In this document: piece after piece, positions 1 through 64,000 of the stretch
Layout of the letters: every line of letters starts with the position of its first letter
How positions within the stretch are numbered: the first letter of the stretch is position 1
From: a virus
Virus record (IMG/VR): IMGVR_UViG_3300036760_000945
Coordinates: 1-64,000 of that record
Strand: one strand, 5' to 3'
DNA: 64,000 bases
The notes under the pieces: model-generated
Database searches by the model: none
What the model was told of the DNA's origin: nothing
The model's input: the letters and a program-made list of their open reading frames with translations, nothing else
Made by a program: the position numbers and the translations under genes

Positions 1-18
1 CTAAAGAAGAATGAAACC

Positions 19-246
19 ATGATAAAGAACATCTTCTCAAAGAAGAAGCACAAGATCGGAGAGAAATTTACTATTACGAATAGACGTACTGGCCAACAAA
101 TGGAGGCAACGGTTATCAGGGACTACGGCGATGCAAGTAGCGGACCCATAACAACAATAAATGGCGAACCAATATGGCGCGATTACTATCAAGTAGAATG
201 CCACGAGCCTCTTGATGAGGAAATTCCTGGCGAGGAGACCGAATGA
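19..246 (+). CDS. hypothetical phage protein
   Basis: 75-aa ORF; ATGA overlap with next gene. Confidence 0.6.
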   Translation: MIKNIFSKKKHKIGEKFTITNRRTGQQMEATVIRDYGDASSGPITTINGEPIWRDYYQVECHEPLDEEIPGEETE

Positions 247-425
247 ACATTCTTGACTGGCTTGATGCGCACATGCTTGTGTTCTGTGCAGCCTGTGGGA
301 AATTAATATTCAAAAAGGATGCTCAGTACGAGAGAACTACAACCGGGGCCACCGCCCCGCTCTGCAGAAAATGCCACCAGGAGATCTTCAATCCCTGGTC
401 AGACAAAGAGGAAAAGAAGAAATGA
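243..425 (+). CDS. small zinc-finger protein
   Basis: CAAC...CRKC pairs; overlap-coupled on both sides. Confidence 0.65.
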   Translation: MNILDWLDAHMLVFCAACGKLIFKKDAQYERTTTGATAPLCRKCHQEIFNPWSDKEEKKK

Positions 426-838
426 GATCGTCACTCTACTTATTCGATCCCGATGAAGATGAGCAGACTATCCAGCGCGCAGCGCTAAGAGCAAAGACCC
501 CTCTTCAGGAGCGGGCACTTGCTGCATGTGGTAGGAAGTATTTCAAAAGCACGGAAGAACGAAAGCGCTGGCGGCTCCTTGAAGGAAAAACTCTCGGCGG
601 TACCGATGAGCAAATCCTCTATGCGGCATGGCTGTACCATAATATTGAACTTTGGGAAAAGGCCAATAGCAAAATGGTTGAGCGCATCTTCTATAAACTC
701 ATGTCAGCAATGGAGAATGAAGAACGCCGTATCGACTGGGAGGTAGCGAACCGGGCGAAGGTATTCGCGGACAGGAAAATAGATGTCAGCGCGCTCTTCG
801 AGAAAGGGAAAACAGATGATAATAGACCACATATCTAG
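422..838 (+). CDS. hypothetical protein, possible replication initiator partner
   Basis: ATG at 422 overlaps upstream stop; directly precedes DnaC-like ATPase. Confidence 0.55.
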   Translation: MRSSLYLFDPDEDEQTIQRAALRAKTPLQERALAACGRKYFKSTEERKRWRLLEGKTLGGTDEQILYAAWLYHNIELWEKANSKMVERIFYKLMSAMENEERRIDWEVANRAKVFADRKIDVSALFEKGKTDDNRPHI

Positions 839-1643
839 GCTAGAAAGCTGGCTGTTCTGGCGGGACTTTATAGACAATCACCCAGGCAAGTTCGATAAAC
901 TTCAGTTCCCCATGTCTATCGAAGCCTATAGGCGAGTAATTGGGCCGGCGTGCCCCTTCTGTCATAATAACGGCTGGGGACCAGTGGGAGAGAAAAATAT
1001 CTATTGTGTATGCACCATGTTGGAATGGCTAGAGCAAAGCCGCCGGGACCTCCAGGACTTCGAAACTCCGGTAAAGGCAACCAGCCTCCTTACTCTTCAC
1101 CCTCTAGGAATATCACCCGAAGGCGATCAAGATCTACTGACCCTTCTCAAGGGCCTAAAGTCTTGGATCGAGTACCCCCATGGGTGGCTTGTAATCCAGG
1201 GGGGTAATGGCAGTGGCAAGACCCATGCTCTGGCAGCCATCAAGACCAGCTTGAACGGGCTGGCTGCCTTCATCAGCGTTGATAGGTTTCAGCAGAAACT
1301 TTTCGGTGCCCTTGAAGAGTCTGGCAAGGTAGAAGAGCTGATCCAGAACCTATCCACTATACCTATATTGTTGCTCGATGACTGGGGCTTGGAACACGAG
1401 AATTCCTGGACTACCGATACTTTGGCCTCAATTATCAATCGGAGGTATATGTACGCAGACGAATTCCCAACTGTAGTGACCTTCAATACTCCACTGGGCA
1501 CACTGCTCACCTCGCCCAACCCAGCCAAGCGCAGGATCATAAGCCGGCTTATCGACAGCAAGATTTCTACCATCTATAGGTTGCGGCAGGCTGACTACCG
1601 CTCGCCCATCGTGCAGAAGCAGATAGCGAGGGGAGGAAAATGA
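816..1643 (+). CDS. DnaC/IstB-like AAA+ helicase loader
   Basis: N-terminal CPFC...CVC Zn motif; Walker A GGNGSGKT; Walker B LLLDDWG; PTVVTFN and SRL motifs. Confidence 0.9.
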   Translation: MIIDHISRLESWLFWRDFIDNHPGKFDKLQFPMSIEAYRRVIGPACPFCHNNGWGPVGEKNIYCVCTMLEWLEQSRRDLQDFETPVKATSLLTLHPLGISPEGDQDLLTLLKGLKSWIEYPHGWLVIQGGNGSGKTHALAAIKTSLNGLAAFISVDRFQQKLFGALEESGKVEELIQNLSTIPILLLDDWGLEHENSWTTDTLASIINRRYMYADEFPTVVTFNTPLGTLLTSPNPAKRRIISRLIDSKISTIYRLRQADYRSPIVQKQIARGGK

Positions 1644-2482
1644 CCATCCAACGCATTGACGAAATCGCACGTAAGGTCATCGATGATACCCGCAGGCGCC
1701 AAGAGCATCCCGAGGACTTTCGGCCTATCCCAACGAATCTCGAGGATCTCGACAAGATCATTGGCGGCATCACCGAGAGTCTCTATGTGGTCATTGGTGG
1801 GAAACACAAGACCGGTAAGTCGTCCCTGGCACTACATATTGCCTCTGCATTGGCCGCCTCTGGCCGCGGCAGAACCGAGTTCTATTCACTTGAGGAACTA
1901 CGAGAGCAGATGGGCACAAGATCGCTGGTGCGTCTCACCAATACAGTAGATCGCACAATGATGCGGAACCTCGTATTACAGGAGCAGCACTTCGAAGAGC
2001 TAGAGGCTGCACACGGTATGCTCATGGAGGGTAAAGTAAACTTGTGGCTTGAGGATGCCGAATCTACAGTAGAAGTGATTATCAAGGCTGCCATAGAAAA
2101 TAAGGCCAAGTTCGTGATTGTAGACTATTTGCAGCTTCTCGAAAGCAGGGCAAAGAAGACTGATAGCTATGTCCAGCAATGGGATCAGATCTCGGCACAG
2201 TTTGTCAGGGCCAGAAACCAGCACGAGATTTGCTTTGTGGTCGTCTACCAAATAGGTGAGCAAGGCAAAGCCTATGGCTCCCGCGCGGTCTACAGAGATG
2301 CAGACCTGATCATTGAAGTTGAAAGAAAGATAGATATTGTTACCGCAAAAGAGCTTGAGGAGCTTATCCACGTCAATGTGCGCCGCTCCAGGATCTGCAT
2401 GAGTGGCGAATGCGATCTAGCATTCAGTGGTGCACACAGTCGAGTTGGTAATATCCTACCACTAAATTTAGACATAGTATGA
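1640..2482 (+). CDS. DnaB-like replicative helicase (C-terminal RecA-fold domain only)
   Basis: LDKIIGG, Walker A GKHKTGKS, FYSLEE, IVDYLQL, DADLII motifs. Confidence 0.88.
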   Translation: MTIQRIDEIARKVIDDTRRRQEHPEDFRPIPTNLEDLDKIIGGITESLYVVIGGKHKTGKSSLALHIASALAASGRGRTEFYSLEELREQMGTRSLVRLTNTVDRTMMRNLVLQEQHFEELEAAHGMLMEGKVNLWLEDAESTVEVIIKAAIENKAKFVIVDYLQLLESRAKKTDSYVQQWDQISAQFVRARNQHEICFVVVYQIGEQGKAYGSRAVYRDADLIIEVERKIDIVTAKELEELIHVNVRRSRICMSGECDLAFSGAHSRVGNILPLNLDIV

Positions 2483-2496
2483 TATAATACAGATGT
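2480..2496 (+). promoter_or_regulatory. extended -10 promoter (TGaTATAAT-ACAGATGT)
   Basis: TG-n-TATAAT followed by AAGGAG RBS and ATG at 2513; 14 nt identical to site at 8666. Confidence 0.7.
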
Positions 2497-2512
2497 TCAA
2501 GAAGGAGACAAA

Positions 2513-2764
2513 ATGAGCGACACAATGAGAAACCTTGAAGATCTCATCGCTGAAGAGGTAGGCATCGGTGTCCACACGGGACTACGCAAGTATTGTGGTT
2601 CAATAGAAGCGAACAAGGCATGGCACAGCATTAAAGAGATGCCAAGTAAAGAATGGGAATGCGTATGTGATGGAGTAGCAGAGGAGATAATCAAGGTTCT
2701 ACAAGAGCAGTACGTGAAGGGGAACCTGATCGGCAAGCTATGGCCACCTTTGTGCGTATTGTAA
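2513..2764 (+). CDS. hypothetical protein
   Basis: AAGGAG RBS, promoter upstream. Confidence 0.65.
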   Translation: MSDTMRNLEDLIAEEVGIGVHTGLRKYCGSIEANKAWHSIKEMPSKEWECVCDGVAEEIIKVLQEQYVKGNLIGKLWPPLCVL

Positions 2765-2942
2765 CCAGAAGAAGCCTCTCCAGATGGACCATGTAGTTCC
2801 ACTTTCGAAGGGTGGCAGACATGATATAGATAATATAGTTCCAGCGTGCAAACCATGCAATGATAGTAAGGGAGTTTCTTCACTCTTGGTATTCTTATAC
2901 CGAAGGGCACAATCAAAAAGGAGTATACCAACAATATGCTAA
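2730..2942 (+). pseudogene. 5'-truncated HNH endonuclease remnant
   Basis: Frame not in ORF track reads YGHLCAYCNQKKPLQMDHVVPLSKGGRHDIDNIVPACKPCNDSKG; in-frame stop just upstream and no start before the first CxxC. Confidence 0.8.
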
Positions 2943-3331
2943 AACTCTTTATGGGCAACCCCAGAGAGTTTATTAGACTAATACAATCTGGCATTTTCAA
3001 TCGCCTCACAAAGTTCTTCAATAATCTTGCGGGCAGGACCAGCGCCAGAGCATACCGCCTACTCTATGGCGGAGAAATGCCAGCGGCCCTGCCCAATGTA
3101 GCCACCTTACGAGACGATGAGGTGTTCGTTGTGGTAACTATCTATAAGGGGAGTGTCAGAATTGATGGGATTGTGGGGGCCCCAGAAAATGTGCAGATGT
3201 ACCTGGACAATTACCCGGGCGCAGTTGCCTATGTAAGGCGTATTGATGAATTGAAGCAAAGCGTCATGGGAATAATTACTTCACCGCAAATTTATGCTAG
3301 TGGCAGGAGCGATAAGAAATGGCTACTATAA
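2936..3331 (+). CDS. hypothetical protein
   Basis: AAGGAG upstream; 131 aa. Confidence 0.65.
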   Translation: MLKLFMGNPREFIRLIQSGIFNRLTKFFNNLAGRTSARAYRLLYGGEMPAALPNVATLRDDEVFVVVTIYKGSVRIDGIVGAPENVQMYLDNYPGAVAYVRRIDELKQSVMGIITSPQIYASGRSDKKWLL

Positions 3332-3555
3332 CCGTTTTATCAGATCAGCACCTGATGGTCCTTCTTGGAATATCTCGGCACCAATCCATTCGCGAGATCG
3401 CTGCAATCATAGGCCGTGCAGTTGGCACAGTCCAGCAGAGATTGCACGATCTCGAGGAGGCTGGCCTGATCTCCAAGAGCGTGGCAAGAAAAGCACGTAA
3501 CAGATATCTGACAAGCAGCGGCCAGGCGCTATTGCAGCAGCGCAGGCTCGGCTAG
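3319..3555 (+). CDS. winged helix-turn-helix DNA-binding protein (LexA/MarR-like HTH)
   Basis: SIREIAAIIGRAVGTVQQRLHDLEEAGLI...RYLTSSG. Confidence 0.85.
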   Translation: MATITVLSDQHLMVLLGISRHQSIREIAAIIGRAVGTVQQRLHDLEEAGLISKSVARKARNRYLTSSGQALLQQRRLG

Positions 3556-3623
3556 TTTCCAAGTTGGAGGAAGAATGGACCAAGACCAGATCAAAGCATT
3601 TGTTATCTCTTCTAGAGGTAGTT

Positions 3624-4253
3624 ATGCTTCAACAGGGTATTTACCAAATTACAAATCTAATCAGTGGCAGTTTCTATATTGGCCAGTCAAGTCACTTAGC
3701 TACTCGAAGGGCAGAGCATTGGCGTTCACTTAGAAGAGGCAATCACCACAACCAACATATCCAGTATGCCTGGAATAGATACGGCCCAGAGAGTCTTAAA
3801 TTTACAACTCTCTTATACTGTGAGCTATTTGAGCTTACACATTATGAGCAGGCATTTGTAGAGAGACTACATCCAGAATATAACATCTGCCTTGAGTGTG
3901 TAACTAGCACTCGAGGTTTATCTCTTTCAAATGAGCACAAGAAGAAAATCAGTATATCACTACTTGGCAACACCAGAAATCTTGGCCGTCATCATACAGA
4001 CAGTACCAAGCAGAAAATGAGTATGGCGCGCAAAGGTAAACCACATCCTTATAGGCGCCCCCCTCATTCAGAGGAGACAAAGCAGAAAATGAGTATAGCA
4101 GCACTTGGCCGGCACCTCTCTGAGGAAAGTAAACAAAAGATAAGCAAGGGACACATGGGCCTACGCCCCACAGAAGAAACCAGAAAGAAAATGAGTAGAA
4201 CACATAAGCTACTAAAATCCAGAAGGAGACTAGAATATGGAGCAGAAAGTTAA
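3624..4253 (+). CDS. GIY-YIG homing endonuclease with NUMOD3 repeats
   Basis: GIYQITNL...FYIGQS; repeated HSEETKQKMS-type NUMOD3 motifs; GAGG RBS before ATG 3624. Confidence 0.92.
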   Translation: MLQQGIYQITNLISGSFYIGQSSHLATRRAEHWRSLRRGNHHNQHIQYAWNRYGPESLKFTTLLYCELFELTHYEQAFVERLHPEYNICLECVTSTRGLSLSNEHKKKISISLLGNTRNLGRHHTDSTKQKMSMARKGKPHPYRRPPHSEETKQKMSIAALGRHLSEESKQKISKGHMGLRPTEETRKKMSRTHKLLKSRRRLEYGAES

Positions 4254-4593
4254 AGAGTTCATTATCTCTGTGCGCCTGCGTTCCAGGGCAGAGATGAACG
4301 TCAACGGCTCAAGCCGGAAGAGTGTTAAAAGGCTCATCATTCAGATGACTGACGCCCTTGAGAACAAGAAGTTGAGGAACCATGTGCTAGCAGCAATTAC
4401 GGGGCTGCCTATCACCAGCCAAAACCAACTTACGCAGGGCAGCACCAGTATCCTGATTGATGAAACGAACGATGGCAAGTCGAATGAGATCCTGCGCGCT
4501 ATCGAAGAAGTAGTAGCCGCAGGCTTTGCAAAGGATCCTATTCACTTTCGCCCGTGCACATTGTTTCAATGGGAGCATCCCAGTGGCAAATAA
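4237..4593 (+). CDS. hypothetical protein
   Basis: AAGGAG RBS; 118 aa. Confidence 0.65.
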   Translation: MEQKVKEFIISVRLRSRAEMNVNGSSRKSVKRLIIQMTDALENKKLRNHVLAAITGLPITSQNQLTQGSTSILIDETNDGKSNEILRAIEEVVAAGFAKDPIHFRPCTLFQWEHPSGK

Positions 4594-5014
4594 ATTATCA
4601 GAGAGAGACCTGCTCAAGATAAACTTAGTTTCAGAGCGCAGCATGTTTGTCCCGGGCAAAGGTAGATTCCCTATTTGCCCCGTTTGTAAGCACGCTATCT
4701 TTGGTGCACCCGACCTCCATGAGGCAATTATCACCCGCGGCCAGGTAGCAGGTACGGGGAAGGCAAGAAAGGACAAGATATATAGCCGTTATAACTGTGT
4801 GCTAAGGCACAATACTTGCCCTACCGGACAGTCGCATACACCGGGCATTGGCAGTCACGAAGACTTTGATGCTTGCCTCAAGCAGATTATAGAGTTTGAG
4901 GGCTATGAGGCGCTCTTGGAATGGCTGGCTAGCATGGAGGATACCTATCCAATAGCAGCTACCCAGGCCATGTTCCGTGTCAAAAGCCACCACAACAAAG
5001 CAAAAGGAGACTAA
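4583..5014 (+). CDS. Zn-binding HNH-like nuclease-fold protein
   Basis: CPVC...DLHEAII...NCVLRHNTC pattern; GTG start with GGAG. Confidence 0.5.
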   Translation: MANKLSERDLLKINLVSERSMFVPGKGRFPICPVCKHAIFGAPDLHEAIITRGQVAGTGKARKDKIYSRYNCVLRHNTCPTGQSHTPGIGSHEDFDACLKQIIEFEGYEALLEWLASMEDTYPIAATQAMFRVKSHHNKAKGD

Positions 5015-5015
5015 A

Positions 5016-5345
5016 ATGTATATCGAACTAGACAAGATAGCGCTTATTATCAACTTCATGTATGTTCATGACATGAGGATGCACAACGACAAAGGAAGAA
5101 AGAATAAATTCTTTGGGTGTCCAATGGTCACAGTGTGTTGGCTTACTGATCGGAAACCAGGGGAACCAATGGCCAGAACTACGGAAACACAGGCGCGGTG
5201 TTCCGAGTCAGAAAAGACCTGTAACAAGATCCGCGGGAAGAAAGTGGCCCTCGCGAAGGCACTCATCTCAGCATTCCCAGAGAACAAAGATATTCGTAGG
5301 CGGGTCTGGGAACAATACCTGGCACTTACGGCACCTGGAGGCTAA
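5016..5345 (+). CDS. hypothetical phage protein
   Basis: AAGGAG RBS; ARCSESE..NKIRGKKVALAKAL motif common in phage proteins. Confidence 0.65.
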   Translation: MYIELDKIALIINFMYVHDMRMHNDKGRKNKFFGCPMVTVCWLTDRKPGEPMARTTETQARCSESEKTCNKIRGKKVALAKALISAFPENKDIRRRVWEQYLALTAPGG

Positions 5346-5346
5346 T

Positions 5347-5898
5347 ATGTTCGATAGTTTTGTCAGTGAACAGAAAGACAAGACGCCCAATGCCGTCCCC
5401 TTCTTCGATGAAGTCAAGGCAAGTGCTGGTTGGCAGGGCTATGCAACGACCAAATCTCTTGACACCCTCAAGGCCGAGGTCATGACCGCCATGAGCCGGC
5501 TGGGAGGTCTAGTGAGCGGCTTCGAGAGAGGTATGTACGGCGAGCGTGGCGGGTTTAGGATCCATTACACTATTGAGTCGGAGACGGGCAAGATGTACCC
5601 GGGACAAATGGATATTGCCGCGCTGCCGGTCAGGAAGACGCCACACCGCAGGTCCTACCAAGGCTACGAAAAACTCTGCGAGCAGGCCCTGCGTATGGCG
5701 CTGTACAATATAGCCATGTGCCTTGAGGGTATGTGGCTTATGCAGCAACTATCGCCAGGGTACGCGCCGCTTATCCCATGGATGCTAGTAGCAAACGGCA
5801 AGACAGTAACCCAACTATGGAGCGAGAGCTCCTCAATGAAGGCGCTAGCCCCGCTAGTAGAGGAAGAATTCATCGAGGGCATTGCGAGAGAGATATAG
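5347..5898 (+). CDS. hypothetical protein
   Basis: GGAGG RBS before ATG 5347. Confidence 0.7.
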   Translation: MFDSFVSEQKDKTPNAVPFFDEVKASAGWQGYATTKSLDTLKAEVMTAMSRLGGLVSGFERGMYGERGGFRIHYTIESETGKMYPGQMDIAALPVRKTPHRRSYQGYEKLCEQALRMALYNIAMCLEGMWLMQQLSPGYAPLIPWMLVANGKTVTQLWSESSSMKALAPLVEEEFIEGIAREI

Positions 5899-5959
5899 GA
5901 GAAAAACAAAATGGAACATATTAGCAGCTATCCTTGGCCACTTGTAGTATACTTAGGGC

Positions 5960-6112
5960 ATGGAAATATCCATTGAATATCTTGCATTGTTTATTGCAAC
6001 AAGTAGCGGGGGACGAGGACACCAGCATGGAATGCAGCGCCTGCCAATCGAACTTGAAAAGCGAAGAGAAGAACTAAAACAACTACTACACCAAGAAAAT
6101 AGGAGATATTGA
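5960..6112 (+). pseudogene. probable internally deleted LAGLIDADG homing endonuclease remnant (50 aa)
   Basis: MEISIEYLALFI resembles the EYLAGF start of LAGLIDADG genes; C-terminal RREELKQLLHQENRR helix; sits between duplicated ligase N-termini. Confidence 0.45.
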
Positions 6113-6114
6113 CA

Positions 6115-7023
6115 ATGCAACACATTTCAAGTTATTGTGAAGTTTATCAGCTTGGCCACCGCTCAATCAAGGATATTTTCTCATCAGAGGTTGTCCTAGA
6201 AGAGAAAATTGACGGCTCATCATTTTCGTTTGGGGTCCTTGGCGATGAATTAGTATGTCGCAGCAAGGGCAAGCAATTGATAGTCGATGCACCAGAAAAG
6301 ATGTTTACGAAGGCCATTGCAACTGCGCAGAGAATTATGCCAGAACTACACAAGGACTGGATCTATCGTGGTGAGTTTCTTGAAAAGCCAAAGCACAACA
6401 CACTAAAATACTCACGTGTGCCAGATGGCAATATCATCATATACGATATAATGGTTGCGCCGGAGGACTATCTTGGGCCCCAAGAGAAGGTCGAGGAGTG
6501 CAGGAGGCTTGGCCTCGAATGTGTGCCCCTGCTAGCCAAAGGCAAGATCGACAACCTCGAGATGTTCAAGGAGTTCCTCGAGCAGGAGTCAATCTTGGGC
6601 GGCACCAAGATTGAGGGCATAGTAATCAAGAACTACTCACTGTTCACTCAATCCAAGAAGGCAATGATGGGCAAATATGTCAGTGAGGCCTTCAAGGAGG
6701 TCCATGACAAGGACTGGAAAACACGCAACCCTCATGGGAAAGACCTAGTATTTATGCTTACAGAGAAATATCACACTGAGGCGCGTTGGCAAAAAGCAAT
6801 CCAGCACCTACGCGACGCCGGTGCCCTTGAAGGGTCGCCTAAAGATATTGGCTTGCTCATCCGCGAGGTGCCAGCCGACATCCTGAAGGAATGTGAAACT
6901 GAGATTAGGGATGTTCTATTCAAGCACTTCTGGCCGCAAATTGCCCGGGGCGTTACCCGCGGGTTGCCCGAGTTCTACAAAGAGCAGCTTGCGGAGAGTA
7001 CATTCCAGGAGGTTAAGGAATGA
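6115..7023 (+). CDS. RNA ligase, Rnl2-like nucleotidyltransferase
   Basis: Motif I EEKIDGSSFSF; RGEF; IYDI; VPLL; EGIVIKN; K in MGKYV. Confidence 0.85.
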   Translation: MQHISSYCEVYQLGHRSIKDIFSSEVVLEEKIDGSSFSFGVLGDELVCRSKGKQLIVDAPEKMFTKAIATAQRIMPELHKDWIYRGEFLEKPKHNTLKYSRVPDGNIIIYDIMVAPEDYLGPQEKVEECRRLGLECVPLLAKGKIDNLEMFKEFLEQESILGGTKIEGIVIKNYSLFTQSKKAMMGKYVSEAFKEVHDKDWKTRNPHGKDLVFMLTEKYHTEARWQKAIQHLRDAGALEGSPKDIGLLIREVPADILKECETEIRDVLFKHFWPQIARGVTRGLPEFYKEQLAESTFQEVKE

Positions 7024-7054
7024 AAATCTGGATACATGTTAAGGGAGCACTATA

Positions 7055-7399
7055 ATGCCAACAGCCCGAGAATATGAGGATGAGATCGAGCGCCAGCAGA
7101 GAACCAATCAGGACCTATTTAGTCAACTAGCAAACATCAAAAGTCAAGTTGTTACCCTAGAGGATATAGAAAAGATGGAGCAGAATTATATCCACGCAAG
7201 TAACTATCAGTTCCGTCGAGAGAATGAAAGATTTAGTTGGCTCACGGATCTTCTTTGTGCCATCAGAAAATATCTAGGGATAGAAGACAAAAAGTATGGC
7301 CTCTCGTCCCTAATAGATAGGGCCAAGAACAAAAAACTAATCCTCTTACTCGATGCTCTCCAGATCTTTTACTCGAGGATGGACCTAGATGATAGATAG
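7055..7399 (+). CDS. hypothetical protein
   Basis: GGAG RBS; 114 aa. Confidence 0.6.
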   Translation: MPTAREYEDEIERQQRTNQDLFSQLANIKSQVVTLEDIEKMEQNYIHASNYQFRRENERFSWLTDLLCAIRKYLGIEDKKYGLSSLIDRAKNKKLILLLDALQIFYSRMDLDDR

Positions 7400-7567
7400 G
7401 CCCAAAAAATGAAATGCTATCGCATCATTGAGATCAAGAATGGGAAGCCCCTATCATTATTCCATGGCACCAATGGAAGCCGCACGCAAGAGGCGAAGTG
7501 TATCTGGCACGGTTTATAAGAATTACCGATCTTACGCCAGTCTAGCGAATACAAGAGAGAGGCAGAA

Positions 7568-7777
7568 ATGATCACACTTGCCATAATAACCGTAGCTGTT
7601 ATAATAGCCTTTCTCGTGCTATGTCTCGCACTATGGATAATTCTAATTTTATGGTTCGGCTTATCTCCCAAGGAGACGCACAATGATCTTGAACAGCCCC
7701 CAAGTAAACGACACTATGATGACCGAAGATATGATGGGAACAGAAGGGATCGCGGGAGAGGAAGTCGCCCGTCTTGA
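7568..7777 (+). CDS. small membrane protein
   Basis: Hydrophobic N-terminal ~30 aa; GAGG RBS; 3' part overlaps next gene. Confidence 0.45.
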   Translation: MITLAIITVAVIIAFLVLCLALWIILILWFGLSPKETHNDLEQPPSKRHYDDRRYDGNRRDRGRGSRPS

Positions 7778-8648
7778 AGGATATAAGCATATCTACCGAG
7801 TTACACATACATTCCCAGAAAAAAGAAGGTTGAGCTTTGCAGCCGAGTTTGGCATCGAGACATTCGCAACCATTGTCGCTGCCATCGGAGCTATCGTTTT
7901 GGCCAGTATCTCTACCGGATCTGTGTTCTTGGTGCGAACAATAGACTTTCTGGCGCATTACAATATCCCGGAGAGTGTTCAGCAGGTCCTGGGATGGATC
8001 TCCATGATCGCCGCCCTAGGCTCCGTAGAGGGCTATCTCTCAGCAAGAGGAATCAGGAATGGGAAAAATAGAGGGTCATCTTCCGTCTCTCGAATTGGCA
8101 TGTTTGCGGCATTCTTGATCTCTTGTCTTGCCGGTATCGCAAACTCGCTACAGCTTGTAAATGCTATCCCGGAACCACTACAGATCACGATGAACTGGGC
8201 ACTGGTTGCAGTATCGGGTATAGGCGCAACCGTTCTAGCCTACTATGGTTCCGAAAACTTTGGGGCGATCTTCTATTCCTGGAATGGTAAACTCGATGAG
8301 GTTCACAAACAATTCCAGGAAGAAATAAATGCTTGGAATATCAAGTTCCAAAATGATTATCGTACCAAAGGCCGCTCCAGGATATTCGGCATGGACTCTT
8401 TCAAGGAAGAGAGGGCAACACCTGTTGAGAAACAACACGTAGCAAATGTACAGGCGAGTGTACGGCAGTACCTGAAGGACCGCGGCCTATCGGCCTGGGA
8501 TATTGGTCCTACAAGCCAGGGGAAGACTGCTACGCCGAAGGACATTGCCGGGGAATTAGGACTAAACACACCGCGGGAGCAGTCAAACTTAAGAGTTATT
8601 CTGGGCAGACTACGTGATCAGGAGCAAAGAGAGCAGCAGGCCAGGTAA
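7683..8648 (+). CDS. multi-pass membrane protein with coiled coil and C-terminal HTH-like segment
   Basis: About 4 hydrophobic helices; ATPKDIAGELGL...NLRVILGRL; AAGGAG RBS. Confidence 0.7.
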   Translation: MILNSPQVNDTMMTEDMMGTEGIAGEEVARLEGYKHIYRVTHTFPEKRRLSFAAEFGIETFATIVAAIGAIVLASISTGSVFLVRTIDFLAHYNIPESVQQVLGWISMIAALGSVEGYLSARGIRNGKNRGSSSVSRIGMFAAFLISCLAGIANSLQLVNAIPEPLQITMNWALVAVSGIGATVLAYYGSENFGAIFYSWNGKLDEVHKQFQEEINAWNIKFQNDYRTKGRSRIFGMDSFKEERATPVEKQHVANVQASVRQYLKDRGLSAWDIGPTSQGKTATPKDIAGELGLNTPREQSNLRVILGRLRDQEQREQQAR

Positions 8649-8660
8649 TGTCACAATGAC

Positions 8661-8679
8661 TGTGGTATAATACAGATGT
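8661..8679 (+). promoter_or_regulatory. extended -10 promoter (TGTGGTATAAT-ACAGATGT)
   Basis: Followed by AAAGGAG RBS and ATG 8702. Confidence 0.75.
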
Positions 8680-8701
8680 ACAAAACGAAAGGAGAATTGA
8701 A

Positions 8702-8911
8702 ATGTCAGACACAATAACAGTTGAACGGGTCGAAAGAGGCTTTATCGTAGACTATTGGACCGGCAATAAAGATATTTGTTTTTCGCTAGATGAGCTGTTT
8801 GAGAAACTACTCTTGCACTATGAGGGTAGAAGCGAGCTCTTCTATGAGGACATCTATGGTAAGGTAACTATTGATCGGAAAGACCCCAATCAAACAAAAG
8901 GAGATAGCTAA
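8702..8911 (+). CDS. hypothetical protein
   Basis: Strong RBS and promoter. Confidence 0.7.
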   Translation: MSDTITVERVERGFIVDYWTGNKDICFSLDELFEKLLLHYEGRSELFYEDIYGKVTIDRKDPNQTKGDS

Positions 8912-8912
8912 G

Positions 8913-9152
8913 ATGAAAACATTCTGGATCGTTATGCGCGACAAGGCAGAAACACTTGTAAGCAAACGGCACCCTACTCTCGAGGAGGCGCAGCTCGAGG
9001 CCAAGCGCCTATGTCAAAGAGAGGGCGTCCGTTTTTATGTGCTCAGCGTTGTAGGCTGTGCCGAGATAGAAGAAAGACCAGTGGCATGGCGATATGCCCC
9101 CGCCGATGGTGTCTGGGAAATCAAGCACCCTGGGGAACTCTTCCCGTTCTAA
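8913..9152 (+). CDS. hypothetical phage protein
   Basis: RHPTLEEAQLEAKRL...FYVL motif common in phages; AAGGAG RBS. Confidence 0.7.
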   Translation: MKTFWIVMRDKAETLVSKRHPTLEEAQLEAKRLCQREGVRFYVLSVVGCAEIEERPVAWRYAPADGVWEIKHPGELFPF

Positions 9153-9162
9153 GGAGTAGATA

Positions 9163-9846
9163 ATGGCAAACCATACCAAAAAAACAGAGATTGCAGCTAT
9201 CGAGAAAGCAGACAAAGCACAGATCGAGATCCTTGATACACAGATATCCCCCGAGTCCCTAAAAGCAATTACTGCACTGCGCACCGCCAGGATCCCCAAA
9301 GAAGACCTGCGCCAGCATGAGGGCAAGAGCGGAAAGATATTCAGCTATGTGCCTCACCCACTTGCTACAGCAACGATGAATGACGCATTTGGCATGAACT
9401 GGGATTGGCAGATCCTGGATTATATGGTCTATCCCGACAAGAGCGCCGTCGCACGTGGCCAGCTCATTCTCTATTACTGGGACAGAGACGGGAACAGACA
9501 GCGGCGAACTATCACCGAGGTGGGCGGCTATCAGTTTGTTGGCGACAATCCCGTTCTAGCCAATGTTGTACTATCTGCCTGCTCACGTGCGCTCTTGCGC
9601 TGCATGTTCCGCGCCTTTGGTTACGGCAAGGAACTATATAAAGAGGATAGCAAAGGACTTACTCCTGCCGGCGCCTGGGACGTACTCAAGCGCTTTGCCA
9701 AAACCAAGAAGGTCAAGGAAGGCGACCTGGTCAAGGCAATCAAAGAGGCGGGCATTACTGATGAGACGTTCATCGATCGCTATGAAGAGGCTTATCAGTT
9801 AGTCCTCCAACTTGCTGCGCCTATACCTGCTTCTCCCGATCTCTAA
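9163..9846 (+). CDS. Rad52/Rad22-family (Sak-like) single-strand annealing protein
   Basis: GKIFSYVPH...MNDAFGMNWDWQI...SACSRALLRCMFRAFGYGKELY. Confidence 0.82.
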   Translation: MANHTKKTEIAAIEKADKAQIEILDTQISPESLKAITALRTARIPKEDLRQHEGKSGKIFSYVPHPLATATMNDAFGMNWDWQILDYMVYPDKSAVARGQLILYYWDRDGNRQRRTITEVGGYQFVGDNPVLANVVLSACSRALLRCMFRAFGYGKELYKEDSKGLTPAGAWDVLKRFAKTKKVKEGDLVKAIKEAGITDETFIDRYEEAYQLVLQLAAPIPASPDL

Positions 9847-9892
9847 ACCAGTGGTGTACCGGCCCGCCTCGCAGACCGGCAGGAAGGCAAAT

Positions 9893-10048
9893 ATGACAAA
9901 CCTTGATGAACAGTATGTCGGCAAAGCAATTACCGTAAAAGGCCACACCTTTCTTACCCGGTATGACACAGACAACAATCTCTACGAACATGATGTTTGT
10001 TGTGACAAGTGGTACAAGTTTGTTGAAACTGTTTCCAAAGAGGAGTAA
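9893..10048 (+). CDS. small hypothetical protein
   Basis: AGGAAGG RBS; 51 aa. Confidence 0.5.
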   Translation: MTNLDEQYVGKAITVKGHTFLTRYDTDNNLYEHDVCCDKWYKFVETVSKEE

Positions 10049-10051
10049 CTA

Positions 10052-10411
10052 ATGACAGAAGAGATGAAGTTTGACTGGGATCATATCTATCTACTGAGCT
10101 GGTATGATCAGAACGGGAAAGCGTATTTGACTACCTGGGAGGGAGACTTGCCCATTATCGCCGTCGTGGTCACTGGTGCCAGAAAGCCCTATGGGCCGCC
10201 ACTGTGGCGGGCGCCTGTACCCGCAGGGTGCGAGTTGCACGAAATACCCACAGGAAAAGGCAATCAAGAGTATGCCAAGGAACTAGGCGGGGTTGTCGCC
10301 ATTGGCTGGTATATCAAGGATGGCCTAACCCGCTATCCTCACGAGGTTCCCCTCCAGCAACCCCTGGTTCTACCGCCAATAGACAAGACCCTCTTATACA
10401 GGTCAATATGA
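10052..10411 (+). CDS. hypothetical protein
   Basis: GAGGAG RBS; ATGA overlap with ASCH gene. Confidence 0.65.
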   Translation: MTEEMKFDWDHIYLLSWYDQNGKAYLTTWEGDLPIIAVVVTGARKPYGPPLWRAPVPAGCELHEIPTGKGNQEYAKELGGVVAIGWYIKDGLTRYPHEVPLQQPLVLPPIDKTLLYRSI

Positions 10412-10764
10412 GATTAATGGCATTCACGATAACAACCAGGCAATTCTGTAATAGGACAAAGACTGTCACCCGCAGACTTGGCTGGCACAATCTCCAAGCT
10501 GGAGAAATGCTCTGCGGCATCGAAAAGGGCCAGGGATTAAAGAAGGGAGAGCGCATCAAGCGACTTGGTCAAATTCAGGTGGTCTCGTCGCGCCGGGAGC
10601 CGCTGCGCAGGATGACAGACGATCTCGAATATGGTTTTCAAGAAACGGTCCTAGAGGGCTTCCCTGAACTATCCCCCAAGCAGTTTGTTGGCTACTTCTG
10701 TTTTATTGACCACTGCACGCCCGATGTAATTGTGAACCGTATAGAGTTCAAGCGTATGGACTAA
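10408..10764 (+). CDS. ASCH domain protein
   Basis: TKTVTRRLGW...EKGQGLKKGE...EGFP...VNRIEF. Confidence 0.85.
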   Translation: MRLMAFTITTRQFCNRTKTVTRRLGWHNLQAGEMLCGIEKGQGLKKGERIKRLGQIQVVSSRREPLRRMTDDLEYGFQETVLEGFPELSPKQFVGYFCFIDHCTPDVIVNRIEFKRMD

Positions 10765-10777
10765 GAGGAGAAAAAAC

Positions 10778-12544
10778 ATGGGAATAAAGACAGGCATTAG
10801 CTACGTTCATGGAACCTGGAATTGCTGGCAGGGCTGTCAGAAAGTATCAGAAGGCTGCAAGAATTGCCTCGACCCCGCAACGCTGATTTTATATCGAGAT
10901 TGGACATGGCGGCTCATAGGGGATGCCAAAGAGGGCGATCTACTAATTGGGTTTAATGAAACCGGCAAAGGATTGCGCAAATTGGCCCTTGCTGAAATCC
11001 AAGGAGTTCGCAATACAAGACAGCCTGCTATTCGGGTCACAACCAAACAGACGGAAGTAATTTGCTCAGCAGAACATCCGTTTCTGATAAGCGGGCGTGG
11101 CACCTGGCAAAAACCTGCCAAATTTACCCTGACTACAACATTGCGCTATATTCCCCAACAAACGCGTTTCCAAGAGACAGAAGATTATCGTATTGGTTAT
11201 ATAGCAGGAATGACCGCGGGAGACGGCACAATGCAGTGGGAGGAGGGCTGGGGTTCAGTATGGCGCAAAGAGTCCCCGCAGTGCTACTGGCGAGTAGCAG
11301 TCACTGATCGCGAGATACTTGAGCGGCTTCAGAACTATCTTGCTACAGTGTTGAATCTATCACTGGAAATAAAGGACTTTGATGGTGGCAACAAAGGTAT
11401 AAAGCCCTGCTGGAAACTAGAGACCCGAAGCCAGCCGGTGCTAGCCACCATTGCAGCAATTTTGAGGCCAAGAGAGACAATAGAATATGCCCGAGGCTGG
11501 CTGGCTGGAATATTCGATGCTGAAGGTAGTCACCAAATCAACGCGGCACATGCCAGTAACTTACGCATTAGTAATACAGACACACGAATCCACGAGACTA
11601 TAATCAATTACGCCGCGAAACTAGGTTATCAATTCAAACTAGAGGCTACCCAGGTAGAGAGAGCACGAACTGTGCGTCTATATGGTGATGCTGCCAAGCG
11701 CGGTGCCTTTCTAGGCACTATTCAGCCTGCCCTACTTCGTAAAGTAGATGGACTGCTGGGGCACTCAATCTCATATCAACCGTCGCCAGTGATAGGCATT
11801 GAACAAATGCCAGTTAGAGACCTAATCGATATTCAAACCAGCACCAAGACGTTTTATGCCAGCGGATTGGCAACACATAACTGTTACATGTACCGGGAGA
11901 AGCTCAGATATGGACAATATCCTGCGGAAGTTGTCAGGTCCCGGGATAGAACATTCTTCGCGCCACGTTGGTGGAAATTGCACGATGGCGCAAGGATCAT
12001 GGTGTGTAGTTGGTCAGATTTCTTCCATATAGACGCAGACAAATGGCGGCCAGAGGCATGGAAGATAATAAAGGAACTGCCACAGTACAACTTCCTGATC
12101 CCAACCAAGCGCCCCGAGCACATTACTGCCTCTCTGCCGGCTGATTGGGGCAGTGGCTATCCCAATGTCTGGCTTGGCGTGAGTGTCGAGAATCAAGAGA
12201 TGTTCAAGAAGCGCGTGCCTATACTCATGGATATTCCAGCAAAGCTGCGCTGGCTCAGTATTGAGCCCATGTTAGGCCCGCTCAGTATCTGGGATGCTGG
12301 TGCCTATGCAGGTAGCTATATAGACTGGGTAGTGCTGGGAGGTGAATCGGGCCCACATCACAGACTAATGGAGAATGAGTGGGCATTGAAGATCGTGGAG
12401 GAATGCAAGATTGCGATGATCCCCGTGTATGTGAAACAAAAGGGCGGCTGGCCCAATACAAGGCACCGGCTCGAGGATTTGCCCGAAGGACTCAAGATCA
12501 GGGAATACCCGGGTTCCAAAGATTGGCCAGTATCATTGGGCTAA
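10778..12544 (+). CDS. DUF5131 (phage Gp37/Gp68, radical-SAM-like) protein with intein
   Basis: TWN-WQGCQKVSEGCKN/CY; SWSDFFH; TKRP; NVWLGVSVENQ; SIEPMLG; DWVVLGGESG; VKQKG. Confidence 0.92.
   Translation: MGIKTGISYVHGTWNCWQGCQKVSEGCKNCLDPATLILYRDWTWRLIGDAKEGDLLIGFNETGKGLRKLALAEIQGVRNTRQPAIRVTTKQTEVICSAEHPFLISGRGTWQKPAKFTLTTTLRYIPQQTRFQETEDYRIGYIAGMTAGDGTMQWEEGWGSVWRKESPQCYWRVAVTDREILERLQNYLATVLNLSLEIKDFDGGNKGIKPCWKLETRSQPVLATIAAILRPRETIEYARGWLAGIFDAEGSHQINAAHASNLRISNTDTRIHETIINYAAKLGYQFKLEATQVERARTVRLYGDAAKRGAFLGTIQPALLRKVDGLLGHSISYQPSPVIGIEQMPVRDLIDIQTSTKTFYASGLATHNCYMYREKLRYGQYPAEVVRSRDRTFFAPRWWKLHDGARIMVCSWSDFFHIDADKWRPEAWKIIKELPQYNFLIPTKRPEHITASLPADWGSGYPNVWLGVSVENQEMFKKRVPILMDIPAKLRWLSIEPMLGPLSIWDAGAYAGSYIDWVVLGGESGPHHRLMENEWALKIVEECKIAMIPVYVKQKGGWPNTRHRLEDLPEGLKIREYPGSKDWPVSLG
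10865..11881 (+). mobile_element. intein with LAGLIDADG homing endonuclease (339 aa)
   Basis: Starts CLDPATLIL; block B SAEHPF; YIAGMTAGDG and WLAGIFDAEG; ends LATHN followed by Cys. Confidence 0.93.
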
Positions 12545-12548
12545 AACA

Positions 12549-12577
12549 AAAGAGGCCAGAGAATATCTGGCCTCTTT
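12549..12577. terminator. bidirectional intrinsic terminator
   Basis: AAAGAGGCCAGA-gaata-TCTGGCCTCTTT hairpin between convergent genes. Confidence 0.85.
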
Positions 12578-12584
12578 GCTTTCA

Positions 12585-12878
12585 CTATACCTTAGTCAAC
12601 TTGTGAACAACCTGGCCAGCCGAGTGCGTAAGCACTGTGCCCGCGGCGATAGCAAACCAGGGCGCCAGTGCGCTCATGGTGGCCGCCGGTACATAAGTTA
12701 GGATCGCGTAGAAGCCAAGCGCCAATGCTACAGAAACAGCTTTTGTGATCAGGCTCTTTGCCTCAGACGCAAGTGCCACGAACTTTGGGATGTGCTCCAG
12801 GAGCCAGGAGGCGACAATGATGCTGCCCCCACTGTAGATCATCCATAGAATGAATTGAGTCAAATCGGTTGTAAGCAT
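12585..12878 (-). CDS. holin-like membrane protein
   Basis: 97 aa, 2-3 hydrophobic helices; AAGGAG RBS. Confidence 0.6.
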   Translation of the reverse strand: MLTTDLTQFILWMIYSGGSIIVASWLLEHIPKFVALASEAKSLITKAVSVALALGFYAILTYVPAATMSALAPWFAIAAGTVLTHSAGQVVHKLTKV

Positions 12879-12913
12879 AGTGTTCTCCTTCAAAAAGGGA
12901 TTAGGCTGAGCGC

Positions 12914-13006
12914 ATTATACCACAGCCCGTCCACATACTCGAGGATTTTCGGGCTAGAAATTCCACTACCCGCAACTTCCCCAAAAGGGCGGCTTTGCGG
13001 TATAAT
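12914..13006. promoter_or_regulatory. divergent promoter pair
   Basis: TGTGGTATAAT on - strand (12914-12924) and TGCGGTATAAT on + strand (12996-13006), each followed by AAGGAG RBS. Confidence 0.7.
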
Positions 13007-13027
13007 TGCCACTAAGGAGATAGTAGT

Positions 13028-13366
13028 ATGCAAACAAGAGTCCGCAGTGTGAAGTATCCATGGGGAATCTATCGCCGCAGGGATATCATGAAGAGGAAAT
13101 ATGGTATCACGCTCAGCAAATACTATGACATGTTCGTCCAGCAGAAAGGCAAGTGTGCAATATGCAGTACGCATCAGGATGACCTAGGAAGACTGTTGGC
13201 CGTTGATCACGATCACAAAACAGGCAAGATACGAGAACTACTCTGTGGCCCCTGTAATCATGGACTTGGCAATTTTAGAGATGGCCCAGCGCTTTTACAG
13301 AGGGCCATTAAATACCTCGAAAGGCATACAGGAAAAGGAGCGCAAAATGAACTGTCCACGTTGTAA
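13028..13366 (+). CDS. endonuclease VII-family (His-Me) homing endonuclease
   Basis: KYGIT...QKGKCAIC...LAVDHDHKTGKIRELLCGPCNHGLGNFRD. Confidence 0.92.
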   Translation: MQTRVRSVKYPWGIYRRRDIMKRKYGITLSKYYDMFVQQKGKCAICSTHQDDLGRLLAVDHDHKTGKIRELLCGPCNHGLGNFRDGPALLQRAIKYLERHTGKGAQNELSTL

Positions 13367-15887
13367 CTCTAACAACTATAGCAAATATGGGCATGGTCGT
13401 CATAGCGAACAGAGATATCAGTGCGCTGACTGCAAAAGCACTTTCGTAGAGGGTATAGAAGAAAGAAAAACAGAGCGAGAAGCGGGGCGTCTGAACTGCC
13501 CCTGGTGTGACAGCACTAACGTAACCCGGCGAGGGAAAACCAATAATGGTGAACAAAAATATCATTGTGAAGACTGCAAGAAATACTATAGAGAAAGGAC
13601 AATCAAAGTAATAAACACTAAAGTGCCCTGTCCCTACTGTCATTCTACCAACACATGCAAGGAAGGCAAGAAGCCAAGTGGTATGCAGGAGAGAAAATGC
13701 GAGAAGTGTGGGAGATACTTTAGTGACAGCACCCTCGATAAGTTTAACTCCCTGGATGCCAGCGAGATCGAATATACCGATAACGAGATCCATGTTGTGG
13801 AGGTTTCTAGGGCGCCAAAGACACTAGAGACAATCATCAAAGAGCGGGGCATCAATATGGACGAATGGGAAGTTGCCAAGTACAGAGTAAAAACTTCCGA
13901 GGGGTACCGCAAAGACAGAAAGTCTGACTGGCATGTCGTAGATGGCAAGGTTGTGCATGGAGATGTAGAGGATAGCGGCAAAATGTTGATCGTTCCTCTC
14001 TATAGCGTCGAGGTCCTCTTCGCCAAAAAGGTAAAGGTTGTTGAGGCAAGGCTCGGCATTCAAGAAATGCTGGCCGATGCCAAGGAATATGCTCCCAAGT
14101 ATGACGAGATCCAGTATCCCCAATTTCCCGCTGGCGTACTCTACGAAGTCTCTATCCCCGACATCCACTTTGGGCGCCTTGCCTGGGCCGAGGAAAGCGG
14201 CGATGACTATGACATCAAGATAGCCAAGAGGATGGTCATGGAGACCCTCAAGAAACTATTGGCTTACTCAAAGAACTATCCAGTTGAAAAGATCCTTCTC
14301 CCACTTGGAAACGACTACTTCAATGTCAACAGTAAGAGCAATACCACTGTCCGCGGCACCCCGCAGCAGGAGGATACACGCTGGGCAAAAACCTACAGAA
14401 AAGGTAGGGAAATGGCCGTGGAGATGATCGACCAGTGTTCTGCAATAGCCCCAGTAGACGTACTGATGATATCGGGCAACCACGACTGCTATTCTGCTGA
14501 TACAGAGGTCCTAACAAACGCCGGGTGGAAAAACTATAAGATGCTCGTCGAGGCCGATATGGTTGCGACCATCAACCGCCATACCAAAGAGGTAGAATAT
14601 CAGCCCTATACCAATCTGGTTGAATATGACTATGATGGAGAAATGTACAATTTCAAAAACAGATTTACCGATGTTCTTGTAAGCCCAAACCATAGAATGC
14701 TGCACAGAGTAAGTTGGCAAGATGATTATAGTTACTCTACTGCCGAAACACTATCAAAGCATAGTGTATACCACTTTAGAATCTCAGGGAGAAACGCAAG
14801 GGAGGACTTCCCGATTGACGATAACTGGTTGCGCCTCTTTGCCTGGCTAAACACAGATGGGGGGATACGGTCGCCAATATCATATACTATCTACCAAAGT
14901 AAAAGAACTGGGTGTGACAAAATCGAGAGCGTTCTCTCTTCTCTTGGAATAGGGTATAAGAAGGCAGTCAAAGAAAAAGCAATAAAAGAAATTGGCGGCA
15001 GGATTCTCAGAAATATCCCCCTTCCGTTTACCACCTATAGCCTAAACACAAAACACACATCGCGGGAGCATCTTGCGTTTATCTCCGCCCATATTACCGA
15101 TAAATACAAGGTTCCTCAAGTATTGTTTCAGTGTTCTGAGAGGCAGGTGGATATTTATGTCTCTTCCTTTGTTGATGGAGACGGAACAAGGAAAGCAGAT
15201 AATAGTACCTGGGCGATGGTATATGGAAAGGAAAACCTATTATCCGATCTACAACATCTTCTTGTAGAAAATTCATACTCGGCACACATGAATTTCTATC
15301 GCGACCAGCAGTGTAGATTATATCTAGTTAAGGGTCATGTAAATACTAAAATGAAGCCGGGCTACATAAGCAAAATAATGTATCGTGGCAAGATCTGGTG
15401 TCTTCAGGTTCCCAACAGCAATTTTATTACCCGCAGAAACGGTAAGGTTGCAATACATGGGAATTCTGAAAAAATCTTTTACATGGGCGATGCGCTGGAA
15501 TGCTGGTACAACAACAATCCCAATGTCAAAGTCGACAATCTAGCCAGGACCAGGAAGTATTATTCCTATGGGAGAGTCCTACTTGGCTTTACTCACGGCT
15601 GTGATATAAAAATCGACAGGCTCGTATCAGTCATGCCCCTCGAGGAGCCCCATCTTTGGGGGCAGTCCAAGTTTAGAGAATGGCATATAGGCCATGTCCA
15701 CCACGCTTATAAGCTGAACAATGACATAGAGGAAATGGTTGGCGTTGTAGTACGCTCACTGAGATCTCTGGTGCCAGCAGACGCCTGGACCTTCGATCAT
15801 GGATTGGTTGGGGCTATCAAGGCCGCCGAGGCGTTTCTCTGGGACAAAGAAGCGGGACTGATCGCACAATTCATGGCGCTACCATGA
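13347..15887 (+). CDS. calcineurin-like metallophosphoesterase with three N-terminal Zn ribbons and an intein
   Basis: Three CPxCxS...QxYxCxxC units; DIHFG, GND, SGNHD, THG, GHVHH motifs; AAGGAG RBS before ATG 13347. Confidence 0.88.
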   Translation: MNCPRCNSNNYSKYGHGRHSEQRYQCADCKSTFVEGIEERKTEREAGRLNCPWCDSTNVTRRGKTNNGEQKYHCEDCKKYYRERTIKVINTKVPCPYCHSTNTCKEGKKPSGMQERKCEKCGRYFSDSTLDKFNSLDASEIEYTDNEIHVVEVSRAPKTLETIIKERGINMDEWEVAKYRVKTSEGYRKDRKSDWHVVDGKVVHGDVEDSGKMLIVPLYSVEVLFAKKVKVVEARLGIQEMLADAKEYAPKYDEIQYPQFPAGVLYEVSIPDIHFGRLAWAEESGDDYDIKIAKRMVMETLKKLLAYSKNYPVEKILLPLGNDYFNVNSKSNTTVRGTPQQEDTRWAKTYRKGREMAVEMIDQCSAIAPVDVLMISGNHDCYSADTEVLTNAGWKNYKMLVEADMVATINRHTKEVEYQPYTNLVEYDYDGEMYNFKNRFTDVLVSPNHRMLHRVSWQDDYSYSTAETLSKHSVYHFRISGRNAREDFPIDDNWLRLFAWLNTDGGIRSPISYTIYQSKRTGCDKIESVLSSLGIGYKKAVKEKAIKEIGGRILRNIPLPFTTYSLNTKHTSREHLAFISAHITDKYKVPQVLFQCSERQVDIYVSSFVDGDGTRKADNSTWAMVYGKENLLSDLQHLLVENSYSAHMNFYRDQQCRLYLVKGHVNTKMKPGYISKIMYRGKIWCLQVPNSNFITRRNGKVAIHGNSEKIFYMGDALECWYNNNPNVKVDNLARTRKYYSYGRVLLGFTHGCDIKIDRLVSVMPLEEPHLWGQSKFREWHIGHVHHAYKLNNDIEEMVGVVVRSLRSLVPADAWTFDHGLVGAIKAAEAFLWDKEAGLIAQFMALP
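14487..15464 (+). mobile_element. intein with LAGLIDADG-type endonuclease (326 aa)
   Basis: CYSADTEVLT; VSPNHRM; FAWLNTDGG and SFVDGDG; ends VAIHGN followed by Ser; inserted directly after GNHD. Confidence 0.92.
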
Positions 15888-15894
15888 GGAGCCT

Positions 15895-16026
15895 ATGGGC
15901 AAGTGCTGTGTTTGTGGAAGCAAGACACTTAAAGACTGGTGGCACTGCGAAAGCTGTCACCAGTCAATGTGTTTTCTGTGTTGGTTGACGAATTTATGCC
16001 AATGTCCAGAGTGTAATCTAGGGTAA
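15895..16026 (+). CDS. 43-aa Cys-rich zinc-finger microprotein
   Basis: GAGGAG RBS; MGKCCVCGSKTLKDWWHCESCHQSMCFLCWLTNLCQCPECNLG has four CxxC pairs. Confidence 0.7.
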   Translation: MGKCCVCGSKTLKDWWHCESCHQSMCFLCWLTNLCQCPECNLG

Positions 16027-16043
16027 CACCTCTAAAGAGCATA

Positions 16044-16307
16044 TTAGCTCTTCCTCAGGAACGCAGCAATTCCTATTGCAAGTGCGCCGAATACAGAGTT
16101 CACGCTGCTCCACACAGTATTCTGCTTTCGCAGCGTTGTAATTTCGGTATCGTGTGAGTCAATAGTTGTCTCAAGCCTGGCCGCTTGCACCTCGAGTGCG
16201 CCTATGCGGGTGCCCATCTTATCGAGGTTATCTCTGAGCAGGCCCAGACTATCCTCGACCATGCTCTCTATTCGTACTAGATGTCCATTCTCGCTCCGAG
16301 TTGTCAT
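16044..16307 (-). CDS. coiled-coil protein with C-terminal membrane anchor (XhlA/holin-like)
   Basis: Heptad region then VFGALAIGIAAFLRKS; GGAGG RBS; follows tail fibre genes. Confidence 0.6.
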   Translation of the reverse strand: MTTRSENGHLVRIESMVEDSLGLLRDNLDKMGTRIGALEVQAARLETTIDSHDTEITTLRKQNTVWSSVNSVFGALAIGIAAFLRKS

Positions 16308-16323
16308 ATAATCCTCCCGAATC

Positions 16324-16743
16324 CTATTCCTGACCAAGGGCGGGCCTATGCCGCTTCCTGGAATCTTTCCTTGGGGCTGGCTCATCGATCATCCATTCAA
16401 GGTCGAGTAAGATTGCACCTACAAATTCGTCCGGCAACTGTTCTGGACGAATCTTTTTGAGATCCAACTCGAGTTCGTTTTCCCCGATGAATTCCACAAG
16501 TTCTTTTTGAAATTTGGCCCATGCCAGACTGCCCGGGAGAACGGACGTTGATCCATCTTCTTGCTTCTCGCCATATTTTGTCTTGATGAGATCGACACGA
16601 AAGTCATTATATGGCGTCAGCGCATCCCCTATAAGCCGAAGATTGTGCCGTATGGCAAAGGCACTGTCTCGCTTTATTCTCGACTGCATCAATGTCAATA
16701 GGGCATTTTCTGCGGGTAGTAAGGTCGCTAGTTTGATTTTCAT
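16324..16743 (-). CDS. phage protein downstream of tail fibre (DUF1617-like)
   Basis: AFAIRHNL...LIKTKYGEK...FQKELVEF pattern and position. Confidence 0.55.
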   Translation of the reverse strand: MKIKLATLLPAENALLTLMQSRIKRDSAFAIRHNLRLIGDALTPYNDFRVDLIKTKYGEKQEDGSTSVLPGSLAWAKFQKELVEFIGENELELDLKKIRPEQLPDEFVGAILLDLEWMIDEPAPRKDSRKRHRPALGQE

Positions 16744-16767
16744 TGCAATTCCTTTCGATTATTGAAA

Positions 16768-27112: not shown

Positions 27113-30100
27113 CTAGCTCCTCAGCTCCTTCGTGACCGCATCGAGGACAAAGGAAGAGAGTTTCTCGTTGCCAATATAGATGTTCACAATCTGTGGCGCA
27201 CCGGCCTTCTTGCCGCCCATTGGAATATAGGATGAACCGCCAGCAATTGTTACGCCGACAGGGCGCTGGAAAAGATTATGAATACGTTTCAGACTCTCCC
27301 ATTCGCTGTGTGGAATTACACGGCCGCCGACGATGCCTTCAGTGCCCTGTTCGCCAACTTCGACTGCGCCACTAGCAAGACCTCGAAGAATACCACCTGC
27401 GGCTTTCATGCTTTCAAGGTTATGAGCCAATACTCCGCCAGCAAAATAGCTATGTGTCTCGTCATCCGTTCCGAAGTTATAGGACGGTACCTGTTCTCCG
27501 TTCCAGGAAAGATCTGTTACAACAACGTCTTTTCCATCTTTGTCCAGTAGCGCATCTCCAAGTCGTAAAGTCTTGGCATGTGCCCACTCGCCATTAATAG
27601 ACATTGGGTGTCCCGCTGTTACGCCAAGGTGCTTATTGATAGTAATATAGCCACAGTTGCTTTTAGCAGAGTGATGAAACACTTTATTGACCCTCGCATT
27701 TACCGGCTCGCGAGTCTTGATATTCATCGAGAGAACCATATCTCCAACCTGAACCTCTTCAATGGGTTTGGTCAAGCCGGCTACCATTGTTATCATTGTT
27801 CCTGCAATGAAGCATGGTGCATTTCCTTCACCTTCGCCATGCTCGGTTGTGACTCCTGGCATCCGTAGAAGTTGATCAATCCACTTTTTGAGAATAGGTA
27901 TAGAAGTGGACATGGCGGTTTGCCAATCCATTAGGGCATCGTCTGTCAATAGACTGAGTGCGCCCTTGGCATTATCGGCATAGATCTGGAACTTGACCAT
28001 TGCGTCGTTCAGATCTTTTTGCTGTTTGGCATAGAAGGCAGTAATACCAGCCGACTCTTTCTCGAGCGCCATCTGCTGGATATACTGTGCGCGTTCGAGC
28101 TTGGTCTGCTCTTCCTGGAGTATCTTGTTCTGCTGGTAATACTCGATGGACTTATCGAGTTGTTCCTGTTGCATCTTTAGATTCTCTTTGAACTGTTTGT
28201 TCTGAAGAGCAAAACGCTGATCTTCAAGTTTCCAGAGTTCCTTCTGCCTATTCTTTTGTTTATCGATCTGCTCACCTTCAAGATCGTGCATAATTGTCTC
28301 GCGGCCCATTTGCCGTTCTGCAAGTTTGCGTTCACGCCCAGTCATGAAACGGATATTTTCGGCGTAGTCTTCCTGGCGCCAGCCCCACTGAAGTTCGCGT
28401 GTTTGGGTCTGATAGCCCCAGTCTTGCTGTGTCCAGCCGCGTTGCATTTGCGTACCGCGTTGATTGAGTGCCATGTTCTCCTGGAACTGCTGCGCGCCAA
28501 GGTTCATGCCTCTCTGCTGAAAACCGAATTGCCATCCCTGTTGTTGATAACCAAGTGCGCGTTGTGCGTCCTGCAGACCCCAAGTACCGCCCTGGTACAA
28601 CGGCCCAAACGGCTGCCCGGTCTGTGGATTGATTGTACCCGCATATTGTTGTATGCCAACGCCGGTCGTAAAGGCCAGATTCTGATTTACACGTTTCATC
28701 GCCAGGCCAGCAGAGGCCATTGCCTGATTGTACTGAGACTGGTTCTGCATGAACTGTAGTGCATACTGGCCACCAATATTGCCAATTGTTTCACCGCTGG
28801 CAAGTGTCATTGGCCCACCAGGAATTGCAATACCACCAGCCATGCCAGCAATGAAGGGTGCAGCCAGGCCGGTAGAGGTTTGCCAGTTTCTACCCCAGAT
28901 CTGTTGTGCAGTCTGGAGTCCAGTCTGGCCAACCTGTGCCAAACTACTCTGTCCCCAATTCAAACCTGTTGGCTGGTTGGTCCCCATACGTATATCGGTC
29001 AAGGCCATATTGTTAATACCCATAGTCTGGCCAGTGATCATGGGGAAGCGCTGGGCCATCAACTGTGGCGATATTCCGCCCGTTGCAGCAAGTGCAGCAA
29101 CTGCAGTTGGTTGTGCATTATACAACTGGTTATAGAACCATTCCTGGCCTTTGGGCATTGCACCAGAAGTGAACTGTTGATATAACTGGTTGCCGAGTGC
29201 AGGACGGTTAAATTGATAGGCTTGCTGTTGTAACTGCGCACCAATACCAATGCGATAATTGGCCTGAGCCTCCTGGGCACTCCAAGTCGCAGTCTGGCGA
29301 GCTGCTTCTTCTGGCAACATAGCGACAGCCTCACCACCAGATATATATTCTGTCTGAAGAGGTGCGGGAGTCCTAGTTAGACCTGCTGCGCGTTGTGCCA
29401 TCCATGCAGAGTAACGCGCCTTATAAACATCTCCAGCGGGTTTATTGTAAAGAATACCATTGGCTATTTGGTTATCCAGATACTTTTTCATATCTGTGTC
29501 TGTTCGAAGTTGACTTGCCGTTGTGACATTTCCAGGAAGCCACGCTGCAGCTGCACCAAAACCACTCGTGTATTGTCCACCAAGTCCCAATAGTGCTTGT
29601 TGGTTTGCAGTTGGATAGTTTTTACTAATATAGTTGGCCAGAGCACCCTGAACTGTAGTGGTTACCCCGGGAATAAGTGCAGTCCCTGCCGTTGTTTGTC
29701 CAAGAGCAGGCGGTCCCTGCAGGGTTCCATAAAGAGGAGCTGCCGCAAATGCACCTGCACCCATACCAGAGGCAGACAAAATACCTGCTGCCAGTTCACC
29801 TGGTTGCATACCTTGTTGATATTGTTCAGCAAAGCGCTGCCAATAACTCTGCGGAAGGTTTTGGTTTGAAACCAGAGTAAATGCTTTGGCAATTGCATCA
29901 GGAGCCAGATCTGTTCTTTGGCCCTGAGCGATCTGCATTGTTGTAGAAAGTGCTTTAACATATTGAGTTGTTCCAGGAAGAGTGCCAGCAAGTTGCCACA
30001 TTTGTGCATTGGGCTGTCCTGACATCATCTGGCGTAGAACTGTCCATTTCGCTGTTTCTTTATCCTGATCGGTACCACCTAGGCCAGCAGCAATACCTGT

Positions 30101-33100
30101 CGTAGAAAAAACAGTCAGGAAATTCTGCAGGGAGGCATATGCCCCACCAGTAGCAGCAACCTTTGACATTTGGTAGGCCACGGTTTCGGGGGCTTGCATT
30201 TTTTGATAAGTTTGTGCAGCTATATTAAGTCCTGCAACGCCCGCAGCAAGCGCAATTGCACCGGGGCCCTTTGCAAAACTCATCATCCCCGTACCTTCAC
30301 CTGCCCACTGGCCAAATTGTTGAGTAATAGCATAGGCACCAAGCCCAGCTACTCCCGTAGAAGTAATGTCGGATAGTAATGGGTTTTGCGCTATTATCAT
30401 CTTTCCAGCAGTTACTGGGTTGACCTGGGCACCATAAAGTGCAGTTATATTCTGTGCTGCACGTAATTGGTTATAGGGCACATAAGCAGCTCCACCTGCT
30501 TGCGAGGCAGCACCAGCAAAGGTATCTTGCATTGCCAACGCTTCTTGTTGACCCTGTCCTACACCACCCGTTATCATCCCCGCAATACGGGCCATGTACA
30601 TCATGCCCCAGCCCCCTAGCGCTCTCCTTAGAAAGGATCCTCTAAACAACTGTGGGGTACCGGTTATATCCTCCTGAAGTTCGCCCTCTTGCCTACCAAG
30701 ACGACCCAATTCGCCTTCTGCTCTGCGTATCTTGCTGGGTAGACCAGGTTCTACTGCACCGGCTCTATATTGTTCACGATAACCAGCAAGTTCTGCTGTT
30801 ACTGTTGCCCTTTGCTGCTGTACTTCAGCAAGTCTTATTTGCCGCTCAGAATTCTCATACTGCTTGAGTTCGGCCTTGTTCATATTTTCAAGAGAACCGC
30901 CGGCCTTATCGAGTAAACCTTTCTGTCTCTCCATTAACTGGTTATATTTCTCGACAGACTCTATTGGCAACTGGATCAGCTCTTTGGCGCCCGCGCCACG
31001 TCCGCGGCCAGCACCGCCAGTAGTACCCAAGTCCTCACTTCTACCAAGAATTGGGGAGCCAAACACACCCAGTTGCTGAAGTGCATCATAGGTCGCGCCG
31101 CCGGCTACAGCACCAGCCCGCAACATTTCATATTCTGCACCGGCACCCAGGCCCAGTTTCTCTGTAGCATATTTGAAAGCGCGTTGCACCTGTGGTGCAT
31201 TTGCGCCAATGCCCTTAAGCAGTTTCTGCACAGGGGCAATAGCAGCGCCAAACTGCTCAGGGGCATTCTCCAGGGCCCAGCCAATACGTTGGTACATCTC
31301 TCCTGCAGGTGCACCAAGTTGAGTTAAAACACCCTCAATGCCAGCCCGCATAGGTTCAAGATATGGCCTGGCGCCCTGTAACCACGCTACAGTAGCTTGA
31401 TAGTCACGCGAACTCATATAGGGAGGTTCTTGTAGTTCTCCAAAGGAACTCCATCCTCTGCCACCCCCACCGCCTCTACTTCCACCCGCGCCTCCACCCT
31501 GACCGCCACGCCAACCGCCGCCGCTCGGCGGTCTATTGCCGCCGCCGGCCATCATTCGAAGATCGGCTTCTCTTTGTTGGGCCCGCGCCGATGGAATATC
31601 TTGCTCTCTGCGGAAGCGCTGATAGGCCTCAGCATCCATTTTCGTCTGCTCAGGCGTCTTTGTTGGATATTCAGTTGCCCTCTGTGGCGCACCTGTAACC
31701 GCAGTTGCCGCCTGGCGCTGGCGCTCAATCGCAGCCTCTATTTGCCGATTTAGCCCTTGGCTTTCTTCTACCTTGCCAGGATCAATTATATCGGTACCAG
31801 GAATAAATGTTGCAGTAAGTTTTGTTTTGAGAGAAGCAATTGTATCCTCTGCTACACCAAGAGGAATACCGGTGCCAGCAAGCATTGTTTCCCAGGGCGC
31901 TCGAGCGGCAGCAGGTAGAGTAGCCATGGCCGCTGTAATTTCATGTCCGCCAGGGATTTTGCCTGCCATAAGATTTGCAATTGTACCCGTGGCCTGCCAC
32001 TGCTTATAGAGTTCAGGGAACTTCTCTTGGAACTTCGCTCCAAGTTGGAGAGCGCCAGCCTTTGTCGTCGCCATGCCGCCGAGAGCAGTCATGATAGGTA
32101 GTCCCATCATTTCGCCGTAGCCCTGTTTCTCTAGTTGTTGCCACAGGACTTCTTTTCTACCGGCAATTGGTACACCCTGGAGTTGCTTGAGCAAACCCTC
32201 ATAGCCACTTGCAGGTGCAAACATACCCGCAAGCATCTCGCTTGCAATCGGGTAATACTCTTTGCCTTTCTCTACGATCGGACGTGTAGCAATATCGGCA
32301 ATGCCATGTAGAAAGTTAGAAACCCCGCCTGCGGCAGCGCCCTCGGCACCTAATACATATTTGCTCTTGTAGCGTCCACCAGCACCCAACACGCCAGCCA
32401 TTAGTTCGCCCTCGGGGGTAAACTTGGCACTACCAAGCAGAGAAGCAAAAGGTACGCCGCTCTTGCCTGTAAGCCACTTATCGAGACCTGTCTGGTAGGG
32501 CTGTATCAAGCTCTCTGATACATCTGCAATGGTTTTGGCAGAATAGCCAGCCATTTGCATTGCAGGATACATGGGATTGCGGATATTATAGGTCTGCCCC
32601 ATAGTTGCCTGTGAATACACTGCCATTTGGCGGTGCACAGCCTGTGCCTCTTTCATACCGCCCCATTGTAGATCATTGCCCTTGCCAAGAGGATCAACGC
32701 CCTGAATAACATCCTTCATCGCATTGAAGGTCGAGGACGATCTCTGGTAAATACCAACATCCTGGAAGCGTGCTTTTGCTATACCCGTGGCCTTTTCGGG
32801 GGTCAGGGCTGCATTTTCTTTCCAGAAATCCTCGGTTGCAAAAGTTTCTAGTTTGCCCTCTGGAGTTCTACGCAACATCTGAATTACCGTTGCGATATCC
32901 CTGTCCAGATCGCCCTGAGAGGCTTGCGTACCCGCGGCAAAACCAACAAAAGCGCCCCCTCTATTCTCGGGGTTTGCGAGTGCGGCAGCCGCGGCCTCAG
33001 AGCCAACGCGAGCCGCATATTCACCATAGCCAATTTCCCGCATGGCCAGAGAACTCTCCGCGCGCGAACCTACGGGAATACGGGTAAAGGTAGCTGCGAG

Positions 33101-36091
33101 TTTGCCAGATGTGGCAATAGTTTCATATTGCTGCCTGGCACCGGGCAGCTCGCTCTCCGCAAAACCAAGCCTGCGAAGCACCAGATCCCTTGTATCGGGA
33201 GCCATAAGCATTTCGTTTGTCTGTAATCCGGGCAGACTTGCATAACGCAATGTTGCGCCACTCGGTACTTCCCTGGAGGCGATCTCTTTATAGGCCTCGC
33301 CTCGCTCAGAGAAGTTCTGTTTGAAGAGATTATATAGACCTGCAATACCACCAAGGGCAGCAGTGCGAGAGCCGGCCTGCTCCGCTGCCACGGCAGCCCT
33401 AAGTGCCTTGAAATAAGTACGCCCACCACCGCCGATCTCGGTCCCAAGTGGTGCATACTGCAGTTCCTGCATTGCCCTGGGTGCCACAAGCGAAACACCT
33501 GTCCTTGGGAAATAAGGTACGCCAGCAGTCTCTCCGGCATCGCCAATAACACCACGAAAAGCCTCAAGGCGCTCACGAGAAGGCATGCCTCGAGTGCCCT
33601 CTAGGACTGCCGAGGCCCGTTGCAGCAACGCGGGCGTCATCTCGATCGCGTTTTCTGGTCTATAGCCTTGCCCAGCCGCGACAGACTTGGTTTGTGCATA
33701 GAAGCCAAAGGCCTGTTTCCAGGCGCCCTGCATTCTTGTAGCGTCGCCGGGCACAGTATTCAGTAGGCCTAACCACTTTGACATCTCCGGCCATTTCTGC
33801 GATAGGCCAGCACCAAGTTCCATATTTACACGTGCGCGACCGGCATACTCGGGTACCATGTAGTTCATTGTTCTTGCATAGGGTACAGCACCTGCAGCAG
33901 TCTGTGTTAGAAGTGGATACTCGGCGCGGTTTCCCTCTACATCAGCCAAGATGGAAGTTGCTATCTGACTAGGCGTACCACCCTCTGCAGAAGTAGAATA
34001 TCTCTGTCTTGCAGCCGCCTCAAGTTGTGCCTCGGTAGCATTCTTGAATTCCGGCATAGTGCGCAGAACCTCTTTGGCCTGCATCGTCATGAAGTTGATC
34101 ATGTCTGGTGAAGCACGATAAGAGAAGGAAGGATCTCGCACTAACCCAATCTCGTGTTCCCTTAGATGGCGAATATTCTCAGGAGACTCCGGCGTCACGC
34201 CCTTGAAGAAAACCGTATTGAAAATATCCGCAGCCGCCTCCATACCCGTACCCGTGAAGGGCACATCGCTCTTTCGGGTCTGTCTTTGCCAGTATTGCCC
34301 AAGGCGTTCAAGATCTAACTGCATACCACCGGCGCCCTCGGGGAAATTCTTCCCAACCCAGCGAGACAACCTGGCTGCTTCTGGCGTACCAGTCTTACCT
34401 GCATATTCCTGGAAGATATTGAGGATCTGCGAGCGGGACTGCGCTGCCATGATGCCCATAACGTCCATTATGCCGGCACCCTTGACCTCGCCATGTACGT
34501 CGGTCACTGGTAGGTTAAGACCGCCTTGCTGGACAGAAGCAGTTGTGCCGGCAGAGAAAGCACCGATTTTCTCCCCAAGTCCACGCGCCTTCGCGCCAAC
34601 ATCATAAGCCATGCCATAAGCAGAGAGGTTTACTGTACTGATGTTGGATCTGTTAATTATAAGATCGGGGTATTGTGCCTGGAGTTGTGCAACTAGAGGC
34701 TCGGTAGAAACTCCCTTCGCTACGGCCTTACCCGTTACCGGATCCCAGAAAGAGGGAATATTCAAGTAGGCGGCACGTACCTGGAAATTGCTAACAGAAC
34801 CAGCCACGCCCATGAACTTACTGGGTTCGCCCACCTCGGTTGGGCGTCCAATAATTTCCTCTTCACCCCTTGGTAGTCTGAACCTGCCAAGTGTCAAACC
34901 AGGACCGCCAGCAGGCACCGTTCTACCAACAAGTCCCTTCTGAATTGCCAGAGAGCCCGGCCCCTCACCAAGTAGGGTGCGTAAGTCCTCTACTGGAATA
35001 TCGGGAGAGACATAGCGGCGTTGAAAACCAAAAGTCAGATTCTCGGGGCGTGCAGGATTCTCATAACTTACTGCTGCACCGGGGATGCCCGTGGGTGCAA
35101 ACAGGGTTCTTCTAAGTTCACCAATGCGCCCCTCTTTCTCTCCGGGGTAGAGAATATTGGCTCTCGCAAGATATTGTTCTCCGCCCGGAGTAATAACCTC
35201 GGGCTTGATGGCCCTCAACATAGGCCGACCCGTAGAATAATCCATCACATAGGCATTGGCTTGCTGTGTGCCGAAGAAGAGAGAAGAGGATTTGAAGGTT
35301 TTCTCGGGCTCGCGTGGGCCGAGCATTTCCCTGGTCAGAACTGTTTGCTCGCCAGGCTGGCCCGCATAAGTACTTCTAACACCACCGGCACCACCAAAGG
35401 CCTGTGGCTCTAGCATCCCAGACTTGCCATACATGAGACCATATTTAGCCAGCTCGGTCCAAGTATATGGCTTGCCCTCTACGATTCTCCCTGAGAGAGA
35501 GGCAATCCTTGCCTCAATATCTTTCCCAACATTCCCAGGCACCCAGGGTGGTATATCTTCAGCCTTGCCAGTTGTACTCTCGAAAGCAAACTGAACACGC
35601 CCCTGCATTCTCTGTCTTTGTGCAGCGCCTTGTGGGTTCCAGACATCAAGATATGCAGGGGGGATACCCAACATAGTATCGCCATAGGACAACAGTCTAC
35701 TAAAGGCTTTCTCTGCTGTTTCCCCAGGCCGCTTTGTCCCAAATGCGCCAGAGACAGTCATTGCCAGGCGCTCCGCAGGAGAAAAGACCTGTGGTGTCTC
35801 AGCGTATTCTTCTGTCTTCGGATTTACGCGAAACTTGAAAAAGCCAGTTTCCACATAGGGTTGCTGGCCTGCTGTTTGCCTGCCGATAAGATAAGTCTGT
35901 CCTAGAGGCCCCCCATATCCTTCTGCAATATCCAAAGGCAGCGTTTCCCCACTACCGCTCATTGTGATAAAGTAACGTGGATATTTCTCTACAAGCTGCC
36001 GCGAAATAGCATATTCGCCGCCCAGCATACTCCGTAATCTGGCAGTGATCGGATCGTTCTCTTGGCTGGAGAATGGAACTCTAAGTGGCAT
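27113..36091 (-). CDS. tape measure protein with putative N-terminal two-barrel RNA polymerase domain and C-terminal Hint domain
   Basis: ~2990 aa after tail chaperones; Ala/Gly/Gln-rich coiled coils; C-terminal AAGG...VGEQGTE motif; GAKARGLGEK, FTRIP and QGDLDRD motifs; AGGAG RBS before ATG 36091. Confidence 0.85.
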   Translation of the reverse strand: MPLRVPFSSQENDPITARLRSMLGGEYAISRQLVEKYPRYFITMSGSGETLPLDIAEGYGGPLGQTYLIGRQTAGQQPYVETGFFKFRVNPKTEEYAETPQVFSPAERLAMTVSGAFGTKRPGETAEKAFSRLLSYGDTMLGIPPAYLDVWNPQGAAQRQRMQGRVQFAFESTTGKAEDIPPWVPGNVGKDIEARIASLSGRIVEGKPYTWTELAKYGLMYGKSGMLEPQAFGGAGGVRSTYAGQPGEQTVLTREMLGPREPEKTFKSSSLFFGTQQANAYVMDYSTGRPMLRAIKPEVITPGGEQYLARANILYPGEKEGRIGELRRTLFAPTGIPGAAVSYENPARPENLTFGFQRRYVSPDIPVEDLRTLLGEGPGSLAIQKGLVGRTVPAGGPGLTLGRFRLPRGEEEIIGRPTEVGEPSKFMGVAGSVSNFQVRAAYLNIPSFWDPVTGKAVAKGVSTEPLVAQLQAQYPDLIINRSNISTVNLSAYGMAYDVGAKARGLGEKIGAFSAGTTASVQQGGLNLPVTDVHGEVKGAGIMDVMGIMAAQSRSQILNIFQEYAGKTGTPEAARLSRWVGKNFPEGAGGMQLDLERLGQYWQRQTRKSDVPFTGTGMEAAADIFNTVFFKGVTPESPENIRHLREHEIGLVRDPSFSYRASPDMINFMTMQAKEVLRTMPEFKNATEAQLEAAARQRYSTSAEGGTPSQIATSILADVEGNRAEYPLLTQTAAGAVPYARTMNYMVPEYAGRARVNMELGAGLSQKWPEMSKWLGLLNTVPGDATRMQGAWKQAFGFYAQTKSVAAGQGYRPENAIEMTPALLQRASAVLEGTRGMPSRERLEAFRGVIGDAGETAGVPYFPRTGVSLVAPRAMQELQYAPLGTEIGGGGRTYFKALRAAVAAEQAGSRTAALGGIAGLYNLFKQNFSERGEAYKEIASREVPSGATLRYASLPGLQTNEMLMAPDTRDLVLRRLGFAESELPGARQQYETIATSGKLAATFTRIPVGSRAESSLAMREIGYGEYAARVGSEAAAAALANPENRGGAFVGFAAGTQASQGDLDRDIATVIQMLRRTPEGKLETFATEDFWKENAALTPEKATGIAKARFQDVGIYQRSSSTFNAMKDVIQGVDPLGKGNDLQWGGMKEAQAVHRQMAVYSQATMGQTYNIRNPMYPAMQMAGYSAKTIADVSESLIQPYQTGLDKWLTGKSGVPFASLLGSAKFTPEGELMAGVLGAGGRYKSKYVLGAEGAAAGGVSNFLHGIADIATRPIVEKGKEYYPIASEMLAGMFAPASGYEGLLKQLQGVPIAGRKEVLWQQLEKQGYGEMMGLPIMTALGGMATTKAGALQLGAKFQEKFPELYKQWQATGTIANLMAGKIPGGHEITAAMATLPAAARAPWETMLAGTGIPLGVAEDTIASLKTKLTATFIPGTDIIDPGKVEESQGLNRQIEAAIERQRQAATAVTGAPQRATEYPTKTPEQTKMDAEAYQRFRREQDIPSARAQQREADLRMMAGGGNRPPSGGGWRGGQGGGAGGSRGGGGGRGWSSFGELQEPPYMSSRDYQATVAWLQGARPYLEPMRAGIEGVLTQLGAPAGEMYQRIGWALENAPEQFGAAIAPVQKLLKGIGANAPQVQRAFKYATEKLGLGAGAEYEMLRAGAVAGGATYDALQQLGVFGSPILGRSEDLGTTGGAGRGRGAGAKELIQLPIESVEKYNQLMERQKGLLDKAGGSLENMNKAELKQYENSERQIRLAEVQQQRATVTAELAGYREQYRAGAVEPGLPSKIRRAEGELGRLGRQEGELQEDITGTPQLFRGSFLRRALGGWGMMYMARIAGMITGGVGQGQQEALAMQDTFAGAASQAGGAAYVPYNQLRAAQNITALYGAQVNPVTAGKMIIAQNPLLSDITSTGVAGLGAYAITQQFGQWAGEGTGMMSFAKGPGAIALAAGVAGLNIAAQTYQKMQAPETVAYQMSKVAATGGAYASLQNFLTVFSTTGIAAGLGGTDQDKETAKWTVLRQMMSGQPNAQMWQLAGTLPGTTQYVKALSTTMQIAQGQRTDLAPDAIAKAFTLVSNQNLPQSYWQRFAEQYQQGMQPGELAAGILSASGMGAGAFAAAPLYGTLQGPPALGQTTAGTALIPGVTTTVQGALANYISKNYPTANQQALLGLGGQYTSGFGAAAAWLPGNVTTASQLRTDTDMKKYLDNQIANGILYNKPAGDVYKARYSAWMAQRAAGLTRTPAPLQTEYISGGEAVAMLPEEAARQTATWSAQEAQANYRIGIGAQLQQQAYQFNRPALGNQLYQQFTSGAMPKGQEWFYNQLYNAQPTAVAALAATGGISPQLMAQRFPMITGQTMGINNMALTDIRMGTNQPTGLNWGQSSLAQVGQTGLQTAQQIWGRNWQTSTGLAAPFIAGMAGGIAIPGGPMTLASGETIGNIGGQYALQFMQNQSQYNQAMASAGLAMKRVNQNLAFTTGVGIQQYAGTINPQTGQPFGPLYQGGTWGLQDAQRALGYQQQGWQFGFQQRGMNLGAQQFQENMALNQRGTQMQRGWTQQDWGYQTQTRELQWGWRQEDYAENIRFMTGRERKLAERQMGRETIMHDLEGEQIDKQKNRQKELWKLEDQRFALQNKQFKENLKMQQEQLDKSIEYYQQNKILQEEQTKLERAQYIQQMALEKESAGITAFYAKQQKDLNDAMVKFQIYADNAKGALSLLTDDALMDWQTAMSTSIPILKKWIDQLLRMPGVTTEHGEGEGNAPCFIAGTMITMVAGLTKPIEEVQVGDMVLSMNIKTREPVNARVNKVFHHSAKSNCGYITINKHLGVTAGHPMSINGEWAHAKTLRLGDALLDKDGKDVVVTDLSWNGEQVPSYNFGTDDETHSYFAGGVLAHNLESMKAAGGILRGLASGAVEVGEQGTEGIVGGRVIPHSEWESLKRIHNLFQRPVGVTIAGGSSYIPMGGKKAGAPQIVNIYIGNEKLSSFVLDAVTKELRS
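27419..27814 (-). other. Hint auto-processing domain (132 aa, BIL-type; +1 residue is Leu)
   Basis: CFIAGTMI...IEEVQVGD...VTAGHP...LRLGD...YNF...YFAGGVLAHN/L. Confidence 0.9.
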
Positions 36092-36356
36092 TTGCAGAGG
36101 CTCCTGGTATACTTTCCATAATAGCAATTTGTTGTTCTATCACCGACCACTCCAAGAGCCAGATATGTGGTTGGTCGAGTACCCCACCGGCAACAAGTGG
36201 AAGGCCAGTAGATCTGCATCTTTCATACAAGGTCATAGCCTCAGGTTTTTCTGGGAAATCAACCTTGAGGCCTGCCTTCAGTTCATTGAGTAGACCATAA
36301 TATTCTCTAATCTCGTCTCGTAACTTCTCCAATTTCCCCGCGACTAGGCTTCCCCC
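36081..36356 (-). CDS. tail assembly chaperone, -1 frameshift extension (gpGT-like)
   Basis: Overlapping -1 frame ORF between chaperone and tape measure; LPLVAGGVLDQP motif. Confidence 0.75.
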   Translation of the reverse strand, partial: GGSLVAGKLEKLRDEIREYYGLLNELKAGLKVDFPEKPEAMTLYERCRSTGLPLVAGGVLDQPHIWLLEWSVIEQQIAIMESIPGASANAT

Positions 36357-36763
36357 ATCGGCCCAGCCCACAGAGGATTCATCTCGAGGACTTTATCGTG
36401 GATCTCTTCGGCGACTATTGGAGGAAGCCCCGCCCAGCCTCTCTTGAAGGAGGCCGGATCTACCTTGCCGTCCTTGAAGAAGAAGGTCGGCTTCCCATTA
36501 TCATTCTCGATATTGCAGCCCACCATTGTCAGCTCTACCTCTCTGCGATAGAGTTCCTCGGGGGAAAAGTGCTGAGATACAGTTAATTGGTCGCCATCGA
36601 AGACGCGGGTGAACTCCGACAGTAACGCATTGCGCACCTCACATTGGCCTTGAGTTGCCTGGCGGATACGGACAGTAGTATGATCATCCTTGACATCATA
36701 TTCTTTGTCCGTCTTCTCGAGGATGAAGTCTTTCTCGATTGGTGCAGTTAGTTTTAGTGCCAT
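36344..36763 (-). CDS. tail assembly chaperone (gpG-like)
   Basis: Between tail tube and tape measure; AGGAG RBS. Confidence 0.8.
   Translation of the reverse strand: MALKLTAPIEKDFILEKTDKEYDVKDDHTTVRIRQATQGQCEVRNALLSEFTRVFDGDQLTVSQHFSPEELYRREVELTMVGCNIENDNGKPTFFFKDGKVDPASFKRGWAGLPPIVAEEIHDKVLEMNPLWAGPMGEA
36350..36356 (-). other. programmed -1 frameshift slippery site GGGGGAA
   Basis: ATG GGG GAA GCC TAG at the end of the chaperone; -1 frame stays open. Confidence 0.75.
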
Positions 36764-36785
36764 TTGTTTCTCCTATAAGGCTATG

Positions 36786-36821
36786 GAGGGGGGGCAAGAT
36801 ATTGGTGCCATGCCCCCCCTC
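36786..36821 (-). terminator. GC-rich stem-loop after major tail gene (attenuator or mRNA stabiliser)
   Basis: GAGGGGGGGCA...TGCCCCCCCTC inverted repeat; no U tract. Confidence 0.5.
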
Positions 36822-36845
36822 TCTTGGGTTATCTATTTATCGTGC

Positions 36846-37922
36846 TTAGGTCGGCCAGATGTATTCCGGGACCAGGTTGCGCAGCGTGAAGGTTGCATAG
36901 GCGATATCGGGATCAGTCTCAAGTGCTACACCAGCAAAGCGCAGCAGGATAGACTGGTTGCCAGCCAGGGTAAGGCCGCCAACCTGTGACATCATGACTT
37001 TGTTAGCAGCAACCACCAGTGAATAGGGTTCAATGTCCTCGGGTGTATTCATCGGAGAGACGGCCTTGACCTCGAAGGATGTGGTATACGGCTTGCCGGA
37101 CCACTCAGTGCCAACAGCACTACCGGTCAGAAGGGCAGCATAAAGATCGGGGTTGTTCCATTTGACGGTCATATCGTAGGCCAAGCGCCGCTGAACGATC
37201 GTCACATCCTCAAGGAATGGACTGCCATAGACACGCTCTTGACGAATATCAAGAGGCACATTCTGGAAACCGACGGTTGCGGCAACCACAGGCAGCTCGT
37301 CGCCGCCATCGCCAATCTTGAGCCAGCCACCAGTCTGGCAACCTACGGGAATTGATTCCCAGGACTCGAACTCGTTTTCCCATGACCACTGGTCCGGTGC
37401 ATGATCGAGCTCGAACTCGCGCCCGAGCACATCGACACGCATCGTCAGTGGCGCGTCGTTGGGTAGTACCAGTGAAGCACCCACGATCTTGCAATCCCTG
37501 AAGATCTGGCCCAGATCGGTGGCCGGATTAGCCTCCTTGGGCGGGATATGCTTACGGAAACTCATCCAGGGGACATAAGATGGCTCAGCGGCAAAACCGA
37601 AGATATGCTTGACGATGTTCTCTGAATAGTCGTAGTCGTCATCATCACTATCAACAGCACCCATGAGACCATACAGCAACCAGCCAAGTGTACTTTCAAG
37701 GCGCGGCTGGATCGTAAACCCGCCAGCAACCACGGGTCCGGCCTTATAGGGGAAAGTTGGCACGGGCACGCCGCCAATCTCCGGGACGCCTTCGCGAACT
37801 TCATCCATCACGTCCAGGTCGACCATGGTAGCCCGATGTTTGTACCAGTAGGGCGGACTGAAATCGCCCATGCCGGCTTGGGGGGCAAAGCCAATTATTG
37901 CCGAAGCAGCGGTAATTCCCAT
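36846..37922 (-). CDS. major tail tube protein
   Basis: 358 aa; position; LGWLLYGLMG and FTLRN motifs typical of tail tube proteins. Confidence 0.8.
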   Translation of the reverse strand: MGITAASAIIGFAPQAGMGDFSPPYWYKHRATMVDLDVMDEVREGVPEIGGVPVPTFPYKAGPVVAGGFTIQPRLESTLGWLLYGLMGAVDSDDDDYDYSENIVKHIFGFAAEPSYVPWMSFRKHIPPKEANPATDLGQIFRDCKIVGASLVLPNDAPLTMRVDVLGREFELDHAPDQWSWENEFESWESIPVGCQTGGWLKIGDGGDELPVVAATVGFQNVPLDIRQERVYGSPFLEDVTIVQRRLAYDMTVKWNNPDLYAALLTGSAVGTEWSGKPYTTSFEVKAVSPMNTPEDIEPYSLVVAANKVMMSQVGGLTLAGNQSILLRFAGVALETDPDIAYATFTLRNLVPEYIWPT

Positions 37923-37970
37923 TGTAAAACTCCTTGCCTGTCATAGACAGGACTTATAAAAAGATAAATG

Positions 37971-38510
37971 CTAGGGCCTTTCAGTAAGACATTGCCAGAG
38001 AACCTTGCCTCGGAAGATGAACTGTTTAGGCGGGCCACCGCTTTCAAAGAAAGTGTTGCCAAAACAGAACATCTTGATAGCATGTTCGCCGTAGTCGTCC
38101 GTCAGGCCGTATAAACTGGTATCTTCTATCGAACTCATCAATCTGCCAAGAATATCATAGGCTGTTTCATGCGCCTCGTCCTCCGTGAGATTCTCGCGAA
38201 TGAAGAAGCACTCAAGCCTTGCTACGCCTCTACGCCACCACATTTCCCCACCACCTATTTCTCTGGCCGGTAGAGTAAAACCAATGTTGGGTAGCTTCTC
38301 AAGGGTCACAATGCCGTCAGTGTAAAGCGGATCCTCGTGATCACCGCCACTTACGCCGATCTGTATATTCTTCTGGGTCTTGTCGCTTTGGAGTAGACCC
38401 TTCTTAATAACATCGACATAGGTAGGATCGGTTTTACTAACATTGGTCTGCAGCACATCTGTGAGATGTGCCACCAGTGCATCGAGGATCAAGTTCACTA
38501 CTTGTGTCAT
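37971..38510 (-). CDS. tail terminator/head-tail joining protein
   Basis: Position and size. Confidence 0.6.
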   Translation of the reverse strand: MTQVVNLILDALVAHLTDVLQTNVSKTDPTYVDVIKKGLLQSDKTQKNIQIGVSGGDHEDPLYTDGIVTLEKLPNIGFTLPAREIGGGEMWWRRGVARLECFFIRENLTEDEAHETAYDILGRLMSSIEDTSLYGLTDDYGEHAIKMFCFGNTFFESGGPPKQFIFRGKVLWQCLTERP

Positions 38511-39169
38511 TGTAATATGCCCTTTTGCCGTGTAGGTATCCTTTGCAGCTCGAGTTCGAAGCGCCGTAAGAAGAAGTCGGACATATCTTTCAACGGATTG
38601 TCAGTCGGTTGCCCGGAGTCAACTTTTGTGTCGAACTGCCGGATATTGGCTGAACCAACCGCTTTATTAAGTAGACAATAAGAGGCCGCAAATAAAACAA
38701 GAGCAGTGACTGTACTTTCCGGGGGTTCGAGAGCATCGTCGTCATCAGCCGGTTTAGTCCAGGAAGCACTATAGTAGATTTTTGCGCCGTCAGTGCCTAA
38801 AACATTGACGAAGGCGATCGTCCCTTCAGGATAGTCTGTCCAGGCATTCGTTTCAAATCCAACAAGAGTGTTCCTGTTTGCCTGTAGGCCCATCATTGGA
38901 AGGAATAAACCAACAGTCTTGTCATAAACGCCCTCAATGCCAATGGCATCTTCCGGGGCGTCATATTCAGACTCGCCGCCGCCAATTTCCTCTGTCTGAG
39001 ACTTCCAAATTCTTACGGTTATTGCATCGAGTGCGGCACAGATCGCATCCTTTAGGGTATCGGCACTGTAAACAGTACCGCCAACAGTCTCGCCATAGTC
39101 TGGCTCAACTATATCGTCCGCCAGGATACGAATGACTTTCCTTTTCAGGTCGCCAAAATCAAGATCCAT
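38507..39169 (-). CDS. head-tail adaptor protein
   Basis: Follows capsid; helical N- and C-termini with central beta region. Confidence 0.65.
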   Translation of the reverse strand: MDLDFGDLKRKVIRILADDIVEPDYGETVGGTVYSADTLKDAICAALDAITVRIWKSQTEEIGGGESEYDAPEDAIGIEGVYDKTVGLFLPMMGLQANRNTLVGFETNAWTDYPEGTIAFVNVLGTDGAKIYYSASWTKPADDDDALEPPESTVTALVLFAASYCLLNKAVGSANIRQFDTKVDSGQPTDNPLKDMSDFFLRRFELELQRIPTRQKGILQ

Positions 39170-39191
39170 GCCGCACTCCTATATACTTTGA

Positions 39192-40616
39192 TTAGCTGCC
39201 CAAATCAGGGGCAGGCGGTGCAATCACGCCACCGGGTTTCGGCAAGGTGACTGCGGAGAAGTGGCACTCAAAGAGGGACGGTTCCCAAATATTGTAGCCA
39301 GCAATGATGTCCCAAACATAGCGCCAAACACTCTCGAAGTCGTCAACGGGCTTCGGTTCGTAGAACGCGAGCGGCTGGTTGACGTTGCCTTTGATGCCAC
39401 CGCGAGAGCCCAGGACCAGGTTGAAGGCAACGTGCGTGCCCTTGGTCACATAGGCAAATTCGTCGGTGCCCAGATCGACCGTATAGGGCTTCATGATCGG
39501 GCGATCAAACGATAGTGTCTTATCGCCATACTCGCCATCGTTAATATCCACGATGCGGCGCACAATGGTCTTGCCACTCAGGAAGTTCACGCCGTTGACC
39601 ACACCAAAGTCGCTGGTCCTCTGGGTATGGATGGATACCTGATCGTTCAACTCGAAGATGGACATATCGGTGTCATCGGCCAACGTAATGAAGTGCGTAA
39701 CGCCCCTCTGGCCGACATACCAAACATCGTCAACGGCAGTGTTTTCAGGATCCGGACAACCATCGCCGCGGTTGATTGGCTCTTTGACAACGGCCTGGAC
39801 AGCAATGGGACCAGCATTGTAGAGAATGGCTGAGTTCTGGCCATAGGTATCATTCGGGCACTCGACGAAGCGAATGTTCTTGTAGACACCAATCTCGTAC
39901 TGTAGCTTGTCCTTGTAAAGGGACGCATCGCGCCACATCTGGGCCTCACTCGTGCTGGCGCCGGCCAGCGATTCCTGGAAGTCATAGATGACGCCAGGAG
40001 GAACGATAGCGAGTTTCGCAGAAGCAGCGGTGCCAGGGATGATCGGCGTACCGATATTGCCCAGGCGCAGGTTCCAGGCATTAACAGCACTCAAGGAGAA
40101 CTTGTTTTCCGCGCTGAGATCTCCAAAGTCCTCGGCGCCACCGGCATAGGTCCAATAGGAACGAGGGCCGAGCAGGTGTGCATTACGTGCAAGGATCTCC
40201 AGCTTTCGGCGCACATTGTTGCCCAAGAGGCCACGCAGAAGCGGGCGCCAGTCGCGGCCACCGGACATCCGCCACATCTGGAAGACGCCGGAACTCTTGG
40301 CATATTGCACCTTGTCGCCATATCTTTTGACCATGAGCTTGCGCTGTCTGGAGTCGACGCCGGCAGGCTCGGGGATGTATTGGTCAGTGATTGCGATTTC
40401 ATCATTGTCCACATCGCCCTCGAGCAGGTCAGTAAATATGGATGTTGAAGCTCCAGTCGCGCGGGACTGATCTACCCAGTCGATCAAGGGGGTATAGATA
40501 GTCGGGCCGCGCTGGAAGTTCAGGATAACCTCGGGGACCTTGTCGTCCCAAAGGTTCTGATCAACCACAGAAATCGGGTTGATATTGTAATAGTCTTCAA
40601 AAGTTAAATCAGCCAT
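39192..40616 (-). CDS. major capsid protein
   Basis: After scaffold; AIVPPGVIYDF, EIGVYKNIRFVE and DDFE..RYVW motifs; strongly biased codons; GGAGG RBS. Confidence 0.85.
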   Translation of the reverse strand: MADLTFEDYYNINPISVVDQNLWDDKVPEVILNFQRGPTIYTPLIDWVDQSRATGASTSIFTDLLEGDVDNDEIAITDQYIPEPAGVDSRQRKLMVKRYGDKVQYAKSSGVFQMWRMSGGRDWRPLLRGLLGNNVRRKLEILARNAHLLGPRSYWTYAGGAEDFGDLSAENKFSLSAVNAWNLRLGNIGTPIIPGTAASAKLAIVPPGVIYDFQESLAGASTSEAQMWRDASLYKDKLQYEIGVYKNIRFVECPNDTYGQNSAILYNAGPIAVQAVVKEPINRGDGCPDPENTAVDDVWYVGQRGVTHFITLADDTDMSIFELNDQVSIHTQRTSDFGVVNGVNFLSGKTIVRRIVDINDGEYGDKTLSFDRPIMKPYTVDLGTDEFAYVTKGTHVAFNLVLGSRGGIKGNVNQPLAFYEPKPVDDFESVWRYVWDIIAGYNIWEPSLFECHFSAVTLPKPGGVIAPPAPDLGS

Positions 40617-40645
40617 GACAGCCTCCAAAAATTGCTAAACAGGAT

Positions 40646-41314
40646 TTATGCTTTTTGGGTGGCCTTTACATACTTATCGTACAACTCATTGTACAACTTC
40701 TGGTCGCCAGCAATGGCGGCGGCATTGATCTGCAGCATTAGTGCCTTCGCGCCTTCGGGCTCCGTGGTCTTTGGCGGTGGAGGCGTGGTCACGCCGCCTT
40801 TCCCAAAGTCCTCTTTGCCCTTTTCTTTGATGACACCGAGCTTGGTCAAGAAGTTGCCGAAAGTCTCTTCGAGCTTTTCCTCTTCGGCCTCTGGAAGCAA
40901 TCCATCAGCCTCAAAAGTTGCAAGTTCTGGAAACTTTCCCATAATGAGACTTGCTCGCTTATCCTTGCGGCGCAAGGTCTCCAACTCAATCTCCTGTCCA
41001 GTCTTCTCGGTTTCCAACTTGGAAAGGGTGTCCTGGAAGGAACTTTTTTCGCTGGTGAGCACGGTCAGTTCACCTCTGAGCTGTTCAAGTTCTGTTGTAG
41101 TCACCTTATGAGCATCTTGTTCTTTCTGGTATGTGACTTGCAGGCCAGCGCGCCTTTTTTCAGCAGTGTCCAATTCCTTGGTCGCTTTGGCTTGCGCTTC
41201 CTCATATAGTTTCTTGTAGTCTGTTTTATCCTGTTGACCAGCGATGTCGGACGGAGTGGTGGTACCACCACCGGCGCCCGGATCCTGATCAAGGGTCGGG
41301 GAAGGGTTGGACAT
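40646..41314 (-). CDS. capsid scaffolding protein
   Basis: DYKKLYEE coiled coil, Pro-rich linker, short C-terminal helix; between portal and capsid. Confidence 0.8.
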   Translation of the reverse strand: MSNPSPTLDQDPGAGGGTTTPSDIAGQQDKTDYKKLYEEAQAKATKELDTAEKRRAGLQVTYQKEQDAHKVTTTELEQLRGELTVLTSEKSSFQDTLSKLETEKTGQEIELETLRRKDKRASLIMGKFPELATFEADGLLPEAEEEKLEETFGNFLTKLGVIKEKGKEDFGKGGVTTPPPPKTTEPEGAKALMLQINAAAIAGDQKLYNELYDKYVKATQKA

Positions 41315-41332
41315 GATATTTCTCCTATAGAA

Positions 41333-41554
41333 CTAAATTAGTCCCGCCTTTTTGTCCTCTAGCCAGGCCTGATGAGCCATCTCGGGTACAAATTTAGCGG
41401 CGGCGCGGATTATCTTTCTACGCTCTTCCTTCGAGCGGGACTTACCACGTAATTTCAGGGCACTGATAGCCTGTTGCTTGGTAGCAACAGGAAATCGGCC
41501 CCCTCCAACGGCAGAATGTTTCTTTCTATCCTCGGCATCTACATGAGCGGCCAT
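41333..41554 (-). CDS. small basic head-associated protein (DUF6582-like)
   Basis: RFPVATKQQAISAL...IIRAAAKF. Confidence 0.55.
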   Translation of the reverse strand: MAAHVDAEDRKKHSAVGGGRFPVATKQQAISALKLRGKSRSKEERRKIIRAAAKFVPEMAHQAWLEDKKAGLI

Positions 41555-41566
41555 AATTGCATCTCC

Positions 41567-43087
41567 TTAAGCTACGATAGGCTCGGTATCCTTTCGGATA
41601 CCCGGTTTCTTGCTATTATCGGGCAGATTGCCTATGGGTTTTTGTGGTGCAGCCGCAGTCTCTTCCTTGATCTTAACCTTCTCTTCTTCGATGTCAGGAA
41701 TGTCACCAAAGAGGGACATGAGATGCTCCTGCGAGCCTAACTTGTATTTCGCGCGGATGCCAGCCTCATTGATAAGTGCAGTACGATCTACAGGCAACAT
41801 CGGTGCCCAGGAAATGATAAGCGGTGTAGCAATATGTTCCTCTGTGATCTCGTTGATACCCTTGATAGACATCATCTTCAATAAGATCCTGCAGAACTTA
41901 GCCAGGCCGACTGTCCAGAAGATGCGCTCCATCTCAGCGTGTGTGACCAGCGGCCACATCCTTGTAGAGAGGGTCAAGCTCGAACGTTGCGAACCCTCGT
42001 CTTCCCCATCTGCAACTGCCGGATGAATGGCCTCGCGGCGATAGATATCGTAAAGTTCTCCGCCAAGTCTAAGCATTACATCCGAAGCAGTTTTGAGAGA
42101 GACCGTCAGTAGGTCCGGGTTTGCCTCATTACCCGCAAGGCCTGTAGTACTGCCAAGGTCAAGGATGGGCCGGCCATCTATCTTCTTGACCTGTACAGCG
42201 CCTCTTACATTGCGCATTGCAATTGGCTGATGCGAGTCGTCGCTGACCGCATCGCCGGTATCTGCCCAGCGTAAGTTTATTTCTCTGATAACACCCTTGA
42301 TCATCTCAGAGATAATGGAGTTGCCAAGGAATGTAGTTGTCCGTAAGTGTGGGATATATTCTATTGGGACAACCCCAAAGGGATTTACGCCCTTTTGAGG
42401 CGTGTCACCGAACATGATTGTCTGCCCGTTGATCGCAATCTCGTATTCTTCTTCTGTCCAGTGTTCCGTATAGAAATACTTGAGGTCATTCTCGCTAAGG
42501 GCATACTCGGTCTTATAGGACTTGATATCGTCTTTGGTAATCTCCCTAACGATCCAGGCCTCTCTTAGCTCCCAATAATTGGCGCCTTTGGGAAAACCGA
42601 TGAACTCTTTTGGCGAGGGATTGAAAATGCCAATCCGCTTTTCTATTGGCAGCCAACTAGCACTAAAGACACAGCCGCGGAGGTATTGCGAGATAATTCC
42701 ATTCGAGATGAATAATGCGCCGCCGCCGTTGTCTTCAAAGACATTTTTCAGTGCCTTCTCGACCGCCTTGCCTTGTGTTTTCTTGCCCTTCTCTACATCA
42801 GCCAATATTCTGACCGGTACGCCTCCGTAGTGAATGCTGTCCAGTGTCTGCCCGAATAACGCCGATGTATGTCGCTCACAGGTACCCTTCAGCGGATTGA
42901 TCTTGATAGGGTATTTATCTATCTTCTTCCCGGAGGCAGTATCTACGGTGAAGTCGTCCAATTTGGCGCCGGAATACCAATCCTCGAGCATGGCATAGTT
43001 CTCGAGTTGGGTCATATAGGTCGTATACGGGAACCCCTTGAGTTCCTGAAGAGTAAAGGGTGCAGAGAAGTTTGTTAGCTCAGCCAT
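41567..43087 (-). CDS. portal protein (SPP1 gp6-like)
   Basis: NPFGVVPIEYIPH...GNSII; ISWAPMLPVD; size and position. Confidence 0.88.
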   Translation of the reverse strand: MAELTNFSAPFTLQELKGFPYTTYMTQLENYAMLEDWYSGAKLDDFTVDTASGKKIDKYPIKINPLKGTCERHTSALFGQTLDSIHYGGVPVRILADVEKGKKTQGKAVEKALKNVFEDNGGGALFISNGIISQYLRGCVFSASWLPIEKRIGIFNPSPKEFIGFPKGANYWELREAWIVREITKDDIKSYKTEYALSENDLKYFYTEHWTEEEYEIAINGQTIMFGDTPQKGVNPFGVVPIEYIPHLRTTTFLGNSIISEMIKGVIREINLRWADTGDAVSDDSHQPIAMRNVRGAVQVKKIDGRPILDLGSTTGLAGNEANPDLLTVSLKTASDVMLRLGGELYDIYRREAIHPAVADGEDEGSQRSSLTLSTRMWPLVTHAEMERIFWTVGLAKFCRILLKMMSIKGINEITEEHIATPLIISWAPMLPVDRTALINEAGIRAKYKLGSQEHLMSLFGDIPDIEEEKVKIKEETAAAPQKPIGNLPDNSKKPGIRKDTEPIVA

Positions 43088-43096
43088 AATAAACGC

Positions 43097-43143
43097 AAAA
43101 AAGAGAACAGAATAGATATATCCCTCGTCTCGTCTGTTCTCTT
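43097..43143 (-). terminator. terminator-like hairpin in the portal leader
   Basis: AAGAGAACAGA...TCTGTTCTCTT followed by U run on - strand. Confidence 0.55.
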
Positions 43144-43168
43144 CTAGTTTACTTCTGGTCTAGGCTAG

Positions 43169-43197
43169 ATTATAAGGTGTTATCCTGAAAAAAGCAA
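43169..43197 (-). promoter_or_regulatory. sigma70-type promoter TTGCTT-N17-TATAAT for the structural operon
   Basis: -35 at 43192-43197, -10 at 43169-43174, 17-nt spacer. Confidence 0.7.
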
Positions 43198-43213
43198 GCT
43201 CCACCCGGAAATG

Positions 43214-43516
43214 TCAAATCTCCAACCTATCGCAGAGGCATCGGAGCCGTGAGTTCAGTATATCAATATATAGTATGTGCTTGCTTAATTCCTCTGCCAT
43301 TTGCGATATCGGCAAGACTTTCTCTTGATTTTCATTGCAGCTCGGTGCTGGAATGGCAGGAACCAAGGCCGAACTAAGTCTATTCTCTAGTTTGCCAATG
43401 GTCTCCTCGAGTTCCGACAGACTCTTGGCAATTCCTTCCGAGTACATCGGGATGTTCCTCTTTGCCTCAGGTCCTGAGGCTGGCACACACGCGGAAGACA
43501 AATTAGTGGTTGACAT
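43214..43516 (-). CDS. hypothetical coiled-coil protein (moron-like, own promoter)
   Basis: TATGGTATAAT at 43552-43562 and GAGGAG RBS. Confidence 0.7.
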   Translation of the reverse strand: MSTTNLSSACVPASGPEAKRNIPMYSEGIAKSLSELEETIGKLENRLSSALVPAIPAPSCNENQEKVLPISQMAEELSKHILYIDILNSRLRCLCDRLEI

Positions 43517-43747
43517 TTTACATCTCCTCTTGAATTTGGTTTGTTCCCTCAATTATACCATACTCCCGAAAGTATCTACGAAAGAGTATTCTGGGCGGCC
43601 AAAATCTAATGGCCAGTATACCACAATGCCCAATGCAGACAATAAGATAATAGGGGCCCTGGCGAAAATCGTCTATCTGATCATAGCCGATCAACTTCCT
43701 CATCTTGCTTTTCTCTGCTCCCTATCTATCGACCTTTCCTTTTTTCT

Positions 43748-46414
43748 CTATCGAGGCCACGTCGTTGACGAACCTGCCTCGTCTCGCCTGCGGGTACGTA
43801 CTTCATTTCTATCATGTCGGCGCCCCGAGACAAGTCCAGGGCTATCATCGCCAGTCTCGCTGCTGTTTTCCTCTCCAAAATCGCCATAATAAGCCCGGAT
43901 CGCAAACGCACCCATTGCCAACGTTGCAACAACGTCTTGCGCCAGCTTGCCACCACTTGCTTTATCCGCGATAGGATCATAGTTTTTTAGTTGGCTTCCT
44001 ATGCCAGTACAGATCGAAGGCCATGAGAGCATCTTGCTTTCGAGCGATAGTCTCAGTGCAACAAGGTAACTATACCTTTTTGCGCCCGAAAAGTCAAGAC
44101 CGGTTATTGAAATGACCGACTTCTTCTTGCCGTAGATATAATCCGTGCTGATCAGCTCCGCCGTACTCTTCTGGGGCCCGGTATTGTCCACGGCAGCCAA
44201 TATGGGTCCATAAGTATCGATCCACTCGATAAAACGGCTCACAAAAGGCATGATCGAGCCTGCGCCATTACCCCACCAGAAAGCAACTATTGGACTATGC
44301 ACTGGCGCCTCTGTGACATCAAAAACGATGATACAGGGAGCATTTCGGGAGGGTGCCACGCCTGTGCCTGGGTCGCCAATGATGAAATATTGGCGTCCTG
44401 CCTTACGTGGCTGTCTGAGATAGAACGCACCCATGTGCGGCAAGGTCTCCATCTCATAACCAGCCTCGCCTTTGTCGATGGCATTCAGGACTATCTCTGA
44501 TTGCCCGGCATCCAAGCAGGGATCAACAGTCGAGGCCGGGAAGTAAGAACCCTTACCCTGTGGGCGGTCCCCGGTCATGAAACGGTTGTGCAGTTCTTTG
44601 GGGATCATCTTCAGCGCAAAGCGGATCTGTTTATCGGTCGTATTCTTGTTATACTTGGTGTCAATGTTGAATACCAGCCCGTCCTCTTTGTCCGCTGCTG
44701 CCATATCATAGAGTTGCCACAGCTCGGGGTTTTCCCACGGGTTAGAGATGAGCGAAAGCCGGCCTAGATAGGGGCGGTTCTCGGCAGTGCCGCCAGTAAG
44801 GCGGGTGACTAGGTTTGTCACCACCACCCCCAAATCGTCTATTTTCCCGGCTTCTTCGATATTGATCCAGTCGCCGCGGTAGGAAAAGATGTTTTCTGCA
44901 GTCCCCTCCTCACCCAATGTCTGAAATTCCAGAAGCGAGGAGAATTTCTTGGTGCCAATATAATACTCGAGGGCAACCTGCGGCCAGGGGCGCTTTGGCG
45001 CAGAGACAATGAGTTTTTCAAAGGGTGTGCCCTCGACCTGCTCCATTAGCGCTCGATACATAAGCATTGACTGCCAGGCACTGGGTGCAACATTCATAAA
45101 CTTGAATAATTGCGTCAGCGCCGCATGATAGGCGGCACCCATCACCACGCCGACGGTTTTGCCAGAATTATGAGAGACAACACCCTCCATAACATAATTT
45201 TCGTAGCCGGGAACATGGATATCATATAGATCTATTTCTCCAACATCCTCTATTTTAGTAATAATTGGTGTATAATAGTCCCACTTATTATTCTTGGGAG
45301 AGAAACATGGATCAGGAAGAACTTCAAATACTTGTTGATCAATTTGGGACACAGACGGCTGTAGCAAAGCGCCTCGGGATAAGACAGCAAGATCTCTGGT
45401 ATCTGGTAAAGAAAAATCACTGGCATATTCACTATGATATAACTCGCCGCAGAAAGAAGGGCTCGAAACTTGATCCTTATTCTCTAATACTGAAACATCT
45501 GGGAGATCTTGGTTGGAGTTGCCAGAGAATTGTTGATGCCCTCGAACTAAAGACCGATCCTGAGCACGTTCGTCGCTGGTTGGTTGTCCATTGTCCCCAA
45601 AAACGGAACAGGAAGCACGGTGGTGTGGGGGAAAGAAGTCCTGCCTTTGTCGATGGTGACTATTATAATAGGAAGGATAATTCTTATAACTTTGTACCCG
45701 CGCCAGAGGGGTATATGGGTCAGAAGAAATCAAATGGTTGGGTTGCAGAACATCGTCTTGTCGTTGAAAAGGAACTTGGCCGACTTCTTCATCCGGGCGA
45801 GGTTGTACATCATATTGATGGGGATGGAAAGAATAATCTCCCTGGAAACCTGATGACTTTCCCGACAAATCGCGAACATCTACTGTGGCACTGGGAGCAA
45901 ATGCAGGCAAAATATGAGGAGCGATTAGAACATCTCCGAGCCGTAGATCGCGAGTACGTACAAACCCTTGGCTGGCAGTCATAAAACGATGATCCAGAGA
46001 GACGGTAATTGTATTACCATTAGAGAAGGAAAGTCTTTTTGCCCTGGCCTTTCCCTTGTAGAACGGCAGTGTTGCCTGGACCATTGCCCATCCTGATATG
46101 CCGCGGGCTAAAACAACTGGCGCCCTCTTATTATCAAGAAGCCACCTAAATGATACATATCTCCCAAGTTCTACATCATAGAGATGACTATCAATGTCGG
46201 CGCAACTGATCCCACAGATGGCAACAATAAACGATTGCGTTGCCATACACATTGTTTCTTGCCATTTACCCTCTGACTCGAAGTTCCAGTCCAGCATCCA
46301 TCCGTGTTCTTGGTTTGGTTTTCTGAACCAGTAATCACAGAAAATATTGGGATTGGCCGCCCCGGCCCTAAGAATTTCAATCTCGGCAGCAGTCATTGCG
46401 TGAATCGAGGGCAT
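43748..46414 (-). CDS. terL: terminase large subunit with intein
   Basis: Spliced Walker A GIS/SGKT; VAPS..QS; Walker B WINIEEAG; LISNP; nuclease IIGDPG, AVDNTG, QDVVATLAM. Confidence 0.9.
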   Translation of the reverse strand: MPSIHAMTAAEIEILRAGAANPNIFCDYWFRKPNQEHGWMLDWNFESEGKWQETMCMATQSFIVAICGISCADIDSHLYDVELGRYVSFRWLLDNKRAPVVLARGISGWAMVQATLPFYKGKARAKRLSFSNGNTITVSLDHRFMTASQGFVRTRDLRLGDVLIAPHILPAFAPSATVDVRDLSGKSSGFQGDYSFHPHQYDVQPRPDEEVGQVPFQRQDDVLQPNHLISSDPYTPLARVQSYKNYPSYYNSHHRQRQDFFPPHHRASCSVFGDNGQPTSDERAQDRSLVRGHQQFSGNSNQDLPDVSVLENKDQVSSPSFCGELYHSEYASDFSLPDTRDLAVLSRGALLQPSVSQIDQQVFEVLPDPCFSPKNNKWDYYTPIITKIEDVGEIDLYDIHVPGYENYVMEGVVSHNSGKTVGVVMGAAYHAALTQLFKFMNVAPSAWQSMLMYRALMEQVEGTPFEKLIVSAPKRPWPQVALEYYIGTKKFSSLLEFQTLGEEGTAENIFSYRGDWINIEEAGKIDDLGVVVTNLVTRLTGGTAENRPYLGRLSLISNPWENPELWQLYDMAAADKEDGLVFNIDTKYNKNTTDKQIRFALKMIPKELHNRFMTGDRPQGKGSYFPASTVDPCLDAGQSEIVLNAIDKGEAGYEMETLPHMGAFYLRQPRKAGRQYFIIGDPGTGVAPSRNAPCIIVFDVTEAPVHSPIVAFWWGNGAGSIMPFVSRFIEWIDTYGPILAAVDNTGPQKSTAELISTDYIYGKKKSVISITGLDFSGAKRYSYLVALRLSLESKMLSWPSICTGIGSQLKNYDPIADKASGGKLAQDVVATLAMGAFAIRAYYGDFGEENSSETGDDSPGLVSGRRHDRNEVRTRRRDEAGSSTTWPR
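45167..46204 (-). mobile_element. intein (346 aa) in the terminase Walker A, lacking an in-frame endonuclease
   Basis: CADIDSHL...VSLDHRFMT...DLRLGD; LYDIHVPGYENYVMEGVVSHN/S; central part has no recognisable motif in this frame. Confidence 0.92.
45307..45984 (+). CDS. HTH-HNH homing endonuclease encoded antisense inside the terminase intein
   Basis: GGGAG RBS, TATAAT at 45271; TQTAVAKRLGI HTH; EHRLVVEKELGRLL..GEVVHHIDGDGKNNLPGNL HNH motif. Confidence 0.92.
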   Translation: MDQEELQILVDQFGTQTAVAKRLGIRQQDLWYLVKKNHWHIHYDITRRRKKGSKLDPYSLILKHLGDLGWSCQRIVDALELKTDPEHVRRWLVVHCPQKRNRKHGGVGERSPAFVDGDYYNRKDNSYNFVPAPEGYMGQKKSNGWVAEHRLVVEKELGRLLHPGEVVHHIDGDGKNNLPGNLMTFPTNREHLLWHWEQMQAKYEERLEHLRAVDREYVQTLGWQS

Positions 46415-46415
46415 C

Positions 46416-46721
46416 CTAGTTCCTTAGACTATCGCGTAAGAGTGCTAATCCGTTCTCCCAAATCTCGTCGGCCAGGAGTACATCCCGGTAGTCTGTTGGG
46501 AGTTCCATATTACTGAGCATCGCATCTTGCAGGAACCGGATTTCCTCCCTATCGAAGACAAAGATCATCCGTCGGTCCTCACGTTCAAGGCATATCGGCT
46601 GGATCTTGTGAGAAAGGAAGTATTTGACTGTACCCTCACGGTCAAACTCTGCTCTATTCTCTGGTTTTACGGTCTTTCCAGGAGTAGTTGATAATACCAA
46701 TCGTGCCATTTTGTTCTCCAT
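46416..46721 (-). CDS. hypothetical protein upstream of terminase
   Basis: GAGG RBS; 1 nt from terL start. Confidence 0.6.
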   Translation of the reverse strand: MENKMARLVLSTTPGKTVKPENRAEFDREGTVKYFLSHKIQPICLEREDRRMIFVFDREEIRFLQDAMLSNMELPTDYRDVLLADEIWENGLALLRDSLRN

Positions 46722-46777
46722 TGTCCCTCTACCGTGGGACATATATAGGGTTTTTTACTCTGCTTTATTCTTATCAT

Positions 46778-47674
46778 CTATTCTACTTCTTCCAGATAGA
46801 CAACGAAGCCATTTTTGACGAGCACCCACAAATTCTCGCCAACCCTGCCAAATTCCTGGCGATCAAGTTCGGTGGGGGCCTCAAGAAGTTTGATAATGTC
46901 TCCCTCGTGAAGTCTACCACGAATACTCGCGCCCAGAGTTGGACTTGAGCGCAGTGCCGTTGATTGTACACACTTCATCTTCCAGACCTTGGGAATTGAC
47001 GATATTTCAGTGGCTTTCGCCTGCTCTTTGATAACTGTGCCCAAGATAGCGGTATAGGGGAACAGGAATACCTCATCGTAGTCCTGCCCCAGGGTCTTGA
47101 GTGTGATTTCCAGTTCTTCTGGGGTACAGGCACCCATAAAAATGCCTGGGACCTGTTTATACCCACGTGCTTGTGGCTGATTTAGTGTTTTCCAAGAGAG
47201 TAAAGGCGAGAAATAGAGGTTATCTGGTCCAATTCTGTCTTTAAGGCCGCGGAATACCTGCCCGAGTGCTGTTTTTGTCATATTCGGGCTCGCAAGTGCA
47301 CCGTAAACACAGATTTTTATGGGAAAACCCACATCGGCCAGAAATCTTGTCAGTCTTTCGGCTATATCTTCTGGTAAGGGGCCCAATGTCTCATAAACAC
47401 GGACAAAAACACGCGGAATTTGGTATTTCTGGACCACATCGAGCATCGGTGCCAACCAGGCGAGTTTTCTTCTCCAGGTTGGAGAGAAAATCAAAGCCGC
47501 CTCAAGCTGGTTCCCCTTTATCTCCCAGAATAACCGTTCAATTTCCGGCATCTTGGTGTCGGCGTCCACGCTGACTATAACGAAGTCAACCCCAGTGTTC
47601 GCGAGCCGTGGAACGGTATCCCCGGGCAATCCCTGTAGGATGTCATCCTTACTGAGAAGTACACCTATTTTCAT
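46778..47674 (-). CDS. protein with TIM-barrel-like N-terminus and C-terminal SH3-like domain
   Basis: ALRSSPTL...IRGRLHEGDII...GENLWV SH3b-like tail. Confidence 0.6.
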   Translation of the reverse strand: MKIGVLLSKDDILQGLPGDTVPRLANTGVDFVIVSVDADTKMPEIERLFWEIKGNQLEAALIFSPTWRRKLAWLAPMLDVVQKYQIPRVFVRVYETLGPLPEDIAERLTRFLADVGFPIKICVYGALASPNMTKTALGQVFRGLKDRIGPDNLYFSPLLSWKTLNQPQARGYKQVPGIFMGACTPEELEITLKTLGQDYDEVFLFPYTAILGTVIKEQAKATEISSIPKVWKMKCVQSTALRSSPTLGASIRGRLHEGDIIKLLEAPTELDRQEFGRVGENLWVLVKNGFVVYLEEVE

Positions 47675-48218
47675 TGTGCCTCATTGCCAATATTACCTCA
47701 AGCTCTCTATCGAACTCATCAATGTTCGAAAATCTCGGTACCGAACTCGCTTCATTCCACGGTTGGGCAATCAAGAGTGCTGGAATGCCCAACTTCTTGG
47801 CTTTTAGGGCTACATCGGCAATATCGTCCACTATAAACAGTGGTTTTAGCGATGCAATGATCTCCATCTTGTCTCCACCGTTCATCAGCAGTGTGCCTAA
47901 CCGAAAATCCTCTGCATCCAGCCAGAACTGAGTTATACCAACGGCCTCTTTGGGCCGAGAGGTTACAAACCAGATCTTGAAATCTCTTGCAAGCAATTCG
48001 TTATAGACCTGTACGCCTAGAGAAATGGGCTTCAGATCGATATAGGTCTTGGGGTTGTCCACGAACCACTTTACTTCTTTCCTCCAGTACGGATGTCGCT
48101 GCTCAAGACTGACCAGGCGCCTATTTTCGTAGCCAAAGTTATAGCAATACTTCCCCTCGAAGTCGGCCAAAACCCCATCTATGTCCAGAACTACTTTCAG
48201 AGAATTGTTTCTATCCAT
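47649..48218 (-). CDS. HAD-family 5'(3')-nucleotidase/phosphatase
   Basis: LDIDGVLADF; FVTSRP; K; IVDD; QPWN. Confidence 0.88.
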   Translation of the reverse strand: MDRNNSLKVVLDIDGVLADFEGKYCYNFGYENRRLVSLEQRHPYWRKEVKWFVDNPKTYIDLKPISLGVQVYNELLARDFKIWFVTSRPKEAVGITQFWLDAEDFRLGTLLMNGGDKMEIIASLKPLFIVDDIADVALKAKKLGIPALLIAQPWNEASSVPRFSNIDEFDRELEVILAMRHNENRCTSQ

Positions 48219-48234
48219 CGTTTTAGTCTCTGCC

Positions 48235-49071
48235 TTATTCTTTCTTGAGATATTTCAGTCGTACCCAGCCGAGTGGTATCCTGGCCCAGTCATTTACAAT
48301 ATCGCTTACCACAACAATCTGCCCAATAGCTATGCGGCTAACTATTTTACAATTGAGGCCATCGTTAGGGGTTTTAAAGATCCATGAGGCCGCCAAGACG
48401 GTATAGTTTCCTACTGGCGGGGGCGAAGGAGGAAGAATTGCCGGCGGCGTAGATGCGAATTTATACAATTCTTCTACGGTCCCGTGGAATAGGTTTTGAT
48501 CTACGTCAAGACTTTCGCAACCGTATGCTTCGCCTTTACCTCTATCTGTATACTGCCAAAACGTCCATGTTGCCCATGGCCTGGGAGTCTTTATAAAGAT
48601 TTCCCAACTATACCATGCCAGCCAGAATGGGAATATTTTCCAGCCAATGTCTACCGAACCAAATTCGTTCCAGTAATAATAACCGGAATAAATCGCGGGG
48701 ATCTTCCCAAGTTTATCCTTTACATACTGTAGGAAGTTCCACAACCTCCCCCGTGCTTCGGCAGGACTTGGCTGGCCACTTGTTAACTTTTGCTCAAAGT
48801 CACAAACGGGCGGCAATTCACCGGGATCATCCTTGAGCAAACCCGTAAACAGCTTAGCCTGTTCGAGTTCACTCATTCTAAAATCCAGATAGTGATATGC
48901 ACCGCGTAAAAGCCCTACTTTCTTTGCGGCTCTCCAGTATTCTAAGAAACGTAAATCTGCAATACGCTGAGACGCCTTGATATATACAAATGTTGCACCG
49001 TTCGCAAGCATTTTTGCAAAGTCTACTTCACCATCCCACCAACTTATGTCTACGCCAATTGCTCTAGTCAT
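48235..49071 (-). CDS. GH25 muramidase endolysin with C-terminal SH3-like domain
   Basis: GVDISWW; YIKAS; RGAYHY; PPVCDFE; FWQYT; VDQNLF. Confidence 0.93.
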   Translation of the reverse strand: MTRAIGVDISWWDGEVDFAKMLANGATFVYIKASQRIADLRFLEYWRAAKKVGLLRGAYHYLDFRMSELEQAKLFTGLLKDDPGELPPVCDFEQKLTSGQPSPAEARGRLWNFLQYVKDKLGKIPAIYSGYYYWNEFGSVDIGWKIFPFWLAWYSWEIFIKTPRPWATWTFWQYTDRGKGEAYGCESLDVDQNLFHGTVEELYKFASTPPAILPPSPPPVGNYTVLAASWIFKTPNDGLNCKIVSRIAIGQIVVVSDIVNDWARIPLGWVRLKYLKKE

Positions 49072-49375
49072 GATTTTTCTCCTTGCTATCAAGATCTTTG
49101 AGTAACAACGAGGTATCCATGCCAATGTCTCCAAGAAACTGGTATAGCGAGGTTTCGAGGCCCGATATCTGCTCGTGGGGCAAACTAAACTGGAGATGAT
49201 AATTTATCGCTTCAAGTACTTCGTGTAACACCGTTGACTCCTGCGACTGCCTGTGTTGGTCCGGGTCAACATTGATAATCTGTTTCACGGTATGGAGTCT
49301 CCCGGCCTGATCCATGCCGCCGTTCTCCATAGAGGGCGAATATTTCAATTTATAATTGTAGCCGAATATTCTCAT
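49064..49375 (-). CDS. phage zincin-like protein
   Basis: STVLHEVLEAINYH (HExxE variant). Confidence 0.7.
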   Translation of the reverse strand: MRIFGYNYKLKYSPSMENGGMDQAGRLHTVKQIINVDPDQHRQSQESTVLHEVLEAINYHLQFSLPHEQISGLETSLYQFLGDIGMDTSLLLKDLDSKEKNHD

Positions 49376-49977
49376 TTTGTCTCCTTCTTTCCTACTTTCT
49401 GCAGATAATTAATTGCACTTATTAGAATTTCTGTCGAGTCGTTGGCACTGCCAAGCATTGTATTGCATTTAGTACATAGAAATCCACGGATTTTACCCGT
49501 AGAATGATCATGATCTACGGCAAGATGTCTCCCATTGGGAGAACCGCCACAGATAGCGCAAATGCCTCCTTGATTAACAAGGATCACACTATATTCCTCA
49601 AGAGTTAGGCCATGGTCTCTTTTAAGACTGCCTCTTCTGCCTCTGATAGTACCATTTTCTTTGTGGCTTCTGTGATATTCTCTGTTCTTGGCGCGAATTT
49701 CTTCTCCTTTTTCTTTATAATAACTGATCCCATAGGAGCATCTTTCCTTTTTATGCTCCTCATAATATTTTTTGCTACCGGCTACTATTTCTTCACTGTG
49801 CCTCTGGCGATATTCGGCTTGTTTAGCCAAAATAATTTCCTTATTCTTCTTATAATAATTATGACTTCTGGAGGTAATTTTCCTCTTGTTTTCTATATAA
49901 TACCTGGCATCATAGGCACTTGTTTCCTCTTTATGTTTCTTGCGATACTCTCTCTGATATTCTCTCCTATTTGCCAT
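49372..49977 (-). CDS. endonuclease VII-family homing endonuclease
   Basis: Tyr/Lys/Arg-rich helical repeats; QGGICAIC...LAVDHDHSTGKIRGFLCTKCN. Confidence 0.9.
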   Translation of the reverse strand: MANRREYQREYRKKHKEETSAYDARYYIENKRKITSRSHNYYKKNKEIILAKQAEYRQRHSEEIVAGSKKYYEEHKKERCSYGISYYKEKGEEIRAKNREYHRSHKENGTIRGRRGSLKRDHGLTLEEYSVILVNQGGICAICGGSPNGRHLAVDHDHSTGKIRGFLCTKCNTMLGSANDSTEILISAINYLQKVGKKETK

Positions 49978-50245
49978 CGGTCTTCTCCTTTTTTGATAGA
50001 AGCCAAAAAATAGCCAGGTATTGATCGGCAATGCGCCGATCGCTTTCTTTCTCTTGTTCACTCAGTTCCTTGTATTTCCGGGACATTTGCGCGGTCCAGC
50101 GATCAACGAAGTCCTTCGGCAGCGTCCAGGTGCCGTTATCGTTGAATACACCCTTGCCGAACATATAACTGAGCCACTTCGTCCATACTCGGTGTGCGTG
50201 GTCTGCTATTGCCTCTCGCAGAGGTTGTTTGACATCATCGCCCAT
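49967..50245 (-). CDS. phage protein with RyR-like motif
   Basis: AHRVW...YKELSEQEKESDR; upstream TATGGTATAAT at 50277-50287. Confidence 0.7.
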   Translation of the reverse strand: MGDDVKQPLREAIADHAHRVWTKWLSYMFGKGVFNDNGTWTLPKDFVDRWTAQMSRKYKELSEQEKESDRRIADQYLAIFWLLSKKEKTDGK

Positions 50246-50287
50246 GGCAACCTGCCTTTTAGTATTCCTAGAGAAGATTATACCATA

Positions 50288-52309
50288 TTATCTAATTCGT
50301 ATAGCACTCCACAAACGCTCGACTTGATTGAAAGAGGCCCAATTGCCGGTAGGTATTACTTCTTCATCTACAACCCTGCAGACACCAGGATATTTAGGCA
50401 ACTCGTGATCGTGAAAAGCTATATAACCGCCAATCGGCACAAATTTATTCCAGGCAAGCCAATCGGCGTGCACGTCCTCATATTTGTGACTGCCATCGAT
50501 AAACAATAGATTAATGGGCTTGCCGCGCTTGGCGGCGGCCCTTAGGCTGGTCGTCATGTGTGGATGTATAAAGGACGGGAAACTGCCAAAGATCGAGATA
50601 ATCTGTTCTTTGAAGATCTTTGGGGTTTCGGGCAAATGATAACGTAATGAACCGGTACGCCCCATGGTCCAAATATCGATAGTATGCAACACTGCAGTAG
50701 TGTTCTCCGCAATCACCAATCCCATCCCCAAATAGCACGTGGACATACCCCGATAGGGACCTATCTCGACAATCGCACCGTCCTTGGGAATTTGGGTTGC
50801 CAGGTATGTCAAATACTCACCCTCCATTGGACTGATCCTGCCGTCTAGCTGGGCCAGCTTCTTCTTTTTGTCAATTAGGTCTGGCGTAAACACCACCACC
50901 GGTTCATTGCGCGCTATCTTTCTCTGCATATTCACGATCGTATCGGGCACGACCTCTTGCACGCGCGCAAGTAGTAAATCCATGTCGCCGTGCGCCCCAG
51001 TGGCATGAAATTCGCCGCGGATGGCCTTGATATGCTTGAGTGGGACTAAGTCTTCGAGTATCTCGTATTCTGCGCCCTCGCAATCTATTAAGAGTAAAGA
51101 AATGGGTCTTTTGGTGCCCGTTACGGTGCTCAAGATTTTAGACAATGTGATTGAGGGTACTTCTGGATCCCCGCCGGCGCCATAGATATGATGAGCACCA
51201 CTATTCTTGCCCATGCTCATCCTTATTTTACGCCCATCTTTGGTAACAGCTAGATGATGAACCTTGACGAGATCAGTCAGTTTATTCTGCTGGATATTCT
51301 TGATAAGCCTCCCATAATTGAAAGGTGACGCCTCAAAGACATAGACACGACAGCCATACTTCTTTGCCAGGGTCATACTGACTTCGCCAACGTGTCCGCC
51401 AATCTCTATCACGATATCTTTGGGGCCAAGTCCCCAGGTATCGGTACGATAGTCCGTTTGTATCTCCTTTAGTATAACCTTCTCCTCCCAACCCGGGTCC
51501 GCAAATACAAGGCCCAATGGATTAAGTGGATCGGTCACTGCCCGCTTTCCTTTCATTTCCACCAATTTTGGTGATGGATAACCGTCCCTTGGTATTGGAT
51601 GCAAATCCCTGGCTAGTCCCCACATGTGGTAGACGAGGGTGTTCTCGTCGGGACTATTGTTGTTCCAGTCATTAGTAAGTCTCAACACCTTGACATCAGG
51701 GCAATTCTTCATTGCCCGAAGAAACGCCATTTCTTCCTGCCAGTTAGGTATACGTTTCCATTGTCTGTACCATTCATCGAAGAGTGTCGCAAGGCGCTCG
51801 TTCTTGTGGAAGAAAATGACTCCTGAATTGATATATGGGTGTTTATCTGGCGGATATCCGGTAAGGAACTTGCTAGTATGGTCTCTTTCCTTCCTCGGCG
51901 CATTCCAGTCCGGCTTTTTATTGTCTGGCTTGAACAAGTCCTCCAACATCCACCGACATCCCTTGGATATGCACATATCATATTCCTTGAGATAGTCAAA
52001 CCCAGGCATTATATCCCCCCATACCTCGGTGTCTGCATCGAGATAAAGATTGTACTCGAATGGAGTATATTTGTACAAAAACGGCTTTACGTTGCCGGCC
52101 CAAAATCTAAGTCGTCCAGGCACCGTTTCTGGCCCCCAGGGATTATTCCCTTCCCATTGAATAAAAGTTGTTCCAGGTACTTTGTGTGTCCCTATAGAAA
52201 TAACAGGAAGATCTATCTTCTGCGCCCTAACCGACTTAAGACTCTCGATGGCAGCAAGTACCGATACAGGACCAAAGGTCATATATATTATTCCGAGATT
52301 CTCGCTCAT
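50288..52309 (-). CDS. fusion: GT-A (GT8-like) glycosyltransferase + FkbM methyltransferase + Methyltransf_24
   Basis: YLDADT, INSGVIFF; EIGGHVG, FEAS, IDCEGAEYEIL; VEIGPYRG.ST, LFIDGSHKYE, AFHD. Confidence 0.9.
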   Translation of the reverse strand: MSENLGIIYMTFGPVSVLAAIESLKSVRAQKIDLPVISIGTHKVPGTTFIQWEGNNPWGPETVPGRLRFWAGNVKPFLYKYTPFEYNLYLDADTEVWGDIMPGFDYLKEYDMCISKGCRWMLEDLFKPDNKKPDWNAPRKERDHTSKFLTGYPPDKHPYINSGVIFFHKNERLATLFDEWYRQWKRIPNWQEEMAFLRAMKNCPDVKVLRLTNDWNNNSPDENTLVYHMWGLARDLHPIPRDGYPSPKLVEMKGKRAVTDPLNPLGLVFADPGWEEKVILKEIQTDYRTDTWGLGPKDIVIEIGGHVGEVSMTLAKKYGCRVYVFEASPFNYGRLIKNIQQNKLTDLVKVHHLAVTKDGRKIRMSMGKNSGAHHIYGAGGDPEVPSITLSKILSTVTGTKRPISLLLIDCEGAEYEILEDLVPLKHIKAIRGEFHATGAHGDMDLLLARVQEVVPDTIVNMQRKIARNEPVVVFTPDLIDKKKKLAQLDGRISPMEGEYLTYLATQIPKDGAIVEIGPYRGMSTCYLGMGLVIAENTTAVLHTIDIWTMGRTGSLRYHLPETPKIFKEQIISIFGSFPSFIHPHMTTSLRAAAKRGKPINLLFIDGSHKYEDVHADWLAWNKFVPIGGYIAFHDHELPKYPGVCRVVDEEVIPTGNWASFNQVERLWSAIRIR

Positions 52310-52902
52310 TTTTCACTCTCCGTTACTTTTCTCGAAGGTATTACTACTTGGTGTTGCACTGTCTTGAGATCGGGTTTCATGCGTTCAATGACCGACTTAT
52401 AATTACCATGTCCGGCCATTAGTGTCCCCGATTCTCCGGCCTCGGGATCAAATGTTCGCATATTTCCAACAAGCGAATCACAGCACGCAAAGATTATTTT
52501 GGTACATCCCATTACCTTAATAATTGCAATACCTACTCGAACACTCATTTCTCCCGCCGAAAGACCAAAATCATTGTGTACATCAATGAAAATTCTTCGC
52601 TTGTGCTTCGATAGACAAAACCTAGAATACTCAGCCAAAATCAGGGTTATGTCCTCAGAGGGATATGCCATTGGGGACTTGCATTCGTGATCCTGTATTC
52701 CGCGCAACTTGCAACCCTCTTTTTGCAATGAGTATATCGGATTGGGCAACCCAAGTTCTTGAACAACGAGAATTGCCTGATTCAATGTAATTACAGGACC
52801 AGGGCCAAAATAAGACGCATCAAGATACCATAAACTAGGTCCCTTGCCAACCAAGTAAGCGGTACCATCGGGATATAAGTTTCGCAGTTCTTCGATCGTC
52901 AT
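52306..52902 (-). CDS. GxGPS-motif Rossmann protein (DUF115/MAF or sialyltransferase-like)
   Basis: AYLVGKGPSL; VITLNQA; MGCTKIIFACCD. Confidence 0.7.
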   Translation of the reverse strand: MTIEELRNLYPDGTAYLVGKGPSLWYLDASYFGPGPVITLNQAILVVQELGLPNPIYSLQKEGCKLRGIQDHECKSPMAYPSEDITLILAEYSRFCLSKHKRRIFIDVHNDFGLSAGEMSVRVGIAIIKVMGCTKIIFACCDSLVGNMRTFDPEAGESGTLMAGHGNYKSVIERMKPDLKTVQHQVVIPSRKVTESEK

Positions 52903-52904
52903 AA

Positions 52905-53534
52905 TTATTCTTTGCCTCCTATAATATAGGGCGGTCTCTGCAGTATCCAGACAAACTCGGCATATATACTTGGGCCAACAATGGACTTTACTATCCTGAA
53001 GCCGGCATTGACGATCCGTTGTTCCCACGATTCTCGATATAGATGCCATTCTACTTGTCGGTTGCCTTGATTGATACGCCGAAATCCCTCAATCTTCTCG
53101 CTCGATTTATAGGCAATACAGTTAGGGACTTCTACATACAAGATATTCCCAACAAATGCGTGCAACCTTTCGAACATCGTGTCGTGATCCTCGATATGTT
53201 CAAGAACTCCGAGAGCTACAACAACATCAAACTTCCGGGGAGTGGCGTCCTCTATCGAAGAACACACAAAAGTGGCTTTTGGCACACGTCTTTTGGCGAG
53301 TTCTATTGCAACAGGAGATAGATCTAGGCCCCAGCATTCGGTGCTGGGCCAGCGCTCTGAAAACACCTCAACCGTGTGTCCATTGCCACAACCAATATCT
53401 AGGAATGTTTTGGGGGGACTACCAAGATATTCATTGATTGTCCTGAATGCAAATAGATCACGTGGTAGATCTGCCCAAAGATTGGGGTTTTTGGTGTAAT
53501 ACGCATCGTATTCTTCTATGGCCGTCTTGTCCAT
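52905..53534 (-). CDS. class I SAM-dependent methyltransferase
   Basis: LDIGCGNG; GLDLS; FDVVVALGVLEHI; EVPN. Confidence 0.92.
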   Translation of the reverse strand: MDKTAIEEYDAYYTKNPNLWADLPRDLFAFRTINEYLGSPPKTFLDIGCGNGHTVEVFSERWPSTECWGLDLSPVAIELAKRRVPKATFVCSSIEDATPRKFDVVVALGVLEHIEDHDTMFERLHAFVGNILYVEVPNCIAYKSSEKIEGFRRINQGNRQVEWHLYRESWEQRIVNAGFRIVKSIVGPSIYAEFVWILQRPPYIIGGKE

Positions 53535-54253
53535 TATACGCTCTTCGCCTCAGGTAATATATGTCGATCTCTGGCATATCCCCACTTGTGCCAGATTATC
53601 TTTGGCTTAGCAGGATTTTGTTCATTCCAAATAGATGATAAATGCTTTATCTTTGTTTCAGGACAAGTATGTTCTGCTCGGAGAAAGGCAAATTGCTCAT
53701 CCCATTGTTCCCATCTCAACCATTCCTCATGCCACTTTGTAAAGAATTTCTGGGATTGGGTGCTCTTCCTGAAGAAGATCACGCCCGAGTTTATTTCTTG
53801 GCTCTTGGACTTCCCAAGAAAGGCGGAAGTGAAATCGCGTTCCTCCCGCGCCCAGTTCCATGCCTTGCCGAGTTTGTTGTGTTTGTATGTATCCTCAATG
53901 AAACGCCTATCGTCTGCAATACAAATATCGTACTCCCGCAGAAAATCAAAACCGGGCATTATATTCCCACAGATTTCCGTATCTGCATCCAGGTACAGGG
54001 TGTACTCAAAGGGGCTATAGTTGTAAAGAAGAGGTTTCACTTTTCCTGCAAGGAATCTTCGCCCTGGTTGTGTGCCTGTCCATGGAGATCCCGCTTTCCA
54101 TTCAAGATGGTCAAGCCCGGGAACGGGGTGGGTGCCAATGGTAATTGCTGGAATACCCTCACCTATACTTGCCCTGACAGAACGATAACTTTCAAGAGCC
54201 GCAGCAGCGGACTTCTCCCCAAATACCGCATAAACGATGCCCTTTCTAGGCAC
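53534..54253 (-). CDS. GT-A (GT8-like) glycosyltransferase, paralog of the fusion N-terminus
   Basis: GIVYAVFG; SPFEYTLYLDADT; INSGVIFF; DEQ.AF; GTG start with GGAG. Confidence 0.85.
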   Translation of the reverse strand: MPRKGIVYAVFGEKSAAAALESYRSVRASIGEGIPAITIGTHPVPGLDHLEWKAGSPWTGTQPGRRFLAGKVKPLLYNYSPFEYTLYLDADTEICGNIMPGFDFLREYDICIADDRRFIEDTYKHNKLGKAWNWAREERDFTSAFLGKSKSQEINSGVIFFRKSTQSQKFFTKWHEEWLRWEQWDEQFAFLRAEHTCPETKIKHLSSIWNEQNPAKPKIIWHKWGYARDRHILPEAKSV

Positions 54254-54551
54254 TTGATTTCTCCAAGTCGGAAACTGATTTGCCGCAACTTCTACAATGG
54301 CCGCTCGCGGGAAATGGATAGCCACAATCACATAACCCGTAGTCTTGGGCCAACTCGTTGACAATTCGCCGGATCTCGTCCTTATTCGAGGCCTCTGCCT
54401 CCGAGATGCCGGTGTACGTCTCCAGATCGACTACTTTCTTGCACACCGGGCATCTCCAGGTGCGAAATCCACACGTTGGAGCATAGGGGCAATTATCATC
54501 TATAAATCCACAACTTGGACACTCGACAATTATAATATAGCGATCTCCCAT
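54246..54551 (-). CDS. multi-CxxC zinc-ribbon protein
   Basis: CPSC, CPVC, CDC, CRSC. Confidence 0.7.
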   Translation of the reverse strand: MGDRYIIIVECPSCGFIDDNCPYAPTCGFRTWRCPVCKKVVDLETYTGISEAEASNKDEIRRIVNELAQDYGLCDCGYPFPASGHCRSCGKSVSDLEKSSA

Positions 54552-55147
54552 AGCTTTCCTCCTTCAATTTTCTTAATATTTCGATGACAAGATACACACA
54601 ATGTTGTTCCGTTTCCAGGATCCCACAATTCTTTACAGGACAAAGCGTCTTTAAGAGAAGATATGTGATTCTTTCTAAGAACTAAAGCAAATGGAGTTAA
54701 ATGATGTGCATTCAACTTCACCAATCTTCCCCTTGCGCCACACTTTATACAGGTTTTCTTGTCACGCTTAAATACTTTTATTTTCCATTCCTTATAAATA
54801 TCGGAATTTCTTACTTGCATATATAAAGACGTTATACCTCCTCTCCATCTAGGGCTTTTTTCTCCTGCCTGTACTCCCTTTAGTCCCCTATTCCATACAC
54901 TATGTGTTCGACTCCAGTTTTTATCTCCTTTCTGGGCCACACCAGATAAACTCAATAATCCTTGGGCGAACAGACCCTTCTTTGTATCAGAAATCTTCTT
55001 TTTCTTCTCTTTGCTACAAGGAATACCTGGCCTAACCCTTGAGTTATGCCCCGAGACAAATTGAGGAAGTCCGTAATATTTATGGTGTGGCCGAAATGCT
55101 ATATTTTCACCACAGCCACATCCACAATATCTATCGCCCATTGACAT
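54530..55147 (-). CDS. HNH homing endonuclease
   Basis: CGCGCG N-terminus; WRGG; VFKRD..CIKC..AHH...NGTTLCVSCH. Confidence 0.9.
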   Translation of the reverse strand: MSMGDRYCGCGCGENIAFRPHHKYYGLPQFVSGHNSRVRPGIPCSKEKKKKISDTKKGLFAQGLLSLSGVAQKGDKNWSRTHSVWNRGLKGVQAGEKSPRWRGGITSLYMQVRNSDIYKEWKIKVFKRDKKTCIKCGARGRLVKLNAHHLTPFALVLRKNHISSLKDALSCKELWDPGNGTTLCVSCHRNIKKIEGGKLWEIAIL

Positions 55148-55174
55148 TCTCCTTCTTGGATAGGCATCTCCTTG

Positions 55175-55531
55175 TTATCGAGCCATGCTGCATACGGCAT
55201 AACCTTCTTTCAGAAATTCCTGCCAAAGATTCATCATCTCTACAGGTAGACGTTTTTGCATGATCCTCTCTGGGTCTACCGGGTCCAGATAGTGTGCCAA
55301 CTCGTGTGATATTACGGGAACCAATCCCATGCGATACTTTGGTTCCAAAATACGCACATCACTATAGTGTAAGATTACTTTGAGGACTTTCCCGAAGAGT
55401 GCTCTACCCATCAATGCCCCCTCGAAGGATTCATCATACACAACCTCAAAAACTGTGTCTTGAAGCTCGGGAAAGTATTTCTTCTGGACACTAGTCATTA
55501 AGTCGGCAATCTTCGTCTCGTTTTGGTTCAT
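55175..55531 (-). CDS. zincin (HExxH) protein
   Basis: VISHELAHY. Confidence 0.7.
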   Translation of the reverse strand: MNQNETKIADLMTSVQKKYFPELQDTVFEVVYDESFEGALMGRALFGKVLKVILHYSDVRILEPKYRMGLVPVISHELAHYLDPVDPERIMQKRLPVEMMNLWQEFLKEGYAVCSMAR

Positions 55532-55845
55532 ATATTAGATCCTTTCAATCTTGTCAACTGTTGTTGCCAAAATTCAGCTTCTTTCGGTGTAACAGCGGTA
55601 GTGATAAGTTCTTGCAAACTATTGGCGAGCATCTGAAGGGATTTATGGCGGTCCTCCTTTTGCTTTTGTGCTTGTGGATTGGAGCGGATTGTCTTGGGCC
55701 GAAATGTTTCTTTGGTTACGCCCTCGGGTCTGGCCCGTCCAATCCGTCCGCCGACGAAGACAAAACCCGATCTTGTGGCGGCTCGCATGGAACTGGGGAA
55801 TTGCCGTTGGGGTTGGCGATTTGCTGGGGGGATATTGGTCAACAT
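55528..55845 (-). CDS. hypothetical basic protein
   Basis: AAGGAG RBS; ATGA overlap with next gene. Confidence 0.6.
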   Translation of the reverse strand: MLTNIPPANRQPQRQFPSSMRAATRSGFVFVGGRIGRARPEGVTKETFRPKTIRSNPQAQKQKEDRHKSLQMLANSLQELITTAVTPKEAEFWQQQLTRLKGSNI

Positions 55846-55864
55846 TCCAACTCCTTCGGTGTCA

Positions 55865-56089
55865 TCATGATAGCTCCTCTTCGAGCGCTACCAGATAGTA
55901 GTCGGCCAGTGCCTGGTCTTCATCAATCGCGGCTATTGCAAGCCGCAATAACTTTACATAGCCCTGGGATTTGGCAAAACTCTCGACCCTGCCTTTCCAA
56001 AGACAGTGTTGATTGATCGTGACGGCACAGTCATAGTTCCCTGTTTTATCGGTGCCCGTACTATCATTGCGAATCTTCAGTGTCAACAT
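55865..56089 (-). CDS. hypothetical phage protein
   Basis: NDSTGT..GNY motif common in phage proteins. Confidence 0.65.
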   Translation of the reverse strand: MLTLKIRNDSTGTDKTGNYDCAVTINQHCLWKGRVESFAKSQGYVKLLRLAIAAIDEDQALADYYLVALEEELS

Positions 56090-56239
56090 TAGATACTCTC
56101 AATTCTTCATCGTGCCCTAATCGCCCAGGTAGTGATTTGCACACATTGTCCGCCGTGTAAGCCGACGATACCACTGACGATTTTCGCGTCTAGGTTTACG
56201 CCTGTTACGCTCCGGGCAACGATCGGGAAACCCTGATCC

Positions 56240-56935
56240 ATCAATCATACCAATTCTACCACAAAAGAACACCCGCCACAATTTGAGCTTGCAGACGCTC
56301 TGCGACTGCAGAGGCCTGGCGGGTATACTGTCCCCATTCTACCATAGTCTCACAATATGTCAAATGTGAGACACAAAACGATTGGTATCTAATAGATGAG
56401 CCACAAAACCAGCCACCGCTTATCAACATAAGCAATGCCGATTAGCAATATACCGGCAAAGATTGTAAACATGGTGAGGGCTGCAAAACCCCCGAAGCTA
56501 TTGGGAATTGTACAAGGCCAACCAACACACACCATCTTTGCACATGCGTGCTCGCGGCTCGAGGTAGAATGCTACCCAGCCACGCCTGCGGAGAAAGTTC
56601 GCCATCAGGCGATGGTGAAAAGCCGAGGCATTATGCAACCAAACTAAGATTCTGTCCATTTTATTATCCTTTCTCTGAGAAAGAGCCTACAAGATTTGAG
56701 GTAGAAGCATATTATACCATAGACCGGCAGTATAAAGCAGCAAGCAGTGCTCAATACCCCAAAAAACCTACGAGGGTGTAAAAGGGTAATAGTAGGGGAG
56801 AGAGAGGTGGGAAGTGAGCGGGGGGTATATATAAATATTTCCTGCGAGACACAGGAGGCGGGGAGAGGCTCTCCCCCCGTGTCCTGTGGCCCGCAGGGCC
56901 AGCGCCCAGCAGCGAGCGCTGCTGGAGAAAGGAGG
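56240..56935. promoter_or_regulatory. divergent control region between late (-) and early (+) arms
   Basis: Strand switch point; - strand TGG-TAGAAT/TATAAT sites near 56253, 56337 and 56711; no convincing ORF. Confidence 0.55.
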
Positions 56936-56941
56936 CACGCA

Positions 56942-57115
56942 ATGGCTACAACTACATCAACCCTGAAGGCGGCTGCAGAGCAAGCCCTAAAAGAGGCTGG
57001 CGATGCGGCAAAGCGGGGGGAGTATCACAAAGTAAAAGAGTGGATGGCCAAGTACCAGGAGCGCCGTGCTCTATATCTTGCTGCCGTCCACAGTTGCCTA
57101 GTGCCCTTAGGCTAG
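56942..57115 (+). CDS. small early protein
   Basis: AAAGGAGG RBS. Confidence 0.65.
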   Translation: MATTTSTLKAAAEQALKEAGDAAKRGEYHKVKEWMAKYQERRALYLAAVHSCLVPLG

Positions 57116-57186
57116 GCGCGGCAGGACTTGGGGGACCTGCGTGGGCATGGTAAAATCAACCTATAAGCCCAGGAAAGGAGATCGAC

Positions 57187-57441
57187 ATGGCTGAGCAAGA
57201 ACGCTCAAAGGGAGGGAAAGACAGCAAGAAGGTCAAGCGCGCACGGCGCCATGCACATGGTGCATTCGTACCACGTGTGCACAATAAGACCAATTCTTTG
57301 CGGCGCATGATCCACAAGGGACAGGTCTTCAATGAGTATAAGGCGCGTGGCGAAAGCCCGTTCCTCATGCCCTTCGACAACTATCTGTGCCGCATGTTCG
57401 CATTCATGCGTGCACAAGGACTGCCCGCACCGCGCGGGTAG
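57187..57441 (+). CDS. small basic early protein
   Basis: AAAGGAG RBS; TGGTAAAAT extended -10 near 57148. Confidence 0.65.
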   Translation: MAEQERSKGGKDSKKVKRARRHAHGAFVPRVHNKTNSLRRMIHKGQVFNEYKARGESPFLMPFDNYLCRMFAFMRAQGLPAPRG

Positions 57442-57447
57442 CTAGTG

Positions 57448-57519
57448 GCCCCTATAGCTCAATGGATAGAGCAACTGCCTTCTAAGCAGAGGGTCTGGGT
57501 TCGAGTCCCAGTAGGGGCA
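57448..57519 (+). tRNA. tRNA-Arg(TCT), CCA not encoded
   Basis: GCCCCTA/TAGGGGC acceptor stem; GCTC/GAGC D arm; CTTCTAA anticodon loop; CTGGG-TTCGAGT-CCCAG T arm. Confidence 0.93.
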
Positions 57520-57565
57520 TTAGGACAGGGACGTACCCTGCCCACATTCAAAGAAAGGAGTAAGA

Positions 57566-57697
57566 ATGCTCAAATATCTGCTTCGCTTACTGCGGCAACT
57601 CTTGCATATCAGACAAGAGACTAGCAAGGGGGATATGTATTGTCCTCAGTGCGGTTGGGGGTACACTGAGATCGAGCACACGCAGCAATGCGGGTAA
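57566..57697 (+). CDS. 43-aa protein with CPQC motif
   Basis: AAAGGAG RBS; below ORF-track cutoff. Confidence 0.5.
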   Translation: MLKYLLRLLRQLLHIRQETSKGDMYCPQCGWGYTEIEHTQQCG

Positions 57698-57775
57698 GAC
57701 CATGATCGTCGAGCCTGTAGTGCGAGCAGGCTCACGAATATGGCACTTGCCATAGACTGTTAGTAAGGAGGTCCT

Positions 57776-57961
57776 ATGATCAAGTTTGGCCTCAGCATCG
57801 AGGTCAAGCAGGAGAGGATTGGCAGTACCAATCCTTTCCCTGTGGTTTATGTGTACCAAGGGGGTGTACACATAAATCCTCTGGCACTTACAGATGGGGA
57901 AAATAAGACGCTGAAGAAACTATTAGCAGGGGTGAACTACAGGCTAATACGTTTGCCATAG
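57776..57961 (+). CDS. small early protein
   Basis: TAAGGAGGT RBS. Confidence 0.65.
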   Translation: MIKFGLSIEVKQERIGSTNPFPVVYVYQGGVHINPLALTDGENKTLKKLLAGVNYRLIRLP

Positions 57962-57990
57962 ACTTAGACAAGGACCCTAAGGAGGTCAAT

Positions 57991-58236
57991 ATGTCTACTG
58001 TAGTTGCACACTTGGCTTCATTCGAGAAGCCAAGCCAAGTCCCATTGAATAGATGTCCAGTGGGACTGTCTCTTATCGTAGGGGGCAGGCTGATGTCTGT
58101 AGTCAGCCTGGGCAAGGGCAAGGCGCTGCACTCTGATGCGCCAATCCCTGCGCCAATCAAGCGCCCAGACGATGGGCGCACATTCGCGCGGGCACGCAAG
58201 AACAACTCGCCCGCAGTCTCAATGAAGGAGGAATAG
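57991..58236 (+). CDS. small early protein
   Basis: TAAGGAGGT RBS. Confidence 0.65.
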   Translation: MSTVVAHLASFEKPSQVPLNRCPVGLSLIVGGRLMSVVSLGKGKALHSDAPIPAPIKRPDDGRTFARARKNNSPAVSMKEE

Positions 58237-58349
58237 CGTGTTGACAAGGCTCTTGGTACGCGGTCTATATCGCCTGCGCAGGCGATACTCTCAGGCTACA
58301 TGCCTGAGGATAGGCAAGGAAGTCGCTTCCTATCCAGCGCTTCCATTCT

Positions 58350-58596
58350 ATGCAACAGTACTGTATCTGGCACTGTTCGTGTAATGGACTCCGCATCTGG
58401 GCTATGCGGGATAGAAATTAGCCCATTGTTTTTCTTTCGGCAGCACGTAATCTACTCAAGGTGTTGCAGATGTTATGTTTATGTTGCATTTCATAGACAT
58501 GTCATCCTCATCACATGTTGCAGTCTGTCAAGTCCATGTAATGTCAGCCCCATAACAGGATCGCACTTGTTATGGGCATTATGCTGCAATGTTGCA
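58350..58596. repeat. cluster of TGTTGCA heptamers in non-coding DNA
   Basis: Direct copies at 58462, 58482, 58516, 58590; variant at 58582; inverted copy at 58351. Confidence 0.6.
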
Positions 58597-59006
58597 GTAG
58601 AGTGTACCAGCACTTCCTGGCCAAGAAAGGAGAATAAGATGTCAGATACATACTTTTTTGTGGGACAATCAACTACATTAATGCAGTATTCGTGATGTCT
58701 AACGAGACACACGACCGGCTTTTCCCCGTCTGTCACGTACCAAATGAGCCGGGGGACGAACAACTCGGGACATGCAGCATGGGGGTGTGGGGTGAACCGT
58801 CAAACTTTGAAGAGGCAGTAGAGTTGGCAATCCGCTCTGCCGCGGAGTCGAACGCAGAGGTCTTCTTTCTCGCGTAAGCTCCTATCTCTTTCCGTGTGGC
58901 AGGTAATTGGCTCGAAGCCTGCGGAGAGGGACTAGTCGGGCTTGACCCGATGAGCGACCTGGCGCTTTCCAGGTCTGTACGGCCATACTCATGAAAGGAG
59001 TTAACG

Positions 59007-59591
59007 ATGGCCAAAATGAAGGGTGTAAGTCTGCAAGAGGCTAAAGATCTGGTACCTCAGATCGAGCCCATCGTCCTTCCTATGGATTTCATCAATCTCC
59101 AGGAAGATAAAACTGCGCAAGCGCTGGAAGATGCAGCGCTGTTGCGCGGTCTTGCTTTCGAGTGCCTGAATCTGCGAAAGTCCGAGCTTGCAAAGCAGAA
59201 GGAAGCGCAGGGGAAACTCGAGATCTGGGAGTCCCGAACCAAGGAGAAACGTGCAGATGCCTGGAAGGCTTTCTGCACGCAGTATCCCGGCATGGCAGCG
59301 TTCATCTATTCCAATGCGCCCGGCGCTGAGAAGAAGAGGCACGAGATCAATCAGCGGATTGATACTCTGCTGATCAGCGTCGATCGGGAATATGCCCGCT
59401 TCGTGGAACTCAAGGCAGAGGTGAACGCTATCGATGCCTGGCTTGGCTCGAAAGAAGCGCTGGCCTTCAAGACGCATTTCGAAGATGCAAGGAAGGCGTT
59501 GGAGAAAGTGGGCCTCGACTTCGATGAGATCTGGCCCTCTCGGAAGGCAGCCAAGGGGGAACAAATTGAGGCCGAGCAGAAGATGAAATAG
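59007..59591 (+). CDS. coiled-coil hypothetical protein
   Basis: AAAGGAG RBS; biased codons. Confidence 0.75.
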   Translation: MAKMKGVSLQEAKDLVPQIEPIVLPMDFINLQEDKTAQALEDAALLRGLAFECLNLRKSELAKQKEAQGKLEIWESRTKEKRADAWKAFCTQYPGMAAFIYSNAPGAEKKRHEINQRIDTLLISVDREYARFVELKAEVNAIDAWLGSKEALAFKTHFEDARKALEKVGLDFDEIWPSRKAAKGEQIEAEQKMK

Positions 59592-59679
59592 TCGGCCTGC
59601 CATAACCGCACTGGACACGGGGGGCAAGTCCAGTGCGGGCAGGGGCAAACCGGCCCCACTTTCACGCAAGGAGGTAACT

Positions 59680-60591
59680 ATGGCACGTTCGAAGAAGACT
59701 AGTACCACAAGCAAGATCAAAGTTTCTACACCTGTTCAAAACAAGGAGGTAACACCAATGTATGAGAATTTACCCGAGTTGAAATTCGCACCTGGCTATA
59801 TCAGCATCGGCAAGTTTGGCGAAGGCGAGCCAATCATTCGCATCGACCAGTTCCGTGGCTTCAATAGCCGCGATCTGATCGTGGGCTTGCTGAATGGGAT
59901 GTTCGATGCCAGCGCCGGCATCTATCCCGTGCTCGTGCCCGGCCTCCATCTAAAGCACACGATGGAAGAGTTGTGGGCGAAGGGATATGTGTCCAATGCT
60001 GGTTATGTCAATACCGAATATGCCGGCGAGTTTGCTGGTATGTTCGTAGAACCGCTGCGCACTGGCTGGTGGAGCATCGGCTTCGTCGGCGGCCAGTTCG
60101 TATTCGAATGGCAGGCGAAGTATGTTGGCTATGTCGAAGGCGAGGCGCCGTGGGTACAGAAGTCCCGCAATGCCTTCTGCAAGCATGTCGGCCTCGAACT
60201 CCTGCTGAAGGGCAAGCCCATCATTCTTCACTACAACGTGAAGGATGAATGGATGTCCTCCAAAGTAGCCACCAAGGTTGCCCAGGCAGGGATGTCGGTT
60301 GCTGACCGGCTTATCGACATTCGCACGAAGGTCGCCCAGACACAGGCCTGGCGGGTAAACCAGCAAGTCGAGGCCATCTATGCCCAGCCCGACTATGCCC
60401 CGGTTGCACGCCTTGCAACTGTACGACTGCACGGTGGAGGCAATATGGAACCAGAGGCGCTAGTTGGCCAGACGATCCTGAAGTGGATGGGTAACATCCG
60501 CGTCGGCGCAGTGGCGATTACTCCCGAGAACCTGCCAGCGCAGCTTGAAGTGCTGCGCCGCGGGCAAATGACCGTCGAGCTCGCCCAGTAA
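59680..60591 (+). CDS. hypothetical protein with two in-frame starts (59680, 59758)
   Basis: CAAGGAGGTAAC precedes both ATGs; biased codons. Confidence 0.75.
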   Translation: MARSKKTSTTSKIKVSTPVQNKEVTPMYENLPELKFAPGYISIGKFGEGEPIIRIDQFRGFNSRDLIVGLLNGMFDASAGIYPVLVPGLHLKHTMEELWAKGYVSNAGYVNTEYAGEFAGMFVEPLRTGWWSIGFVGGQFVFEWQAKYVGYVEGEAPWVQKSRNAFCKHVGLELLLKGKPIILHYNVKDEWMSSKVATKVAQAGMSVADRLIDIRTKVAQTQAWRVNQQVEAIYAQPDYAPVARLATVRLHGGGNMEPEALVGQTILKWMGNIRVGAVAITPENLPAQLEVLRRGQMTVELAQ

Positions 60592-60631
60592 TTCCTGTCA
60601 TGGAGGGAGAAAAGGGGGATCTCCCTCCCTC

Positions 60632-60642
60632 TGTGGTATAAT
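60632..60642 (+). promoter_or_regulatory. extended -10 promoter TGTGGTATAAT
   Basis: Follows GGAGGGAGA/TCTCCCTCC hairpin; AAAGGAGG RBS downstream. Confidence 0.7.
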
Positions 60643-60897
60643 ACGCCTGTATAAAGGAGGCAGCAATGGAATGCGTATTTCTGCTTATAATGGTTTACTT
60701 TGCCGTTGAGCTAATCTGCTGGCTTACAGGAGCTGACAAGAGAGGAGGCTTTTAGCTATGTCCATAAAAGGCGGTTCGACCAAAAAGGGCACTCTGCCTA
60801 ATCCTTCCAAGAAGACGGCTGTACCTGGCACTGGTCGCAATAGACCTGCCAAGGGCTATGATCCTGTAACCAAGACCTGGCATCAAAGGGAGCAAAG

Positions 60898-61098
60898 ATG
60901 AAACGTATATGGGCGATCTGCCTTCTGATCTCTGCAATGCTTGCACTGCTCTGGGATATACTGCTTGCCTGCGTTCTTGTCTTCTTCAAGGTGCCACACA
61001 TGTTCGTATATTTGTTCCTTAGCTTCAGCATCATCGTTCCTGCCTGCTTTCTTGTACTGGCTATGTGCGCTGCTGGAAGTGATGCAAGTTATGGGTAA
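60898..61098 (+). CDS. small membrane protein
   Basis: Two hydrophobic segments; GGAG RBS. Confidence 0.55.
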   Translation: MKRIWAICLLISAMLALLWDILLACVLVFFKVPHMFVYLFLSFSIIVPACFLVLAMCAAGSDASYG

Positions 61099-61474
61099 AC
61101 GAATGCCTATACTTATGCTTACCAAACTCATTGGCAACAAGACTAATGCAACGAGACTCGATGATGCGATGCGCGTCTGTAAGTACCTCTCCCTATATTT
61201 ATCCAGGGCGCAGGCTGTTGTTCTATCCTTCAAGGGCATTCACACTGCTAGTCCCGAGTTTCTCAATGTTGCATTCGGGCAACTCTATGGCTCATTCGAG
61301 GGCGACTTCCTATCAAAGATGCTCTCTGTTGAAGATCTGCCTCCCTCGATAAGGCCAAAGCTGCGTAGAGCGATCAGTAATGCAAAGACATATTTCCAAG
61401 TTAGAAGCAAAGACATCCAGGAAGAGAAGACCCGCTTCGTAGATTGGCCCACTCCAGATGAAAATGGTAGCTGA
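61091..61474 (+). CDS. STAS-like domain protein (DUF4325)
   Basis: VVLSFKGI..ASPEFLNVAFGQLY. Confidence 0.8.
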   Translation: MGKRMPILMLTKLIGNKTNATRLDDAMRVCKYLSLYLSRAQAVVLSFKGIHTASPEFLNVAFGQLYGSFEGDFLSKMLSVEDLPPSIRPKLRRAISNAKTYFQVRSKDIQEEKTRFVDWPTPDENGS

Positions 61475-61614
61475 TAAGCGTATTGCACATTTGCTCGAAC
61501 GCAACCGTCGGCGGGGAATAAACTTTACCCGCCGCATCCATGCTGAGACCAAAGCGCACCGTAAGCAAGCAAAATGTTCGCGCCGTATAAATAGGTGATG
61601 AAAGGAGAATAACT

Positions 61615-61857
61615 ATGACTAAGTCTATTACTGTAAAGGTACGCAAGATCGAAGATGGAACCACGGCTTACACAGAGGAACACCGAGATGCCTTTTATGT
61701 CGGGCATATGTATCCTGGTGAGACCATAAGCGTGATACCCAACGAAAACTGTCCAGGTTGGTATAAGAGCATAATAAATGGCTATAACTACCACAAGTCC
61801 TGGCTCATATTCCCCAAGGCCCGACATATTCGTGAAGGCGAATGTGCCAAAGCGTGA
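61615..61857 (+). CDS. small beta-rich protein, paralog of 62640-63041 N-terminus
   Basis: Shared M.PGE.I.V.PN.CPGWY...Y.YH.SWL.F. Confidence 0.7.
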   Translation: MTKSITVKVRKIEDGTTAYTEEHRDAFYVGHMYPGETISVIPNENCPGWYKSIINGYNYHKSWLIFPKARHIREGECAKA

Positions 61858-62125
61858 GGAGAGAATATTGATATCCTCGTATACATGTCCATACACAAGA
61901 CTAGATAACAAGCAGCATTCTCGTATGATTAATATCTATGAGCGTCCTCTTATGGGGCTTGCTGAACATAAATACTGGTGGCTCCCTATCTTCAGTATTT
62001 CCCGGGACAGAAGATTGAGGATCGACTGGCTGGTCTGGAATATCTATATAGGAAAGAGCAAATTATGGTGGCAATAGAGATTGAGATCGCAGATAGTACG
62101 ATCGTTGAGTAAGGAAGAATTGATC

Positions 62126-62323
62126 ATGTACGAATATGAAGGCTTCCGAAGGCAGGCTTATGAGGGGGGACTGTCATTTATACCAGTCTGTACTATCTGT
62201 GGCCGTTTCGTCAAGGCGGACGAAACTGTTGTTATAAATGGATTAGGCGAATATGTCACTGAATTGAATGCTACCTGTTCTAAATGTGGCAGGGTAGAAA
62301 TGCCATTCGAGGGCTTTTCTTAA
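62126..62323 (+). CDS. zinc-ribbon protein
   Basis: PVCTICGRFVKAD...ATCSKCGRVEM. Confidence 0.7.
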   Translation: MYEYEGFRRQAYEGGLSFIPVCTICGRFVKADETVVINGLGEYVTELNATCSKCGRVEMPFEGFS

Positions 62324-62359
62324 TAGGCGAGTTATGGCGATAAAGATAAGGAGAGACTA

Positions 62360-62656
62360 ATGAAGACAGAGATCTATTTTCACGGCCAGGGCTTCGCTGA
62401 CCCACCTGCAGCATTGAATCAAGCGAAGAATGTCATGCGCCTTGTTATTAGCTTGGCAGCCAAACTTGATATTCCTCTGCAAGATGCTGTGGATTGGCTG
62501 TATGAAGGTGATATACTTACTGGTAATGAGACTGTTGAGAACCTGGTTTACCAATGGAATAACGAAAATTGGCAACTGCAAGCCGAGGGATATTACGCAA
62601 GAGAATCAACTATAATCTCCAAGTTAGAAGGAGAGAACAATGACAATCAAAGTTAG
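62360..62656 (+). CDS. hypothetical protein
   Basis: AAGGAG RBS. Confidence 0.65.
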   Translation: MKTEIYFHGQGFADPPAALNQAKNVMRLVISLAAKLDIPLQDAVDWLYEGDILTGNETVENLVYQWNNENWQLQAEGYYARESTIISKLEGENNDNQS

Positions 62657-63041
62657 AGTACGTATGATCCCCAAGAGAACTCAATTAACGAAGGATGGCT
62701 GGACGGACGTATTCACAGGAGAAAATATGAGGCCCGGCGAAGTTATTGAGGTTGTTCCTAACCATTGCCCAGGCTGGTATAGGGATGTCCCTAAGTCAGG
62801 CTCCTCCTCATATCACTACCATGATTCCTGGCTAGACTTCGATTTCGATTATACGCCTATAGCAGTGCCTGATAATTACTCAAAGGCCGCCCGGCTCTGG
62901 AAGGGACTACTGCAAAAGTACCTGATATCTACTATTGGTGGCCGGTCTGACCATGGGCCTATCATTGATGAGATCGAGGCAGCACTAAATGAGAGTGCAC
63001 AAGAAGCGCTTGCACTTAGCGGCATGCGGGAGTCTCTATGA
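62640..63041 (+). CDS. hypothetical protein, paralog of 61615-61857 plus C-terminal helix
   Basis: AAGGAG RBS; shared motif. Confidence 0.7.
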   Translation: MTIKVRVRMIPKRTQLTKDGWTDVFTGENMRPGEVIEVVPNHCPGWYRDVPKSGSSSYHYHDSWLDFDFDYTPIAVPDNYSKAARLWKGLLQKYLISTIGGRSDHGPIIDEIEAALNESAQEALALSGMRESL

Positions 63042-63256
63042 CTGACACTGTTATAGGGAGATGGACAATGCATTATTACTTTAGAGATACATTGCCAATG
63101 GAATTTATAGGTGATCTCTATGATATTATGCGGGATCGGGATAATGATATGCTTACACCTGAGAGGCTAATTGACGACATTGTCGATTTGCTAAGGCGGT
63201 ACATAGCTGCCCACTCAGAATCGCCTAAGGAGAAGTCAGATGAGACTAAAGGCTAG
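63038..63256 (+). CDS. hypothetical protein
   Basis: ATGA coupling; GGAG RBS. Confidence 0.6.
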   Translation: MTDTVIGRWTMHYYFRDTLPMEFIGDLYDIMRDRDNDMLTPERLIDDIVDLLRRYIAAHSESPKEKSDETKG

Positions 63257-63527
63257 TAATATTATGCAGAAGGGGGATATTATCCACTATAAGAAGGGTT
63301 CACTAAACCGAGACATAATAGTTGATGGTTGGGCCGGGTCCCAAGTAAGTGAGCTATTCTATGATCGAATGCTCGATTATGTAGAGCGTCCTGCGCCAAT
63401 AGTTCTCCCAAGTTGGTCCCCTTGGTCCTGGCTTCCTCTGTATCTGCTCTGGGTAGTTATGGCCATTATTGTTACGGCCATACCCCTTATCGTGGTCAGC
63501 CTCATTGTTGCCAGGTTTGTGCCCTAG
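63240..63527 (+). CDS. hypothetical protein with C-terminal membrane segment
   Basis: AAGGAG RBS; hydrophobic C-terminus. Confidence 0.6.
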   Translation: MRLKASNIMQKGDIIHYKKGSLNRDIIVDGWAGSQVSELFYDRMLDYVERPAPIVLPSWSPWSWLPLYLLWVVMAIIVTAIPLIVVSLIVARFVP

Positions 63528-63775
63528 GAAAGAGATAGGCAAATGAAACTAATATTTTTCCTGCGCCCGCCCAGGTATTTCCTCCACAAAAACCGGTACG
63601 GCGTTCGTGCTTGCAATCTGTGGTATTGGCCATTCACGATATATATTTGGCTCTGTGATCTCGGCGCTACCACTTTTGGCTTTGCATGTGAGAAGAGGCC
63701 TAGAATATGAGAATTCGTGTGATTTTGTGTGATTTCCTTCCAACTTGGAAAATGAGAGCCTACAAGGAGGACTAA

Positions 63776-64000
63776 ATGTCAGGAATGACTTGGATGAGAG
63801 AGCACTACCCAATAACTGCTGATGCAGCAGCCAGGCTTGGTCTGCTGGCTGCTGCCGAACACTCTTTACATAAGTGGGAGGGCTTTAGTAAAGAAGAGCG
63901 AAAGAAGCATAATGTCCACTTTGTCCATGGATATAGTATTACTTTAGCTGATGCAACTGGGGAAGATATTATGAGCATGGGCAGCACTACGTGTGCATAC
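63776..64000 (+). CDS. hypothetical protein (runs off window)
   Basis: AAGGAGG RBS; open to window end. Confidence 0.6.
   Translation, partial: MSGMTWMREHYPITADAAARLGLLAAAEHSLHKWEGFSKEERKKHNVHFVHGYSITLADATGEDIMSMGSTTCAY

Follow-up and report, generated by a model that had tools for sequence, protein, structure and literature searches.

Genetic Organization of the Tail Module

The stretch of DNA analyzed, 64,000 nucleotides in length and referred to here as the window, derives from an uncultured sediment phage recovered by metagenome assembly and has a G+C content of 49%. Its genes follow the order portal, capsid, adaptor, tube, tail assembly chaperone with a -1 extension, a giant gene, and distal tail genes. 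The tail tube protein is encoded at positions 36846..37922 of the minus strand and was recognized by PHROG 290 and by Pfam Phage_tube_2, the latter with an E value (2e-5) just under the cut-off. The chaperone and an overlapping -1 frame extension occupy 36081..36763, minus strand (chaperone, 36344-36763; extension, 36081-36371); GGGGGAA is present at 36350-36356, and the start codon of the tape measure gene is overlapped by the end of the extension. By analogy with the classic G/GT arrangement, the chaperone would be expected to undergo a -1 frameshift.

The giant gene (27113..36091, minus strand; stop codon at 27113-27115) encodes a protein of 2,992 amino acids (aa) counted from its ATG, in which a predicted RNA polymerase (RNAP) is fused to a tape measure. 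The reading frame is uninterrupted from 36127, where it opens with a TTG, to 27113. The start of the fusion gene is likely the ATG at 36091 (MPLRVPF), as judged from the sequence; the consensus of the family opens with MP, and AGGAG is found 10 nt 5' of this codon. P0002, a gene called in the database (2,971 aa), has a sequence identical to that of the window protein. Residues are given below in the numbering of P0001, which includes those preceding the ATG; subtraction of 12 yields the numbering from the ATG. With the complete protein as query, no match was found in the PHROGs, and Pfam identified a Hint domain but no curated tape-measure family. The assignment as a tape measure rests, therefore, on gene position and architecture: within the tail module, the N-terminus of the tape measure gene is taken up by the polymerase module.

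The boundary between the two parts of the protein is marked by a Gly/Arg-rich linker of low complexity (31451..31546, minus strand; aa 1528-1559), in agreement with an earlier, preliminary description of this DNA that had placed a Gly-rich linker before the tape-measure sequence. The tape measure proper (27818..31441, minus strand; aa 1563-2770) has Ala/Gly/Gln-rich stretches of low charge, a conserved motif of the GGFGLMYMRSI type (aa 1838-1850), and a conserved RFMTGRxRRLAERQMGR block. It is followed by the Hint domain (27422..27817, minus strand; aa 2771-2902), which matches Pfam PT-HINT with an E value of 1e-12, above the curated cut-off, and by a C-terminal tail that is conserved across the family and ends in IYIGNEKLSSFVLDAVTKELRS (27116..27421, minus strand; aa 2903-3004). 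The pairing of polymerase and Hint domain had been taken, along with the DxDRD variant, to suggest a distinct lineage; only three to four of the 16 family members possess the Hint domain, and hence it does not define one.

The Family and Its Conserved Residues

Relatives of the fusion protein were found in metagenomes, 16 of them 1,471-3,802 aa long, together with one fragment of 424 aa, at 22-33% identity. In a protein homology search, which was saturated by low-complexity words, the only proteins returned were those of its own cluster, P0019, and one with 87% identity. When shorter relatives were sought, proteins of 146-756 aa matched the C-terminal part; these are complete short tape measures that lack the polymerase, or fragments. 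A search for related loci in IMG/VR with the window protein and P0004 as queries gave no match, and no relative from a cultured phage emerged when 50,697 phage records were searched by tblastn with either terminal part of the protein or with two divergent members, P0016 and P0013. MaMV-DC was followed up and rejected: the protein search was empty, and for its 3,560-aa ORF82L, in which a DNA pattern search located one DFDGD, the hhalign comparison was not significant.

All of the motifs quoted in the preliminary description are present in the reading frame. The putative Mg2+-binding triad, D1073-L-D1075-R-D1077, lies exactly at 32897..32911 (minus strand), begins at residue 1061 when counted from the ATG, and is immediately preceded by a conserved glycine, G1072. 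Its three aspartates are invariant in every row of the alignments, the mean column identity of which is 22-24%, and the 17th relative, P0019, likewise has GDFDLD; each relative contains a single DxDxD, at the matching place. When the 1,488-aa N-terminal part was shuffled with its composition preserved, a DxDxD appeared in only 2% of the shuffles; given this and the invariance of the aspartates across the alignments, the motif is more than a chance occurrence. DLDRD is not, as previously thought, a special variant; the family consensus is G-D-(F/W/Y/L...)-D-x-D, with positions 2 and 4 varying freely, and DLDRD is but one instance of it.

Only seven of 1,191 query positions are invariant in these shallow alignments of 14-16 sequences; the seven include the three aspartates of the triad and P1018. 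The last of these belongs to R1016-x-P1018 (33074..33082, minus strand), within ATFTRIP (33074-33094; aa 1012-1018), which is situated at the place of the 'NRxP' strand of beta'; R1016 is kept in 15 of 16 rows and P1018 in all 16. The IASREVPSGATLRYASLPGLQTNEMLMAP motif (33197-33283, minus strand; aa 949-977) lies upstream, and K947 and E972 are each kept in 14 of 16 rows. Further toward the N-terminus, the GAKARGLGEKIG motif (aa 511-522, minus strand) was found where it had been described, from 34562, with its end at 34597 rather than 34600. It was said to hold twin lysines equivalent to those of the beta subunit. One of these, K520 in GEKIG (34568-34570, minus strand), is indeed invariant in the 14-row alignment A3, but K513 (GAK) is mostly K/R, and the second invariant lysine of A3 is K549 (codon 34481-34483) in HGEVKG (34478-34495, minus strand), not one in GAKARG; G546-E547 is also conserved. 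The conservation of catalytic-type Asp and Lys residues among homologs, which had been proposed as a check, was thus observed for the Asp triad, K520, and K549.

Predicted Structure of the N-Terminal Module

Two models were predicted separately: model 1, from AlphaFold, covers aa 300-1490 (pLDDT 72.6, pTM 0.66), and model 2 covers aa 13-640. Each was compared with known structures by Foldseek, while the VIA structure search, an unbiased comparison with 48,161 PDB representative chains, employed an aligner independent of Foldseek. With model 1, the best 50 Foldseek matches in the PDB were all to beta'/Rpb1-type chains; the E values were weak, from 4e-3, with probabilities of up to 1.0 (the AR9 and PhiKZ phage RNAPs). 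Ranks 1-14 of the VIA search were likewise all occupied by two-barrel RNAPs (Z 7.4-9.2), headed by QDE-1 (Z 9.2, 313 aa aligned, model residues 36..1121) and including Mycobacterium tuberculosis (Mtb) beta' and Pol I (both Z 9.0), the enzymes of vaccinia (8.8) and Sulfolobus (8.7), and those of phages AR9 (8.6), PhiKZ (8.1), and P74-26 (gp62, 7.4). Best Z values of 9-10 fall in a range where single matches may be fortuitous, and the Foldseek E values against the PDB are 4e-3 or weaker; individual scores are middling, and the structural case rests on the uniformity of the matches. Among the structure matches listed, neither P23-45 gp96 (8H2M/8H2N), a flat enzyme that has no clamp, nor phi14:2 gp66 appears; gp62 of P74-26, with its Z of 7.4, is related to gp96. 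A Foldseek search of the BFVD did provide significant matches (E 6.6e-10 to 4e-4), which were to pieces of giant phage proteins; its matches include a 'minor tail protein' from an uncultured siphovirus as well as proteins of crAss-like phages.

The part of model 1 that carries DxDxD is predicted to form a beta'-like catalytic double-psi beta-barrel (DPBB-A; 32801..33274, minus strand; aa 952-1109). Next after the RNAPs in the VIA search were plain DPBB domains, which align on this barrel (model residues 657-810) with Z 6-7.2 and rmsd 2.2-2.5 A; among them, 7dww_A superposes over 84 of its 86 residues (Z 7.2, rmsd 2.2 A). Model residues 657-785/810 superpose on both designed and natural DPBBs (CDC48-N, VAT-N, expansins) as well as on the catalytic region of beta'/Rpb1. 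The Asp triad is located between a helix (model residues 764-770) and a strand (778-784), as is NADFDGD in beta'. The pLDDT of the catalytic barrel is mostly 79-92, and that of the loops bearing the Asp triad and both lysines is low, about 50-61. A DPBB fold, the other feature that was to be checked, is predicted for the barrel with DxDxD, which matches minimal DPBBs at 2.2 A.

On the C-terminal side of this barrel is a helical region (31874..32656, minus strand; aa 1158-1418), delineated by DSSP of model 1 and by conservation. It begins with a 35-residue helix (aa 1158-1192), a candidate bridge helix with a conserved GMGxxYN1181xR, and contains the invariant residues D1216 and G1224; the alignments with beta'/Rpb1 extend to model residue ~1119 (aa ~1418). 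From model residue 1170 onward, the pLDDT falls below 50. On the other side, the alignments with single-chain RNAPs (QDE-1, P74-26 gp62, RDR2) begin at model residues 27-36, equivalent to aa 326-335, and span both barrel regions. The candidate for the beta-like barrel (DPBB-B; 34448..35140, minus strand; aa ~330-560) is a region rich in beta-strands that includes K520, K549, and G546-E547; for this region, with its low-pLDDT loops, no isolated DPBB match was obtained.

With model 2, the matches of both Foldseek and VIA were almost exclusively to RNAP beta/Rpb2 chains; the Foldseek E values were weak, at 0.03-0.6. For residues 13-233 of this model, the alignments to beta/Rpb2 cover ~170 residues (Z 4.2-6.2, rmsd 4.3-4.7 A) and concern the bacterial, archaeal, Pol I/III, vaccinia, ASFV, and phage AR9 enzymes; they are weak but consistent. 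A likeness to the N-terminal part of beta/Rpb2, on its protrusion side, is thus predicted for the N-terminal domain (35393..36055, minus strand; aa 25-245). The preliminary description had proposed both that the tape measure is fused to an N-terminal two-barrel RNAP and that a beta-like part precedes a beta'-like part with DxDxD. The former gains support from the conservation of catalytic-type motifs and from the two independent models, and the latter from the match of model 2 to beta/Rpb2 and of model 1 to beta' and single-chain RNAPs.

Proposed Function and Alternative Explanations

Based on these models and on the conserved residues, the first ~1,400 residues of the tape measure protein are very probably an RNAP of the cellular, two-barrel type. 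From its N-terminus, the module would comprise a domain and then a barrel that are both beta-like, the barrel bearing the two invariant lysines; a helical connector would follow, and after it a beta'-like DPBB with R-x-P and G-D-x-D-x-D and helices resembling the bridge helix, before the Gly-rich linker leads to an ordinary tape measure body, the Hint domain, and the conserved C-terminal tail. The three aspartates would bind the catalytic Mg2+. By analogy with other tape measures, the fusion protein would be built into the tail and would exit from it at infection ahead of the DNA, whereupon its polymerase end could transcribe the first-entering DNA independently of the host RNAP, as does gp96 of P23-45. 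The phage lineage would, in that event, probably inject its own transcription enzyme through the tail. Overall, a siphophage tape measure with an N-terminal single-chain two-barrel RNAP that is delivered at infection is considered the best explanation, and a reasonably probable one.

How much of the genome such an enzyme might serve is suggested by the promoters. The sole motif enriched in intergenic DNA, as assessed by k-mers, is the host-like TGGTATAAT, present in many copies; host-type extended -10 promoters precede most operons on both strands, and k-mer enrichment in intergenic DNA found no phage-specific class. Two other sequences, AATATCTT and TCCAASTTGGA, were rejected as promoter motifs, being scattered in coding DNA. 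The 82.9-kb genome contains no second polymerase-like DxDxD reading frame of at least 200 aa and no gp64-like second RNAP. With host-type promoters on most operons and no second phage RNAP, the virion enzyme may be confined to a small set of pre-early genes, or may assist in drawing the DNA in, leaving the rest to the host RNAP.

The same promoters lend themselves to another view, that the two-barrel fold serves an activity other than promoter-specific early transcription: RNA-dependent RNA synthesis like that of QDE-1, DNA synthesis of a primase- or PolD-like kind, or the pulling of the genome by a motor that tracks along DNA. The best single structural matches, QDE-1 (Z 9.2-9.9) and RDR2 (Z 7.1), are RNA-dependent polymerases of cells, and the large reading frames scanned included no obvious gene for a DNA polymerase. 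However, QDE-1 and DNA-dependent beta' are tied within one Z unit, PolD is absent from the structure matches listed, and the single-chain two-barrel phage enzymes characterized in the cited work, P23-45 gp96 and gp64 and crAss-like gp66, are all DNA-dependent RNAPs (PMC10770324). Such an activity is accordingly viewed as unlikely.

That the module is instead a catalytically dead relic of an RNAP, retained to act in ejection or as a pilot, to bind the DNA end, or to form a plug, would be in keeping with the frequency of accessory domains in tape measure proteins and with the low confidence of the active-site loops in the model. Position 4 of the motif, a Gly in cellular enzymes, is also not conserved, but it varies in active phage enzymes too; the crAss-like gp66 has DFDID. 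Moreover, the presence of the Asp triad and P1018 among just seven invariant columns at a mean identity of 22%, with R1016 nearly so and the lysines invariant in A3, is a pattern that fits a working active site and not a scaffold, which renders a relic distinctly unlikely.

A more radical alternative is that the module is unrelated to polymerases, the models being biased or wrong and DxDxD belonging to some other metal enzyme or Ca2+ site, such as a cell-wall-degrading or nuclease domain, which tape measures often contain. Sequence-based searches were uniformly negative in this regard. Pfam, applied to all 16 members at E values up to 10, detected no RNAP family (RNA_pol_Rpb1/Rpb2, RdRP), as is usual for single-chain RNAPs of phages (PMC10770324); sequence and family-profile searches of the PDB, with 8H2M/8H2N included, produced only low-complexity noise; and hhalign of the family against P23-45 gp96 was not significant (probability 0.4-0.9%), although its best local alignment, itself non-significant, sets R-x-P on FRNP and GDxDxD on DFDGD. 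The family alignments are shallow, and Foldseek against the PDB never passes an E value of 1e-3. Against this stand two separately predicted, non-identical pieces, of which one matches beta and the other beta', the N-to-C order being correct, the ranking of 14 RNAPs first among 48,161 chains by a Foldseek-independent aligner, and the fit of the DxDxD barrel to minimal DPBB domains at 2.2 A, with no hydrolase or nuclease fold among the structure matches listed; a non-polymerase origin is thus very unlikely. Finally, a chimera or sequencing error that joined two genes, conceivable for a sediment metagenome assembly, is extremely improbable in view of 13 independent relatives from other samples (2,734-3,802 aa) with the same N-terminal module and C-terminal tail in one reading frame, of the homolog P0006, a single reading frame on an 88.7-kb IMG/VR contig with the tail gene order of the window, and of one sequencing run in which all (100%) of the words sampled from the stretch occur. 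This run, of DNA from a sediment metagenome that may be the source sample, was the best among those listed, none of which was of RNA.

Returning to the tape measure with a delivered RNAP, a fuller but speculative reading, to which rather low confidence is attached, would join several of its aspects. An independent mesophilic lineage would employ the enzyme, at the membrane pore, chiefly as a starter and as a motor driven by transcription, drawing the genome in while yielding a few pre-early transcripts, and coupling of entry to transcription would be widespread in environmental siphophages rather than an oddity of Thermus phages. As part of this reading, the ancestor would have been a fused beta-beta' enzyme of the cellular type, as the beta-like N-terminal domain would suggest, and not a member of the QDE-1/crAss clade.

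Comparison with Known Systems

The closest precedent is gp96 of the Thermus phage P23-45 (also found in P74-26, G20c, and TSP4), a virion two-barrel RNAP located N-terminally on the tape measure, with DFDGD at residues 779-783 and an active fragment of residues 327-1124; both its activity and its packaging were shown experimentally (Chaban et al., 2024; PMC10770324; PDB 8H2M, 8H2N), whereas those of the window protein are proposed from the likeness. Both are products of giant tape measure genes in siphophage tail modules, with the polymerase N-terminal and the tape measure body after it. In gp96, a beta-like barrel precedes a beta'-like one with DxDxD, an order that is predicted for the window protein too, and the motif lies about equally far into the chain (779 in gp96, 1061 from the ATG in the window protein). 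Unlike gp96, to which it has no detectable sequence similarity, the window protein has an additional N-terminal part of ~300 residues that resembles beta/Rpb2, GDLDRD in place of DFDGD, and a Hint domain, whereas a metallopeptidase domain was not detected in it; it also originates from a sediment metagenome of 49% G+C instead of a Thermus phage, and its genome lacks the second RNAP of P23-45. The module thus reads as a family that is new and distinct in sequence, but whose architecture is the known one of tape-measure-fused virion RNAPs. These have been published for a single Thermus phage group only, and the same architecture is now seen in a sequence-unrelated family of at least 17 proteins from uncultured phages, which suggests that injection of a polymerase via a long non-contractile tail either arose more than once or is ancient and widespread.

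With QDE-1/RDR2 and gp66 of phi14:2, a crAss-like phage (PDB 6VR4), the window protein shares the presence, as predicted, of both barrels in one chain and in the same order. QDE-1 was the top structural match (Z 9.2-9.9, ~280-317 residues over model residues ~31-1122), and pieces of giant crAss-like proteins were among the BFVD matches (E 7e-6 to 1e-2); the virion RNAPs of crAss-like phages, too, belong to very large proteins that are ejected (PMC10770324). However, there is no sequence similarity to any of these enzymes, QDE-1 acts in RNA silencing, and the crAss-like phages are podovirus-like, with an RNAP that is not part of a tape measure. The resemblance to multisubunit enzymes (RpoB/RpoC and their archaeal, eukaryotic, and viral counterparts, including the split AR9 and PhiKZ RNAPs) lies in the succession of a beta/Rpb2-like and a beta'/Rpb1-like part and in the motif series K...R/K, E, R-x-P, DxDxD. 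The window protein differs from them in that both parts reside in one much reduced chain without Pfam RNA_pol domains, and no alpha- or omega-like partners are encoded in the genome. For reconstructing how two-barrel polymerases evolved, the module would offer a new branch, a very diverged one, and, as a predicted compact single-chain enzyme, a possible source of new promoter specificity.

As a tape measure, the protein is comparable to gpH of lambda and pb2 of T5: its gene follows those for the tube and a presumably frameshifted chaperone and precedes the distal tail genes, and its body is long and rich in Ala, Gly, and Gln, the C-terminal tail being conserved. Unlike those of ordinary siphophages, it is twice the usual length, owing to the N-terminal enzyme module of 1,500 residues, and matches no tape-measure family of Pfam or PHROG. 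It would serve as a test case for the storage of an enzyme of ~160 kDa in the tail tube and its passage through it, and the "hypothetical" N-terminal halves of other oversized tape measures merit structural screening.

The Fusion Gene and Its Family

The gene in the tape measure slot is a single open frame from 36127 to 27113 (-). Its start codon is likely the ATG at 36091, giving a product of 2,992 aa; an AGGAG lies 10 nt upstream of this codon, and all homologues begin with MP. Residue numbers here follow P0001, the fusion protein numbered from the TTG at 36127, and subtracting 12 converts them to numbering from the ATG. The motifs quoted in the preliminary description were all found at, or no more than three bases from, the positions it gave, the DLDRD at exactly 32897-32911, and the Gly-rich linker was located at aa 1528-1559 (31451-31546); the underlying observation is thus confirmed. 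A Hint domain (aa 2771-2902) is the sole Pfam match of the protein, and no match to it came from PHROGs, from a tblastn search of cultured phages or from sequence searches of the PDB.

A HMMER scan with aa 300-1490 against 1.84 billion representatives (E up to 1e-3) identified 16 proteins: one representative of the query cluster, 14 real relatives (25-33% identity), and P0018, which, as the weakest (E 1e-5) and lacking a DxDxD, was left out of the relatives. Other searches added P0003, whose identity to the query region is 87%, and P0019 (3,802 aa), bringing the totals to 16 relatives and 17 family members including the fusion protein itself. The relatives are mostly 2,700-3,500 aa long and have in common not only the ~1,400 N-terminal residues but also the tape measure tail at the C-terminus, which identifies the fusion as a family trait and not an accident of assembly. 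One member, P0006, is encoded on an IMG/VR contig of 88.7 kb, where the flanking gene order is the same as around the fusion gene. Among 50,697 cultured phage records, no relative of any family member was found; a sequencing-run search located the phage DNA in sediment metagenomes.

Pairing with the Hint domain had been suggested to mark a distinct polymerase lineage. Only 3-4 of 16 members carry this domain, and hence it is not tied to the polymerase. One member, P0004 (3,235 aa), has an extra insert between its polymerase and tape measure parts with a weak Cas4/PD-(D/E)xK nuclease-like Pfam match (PF01930, E 0.014); accessory domains appear to be exchanged at the linker in this family.

Conservation of Catalytic-Type Residues

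Column identity averages 22-24% across the family alignments, and in that against aa 300-1490 just seven query positions are invariant, three of them being the Asp triad. Each relative has one DxDxD, at the matching position, with the consensus G-D-(F/W/Y/L...)-D-x-D. Of shuffled versions of the fusion-protein sequence, 2% contain a DxDxD; the motif is meaningful because it is invariant across the family. In ATFTRIP, P1018 is invariant and R1016 nearly so, while the proposed comparison with the KR..SGR...E stretch of beta' is matched by the conserved K947, basic residue at 951, G957 and E972 upstream of the triad. Invariant residues of the N-terminal part are E330, G350, G401, P458, K520 and K549. 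With respect to the twin lysines proposed in GAKARGLGEKIG, the second, K520, is indeed invariant; the first, K513, is just K/R-conserved, and the other invariant lysine is K549 in HGEVKG, 29 residues past K520.

Predicted Structure

An AlphaFold model of aa 300-1490 (model 1), built from a shallow 16-sequence alignment, had a mean pLDDT of 72.6 and a pTM of 0.66, with the barrel region mostly at 79-92 and the Asp-triad and both lysine loops at about 50-61. The best 50 Foldseek matches in the PDB were all RNAP beta'/Rpb1-type chains, including the split phage enzymes of AR9 and PhiKZ (probability 0.99-1.0), with no match below E 1e-3. With an aligner independent of Foldseek and 48,161 representative chains, two-barrel polymerases occupied ranks 1-14: QDE-1 (Z 9.2; 313 residues aligned over model residues 36-1121), Mycobacterium tuberculosis beta', human Pol I and plastid PEP (each Z 9.0), Pol II (Z 8.9), vaccinia (Z 8.8), Sulfolobus (Z 8.7), AR9 (Z 8.6), PhiKZ (Z 8.1), and P74-26 gp62, of the paralogue family of the P23-45 enzymes (Z 7.4). 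Next below the RNAPs were plain double-psi beta-barrels (designed DPBB proteins, CDC48/VAT N-domains, expansins), which superpose with an rmsd of 2.2-2.5 A on model residues 657-810, equivalent to aa 956-1109 and enclosing both the R-x-P and the Asp triad. The model gives the triad the same setting as NADFDGD in beta', with a short helix on one side and the last strand of the barrel on the other.

A second model (model 2; aa 13-640, shallow alignment, pLDDT 67) matched almost solely RNAP beta/Rpb2 chains, with Foldseek E-values of 0.03-0.6. Its residues 13-233 aligned with the N-terminal part of beta at Z 4.2-6.2 (VIA), the VIA matches spanning bacteria, archaea, Pol I/III, vaccinia, ASFV and AR9. 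Though each score is weak, that two non-identical models separately led to the two large RNAP subunits, in the correct order, is hard to explain otherwise. The evidence for a beta-like barrel is indirect and consists of the span covered by the single-chain RNAP alignments, the beta matches and the invariant lysines. Taken together, the conserved residues and predicted structures support the interpretation in the preliminary description, with the corrections for the lysines and Hint domain, and the modelled module is very probably a two-barrel polymerase homologue.

Among predicted viral structures, significant Foldseek matches (E 6.6e-10 to 4e-4) were obtained to pieces of giant phage proteins, including proteins of crAss-like phages and, from an uncultured siphovirus, a "minor tail protein". 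Others were to proteins lacking annotation in Acinetobacter phage ME3 and in the Microcystis phages Ma-LMM01 and MaMV-DC (E 1.6e-8 for the last). The sole DFDGD of the MaMV-DC genome occurs at aa 2537 of ORF82L, a 3,560-aa 'hypothetical protein' encoded near the capsid gene (KF356199 66652-77334; locus L005:11653-22335, -) and assumed to be the matched protein. An hhalign comparison of ORF82L with the fusion-protein family was not significant; ORF82L is possibly a virion two-barrel RNAP that has gone unrecognised in a cultured cyanophage.

Genomic Context and Proposed Function

The phage genome is one contig of 82,851 bp, the window being its first 64 kb. Its minus-strand late block is of the classic siphophage type, encoding a large terminase with an intein splicing domain (43748-46414), a portal (41567-43087), a capsid-sized product of 478 aa, an SU10-type adaptor, a tail tube (36846-37922) and a chaperone-sized product of 139 aa (36344-36763). 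The latter gene is overlapped by a -1 frame ORF (36081-36371, -), the end of which spans the start codon of the fusion gene. A G/GT arrangement is usual upstream of tape measure genes, and this pair fits it. The GGGGGAA at 36350-36356 (-), in the overlap between the end of the chaperone gene and the -1 extension, is likely a programmed frameshift site, differing from the canonical XXXYYYZ heptamer. A second intein-bearing gene, for a DUF5131 protein with a LAGLIDADG-type insert (10778-12544, +), and GIY-YIG/NUMOD3 and HNH homing-type genes elsewhere make the genome rich in selfish elements.

No second polymerase candidate was found in the genome. An 894-aa protein whose gene closes the plus-strand replication block (13203-15887, +) has several zinc-ribbon matches, no further recognisable domain and no DxDxD. 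Extended -10 elements, TGNTATAAT (mostly TGGTATAAT), occur 13 times in the genome versus about 2.5 expected, before operons on both strands (2480, 7597, 8663 and 60634, +; 12922, 43560, 50285 and 56719, -; more beyond 64 kb), and no other promoter-like motif was found in the genome. The absence of a second polymerase candidate and the presence of these elements both distinguish the phage from P23-45. A host sigma70-type polymerase therefore probably transcribes most of the phage genes. A near-palindromic 11-mer, TCCAA(G/C)TTGGA, has nine copies in the 82.9-kb genome, mostly in coding regions and on both strands (3558, 18244, 23022, 32039, 41013 and 63739 in the window; 68557, 70508 and 78117 beyond it), and might serve for protein binding or as a site of the methylation or restriction type. 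A single tRNA gene, for tRNA-Arg(TCT) (57448-57519, +), lies in a small-gene region presumed to be early.

In Thermus phage P23-45, virions contain the gp96 polymerase within the full-length protein, and it transcribes pre-early genes (PMC10770324). By analogy, the fusion protein would be built into the tail and expelled ahead of the DNA, its polymerase end meeting the first-entering DNA. With host RNAP probably doing most of the transcription, the role of the virion enzyme would be confined to a small number of pre-early genes or to assisting the entry of the genome. The protein might be processed by way of its Gly-rich linker and Hint domain. The module is reasonably likely to be an active, tail-delivered DNA-dependent RNAP.

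Comparison With Known Systems

Sequence methods revealed no link of the family to any RNAP family or to gp96; such lack of detectable similarity is normal between phage two-barrel RNAP families (Chaban et al., PMC10770324). Besides sharing no sequence similarity with gp96, the fusion protein has an additional N-terminal domain predicted to be beta-like, its family varies at position 4 of the metal motif, and the phage inhabits a mesophilic environment and encodes no partner RNAP. The polymerase-tape measure architecture is the same as that published for P23-45 and its close relatives; the protein family is different.

Follow-up and report, generated by a model that had tools for sequence, protein, structure and literature searches.

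An intein in a phage terminase-like gene with a putative HNH homing endonuclease encoded on the opposite strand

Where is the homing endonuclease (HEN) of an intein encoded when the middle of the intein carries no recognisable domain? This question is raised by a terminase-like gene in the window (the whole 64-kb stretch of viral DNA analyzed), in which an intein divides the Walker A loop and an HNH gene lies on the strand opposite the middle of the intein (Table 1). A sequence-only reading of the locus described a dual-coding intein with a separate antisense endonuclease gene, in which the antisense-derived junk is removed by splicing, and this description is now well supported by comparative evidence. 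We consider it highly probable that the locus is a mobile P-loop intein in a phage terminase large subunit (TerL), and that its homing endonuclease is a separate antisense HTH-HTH-HNH_3 gene and not an in-frame domain.

Table 1. Features of the intein-bearing locus, in window coordinates
Feature	Position	Strand	Remarks
Portal gene	41567..43087	same as terL	just downstream of terL; phrog_64 match, 5e-12
Terminase-large-subunit-like gene	43748..46414	-	888-aa ORF, 542 aa once spliced; portal gene immediately downstream
C-extein	43748..45166	-	begins SGKTVGVV (second half of Walker A); stop codon included
Class-1 intein, 346 aa	45167..46204	-	Cys1, block-B His72, Asp328, C-terminal His-Asn, then Ser+1
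Hint C-lobe, intein residues 310-346 (YYTPIITKIE...VVSHN)	45167..45277	-	pLDDT 88-96; conserved in intein alignment A3
TATAAT, candidate -10-like box	45271..45276	+	36 nt 5' of HNH ATG; antisense to the initial YYT codons of the Hint C-lobe
Linker, intein residues 106-309	45278..45889	-	predicted disordered; no family; absence of stops is the sole constraint
GGGAG, Shine-Dalgarno-like	45296..45300	+	6 nt 5' of HNH ATG; antisense to conserved linker Ser-Pro
HTH-HTH-HNH_3 endonuclease gene, putative homing endonuclease of the intein	45307..45984	+	ATG at 45307; 225 aa + stop
Hint N-lobe, intein residues 1-105	45890..46204	-	predicted folded; pLDDT 79-97, beta strands
Double-constraint zone	45892..45984	both	last ~30 HNH codons (predicted C-terminal helix) antisense to Hint N-lobe residues 74-105
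N-extein, aa 1-70	46205..46414	-	ends in first half of Walker A (...AICGIS); from alignment with intein-less P0025, P0027 and P0029

The host gene and its splicing domain

The host gene is assigned to the terminase large subunit indirectly. The extein and its closest relative, P0025, matched no Pfam or PHROG family, terminase families included, and neither a PDB profile search nor hhalign with a Pfam-positive TerL retrieved anything for the extein family. The assignment draws on a borderline Pfam match of one homologue, on Walker A, and on synteny with the portal gene. The homologue, P0076 (44% identity), matches Terminase_6N at 25.5 bits against a cut-off of 22; about 100 homologues of the host protein, of ~540 aa each, were recovered. 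Walker A lies near the N-terminus of the host protein, where G68, G418, K419, and T420 are invariant in the alignment once the intein is removed. The whole TerL retrieved no match by tblastn from 50,697 phage records. Furthermore, a Logan contig from a separate assembly is identical to the locus over 2.7 kb with 0 differences; its run is a sediment metagenome, probably the source sample of the window, and that run yielded this one identical contig and no intein-less variant of the locus.

The insertion of an intein at Walker A (GIS/SGKT), as claimed from the sequence alone, was confirmed on several grounds. The junctions in the precursor are ...AICGIS/CADIDSH... and ...MEGVVSHN/SGKTVGVV, the nucleophile at intein position 1 is Cys71 of the precursor, and the homologues P0025, P0027, and P0029 run through CGI(S/A)-(S/T)GKT without a gap. 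The Pfam Intein_splicing family (PF14890) is matched at 49.6 bits against a cut-off of 35.8 (E 4.8e-13). The block-B TxxH motif reads SLDH, with Ser in place of Thr, its His72 is invariant in nine aligned inteins, and H72, D328, and N346 are invariant in alignment A3. Both Hint lobes were modeled by AlphaFold2 at a pLDDT of about 90, from alignments that are shallow for the structural work (9 and 12 sequences), and the lobe models gave 29 Foldseek matches with solved inteins at E <=1e-3 (6frg, 2in0, and 4o1r among them), with the mini-inteins 6frg matched at E 2e-7 and 2in0 at rmsd 1.9 Å over 97 residues. Because the splicing residues are intact and TerL is essential, we infer that the intein is active in protein splicing. 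A group I intron was also considered and was dropped, given the open frame and the intact intein blocks.

Between the two lobes, the TerL frame lacks any motif, as had been noticed at first sight: intein residues 107-308 are predicted to be disordered, with a pLDDT of about 30 and zero secondary structure (AlphaFold2), and a Pfam search with the linker (45341-45958, minus strand) gave no match. A search of 1.84 billion representative proteins with the linker peptide returned P0024 as the sole match, so the peptide is useless for counting the family. The most variable codon position in the linker frame is the second.

The antisense HNH gene and the open terminase frame

The intact 225-aa HTH-HTH-HNH protein proposed for the plus strand is borne out, with weak matches for its HTH part. 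HNH_3 (PF13392) is matched at 35.5 bits against a cut-off of 24.8 (E 7.5e-9), and nine PHROG families annotated as HNH endonuclease are matched, the best at 2e-17. The catalytic motif is EVVHHIDGDGKNNLPGNL...REH, in which H168, H169, N177, N181, and H191 are invariant (alignment A4). The AlphaFold2 model (mean pLDDT 81.8) comprises two helical units at residues 3-36 and 56-95, each predicted to consist of three helices, and a beta-beta-alpha core at residues 129-185. Pfam matches of the helical units to Cro/YdaS-type HTH families are weak and below cut-off, and an exhaustive structural aligner gave middling matches to the DNA-binding domain of GcrA (Z 6.1) and the bipartite DNA-binding domain of Tc3 (Z 5.9). 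The best structural match of the catalytic core is the homing enzyme I-HmuI (1u3e), likewise at a middling Z of 5.8 (rmsd 3.2 Å, 68 residues, 25% identity); the HNH sequence reaches an E-value of only 0.13 for I-HmuI in the PDB, and the whole HNH model gave no Foldseek match at E <=0.001. Orthologues of 43-65% identity are placed likewise in five further loci (L007, L009, L087, L088, and L089). The overlap of the HNH C-terminus with a Hint segment, another feature of the sequence-only reading, corresponds to the double-constraint zone of Table 1; the HNH stop codon (45982-45984) faces intein residue 74, and the overlapped segment of the folded N-lobe is FMTASQGFVRTRDLRLGD.

Both strands had been reported to be open where about ten stops would be expected, and this holds: the minus strand across the HNH gene contains 0 stops in the TerL phase, the two remaining antisense phases having 6 and 13, whereas codon-order shuffles of the HNH gene average 9.1 stops and none of 2000 reached 0. 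With synonymous shuffling, the average is 5.5 stops and P(0)=0.0005. Seven other loci gave the same outcome in the shuffle test. Among 114 HNH ORFs, 45 sit in antisense frames longer than 300 aa, with an identical phase in all 45; 8 of 10 host ORFs tested match Intein_splicing at E <0.001, and 5 exceed the Pfam cut-off. Across 35 embedded HNH genes, the antisense host frame is uninterrupted: 0 stops occur in 7,506 codons, about 258 being expected, and the codon phase is always the same. By contrast, 61 free-standing HNH relatives serving as a control carry 3.44 stops per 100 codons in the corresponding frame, and none (0/61) is stop-free. Selection to hold the TerL frame stop-free across the HNH gene is thus well supported by these comparisons.

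In the fixed phase, each minus-strand codon pairs with the last two bases of one HNH codon and the first base of the codon after it. An antisense stop is unavoidable wherever Phe precedes Ile, Met, Thr, Asn, or Lys, and hence the open-frame constraint reaches the HNH protein itself: such dipeptides number 0/83 in embedded and 51/281 in free-standing HNH proteins (Fisher P=9e-7). The no-stop constraint is strong enough to forbid particular dipeptides in the nuclease.

The codon positions 1, 2, and 3 of the HNH frame diverge by 0.35, 0.32, and 0.61, respectively, and the pattern is flattened to 0.31, 0.35, and 0.35 within the double-constraint zone. Since substitutions fall mostly at HNH third positions, comparison of the sequences shows that purifying selection acts on the HNH protein, and that the linker peptide is free of it and need only stay open. 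Relative to L007, identity is 65% for the HNH protein, 38% for the linker encoded by the same DNA, and 55% for the C-extein. The locus is therefore a clean natural case of sense/antisense double coding over about 680 nt, in which two constraints are separable, namely protein-level selection on one strand and the mere absence of stops on the other.

The HNH gene had also been credited with its own TATAAT and GGGAG signals. Both motifs are present and recur, a perfect TATAAT lying 24-44 nt upstream of the HNH ATG in seven of eight related loci and a GGAG-type motif lying at -10 to -12 in six of the eight, but a simple sigma-70 consensus scan found no -35 partner for the box at 45271 and called no promoter, so that TATAAT is a candidate only. 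Furthermore, the HNH-less mini-intein of P0028 retains the YYT codons opposite TATAAT, so that intein coding may account for part of the box. The HNH promoter is thus a candidate, based on the conserved -10 box and Shine-Dalgarno sequence.

Distribution and comparison with published inteins

The intein is carried by 9 of 112 TerLs, and its distribution requires eight changes on the extein tree. The sister TerLs of the carriers are intein-less with support of 97-100 on that tree; the sister of the window TerL, P0025, is 86% identical with support of 100. The scattered distribution can result from repeated loss as well as gain. P0028 carries a mini-intein without HNH at the same insertion site, and P0131 carries an intein with an in-frame LAGLIDADG domain three residues downstream of the window's site. 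An HNH gene of the same type and in the same phase lies inside the intein of a SNF2/ResIII-like gene (L023), and two cultured phages, Pectobacterium phage Ymer and Pseudoalteromonas phage PHS3, carry the same layout and phase, which is thereby open to bench testing. Used as a single query against viral contigs, the window HNH found nothing, and alignment-based scans found relatives. A scan of genome contigs with the HNH alignment gave 29 HNH ORFs that fit the motif, of which 0 lie in a long antisense frame, and its top matches have only the HNH core in common. The antisense-HNH version of the intein looks common among environmental phage relatives of the window HNH.

The sequence-only reading knew of no described example of this architecture; in this respect it has to be corrected, as antisense and out-of-frame HENs in inteins have been published. 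Early reports are Gorbalenya (1998) and Gogarten (2002), as cited by Gosselin, Arsenault and Gogarten (bioRxiv 10.1101/2025.01.02.630785; hereafter Gosselin et al., 2025), who described non-canonical inteins of actinobacteriophages with an antisense LAGLIDADG or VSR-like (EDxHD) HEN in four host proteins, the terminase large subunit included. As in the window, the HEN of these inteins is its own antisense ORF between the splicing blocks, the host frame is open with a middle lacking recognisable structure, and the distribution is sporadic and apparently mobile; the authors likewise propose that a free-standing HEN invaded an intein. By contrast, the nuclease in the present family is HNH_3 with two HTH units, and the hosts are uncultivated environmental phages in addition to Pectobacterium and Pseudoalteromonas phages. 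The present family is also large, keeps to a single codon phase, and shows a dipeptide constraint that can be measured. In the survey of Gosselin et al. (2025), HNH occurs only as an in-frame domain; hence, the HNH_3 nuclease here falls outside the described sets, and the supposedly rare arrangement, in which the nuclease is encoded opposite the intein, extends to HNH nucleases.

An out-of-frame LAGLIDADG endonuclease has been reported in a cyanobacterial DnaX intein (Gorbalenya, 1998, as cited; Phillips, DeSimone and Gogarten, bioRxiv 10.64898/2026.09.14.751524). Similar to the window element, its endonuclease lies in an overlapping alternative frame, with purifying selection on the endonuclease and relaxed selection on the intein frame, mini-intein and intein-free alleles are found side by side, and secondary invasion of a mini-intein has been proposed. 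However, the DnaX endonuclease is described as a +2 LAGLIDADG ORF in the cellular dnaX gene, and not an antisense HNH gene in a phage terminase. The ShiLan insertion in an actinophage DNA methylase contains a hidden out-of-frame HNH (Arsenault et al., 2025, PMC11855218), which is also overprinted on an insertion that is stop-free in the host frame, and the ShiLan element behaves as if actively homing. The ShiLan HNH is described as out-of-frame and not as antisense, and no splicing domain was found, the insert being thought to be retained as a loop, whereas a complete Hint domain flanks the window insert. The published antisense or out-of-frame intein HENs are of the LAGLIDADG, VSR-like, and EndoVII types, and the HNH type seems to be undescribed, as no paper on it was found.

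P-loop inteins with the nuclease in the same polypeptide have the P-loop target region, the Hint fold, and a presumed homing cycle in common with the window element, but their nuclease is produced solely along with the host protein. I-HmuI (1u3e), from phage group I introns, has a beta-beta-alpha-metal core and modular nuclease and DNA-binding units, as predicted for the window HNH, although it is encoded by the sense strand of an intron and carries DNA-binding modules of another type and in another order.

Proposed mechanism and alternative readings

We infer the following cycle. The terL gene would be translated straight through into the 888-aa precursor, the Hint lobes would dock, and splicing would excise the intein together with its disordered loop of ~200 aa, restoring GIS-SGKT. 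The HNH gene would be expressed from signals within the intein, its own -10 box driving transcription and the Shine-Dalgarno sequence translation. Two further suggestions of the sequence-only reading are speculative, namely that nuclease expression might be uncoupled in time from that of the terminase and that antisense transcription might damp terL. In co-infected cells, the HNH protein may nick or cut an intein-less terL near the Walker A codons, and repair would copy the intein and the nuclease gene as one. The element probably originated when a free-standing HNH gene entered a mini-intein like that of P0028 at the same site, in support of the model of intein evolution in which the splicing domain came first and the endonuclease invaded later.

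A wider reading, which we regard as possible but doubtful, is that a single dual-coding element was ancestral to all antisense-HNH_3 inteins and hopped among the P-loop sites of unrelated NTPases, the layout being adaptive. Its targets would be several terminase families, at two loop positions, and a SNF2-like helicase, reached through the conserved DNA of the nucleotide-binding motif. If so, the nuclease would have a promoter of its own and could be timed without regard to the late expression of the terminase, and the essential host frame would protect the element from frameshift decay.

Among the alternatives, an unlikely one is that the element is a decaying relic, in which homing has been lost, the HNH ORF or the intein is being lost, and the open frames are inherited and not selected for mobility. 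The single copy of the HNH/intein element in the window's genome would fit, as would the HNH-less mini-intein of P0028, which the homing cycle also predicts. However, the five catalytic residues of the HNH are invariant, all embedded HNH ORFs inspected are intact, the third-position-biased divergence indicates ongoing purifying selection on the HNH, and between lineages the HNH is better conserved than the essential extein.

It is distinctly unlikely that the HNH protein is an accessory packaging nuclease, of the type in HK97-like cos phages, placed in terL through functional linkage and not for homing. HNH genes are frequent beside terminase genes in phages (PMC3592412), and the present gene lies inside terL. 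By contrast, P0025 and about 100 other TerLs of the family lack both intein and HNH, and so packaging does not require the HNH; an HNH gene of this type and phase recurs in the intein of the SNF2/ResIII-like gene of L023; and two HTH units are predicted beside a core whose best structural match, though middling, is a homing enzyme.

We consider it very unlikely that the locus is a fractured gene with a split intein, in which TerL is made as two polypeptides (N-extein-IntN and IntC-C-extein) and trans-spliced, with the HNH gene merely lying between. In the fractured genes of Dassa et al. (2009, PMC2677866), a free-standing-type HEN gene does lie between intein halves, and the same model of HEN invasion applies; the GenBank annotation of PHS3, in which the "terminase large subunit" is truncated and HNH is listed as a gene of its own, fits such a layout. 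However, the host in those genes is two ORFs, and the window host gene is one continuous 888-aa ORF, kept open by selection; the minus frame of PHS3 is actually open for 708 aa; and a fractured gene requires no open frame, yet all 35 embedded HNH genes are stop-free.

Finally, it is scarcely tenable that the linker is an unrecognised folded domain, such as a novel in-frame endonuclease, with the plus-strand ORF as a by-product, because the long open frame, although weakly alignable between relatives (for example, QGDYSFHPHQYDV), is predicted to be unstructured, matches no family and only one of 1.84 billion proteins, and varies most at the second codon position, and its weakly conserved patches mirror, in antisense, the HNH motif VVHHIDGDGKNN.

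The preferred reading of a mobile intein with an antisense nuclease gene also explains a recurrent mis-annotation, in the form of truncated terminases and missed HNH genes. In-frame-only gene callers and intein surveys will overlook such elements, and the loci of both Ymer and PHS3 are mis-annotated.

Intein and antisense gene in a terminase-like protein

The window forms part of an 82,851-bp IMG/VR viral contig, and a sediment metagenome is the sole public run containing this phage. A protein search with the host protein returned ~100 homologues of roughly 540 aa, and the intein-less homologues carry an uninterrupted ...AICGI(S/A)-(S/T)GKT... in the alignment. The assignment of the host gene as a terminase large subunit (TerL) is indirect: terminase profiles in Pfam and PHROG matched neither the window protein nor its closest relative, a PDB profile search with the protein family was empty, and a profile comparison of the family with Pfam-positive TerL gave no match. 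The assignment is suggested by the Walker A motif, protein size, and portal synteny, which are all consistent with TerL, and by the homologue P0076 (44% identical), which exceeds the Terminase_6N cut-off (25.5 vs. 22 bits). Elsewhere in the window, a giant 3004-aa phage protein has a polymorphic-toxin-like architecture, with ~100 C-terminal residues following its Pretoxin-HINT domain.

The sequence-only reading of this stretch placed an intein in the TerL Walker A loop, and this was borne out by the junction, the profile score, the invariant residues, and the modeled lobes. Pfam Intein_splicing matches the intein at 49.6 bits (cut-off, 35.8), and block-B His72, Asp328, and Asn346 are invariant in an alignment of nine related inteins. 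Residues 1–105 and 310–346 are modeled by AlphaFold2 with a pLDDT of ~90, and these lobes match mini-inteins of solved structure, among them Ssp DnaB (6frg; E 2e-7) and Mtu RecA (2in0; rmsd 1.9 Å over 97 residues). The first residue varies among related antisense-HNH inteins, being Ser in the contig locus L087, apparently Thr in L088, and Ala, with Cys at +1, in the TerL homologue P0124; these non-Cys starts may represent a different splicing class.

The linker between the lobes, described earlier as motif-less in the minus frame, has no Pfam match (intein residues 107–308 in the TerL frame), and the same residues are predicted to have no fold (pLDDT ~30, no secondary structure in AlphaFold2), which argues against a real folded domain. 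A search with the linker peptide among 1.84 billion representative proteins retrieved a single relative, the TerL homologue P0024. The plus strand encodes the proposed intact HNH protein, with two putative HTH units, as supported by its ORF, the HNH_3 match, nine matching PHROG "HNH endonuclease" families, and a structural model with a mean pLDDT of 81.8. The model comprises three-helix units at residues 3–36 and 56–95, a beta-beta-alpha core at 129–185, and a long C-terminal helix; the core aligns with I-HmuI (1u3e) at a middling score (Z 5.8, rmsd 3.2 Å, 68 residues), and the N-terminal part gives likewise middling structural matches to bipartite HTH DNA-binding domains. The HNH ATG lies 46 residues ahead of the intein end, and the gene terminates across from residue 74 of the intein, two positions past the block-B His; therefore, the last ~30 HNH codons are antisense to the folded N-lobe, in agreement with the overlap originally noticed. 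The related loci L012 and L025 far exceed the window in real double coding of a folded domain: their HNH ORF spans most of the Hint N-lobe and ends opposite intein residues 12 and 34, respectively.

Features of the window and of related loci (L numbers)
Sequence	Feature	Position	Strand	Remark
Window	ORF, 3004 aa	27113-36127	-	Pretoxin-HINT PF07591, 1e-12, residues 2778-2902
Window	Portal gene	41567..43087	-	phrog_64 match, 5e-12
Window	Host ORF, 888 aa	43748..46414	-	Directly upstream of portal gene
Window	Intein, 346 residues	46204..45167	-	Splits Walker A loop; starts Cys, ends His-Asn, then Ser
Window	TATAAT	45271-45276	+	Antisense to YYT codons, start of C-lobe
Window	GGGAG Shine-Dalgarno	45296-45300	+	Antisense to conserved Ser-Pro in linker
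Window	HNH gene, 225 aa	45307..45984	+	ATG start; HNH_3 35.5 vs. cut-off 24.8 bits
Window	NT5C-like 5'-deoxynucleotidase	47649-48218	-	Slightly under cut-off
Window	GH25 lysozyme-type endolysin	48235-49134	-	2e-32; among neighbors of terL
Window	tRNA-Arg(TCT)	57448-57519	+	
L012	HNH ORF	2742..3449	+	
L025	HNH ORF	2974..3672	+	
L023	Antisense HNH intein in SNF2/ResIII-like protein	910..3459	-	Before CGLGKT
L024	Antisense HNH layout in 1327-aa protein	122..4102	-	Second, weak Hint_2 match
L087	Antisense-HNH intein	1555..479	-	
L250	Phage Ymer 754-aa protein	1002..3266	-	Contains intein
L250	Phage Ymer HNH ORF, 232 aa	2375..3073		Antisense
L251	Phage PHS3 open frame, 708 aa	1053..3179	-	

Constraint and expression on the two strands

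In the phase concerned, the last two bases of one HNH codon and the first base of the following one, reverse-complemented, make up a minus codon. Antisense stops in the window HNH gene number 0 in the TerL phase, vs. 6 and 13 in the two alternative phases. When codon order was shuffled, stops averaged 9.1 and none of 2000 trials gave 0, which bears out the initial expectation of ~10 stops and a frame open beyond chance; shuffling of synonymous codons yielded a mean of 5.5 (P(0)=0.0005), and the outcome was alike in seven other loci. Furthermore, HNH genes embedded in a long antisense open frame were compared with free-standing relatives across loci L007–L166. The 35 embedded genes (7,506 codons) have 0 TerL-phase stops, whereas the rate in the 61 free-standing genes (3.44 per 100 codons over 10,558 codons, none stop-free) predicts ~258. 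A Phe directly before Ile, Met, Thr, Asn, or Lys creates an antisense stop that recoding cannot avoid, and such a pair involves none of the 83 Phe in embedded genes vs. 51 of 281 in free-standing genes (Fisher P=9e-7); therefore, keeping TerL open has shaped the amino-acid sequence of the nuclease. Phe is also scarcer overall in embedded HNH (83 in 7,506 codons vs. 281 in 10,558), and the antisense constraint may deplete Phe itself besides the forbidden dipeptides.

Pairwise divergence among the window, L007, L009, L087, and L088 at HNH residues 1–195 is 0.35, 0.32, and 0.61 at codon positions 1, 2, and 3, respectively. HNH position 3, the most divergent, is minus codon position 2; the HNH protein is therefore conserved, and the minus peptide is free to vary. 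The same DNA in the window and L007 is 65% identical when read as HNH and 38% when read as linker. Over the Hint N-lobe, divergence of the last 30 HNH codons is flatter (0.31/0.35/0.35), a pattern that should be expected from two simultaneous constraints.

The TATAAT and GGGAG signals noted 5' of the HNH gene are both present. A perfect TATAAT occurs 24–44 nt 5' of the HNH ATG in seven of eight related loci, and a GGAG-type Shine-Dalgarno occurs at -10 to -12 in six of the eight. The TATAAT is considered only a candidate HNH promoter, because a sigma-70 scan at the window site found no -35 and called no promoter, and because YYT is also kept in the mini-intein of homologue P0028, which has no HNH.

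Distribution, mobility, and published inteins

Long inteins resembling that of the window occur in TerL homologues P0024, P0026, and P0124, and the antisense HNH gene on the P0026 contig (L002/L007) shares 65% identity with the window gene. The layout belongs to a family: HNH-alignment scans of viral and metagenome contigs yielded 114 HNH_3-like ORFs, 45 of which lie wholly within an antisense open frame of >300 aa in one common phase. Intein_splicing matched 8 of 10 such host ORFs tested at E <0.001, with 5 exceeding the Pfam cut-off; the tested ORFs include a Terminase_6N/6C protein and a SNF2/ResIII-like protein. Insertion points lie before [ST]GK[ST], between GK and T of Walker A, and before CGLGKT. 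The homologue P0028 (714 aa) has a mini-intein at the identical GI(A)/...HN/TGKT site (slashes, intein boundaries) with neither linker nor HNH; this is an ancestral form that HNH had not yet invaded, or else the product of HNH loss. Furthermore, the distant TerL-family member P0131 (855 aa) has an in-frame LAGLIDADG intein whose insertion point, after GSGK, is three residues downstream from that of the window intein; therefore, one P-loop is targeted by different intein types.

In a TerL tree of 112 proteins, constructed with intein columns excluded, the nine intein carriers require eight changes. The sister of the window TerL is the intein-less P0025 (86% identity, support 100); P0026 pairs with the intein-less P0057 (support 97), L009 with P0058 (support 100), and the mini-intein P0028 with the intein-less P0037 (support 100). 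Between lineages, the HNH and Hint lobes are conserved at least as much as the essential extein, with window identities for HNH vs. extein of 65% vs. 55% (L007), 48% vs. 36% (L087), and 43% vs. 29% (L089). Scattered carriers and high HNH/Hint conservation fit horizontal spread; repeated loss could also have produced the scattered distribution.

Regarding interpretation, the structure proposed initially, an intein with an antisense HNH gene and a frame kept open, is upheld, and the separate nuclease timing and the damping of terL that it suggested are hypothetical, whereas its supposed novelty is not upheld, since antisense homing endonucleases (HENs) in inteins are already published. A 2025 survey of actinophage inteins reported antisense LAGLIDADG, antisense VSR-like, and frame-3 EndoVII-like HENs in four host proteins, including the terminase large subunit, and cites earlier antisense LAGLIDADG cases (Gorbalenya 1998; Gogarten 2002) (bioRxiv 10.1101/2025.01.02.630785). 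A dnaX intein with an out-of-frame LAGLIDADG gene and frame-specific selection is described in a 2026 preprint (bioRxiv 10.64898/2026.09.14.751524), and a hidden out-of-frame HNH occurs in a phage methylase without any intein (PMC11855218). Within inteins, HNH appears only as an in-frame domain in these sources (bioRxiv 10.1101/2025.01.02.630785; 10.64898/2026.09.14.751524; PMC11855218), and a literature search, thin on subscription journals, found no published description of an antisense HNH intein. In contrast to the published LAGLIDADG, VSR-like, and EndoVII-like types, the window intein is of HNH_3 type, and comparative sequence analysis indicates that it is a fixed-phase, widespread form of a known, supposedly rare intein kind. 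Strong comparative signals point to a mechanism in which the TerL frame would be translated by read-through across the whole intein, protein splicing would remove the disordered linker loop with the intein, and the antisense HNH, expressed separately from TerL, would home into empty Walker A sites.

Two cultured phages share the antisense phase of the window, and both are annotated wrongly or incompletely in public records. The GenBank entry of Pseudoalteromonas phage PHS3 (KX912252.1) lists a "terminase large subunit" of 391 aa and, apart from it, an HNH gene; in reality, the minus frame stays open for 708 aa, the intein (GGAG/CVHP...VHHN/SGKS) encloses the HNH gene, and the annotated TerL comprises only the C-extein. 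In Pectobacterium phage Ymer (OP748252.2), the intein-containing host gene adjoining the portal gene is labeled "hypothetical protein," and the antisense HNH ORF is unannotated.
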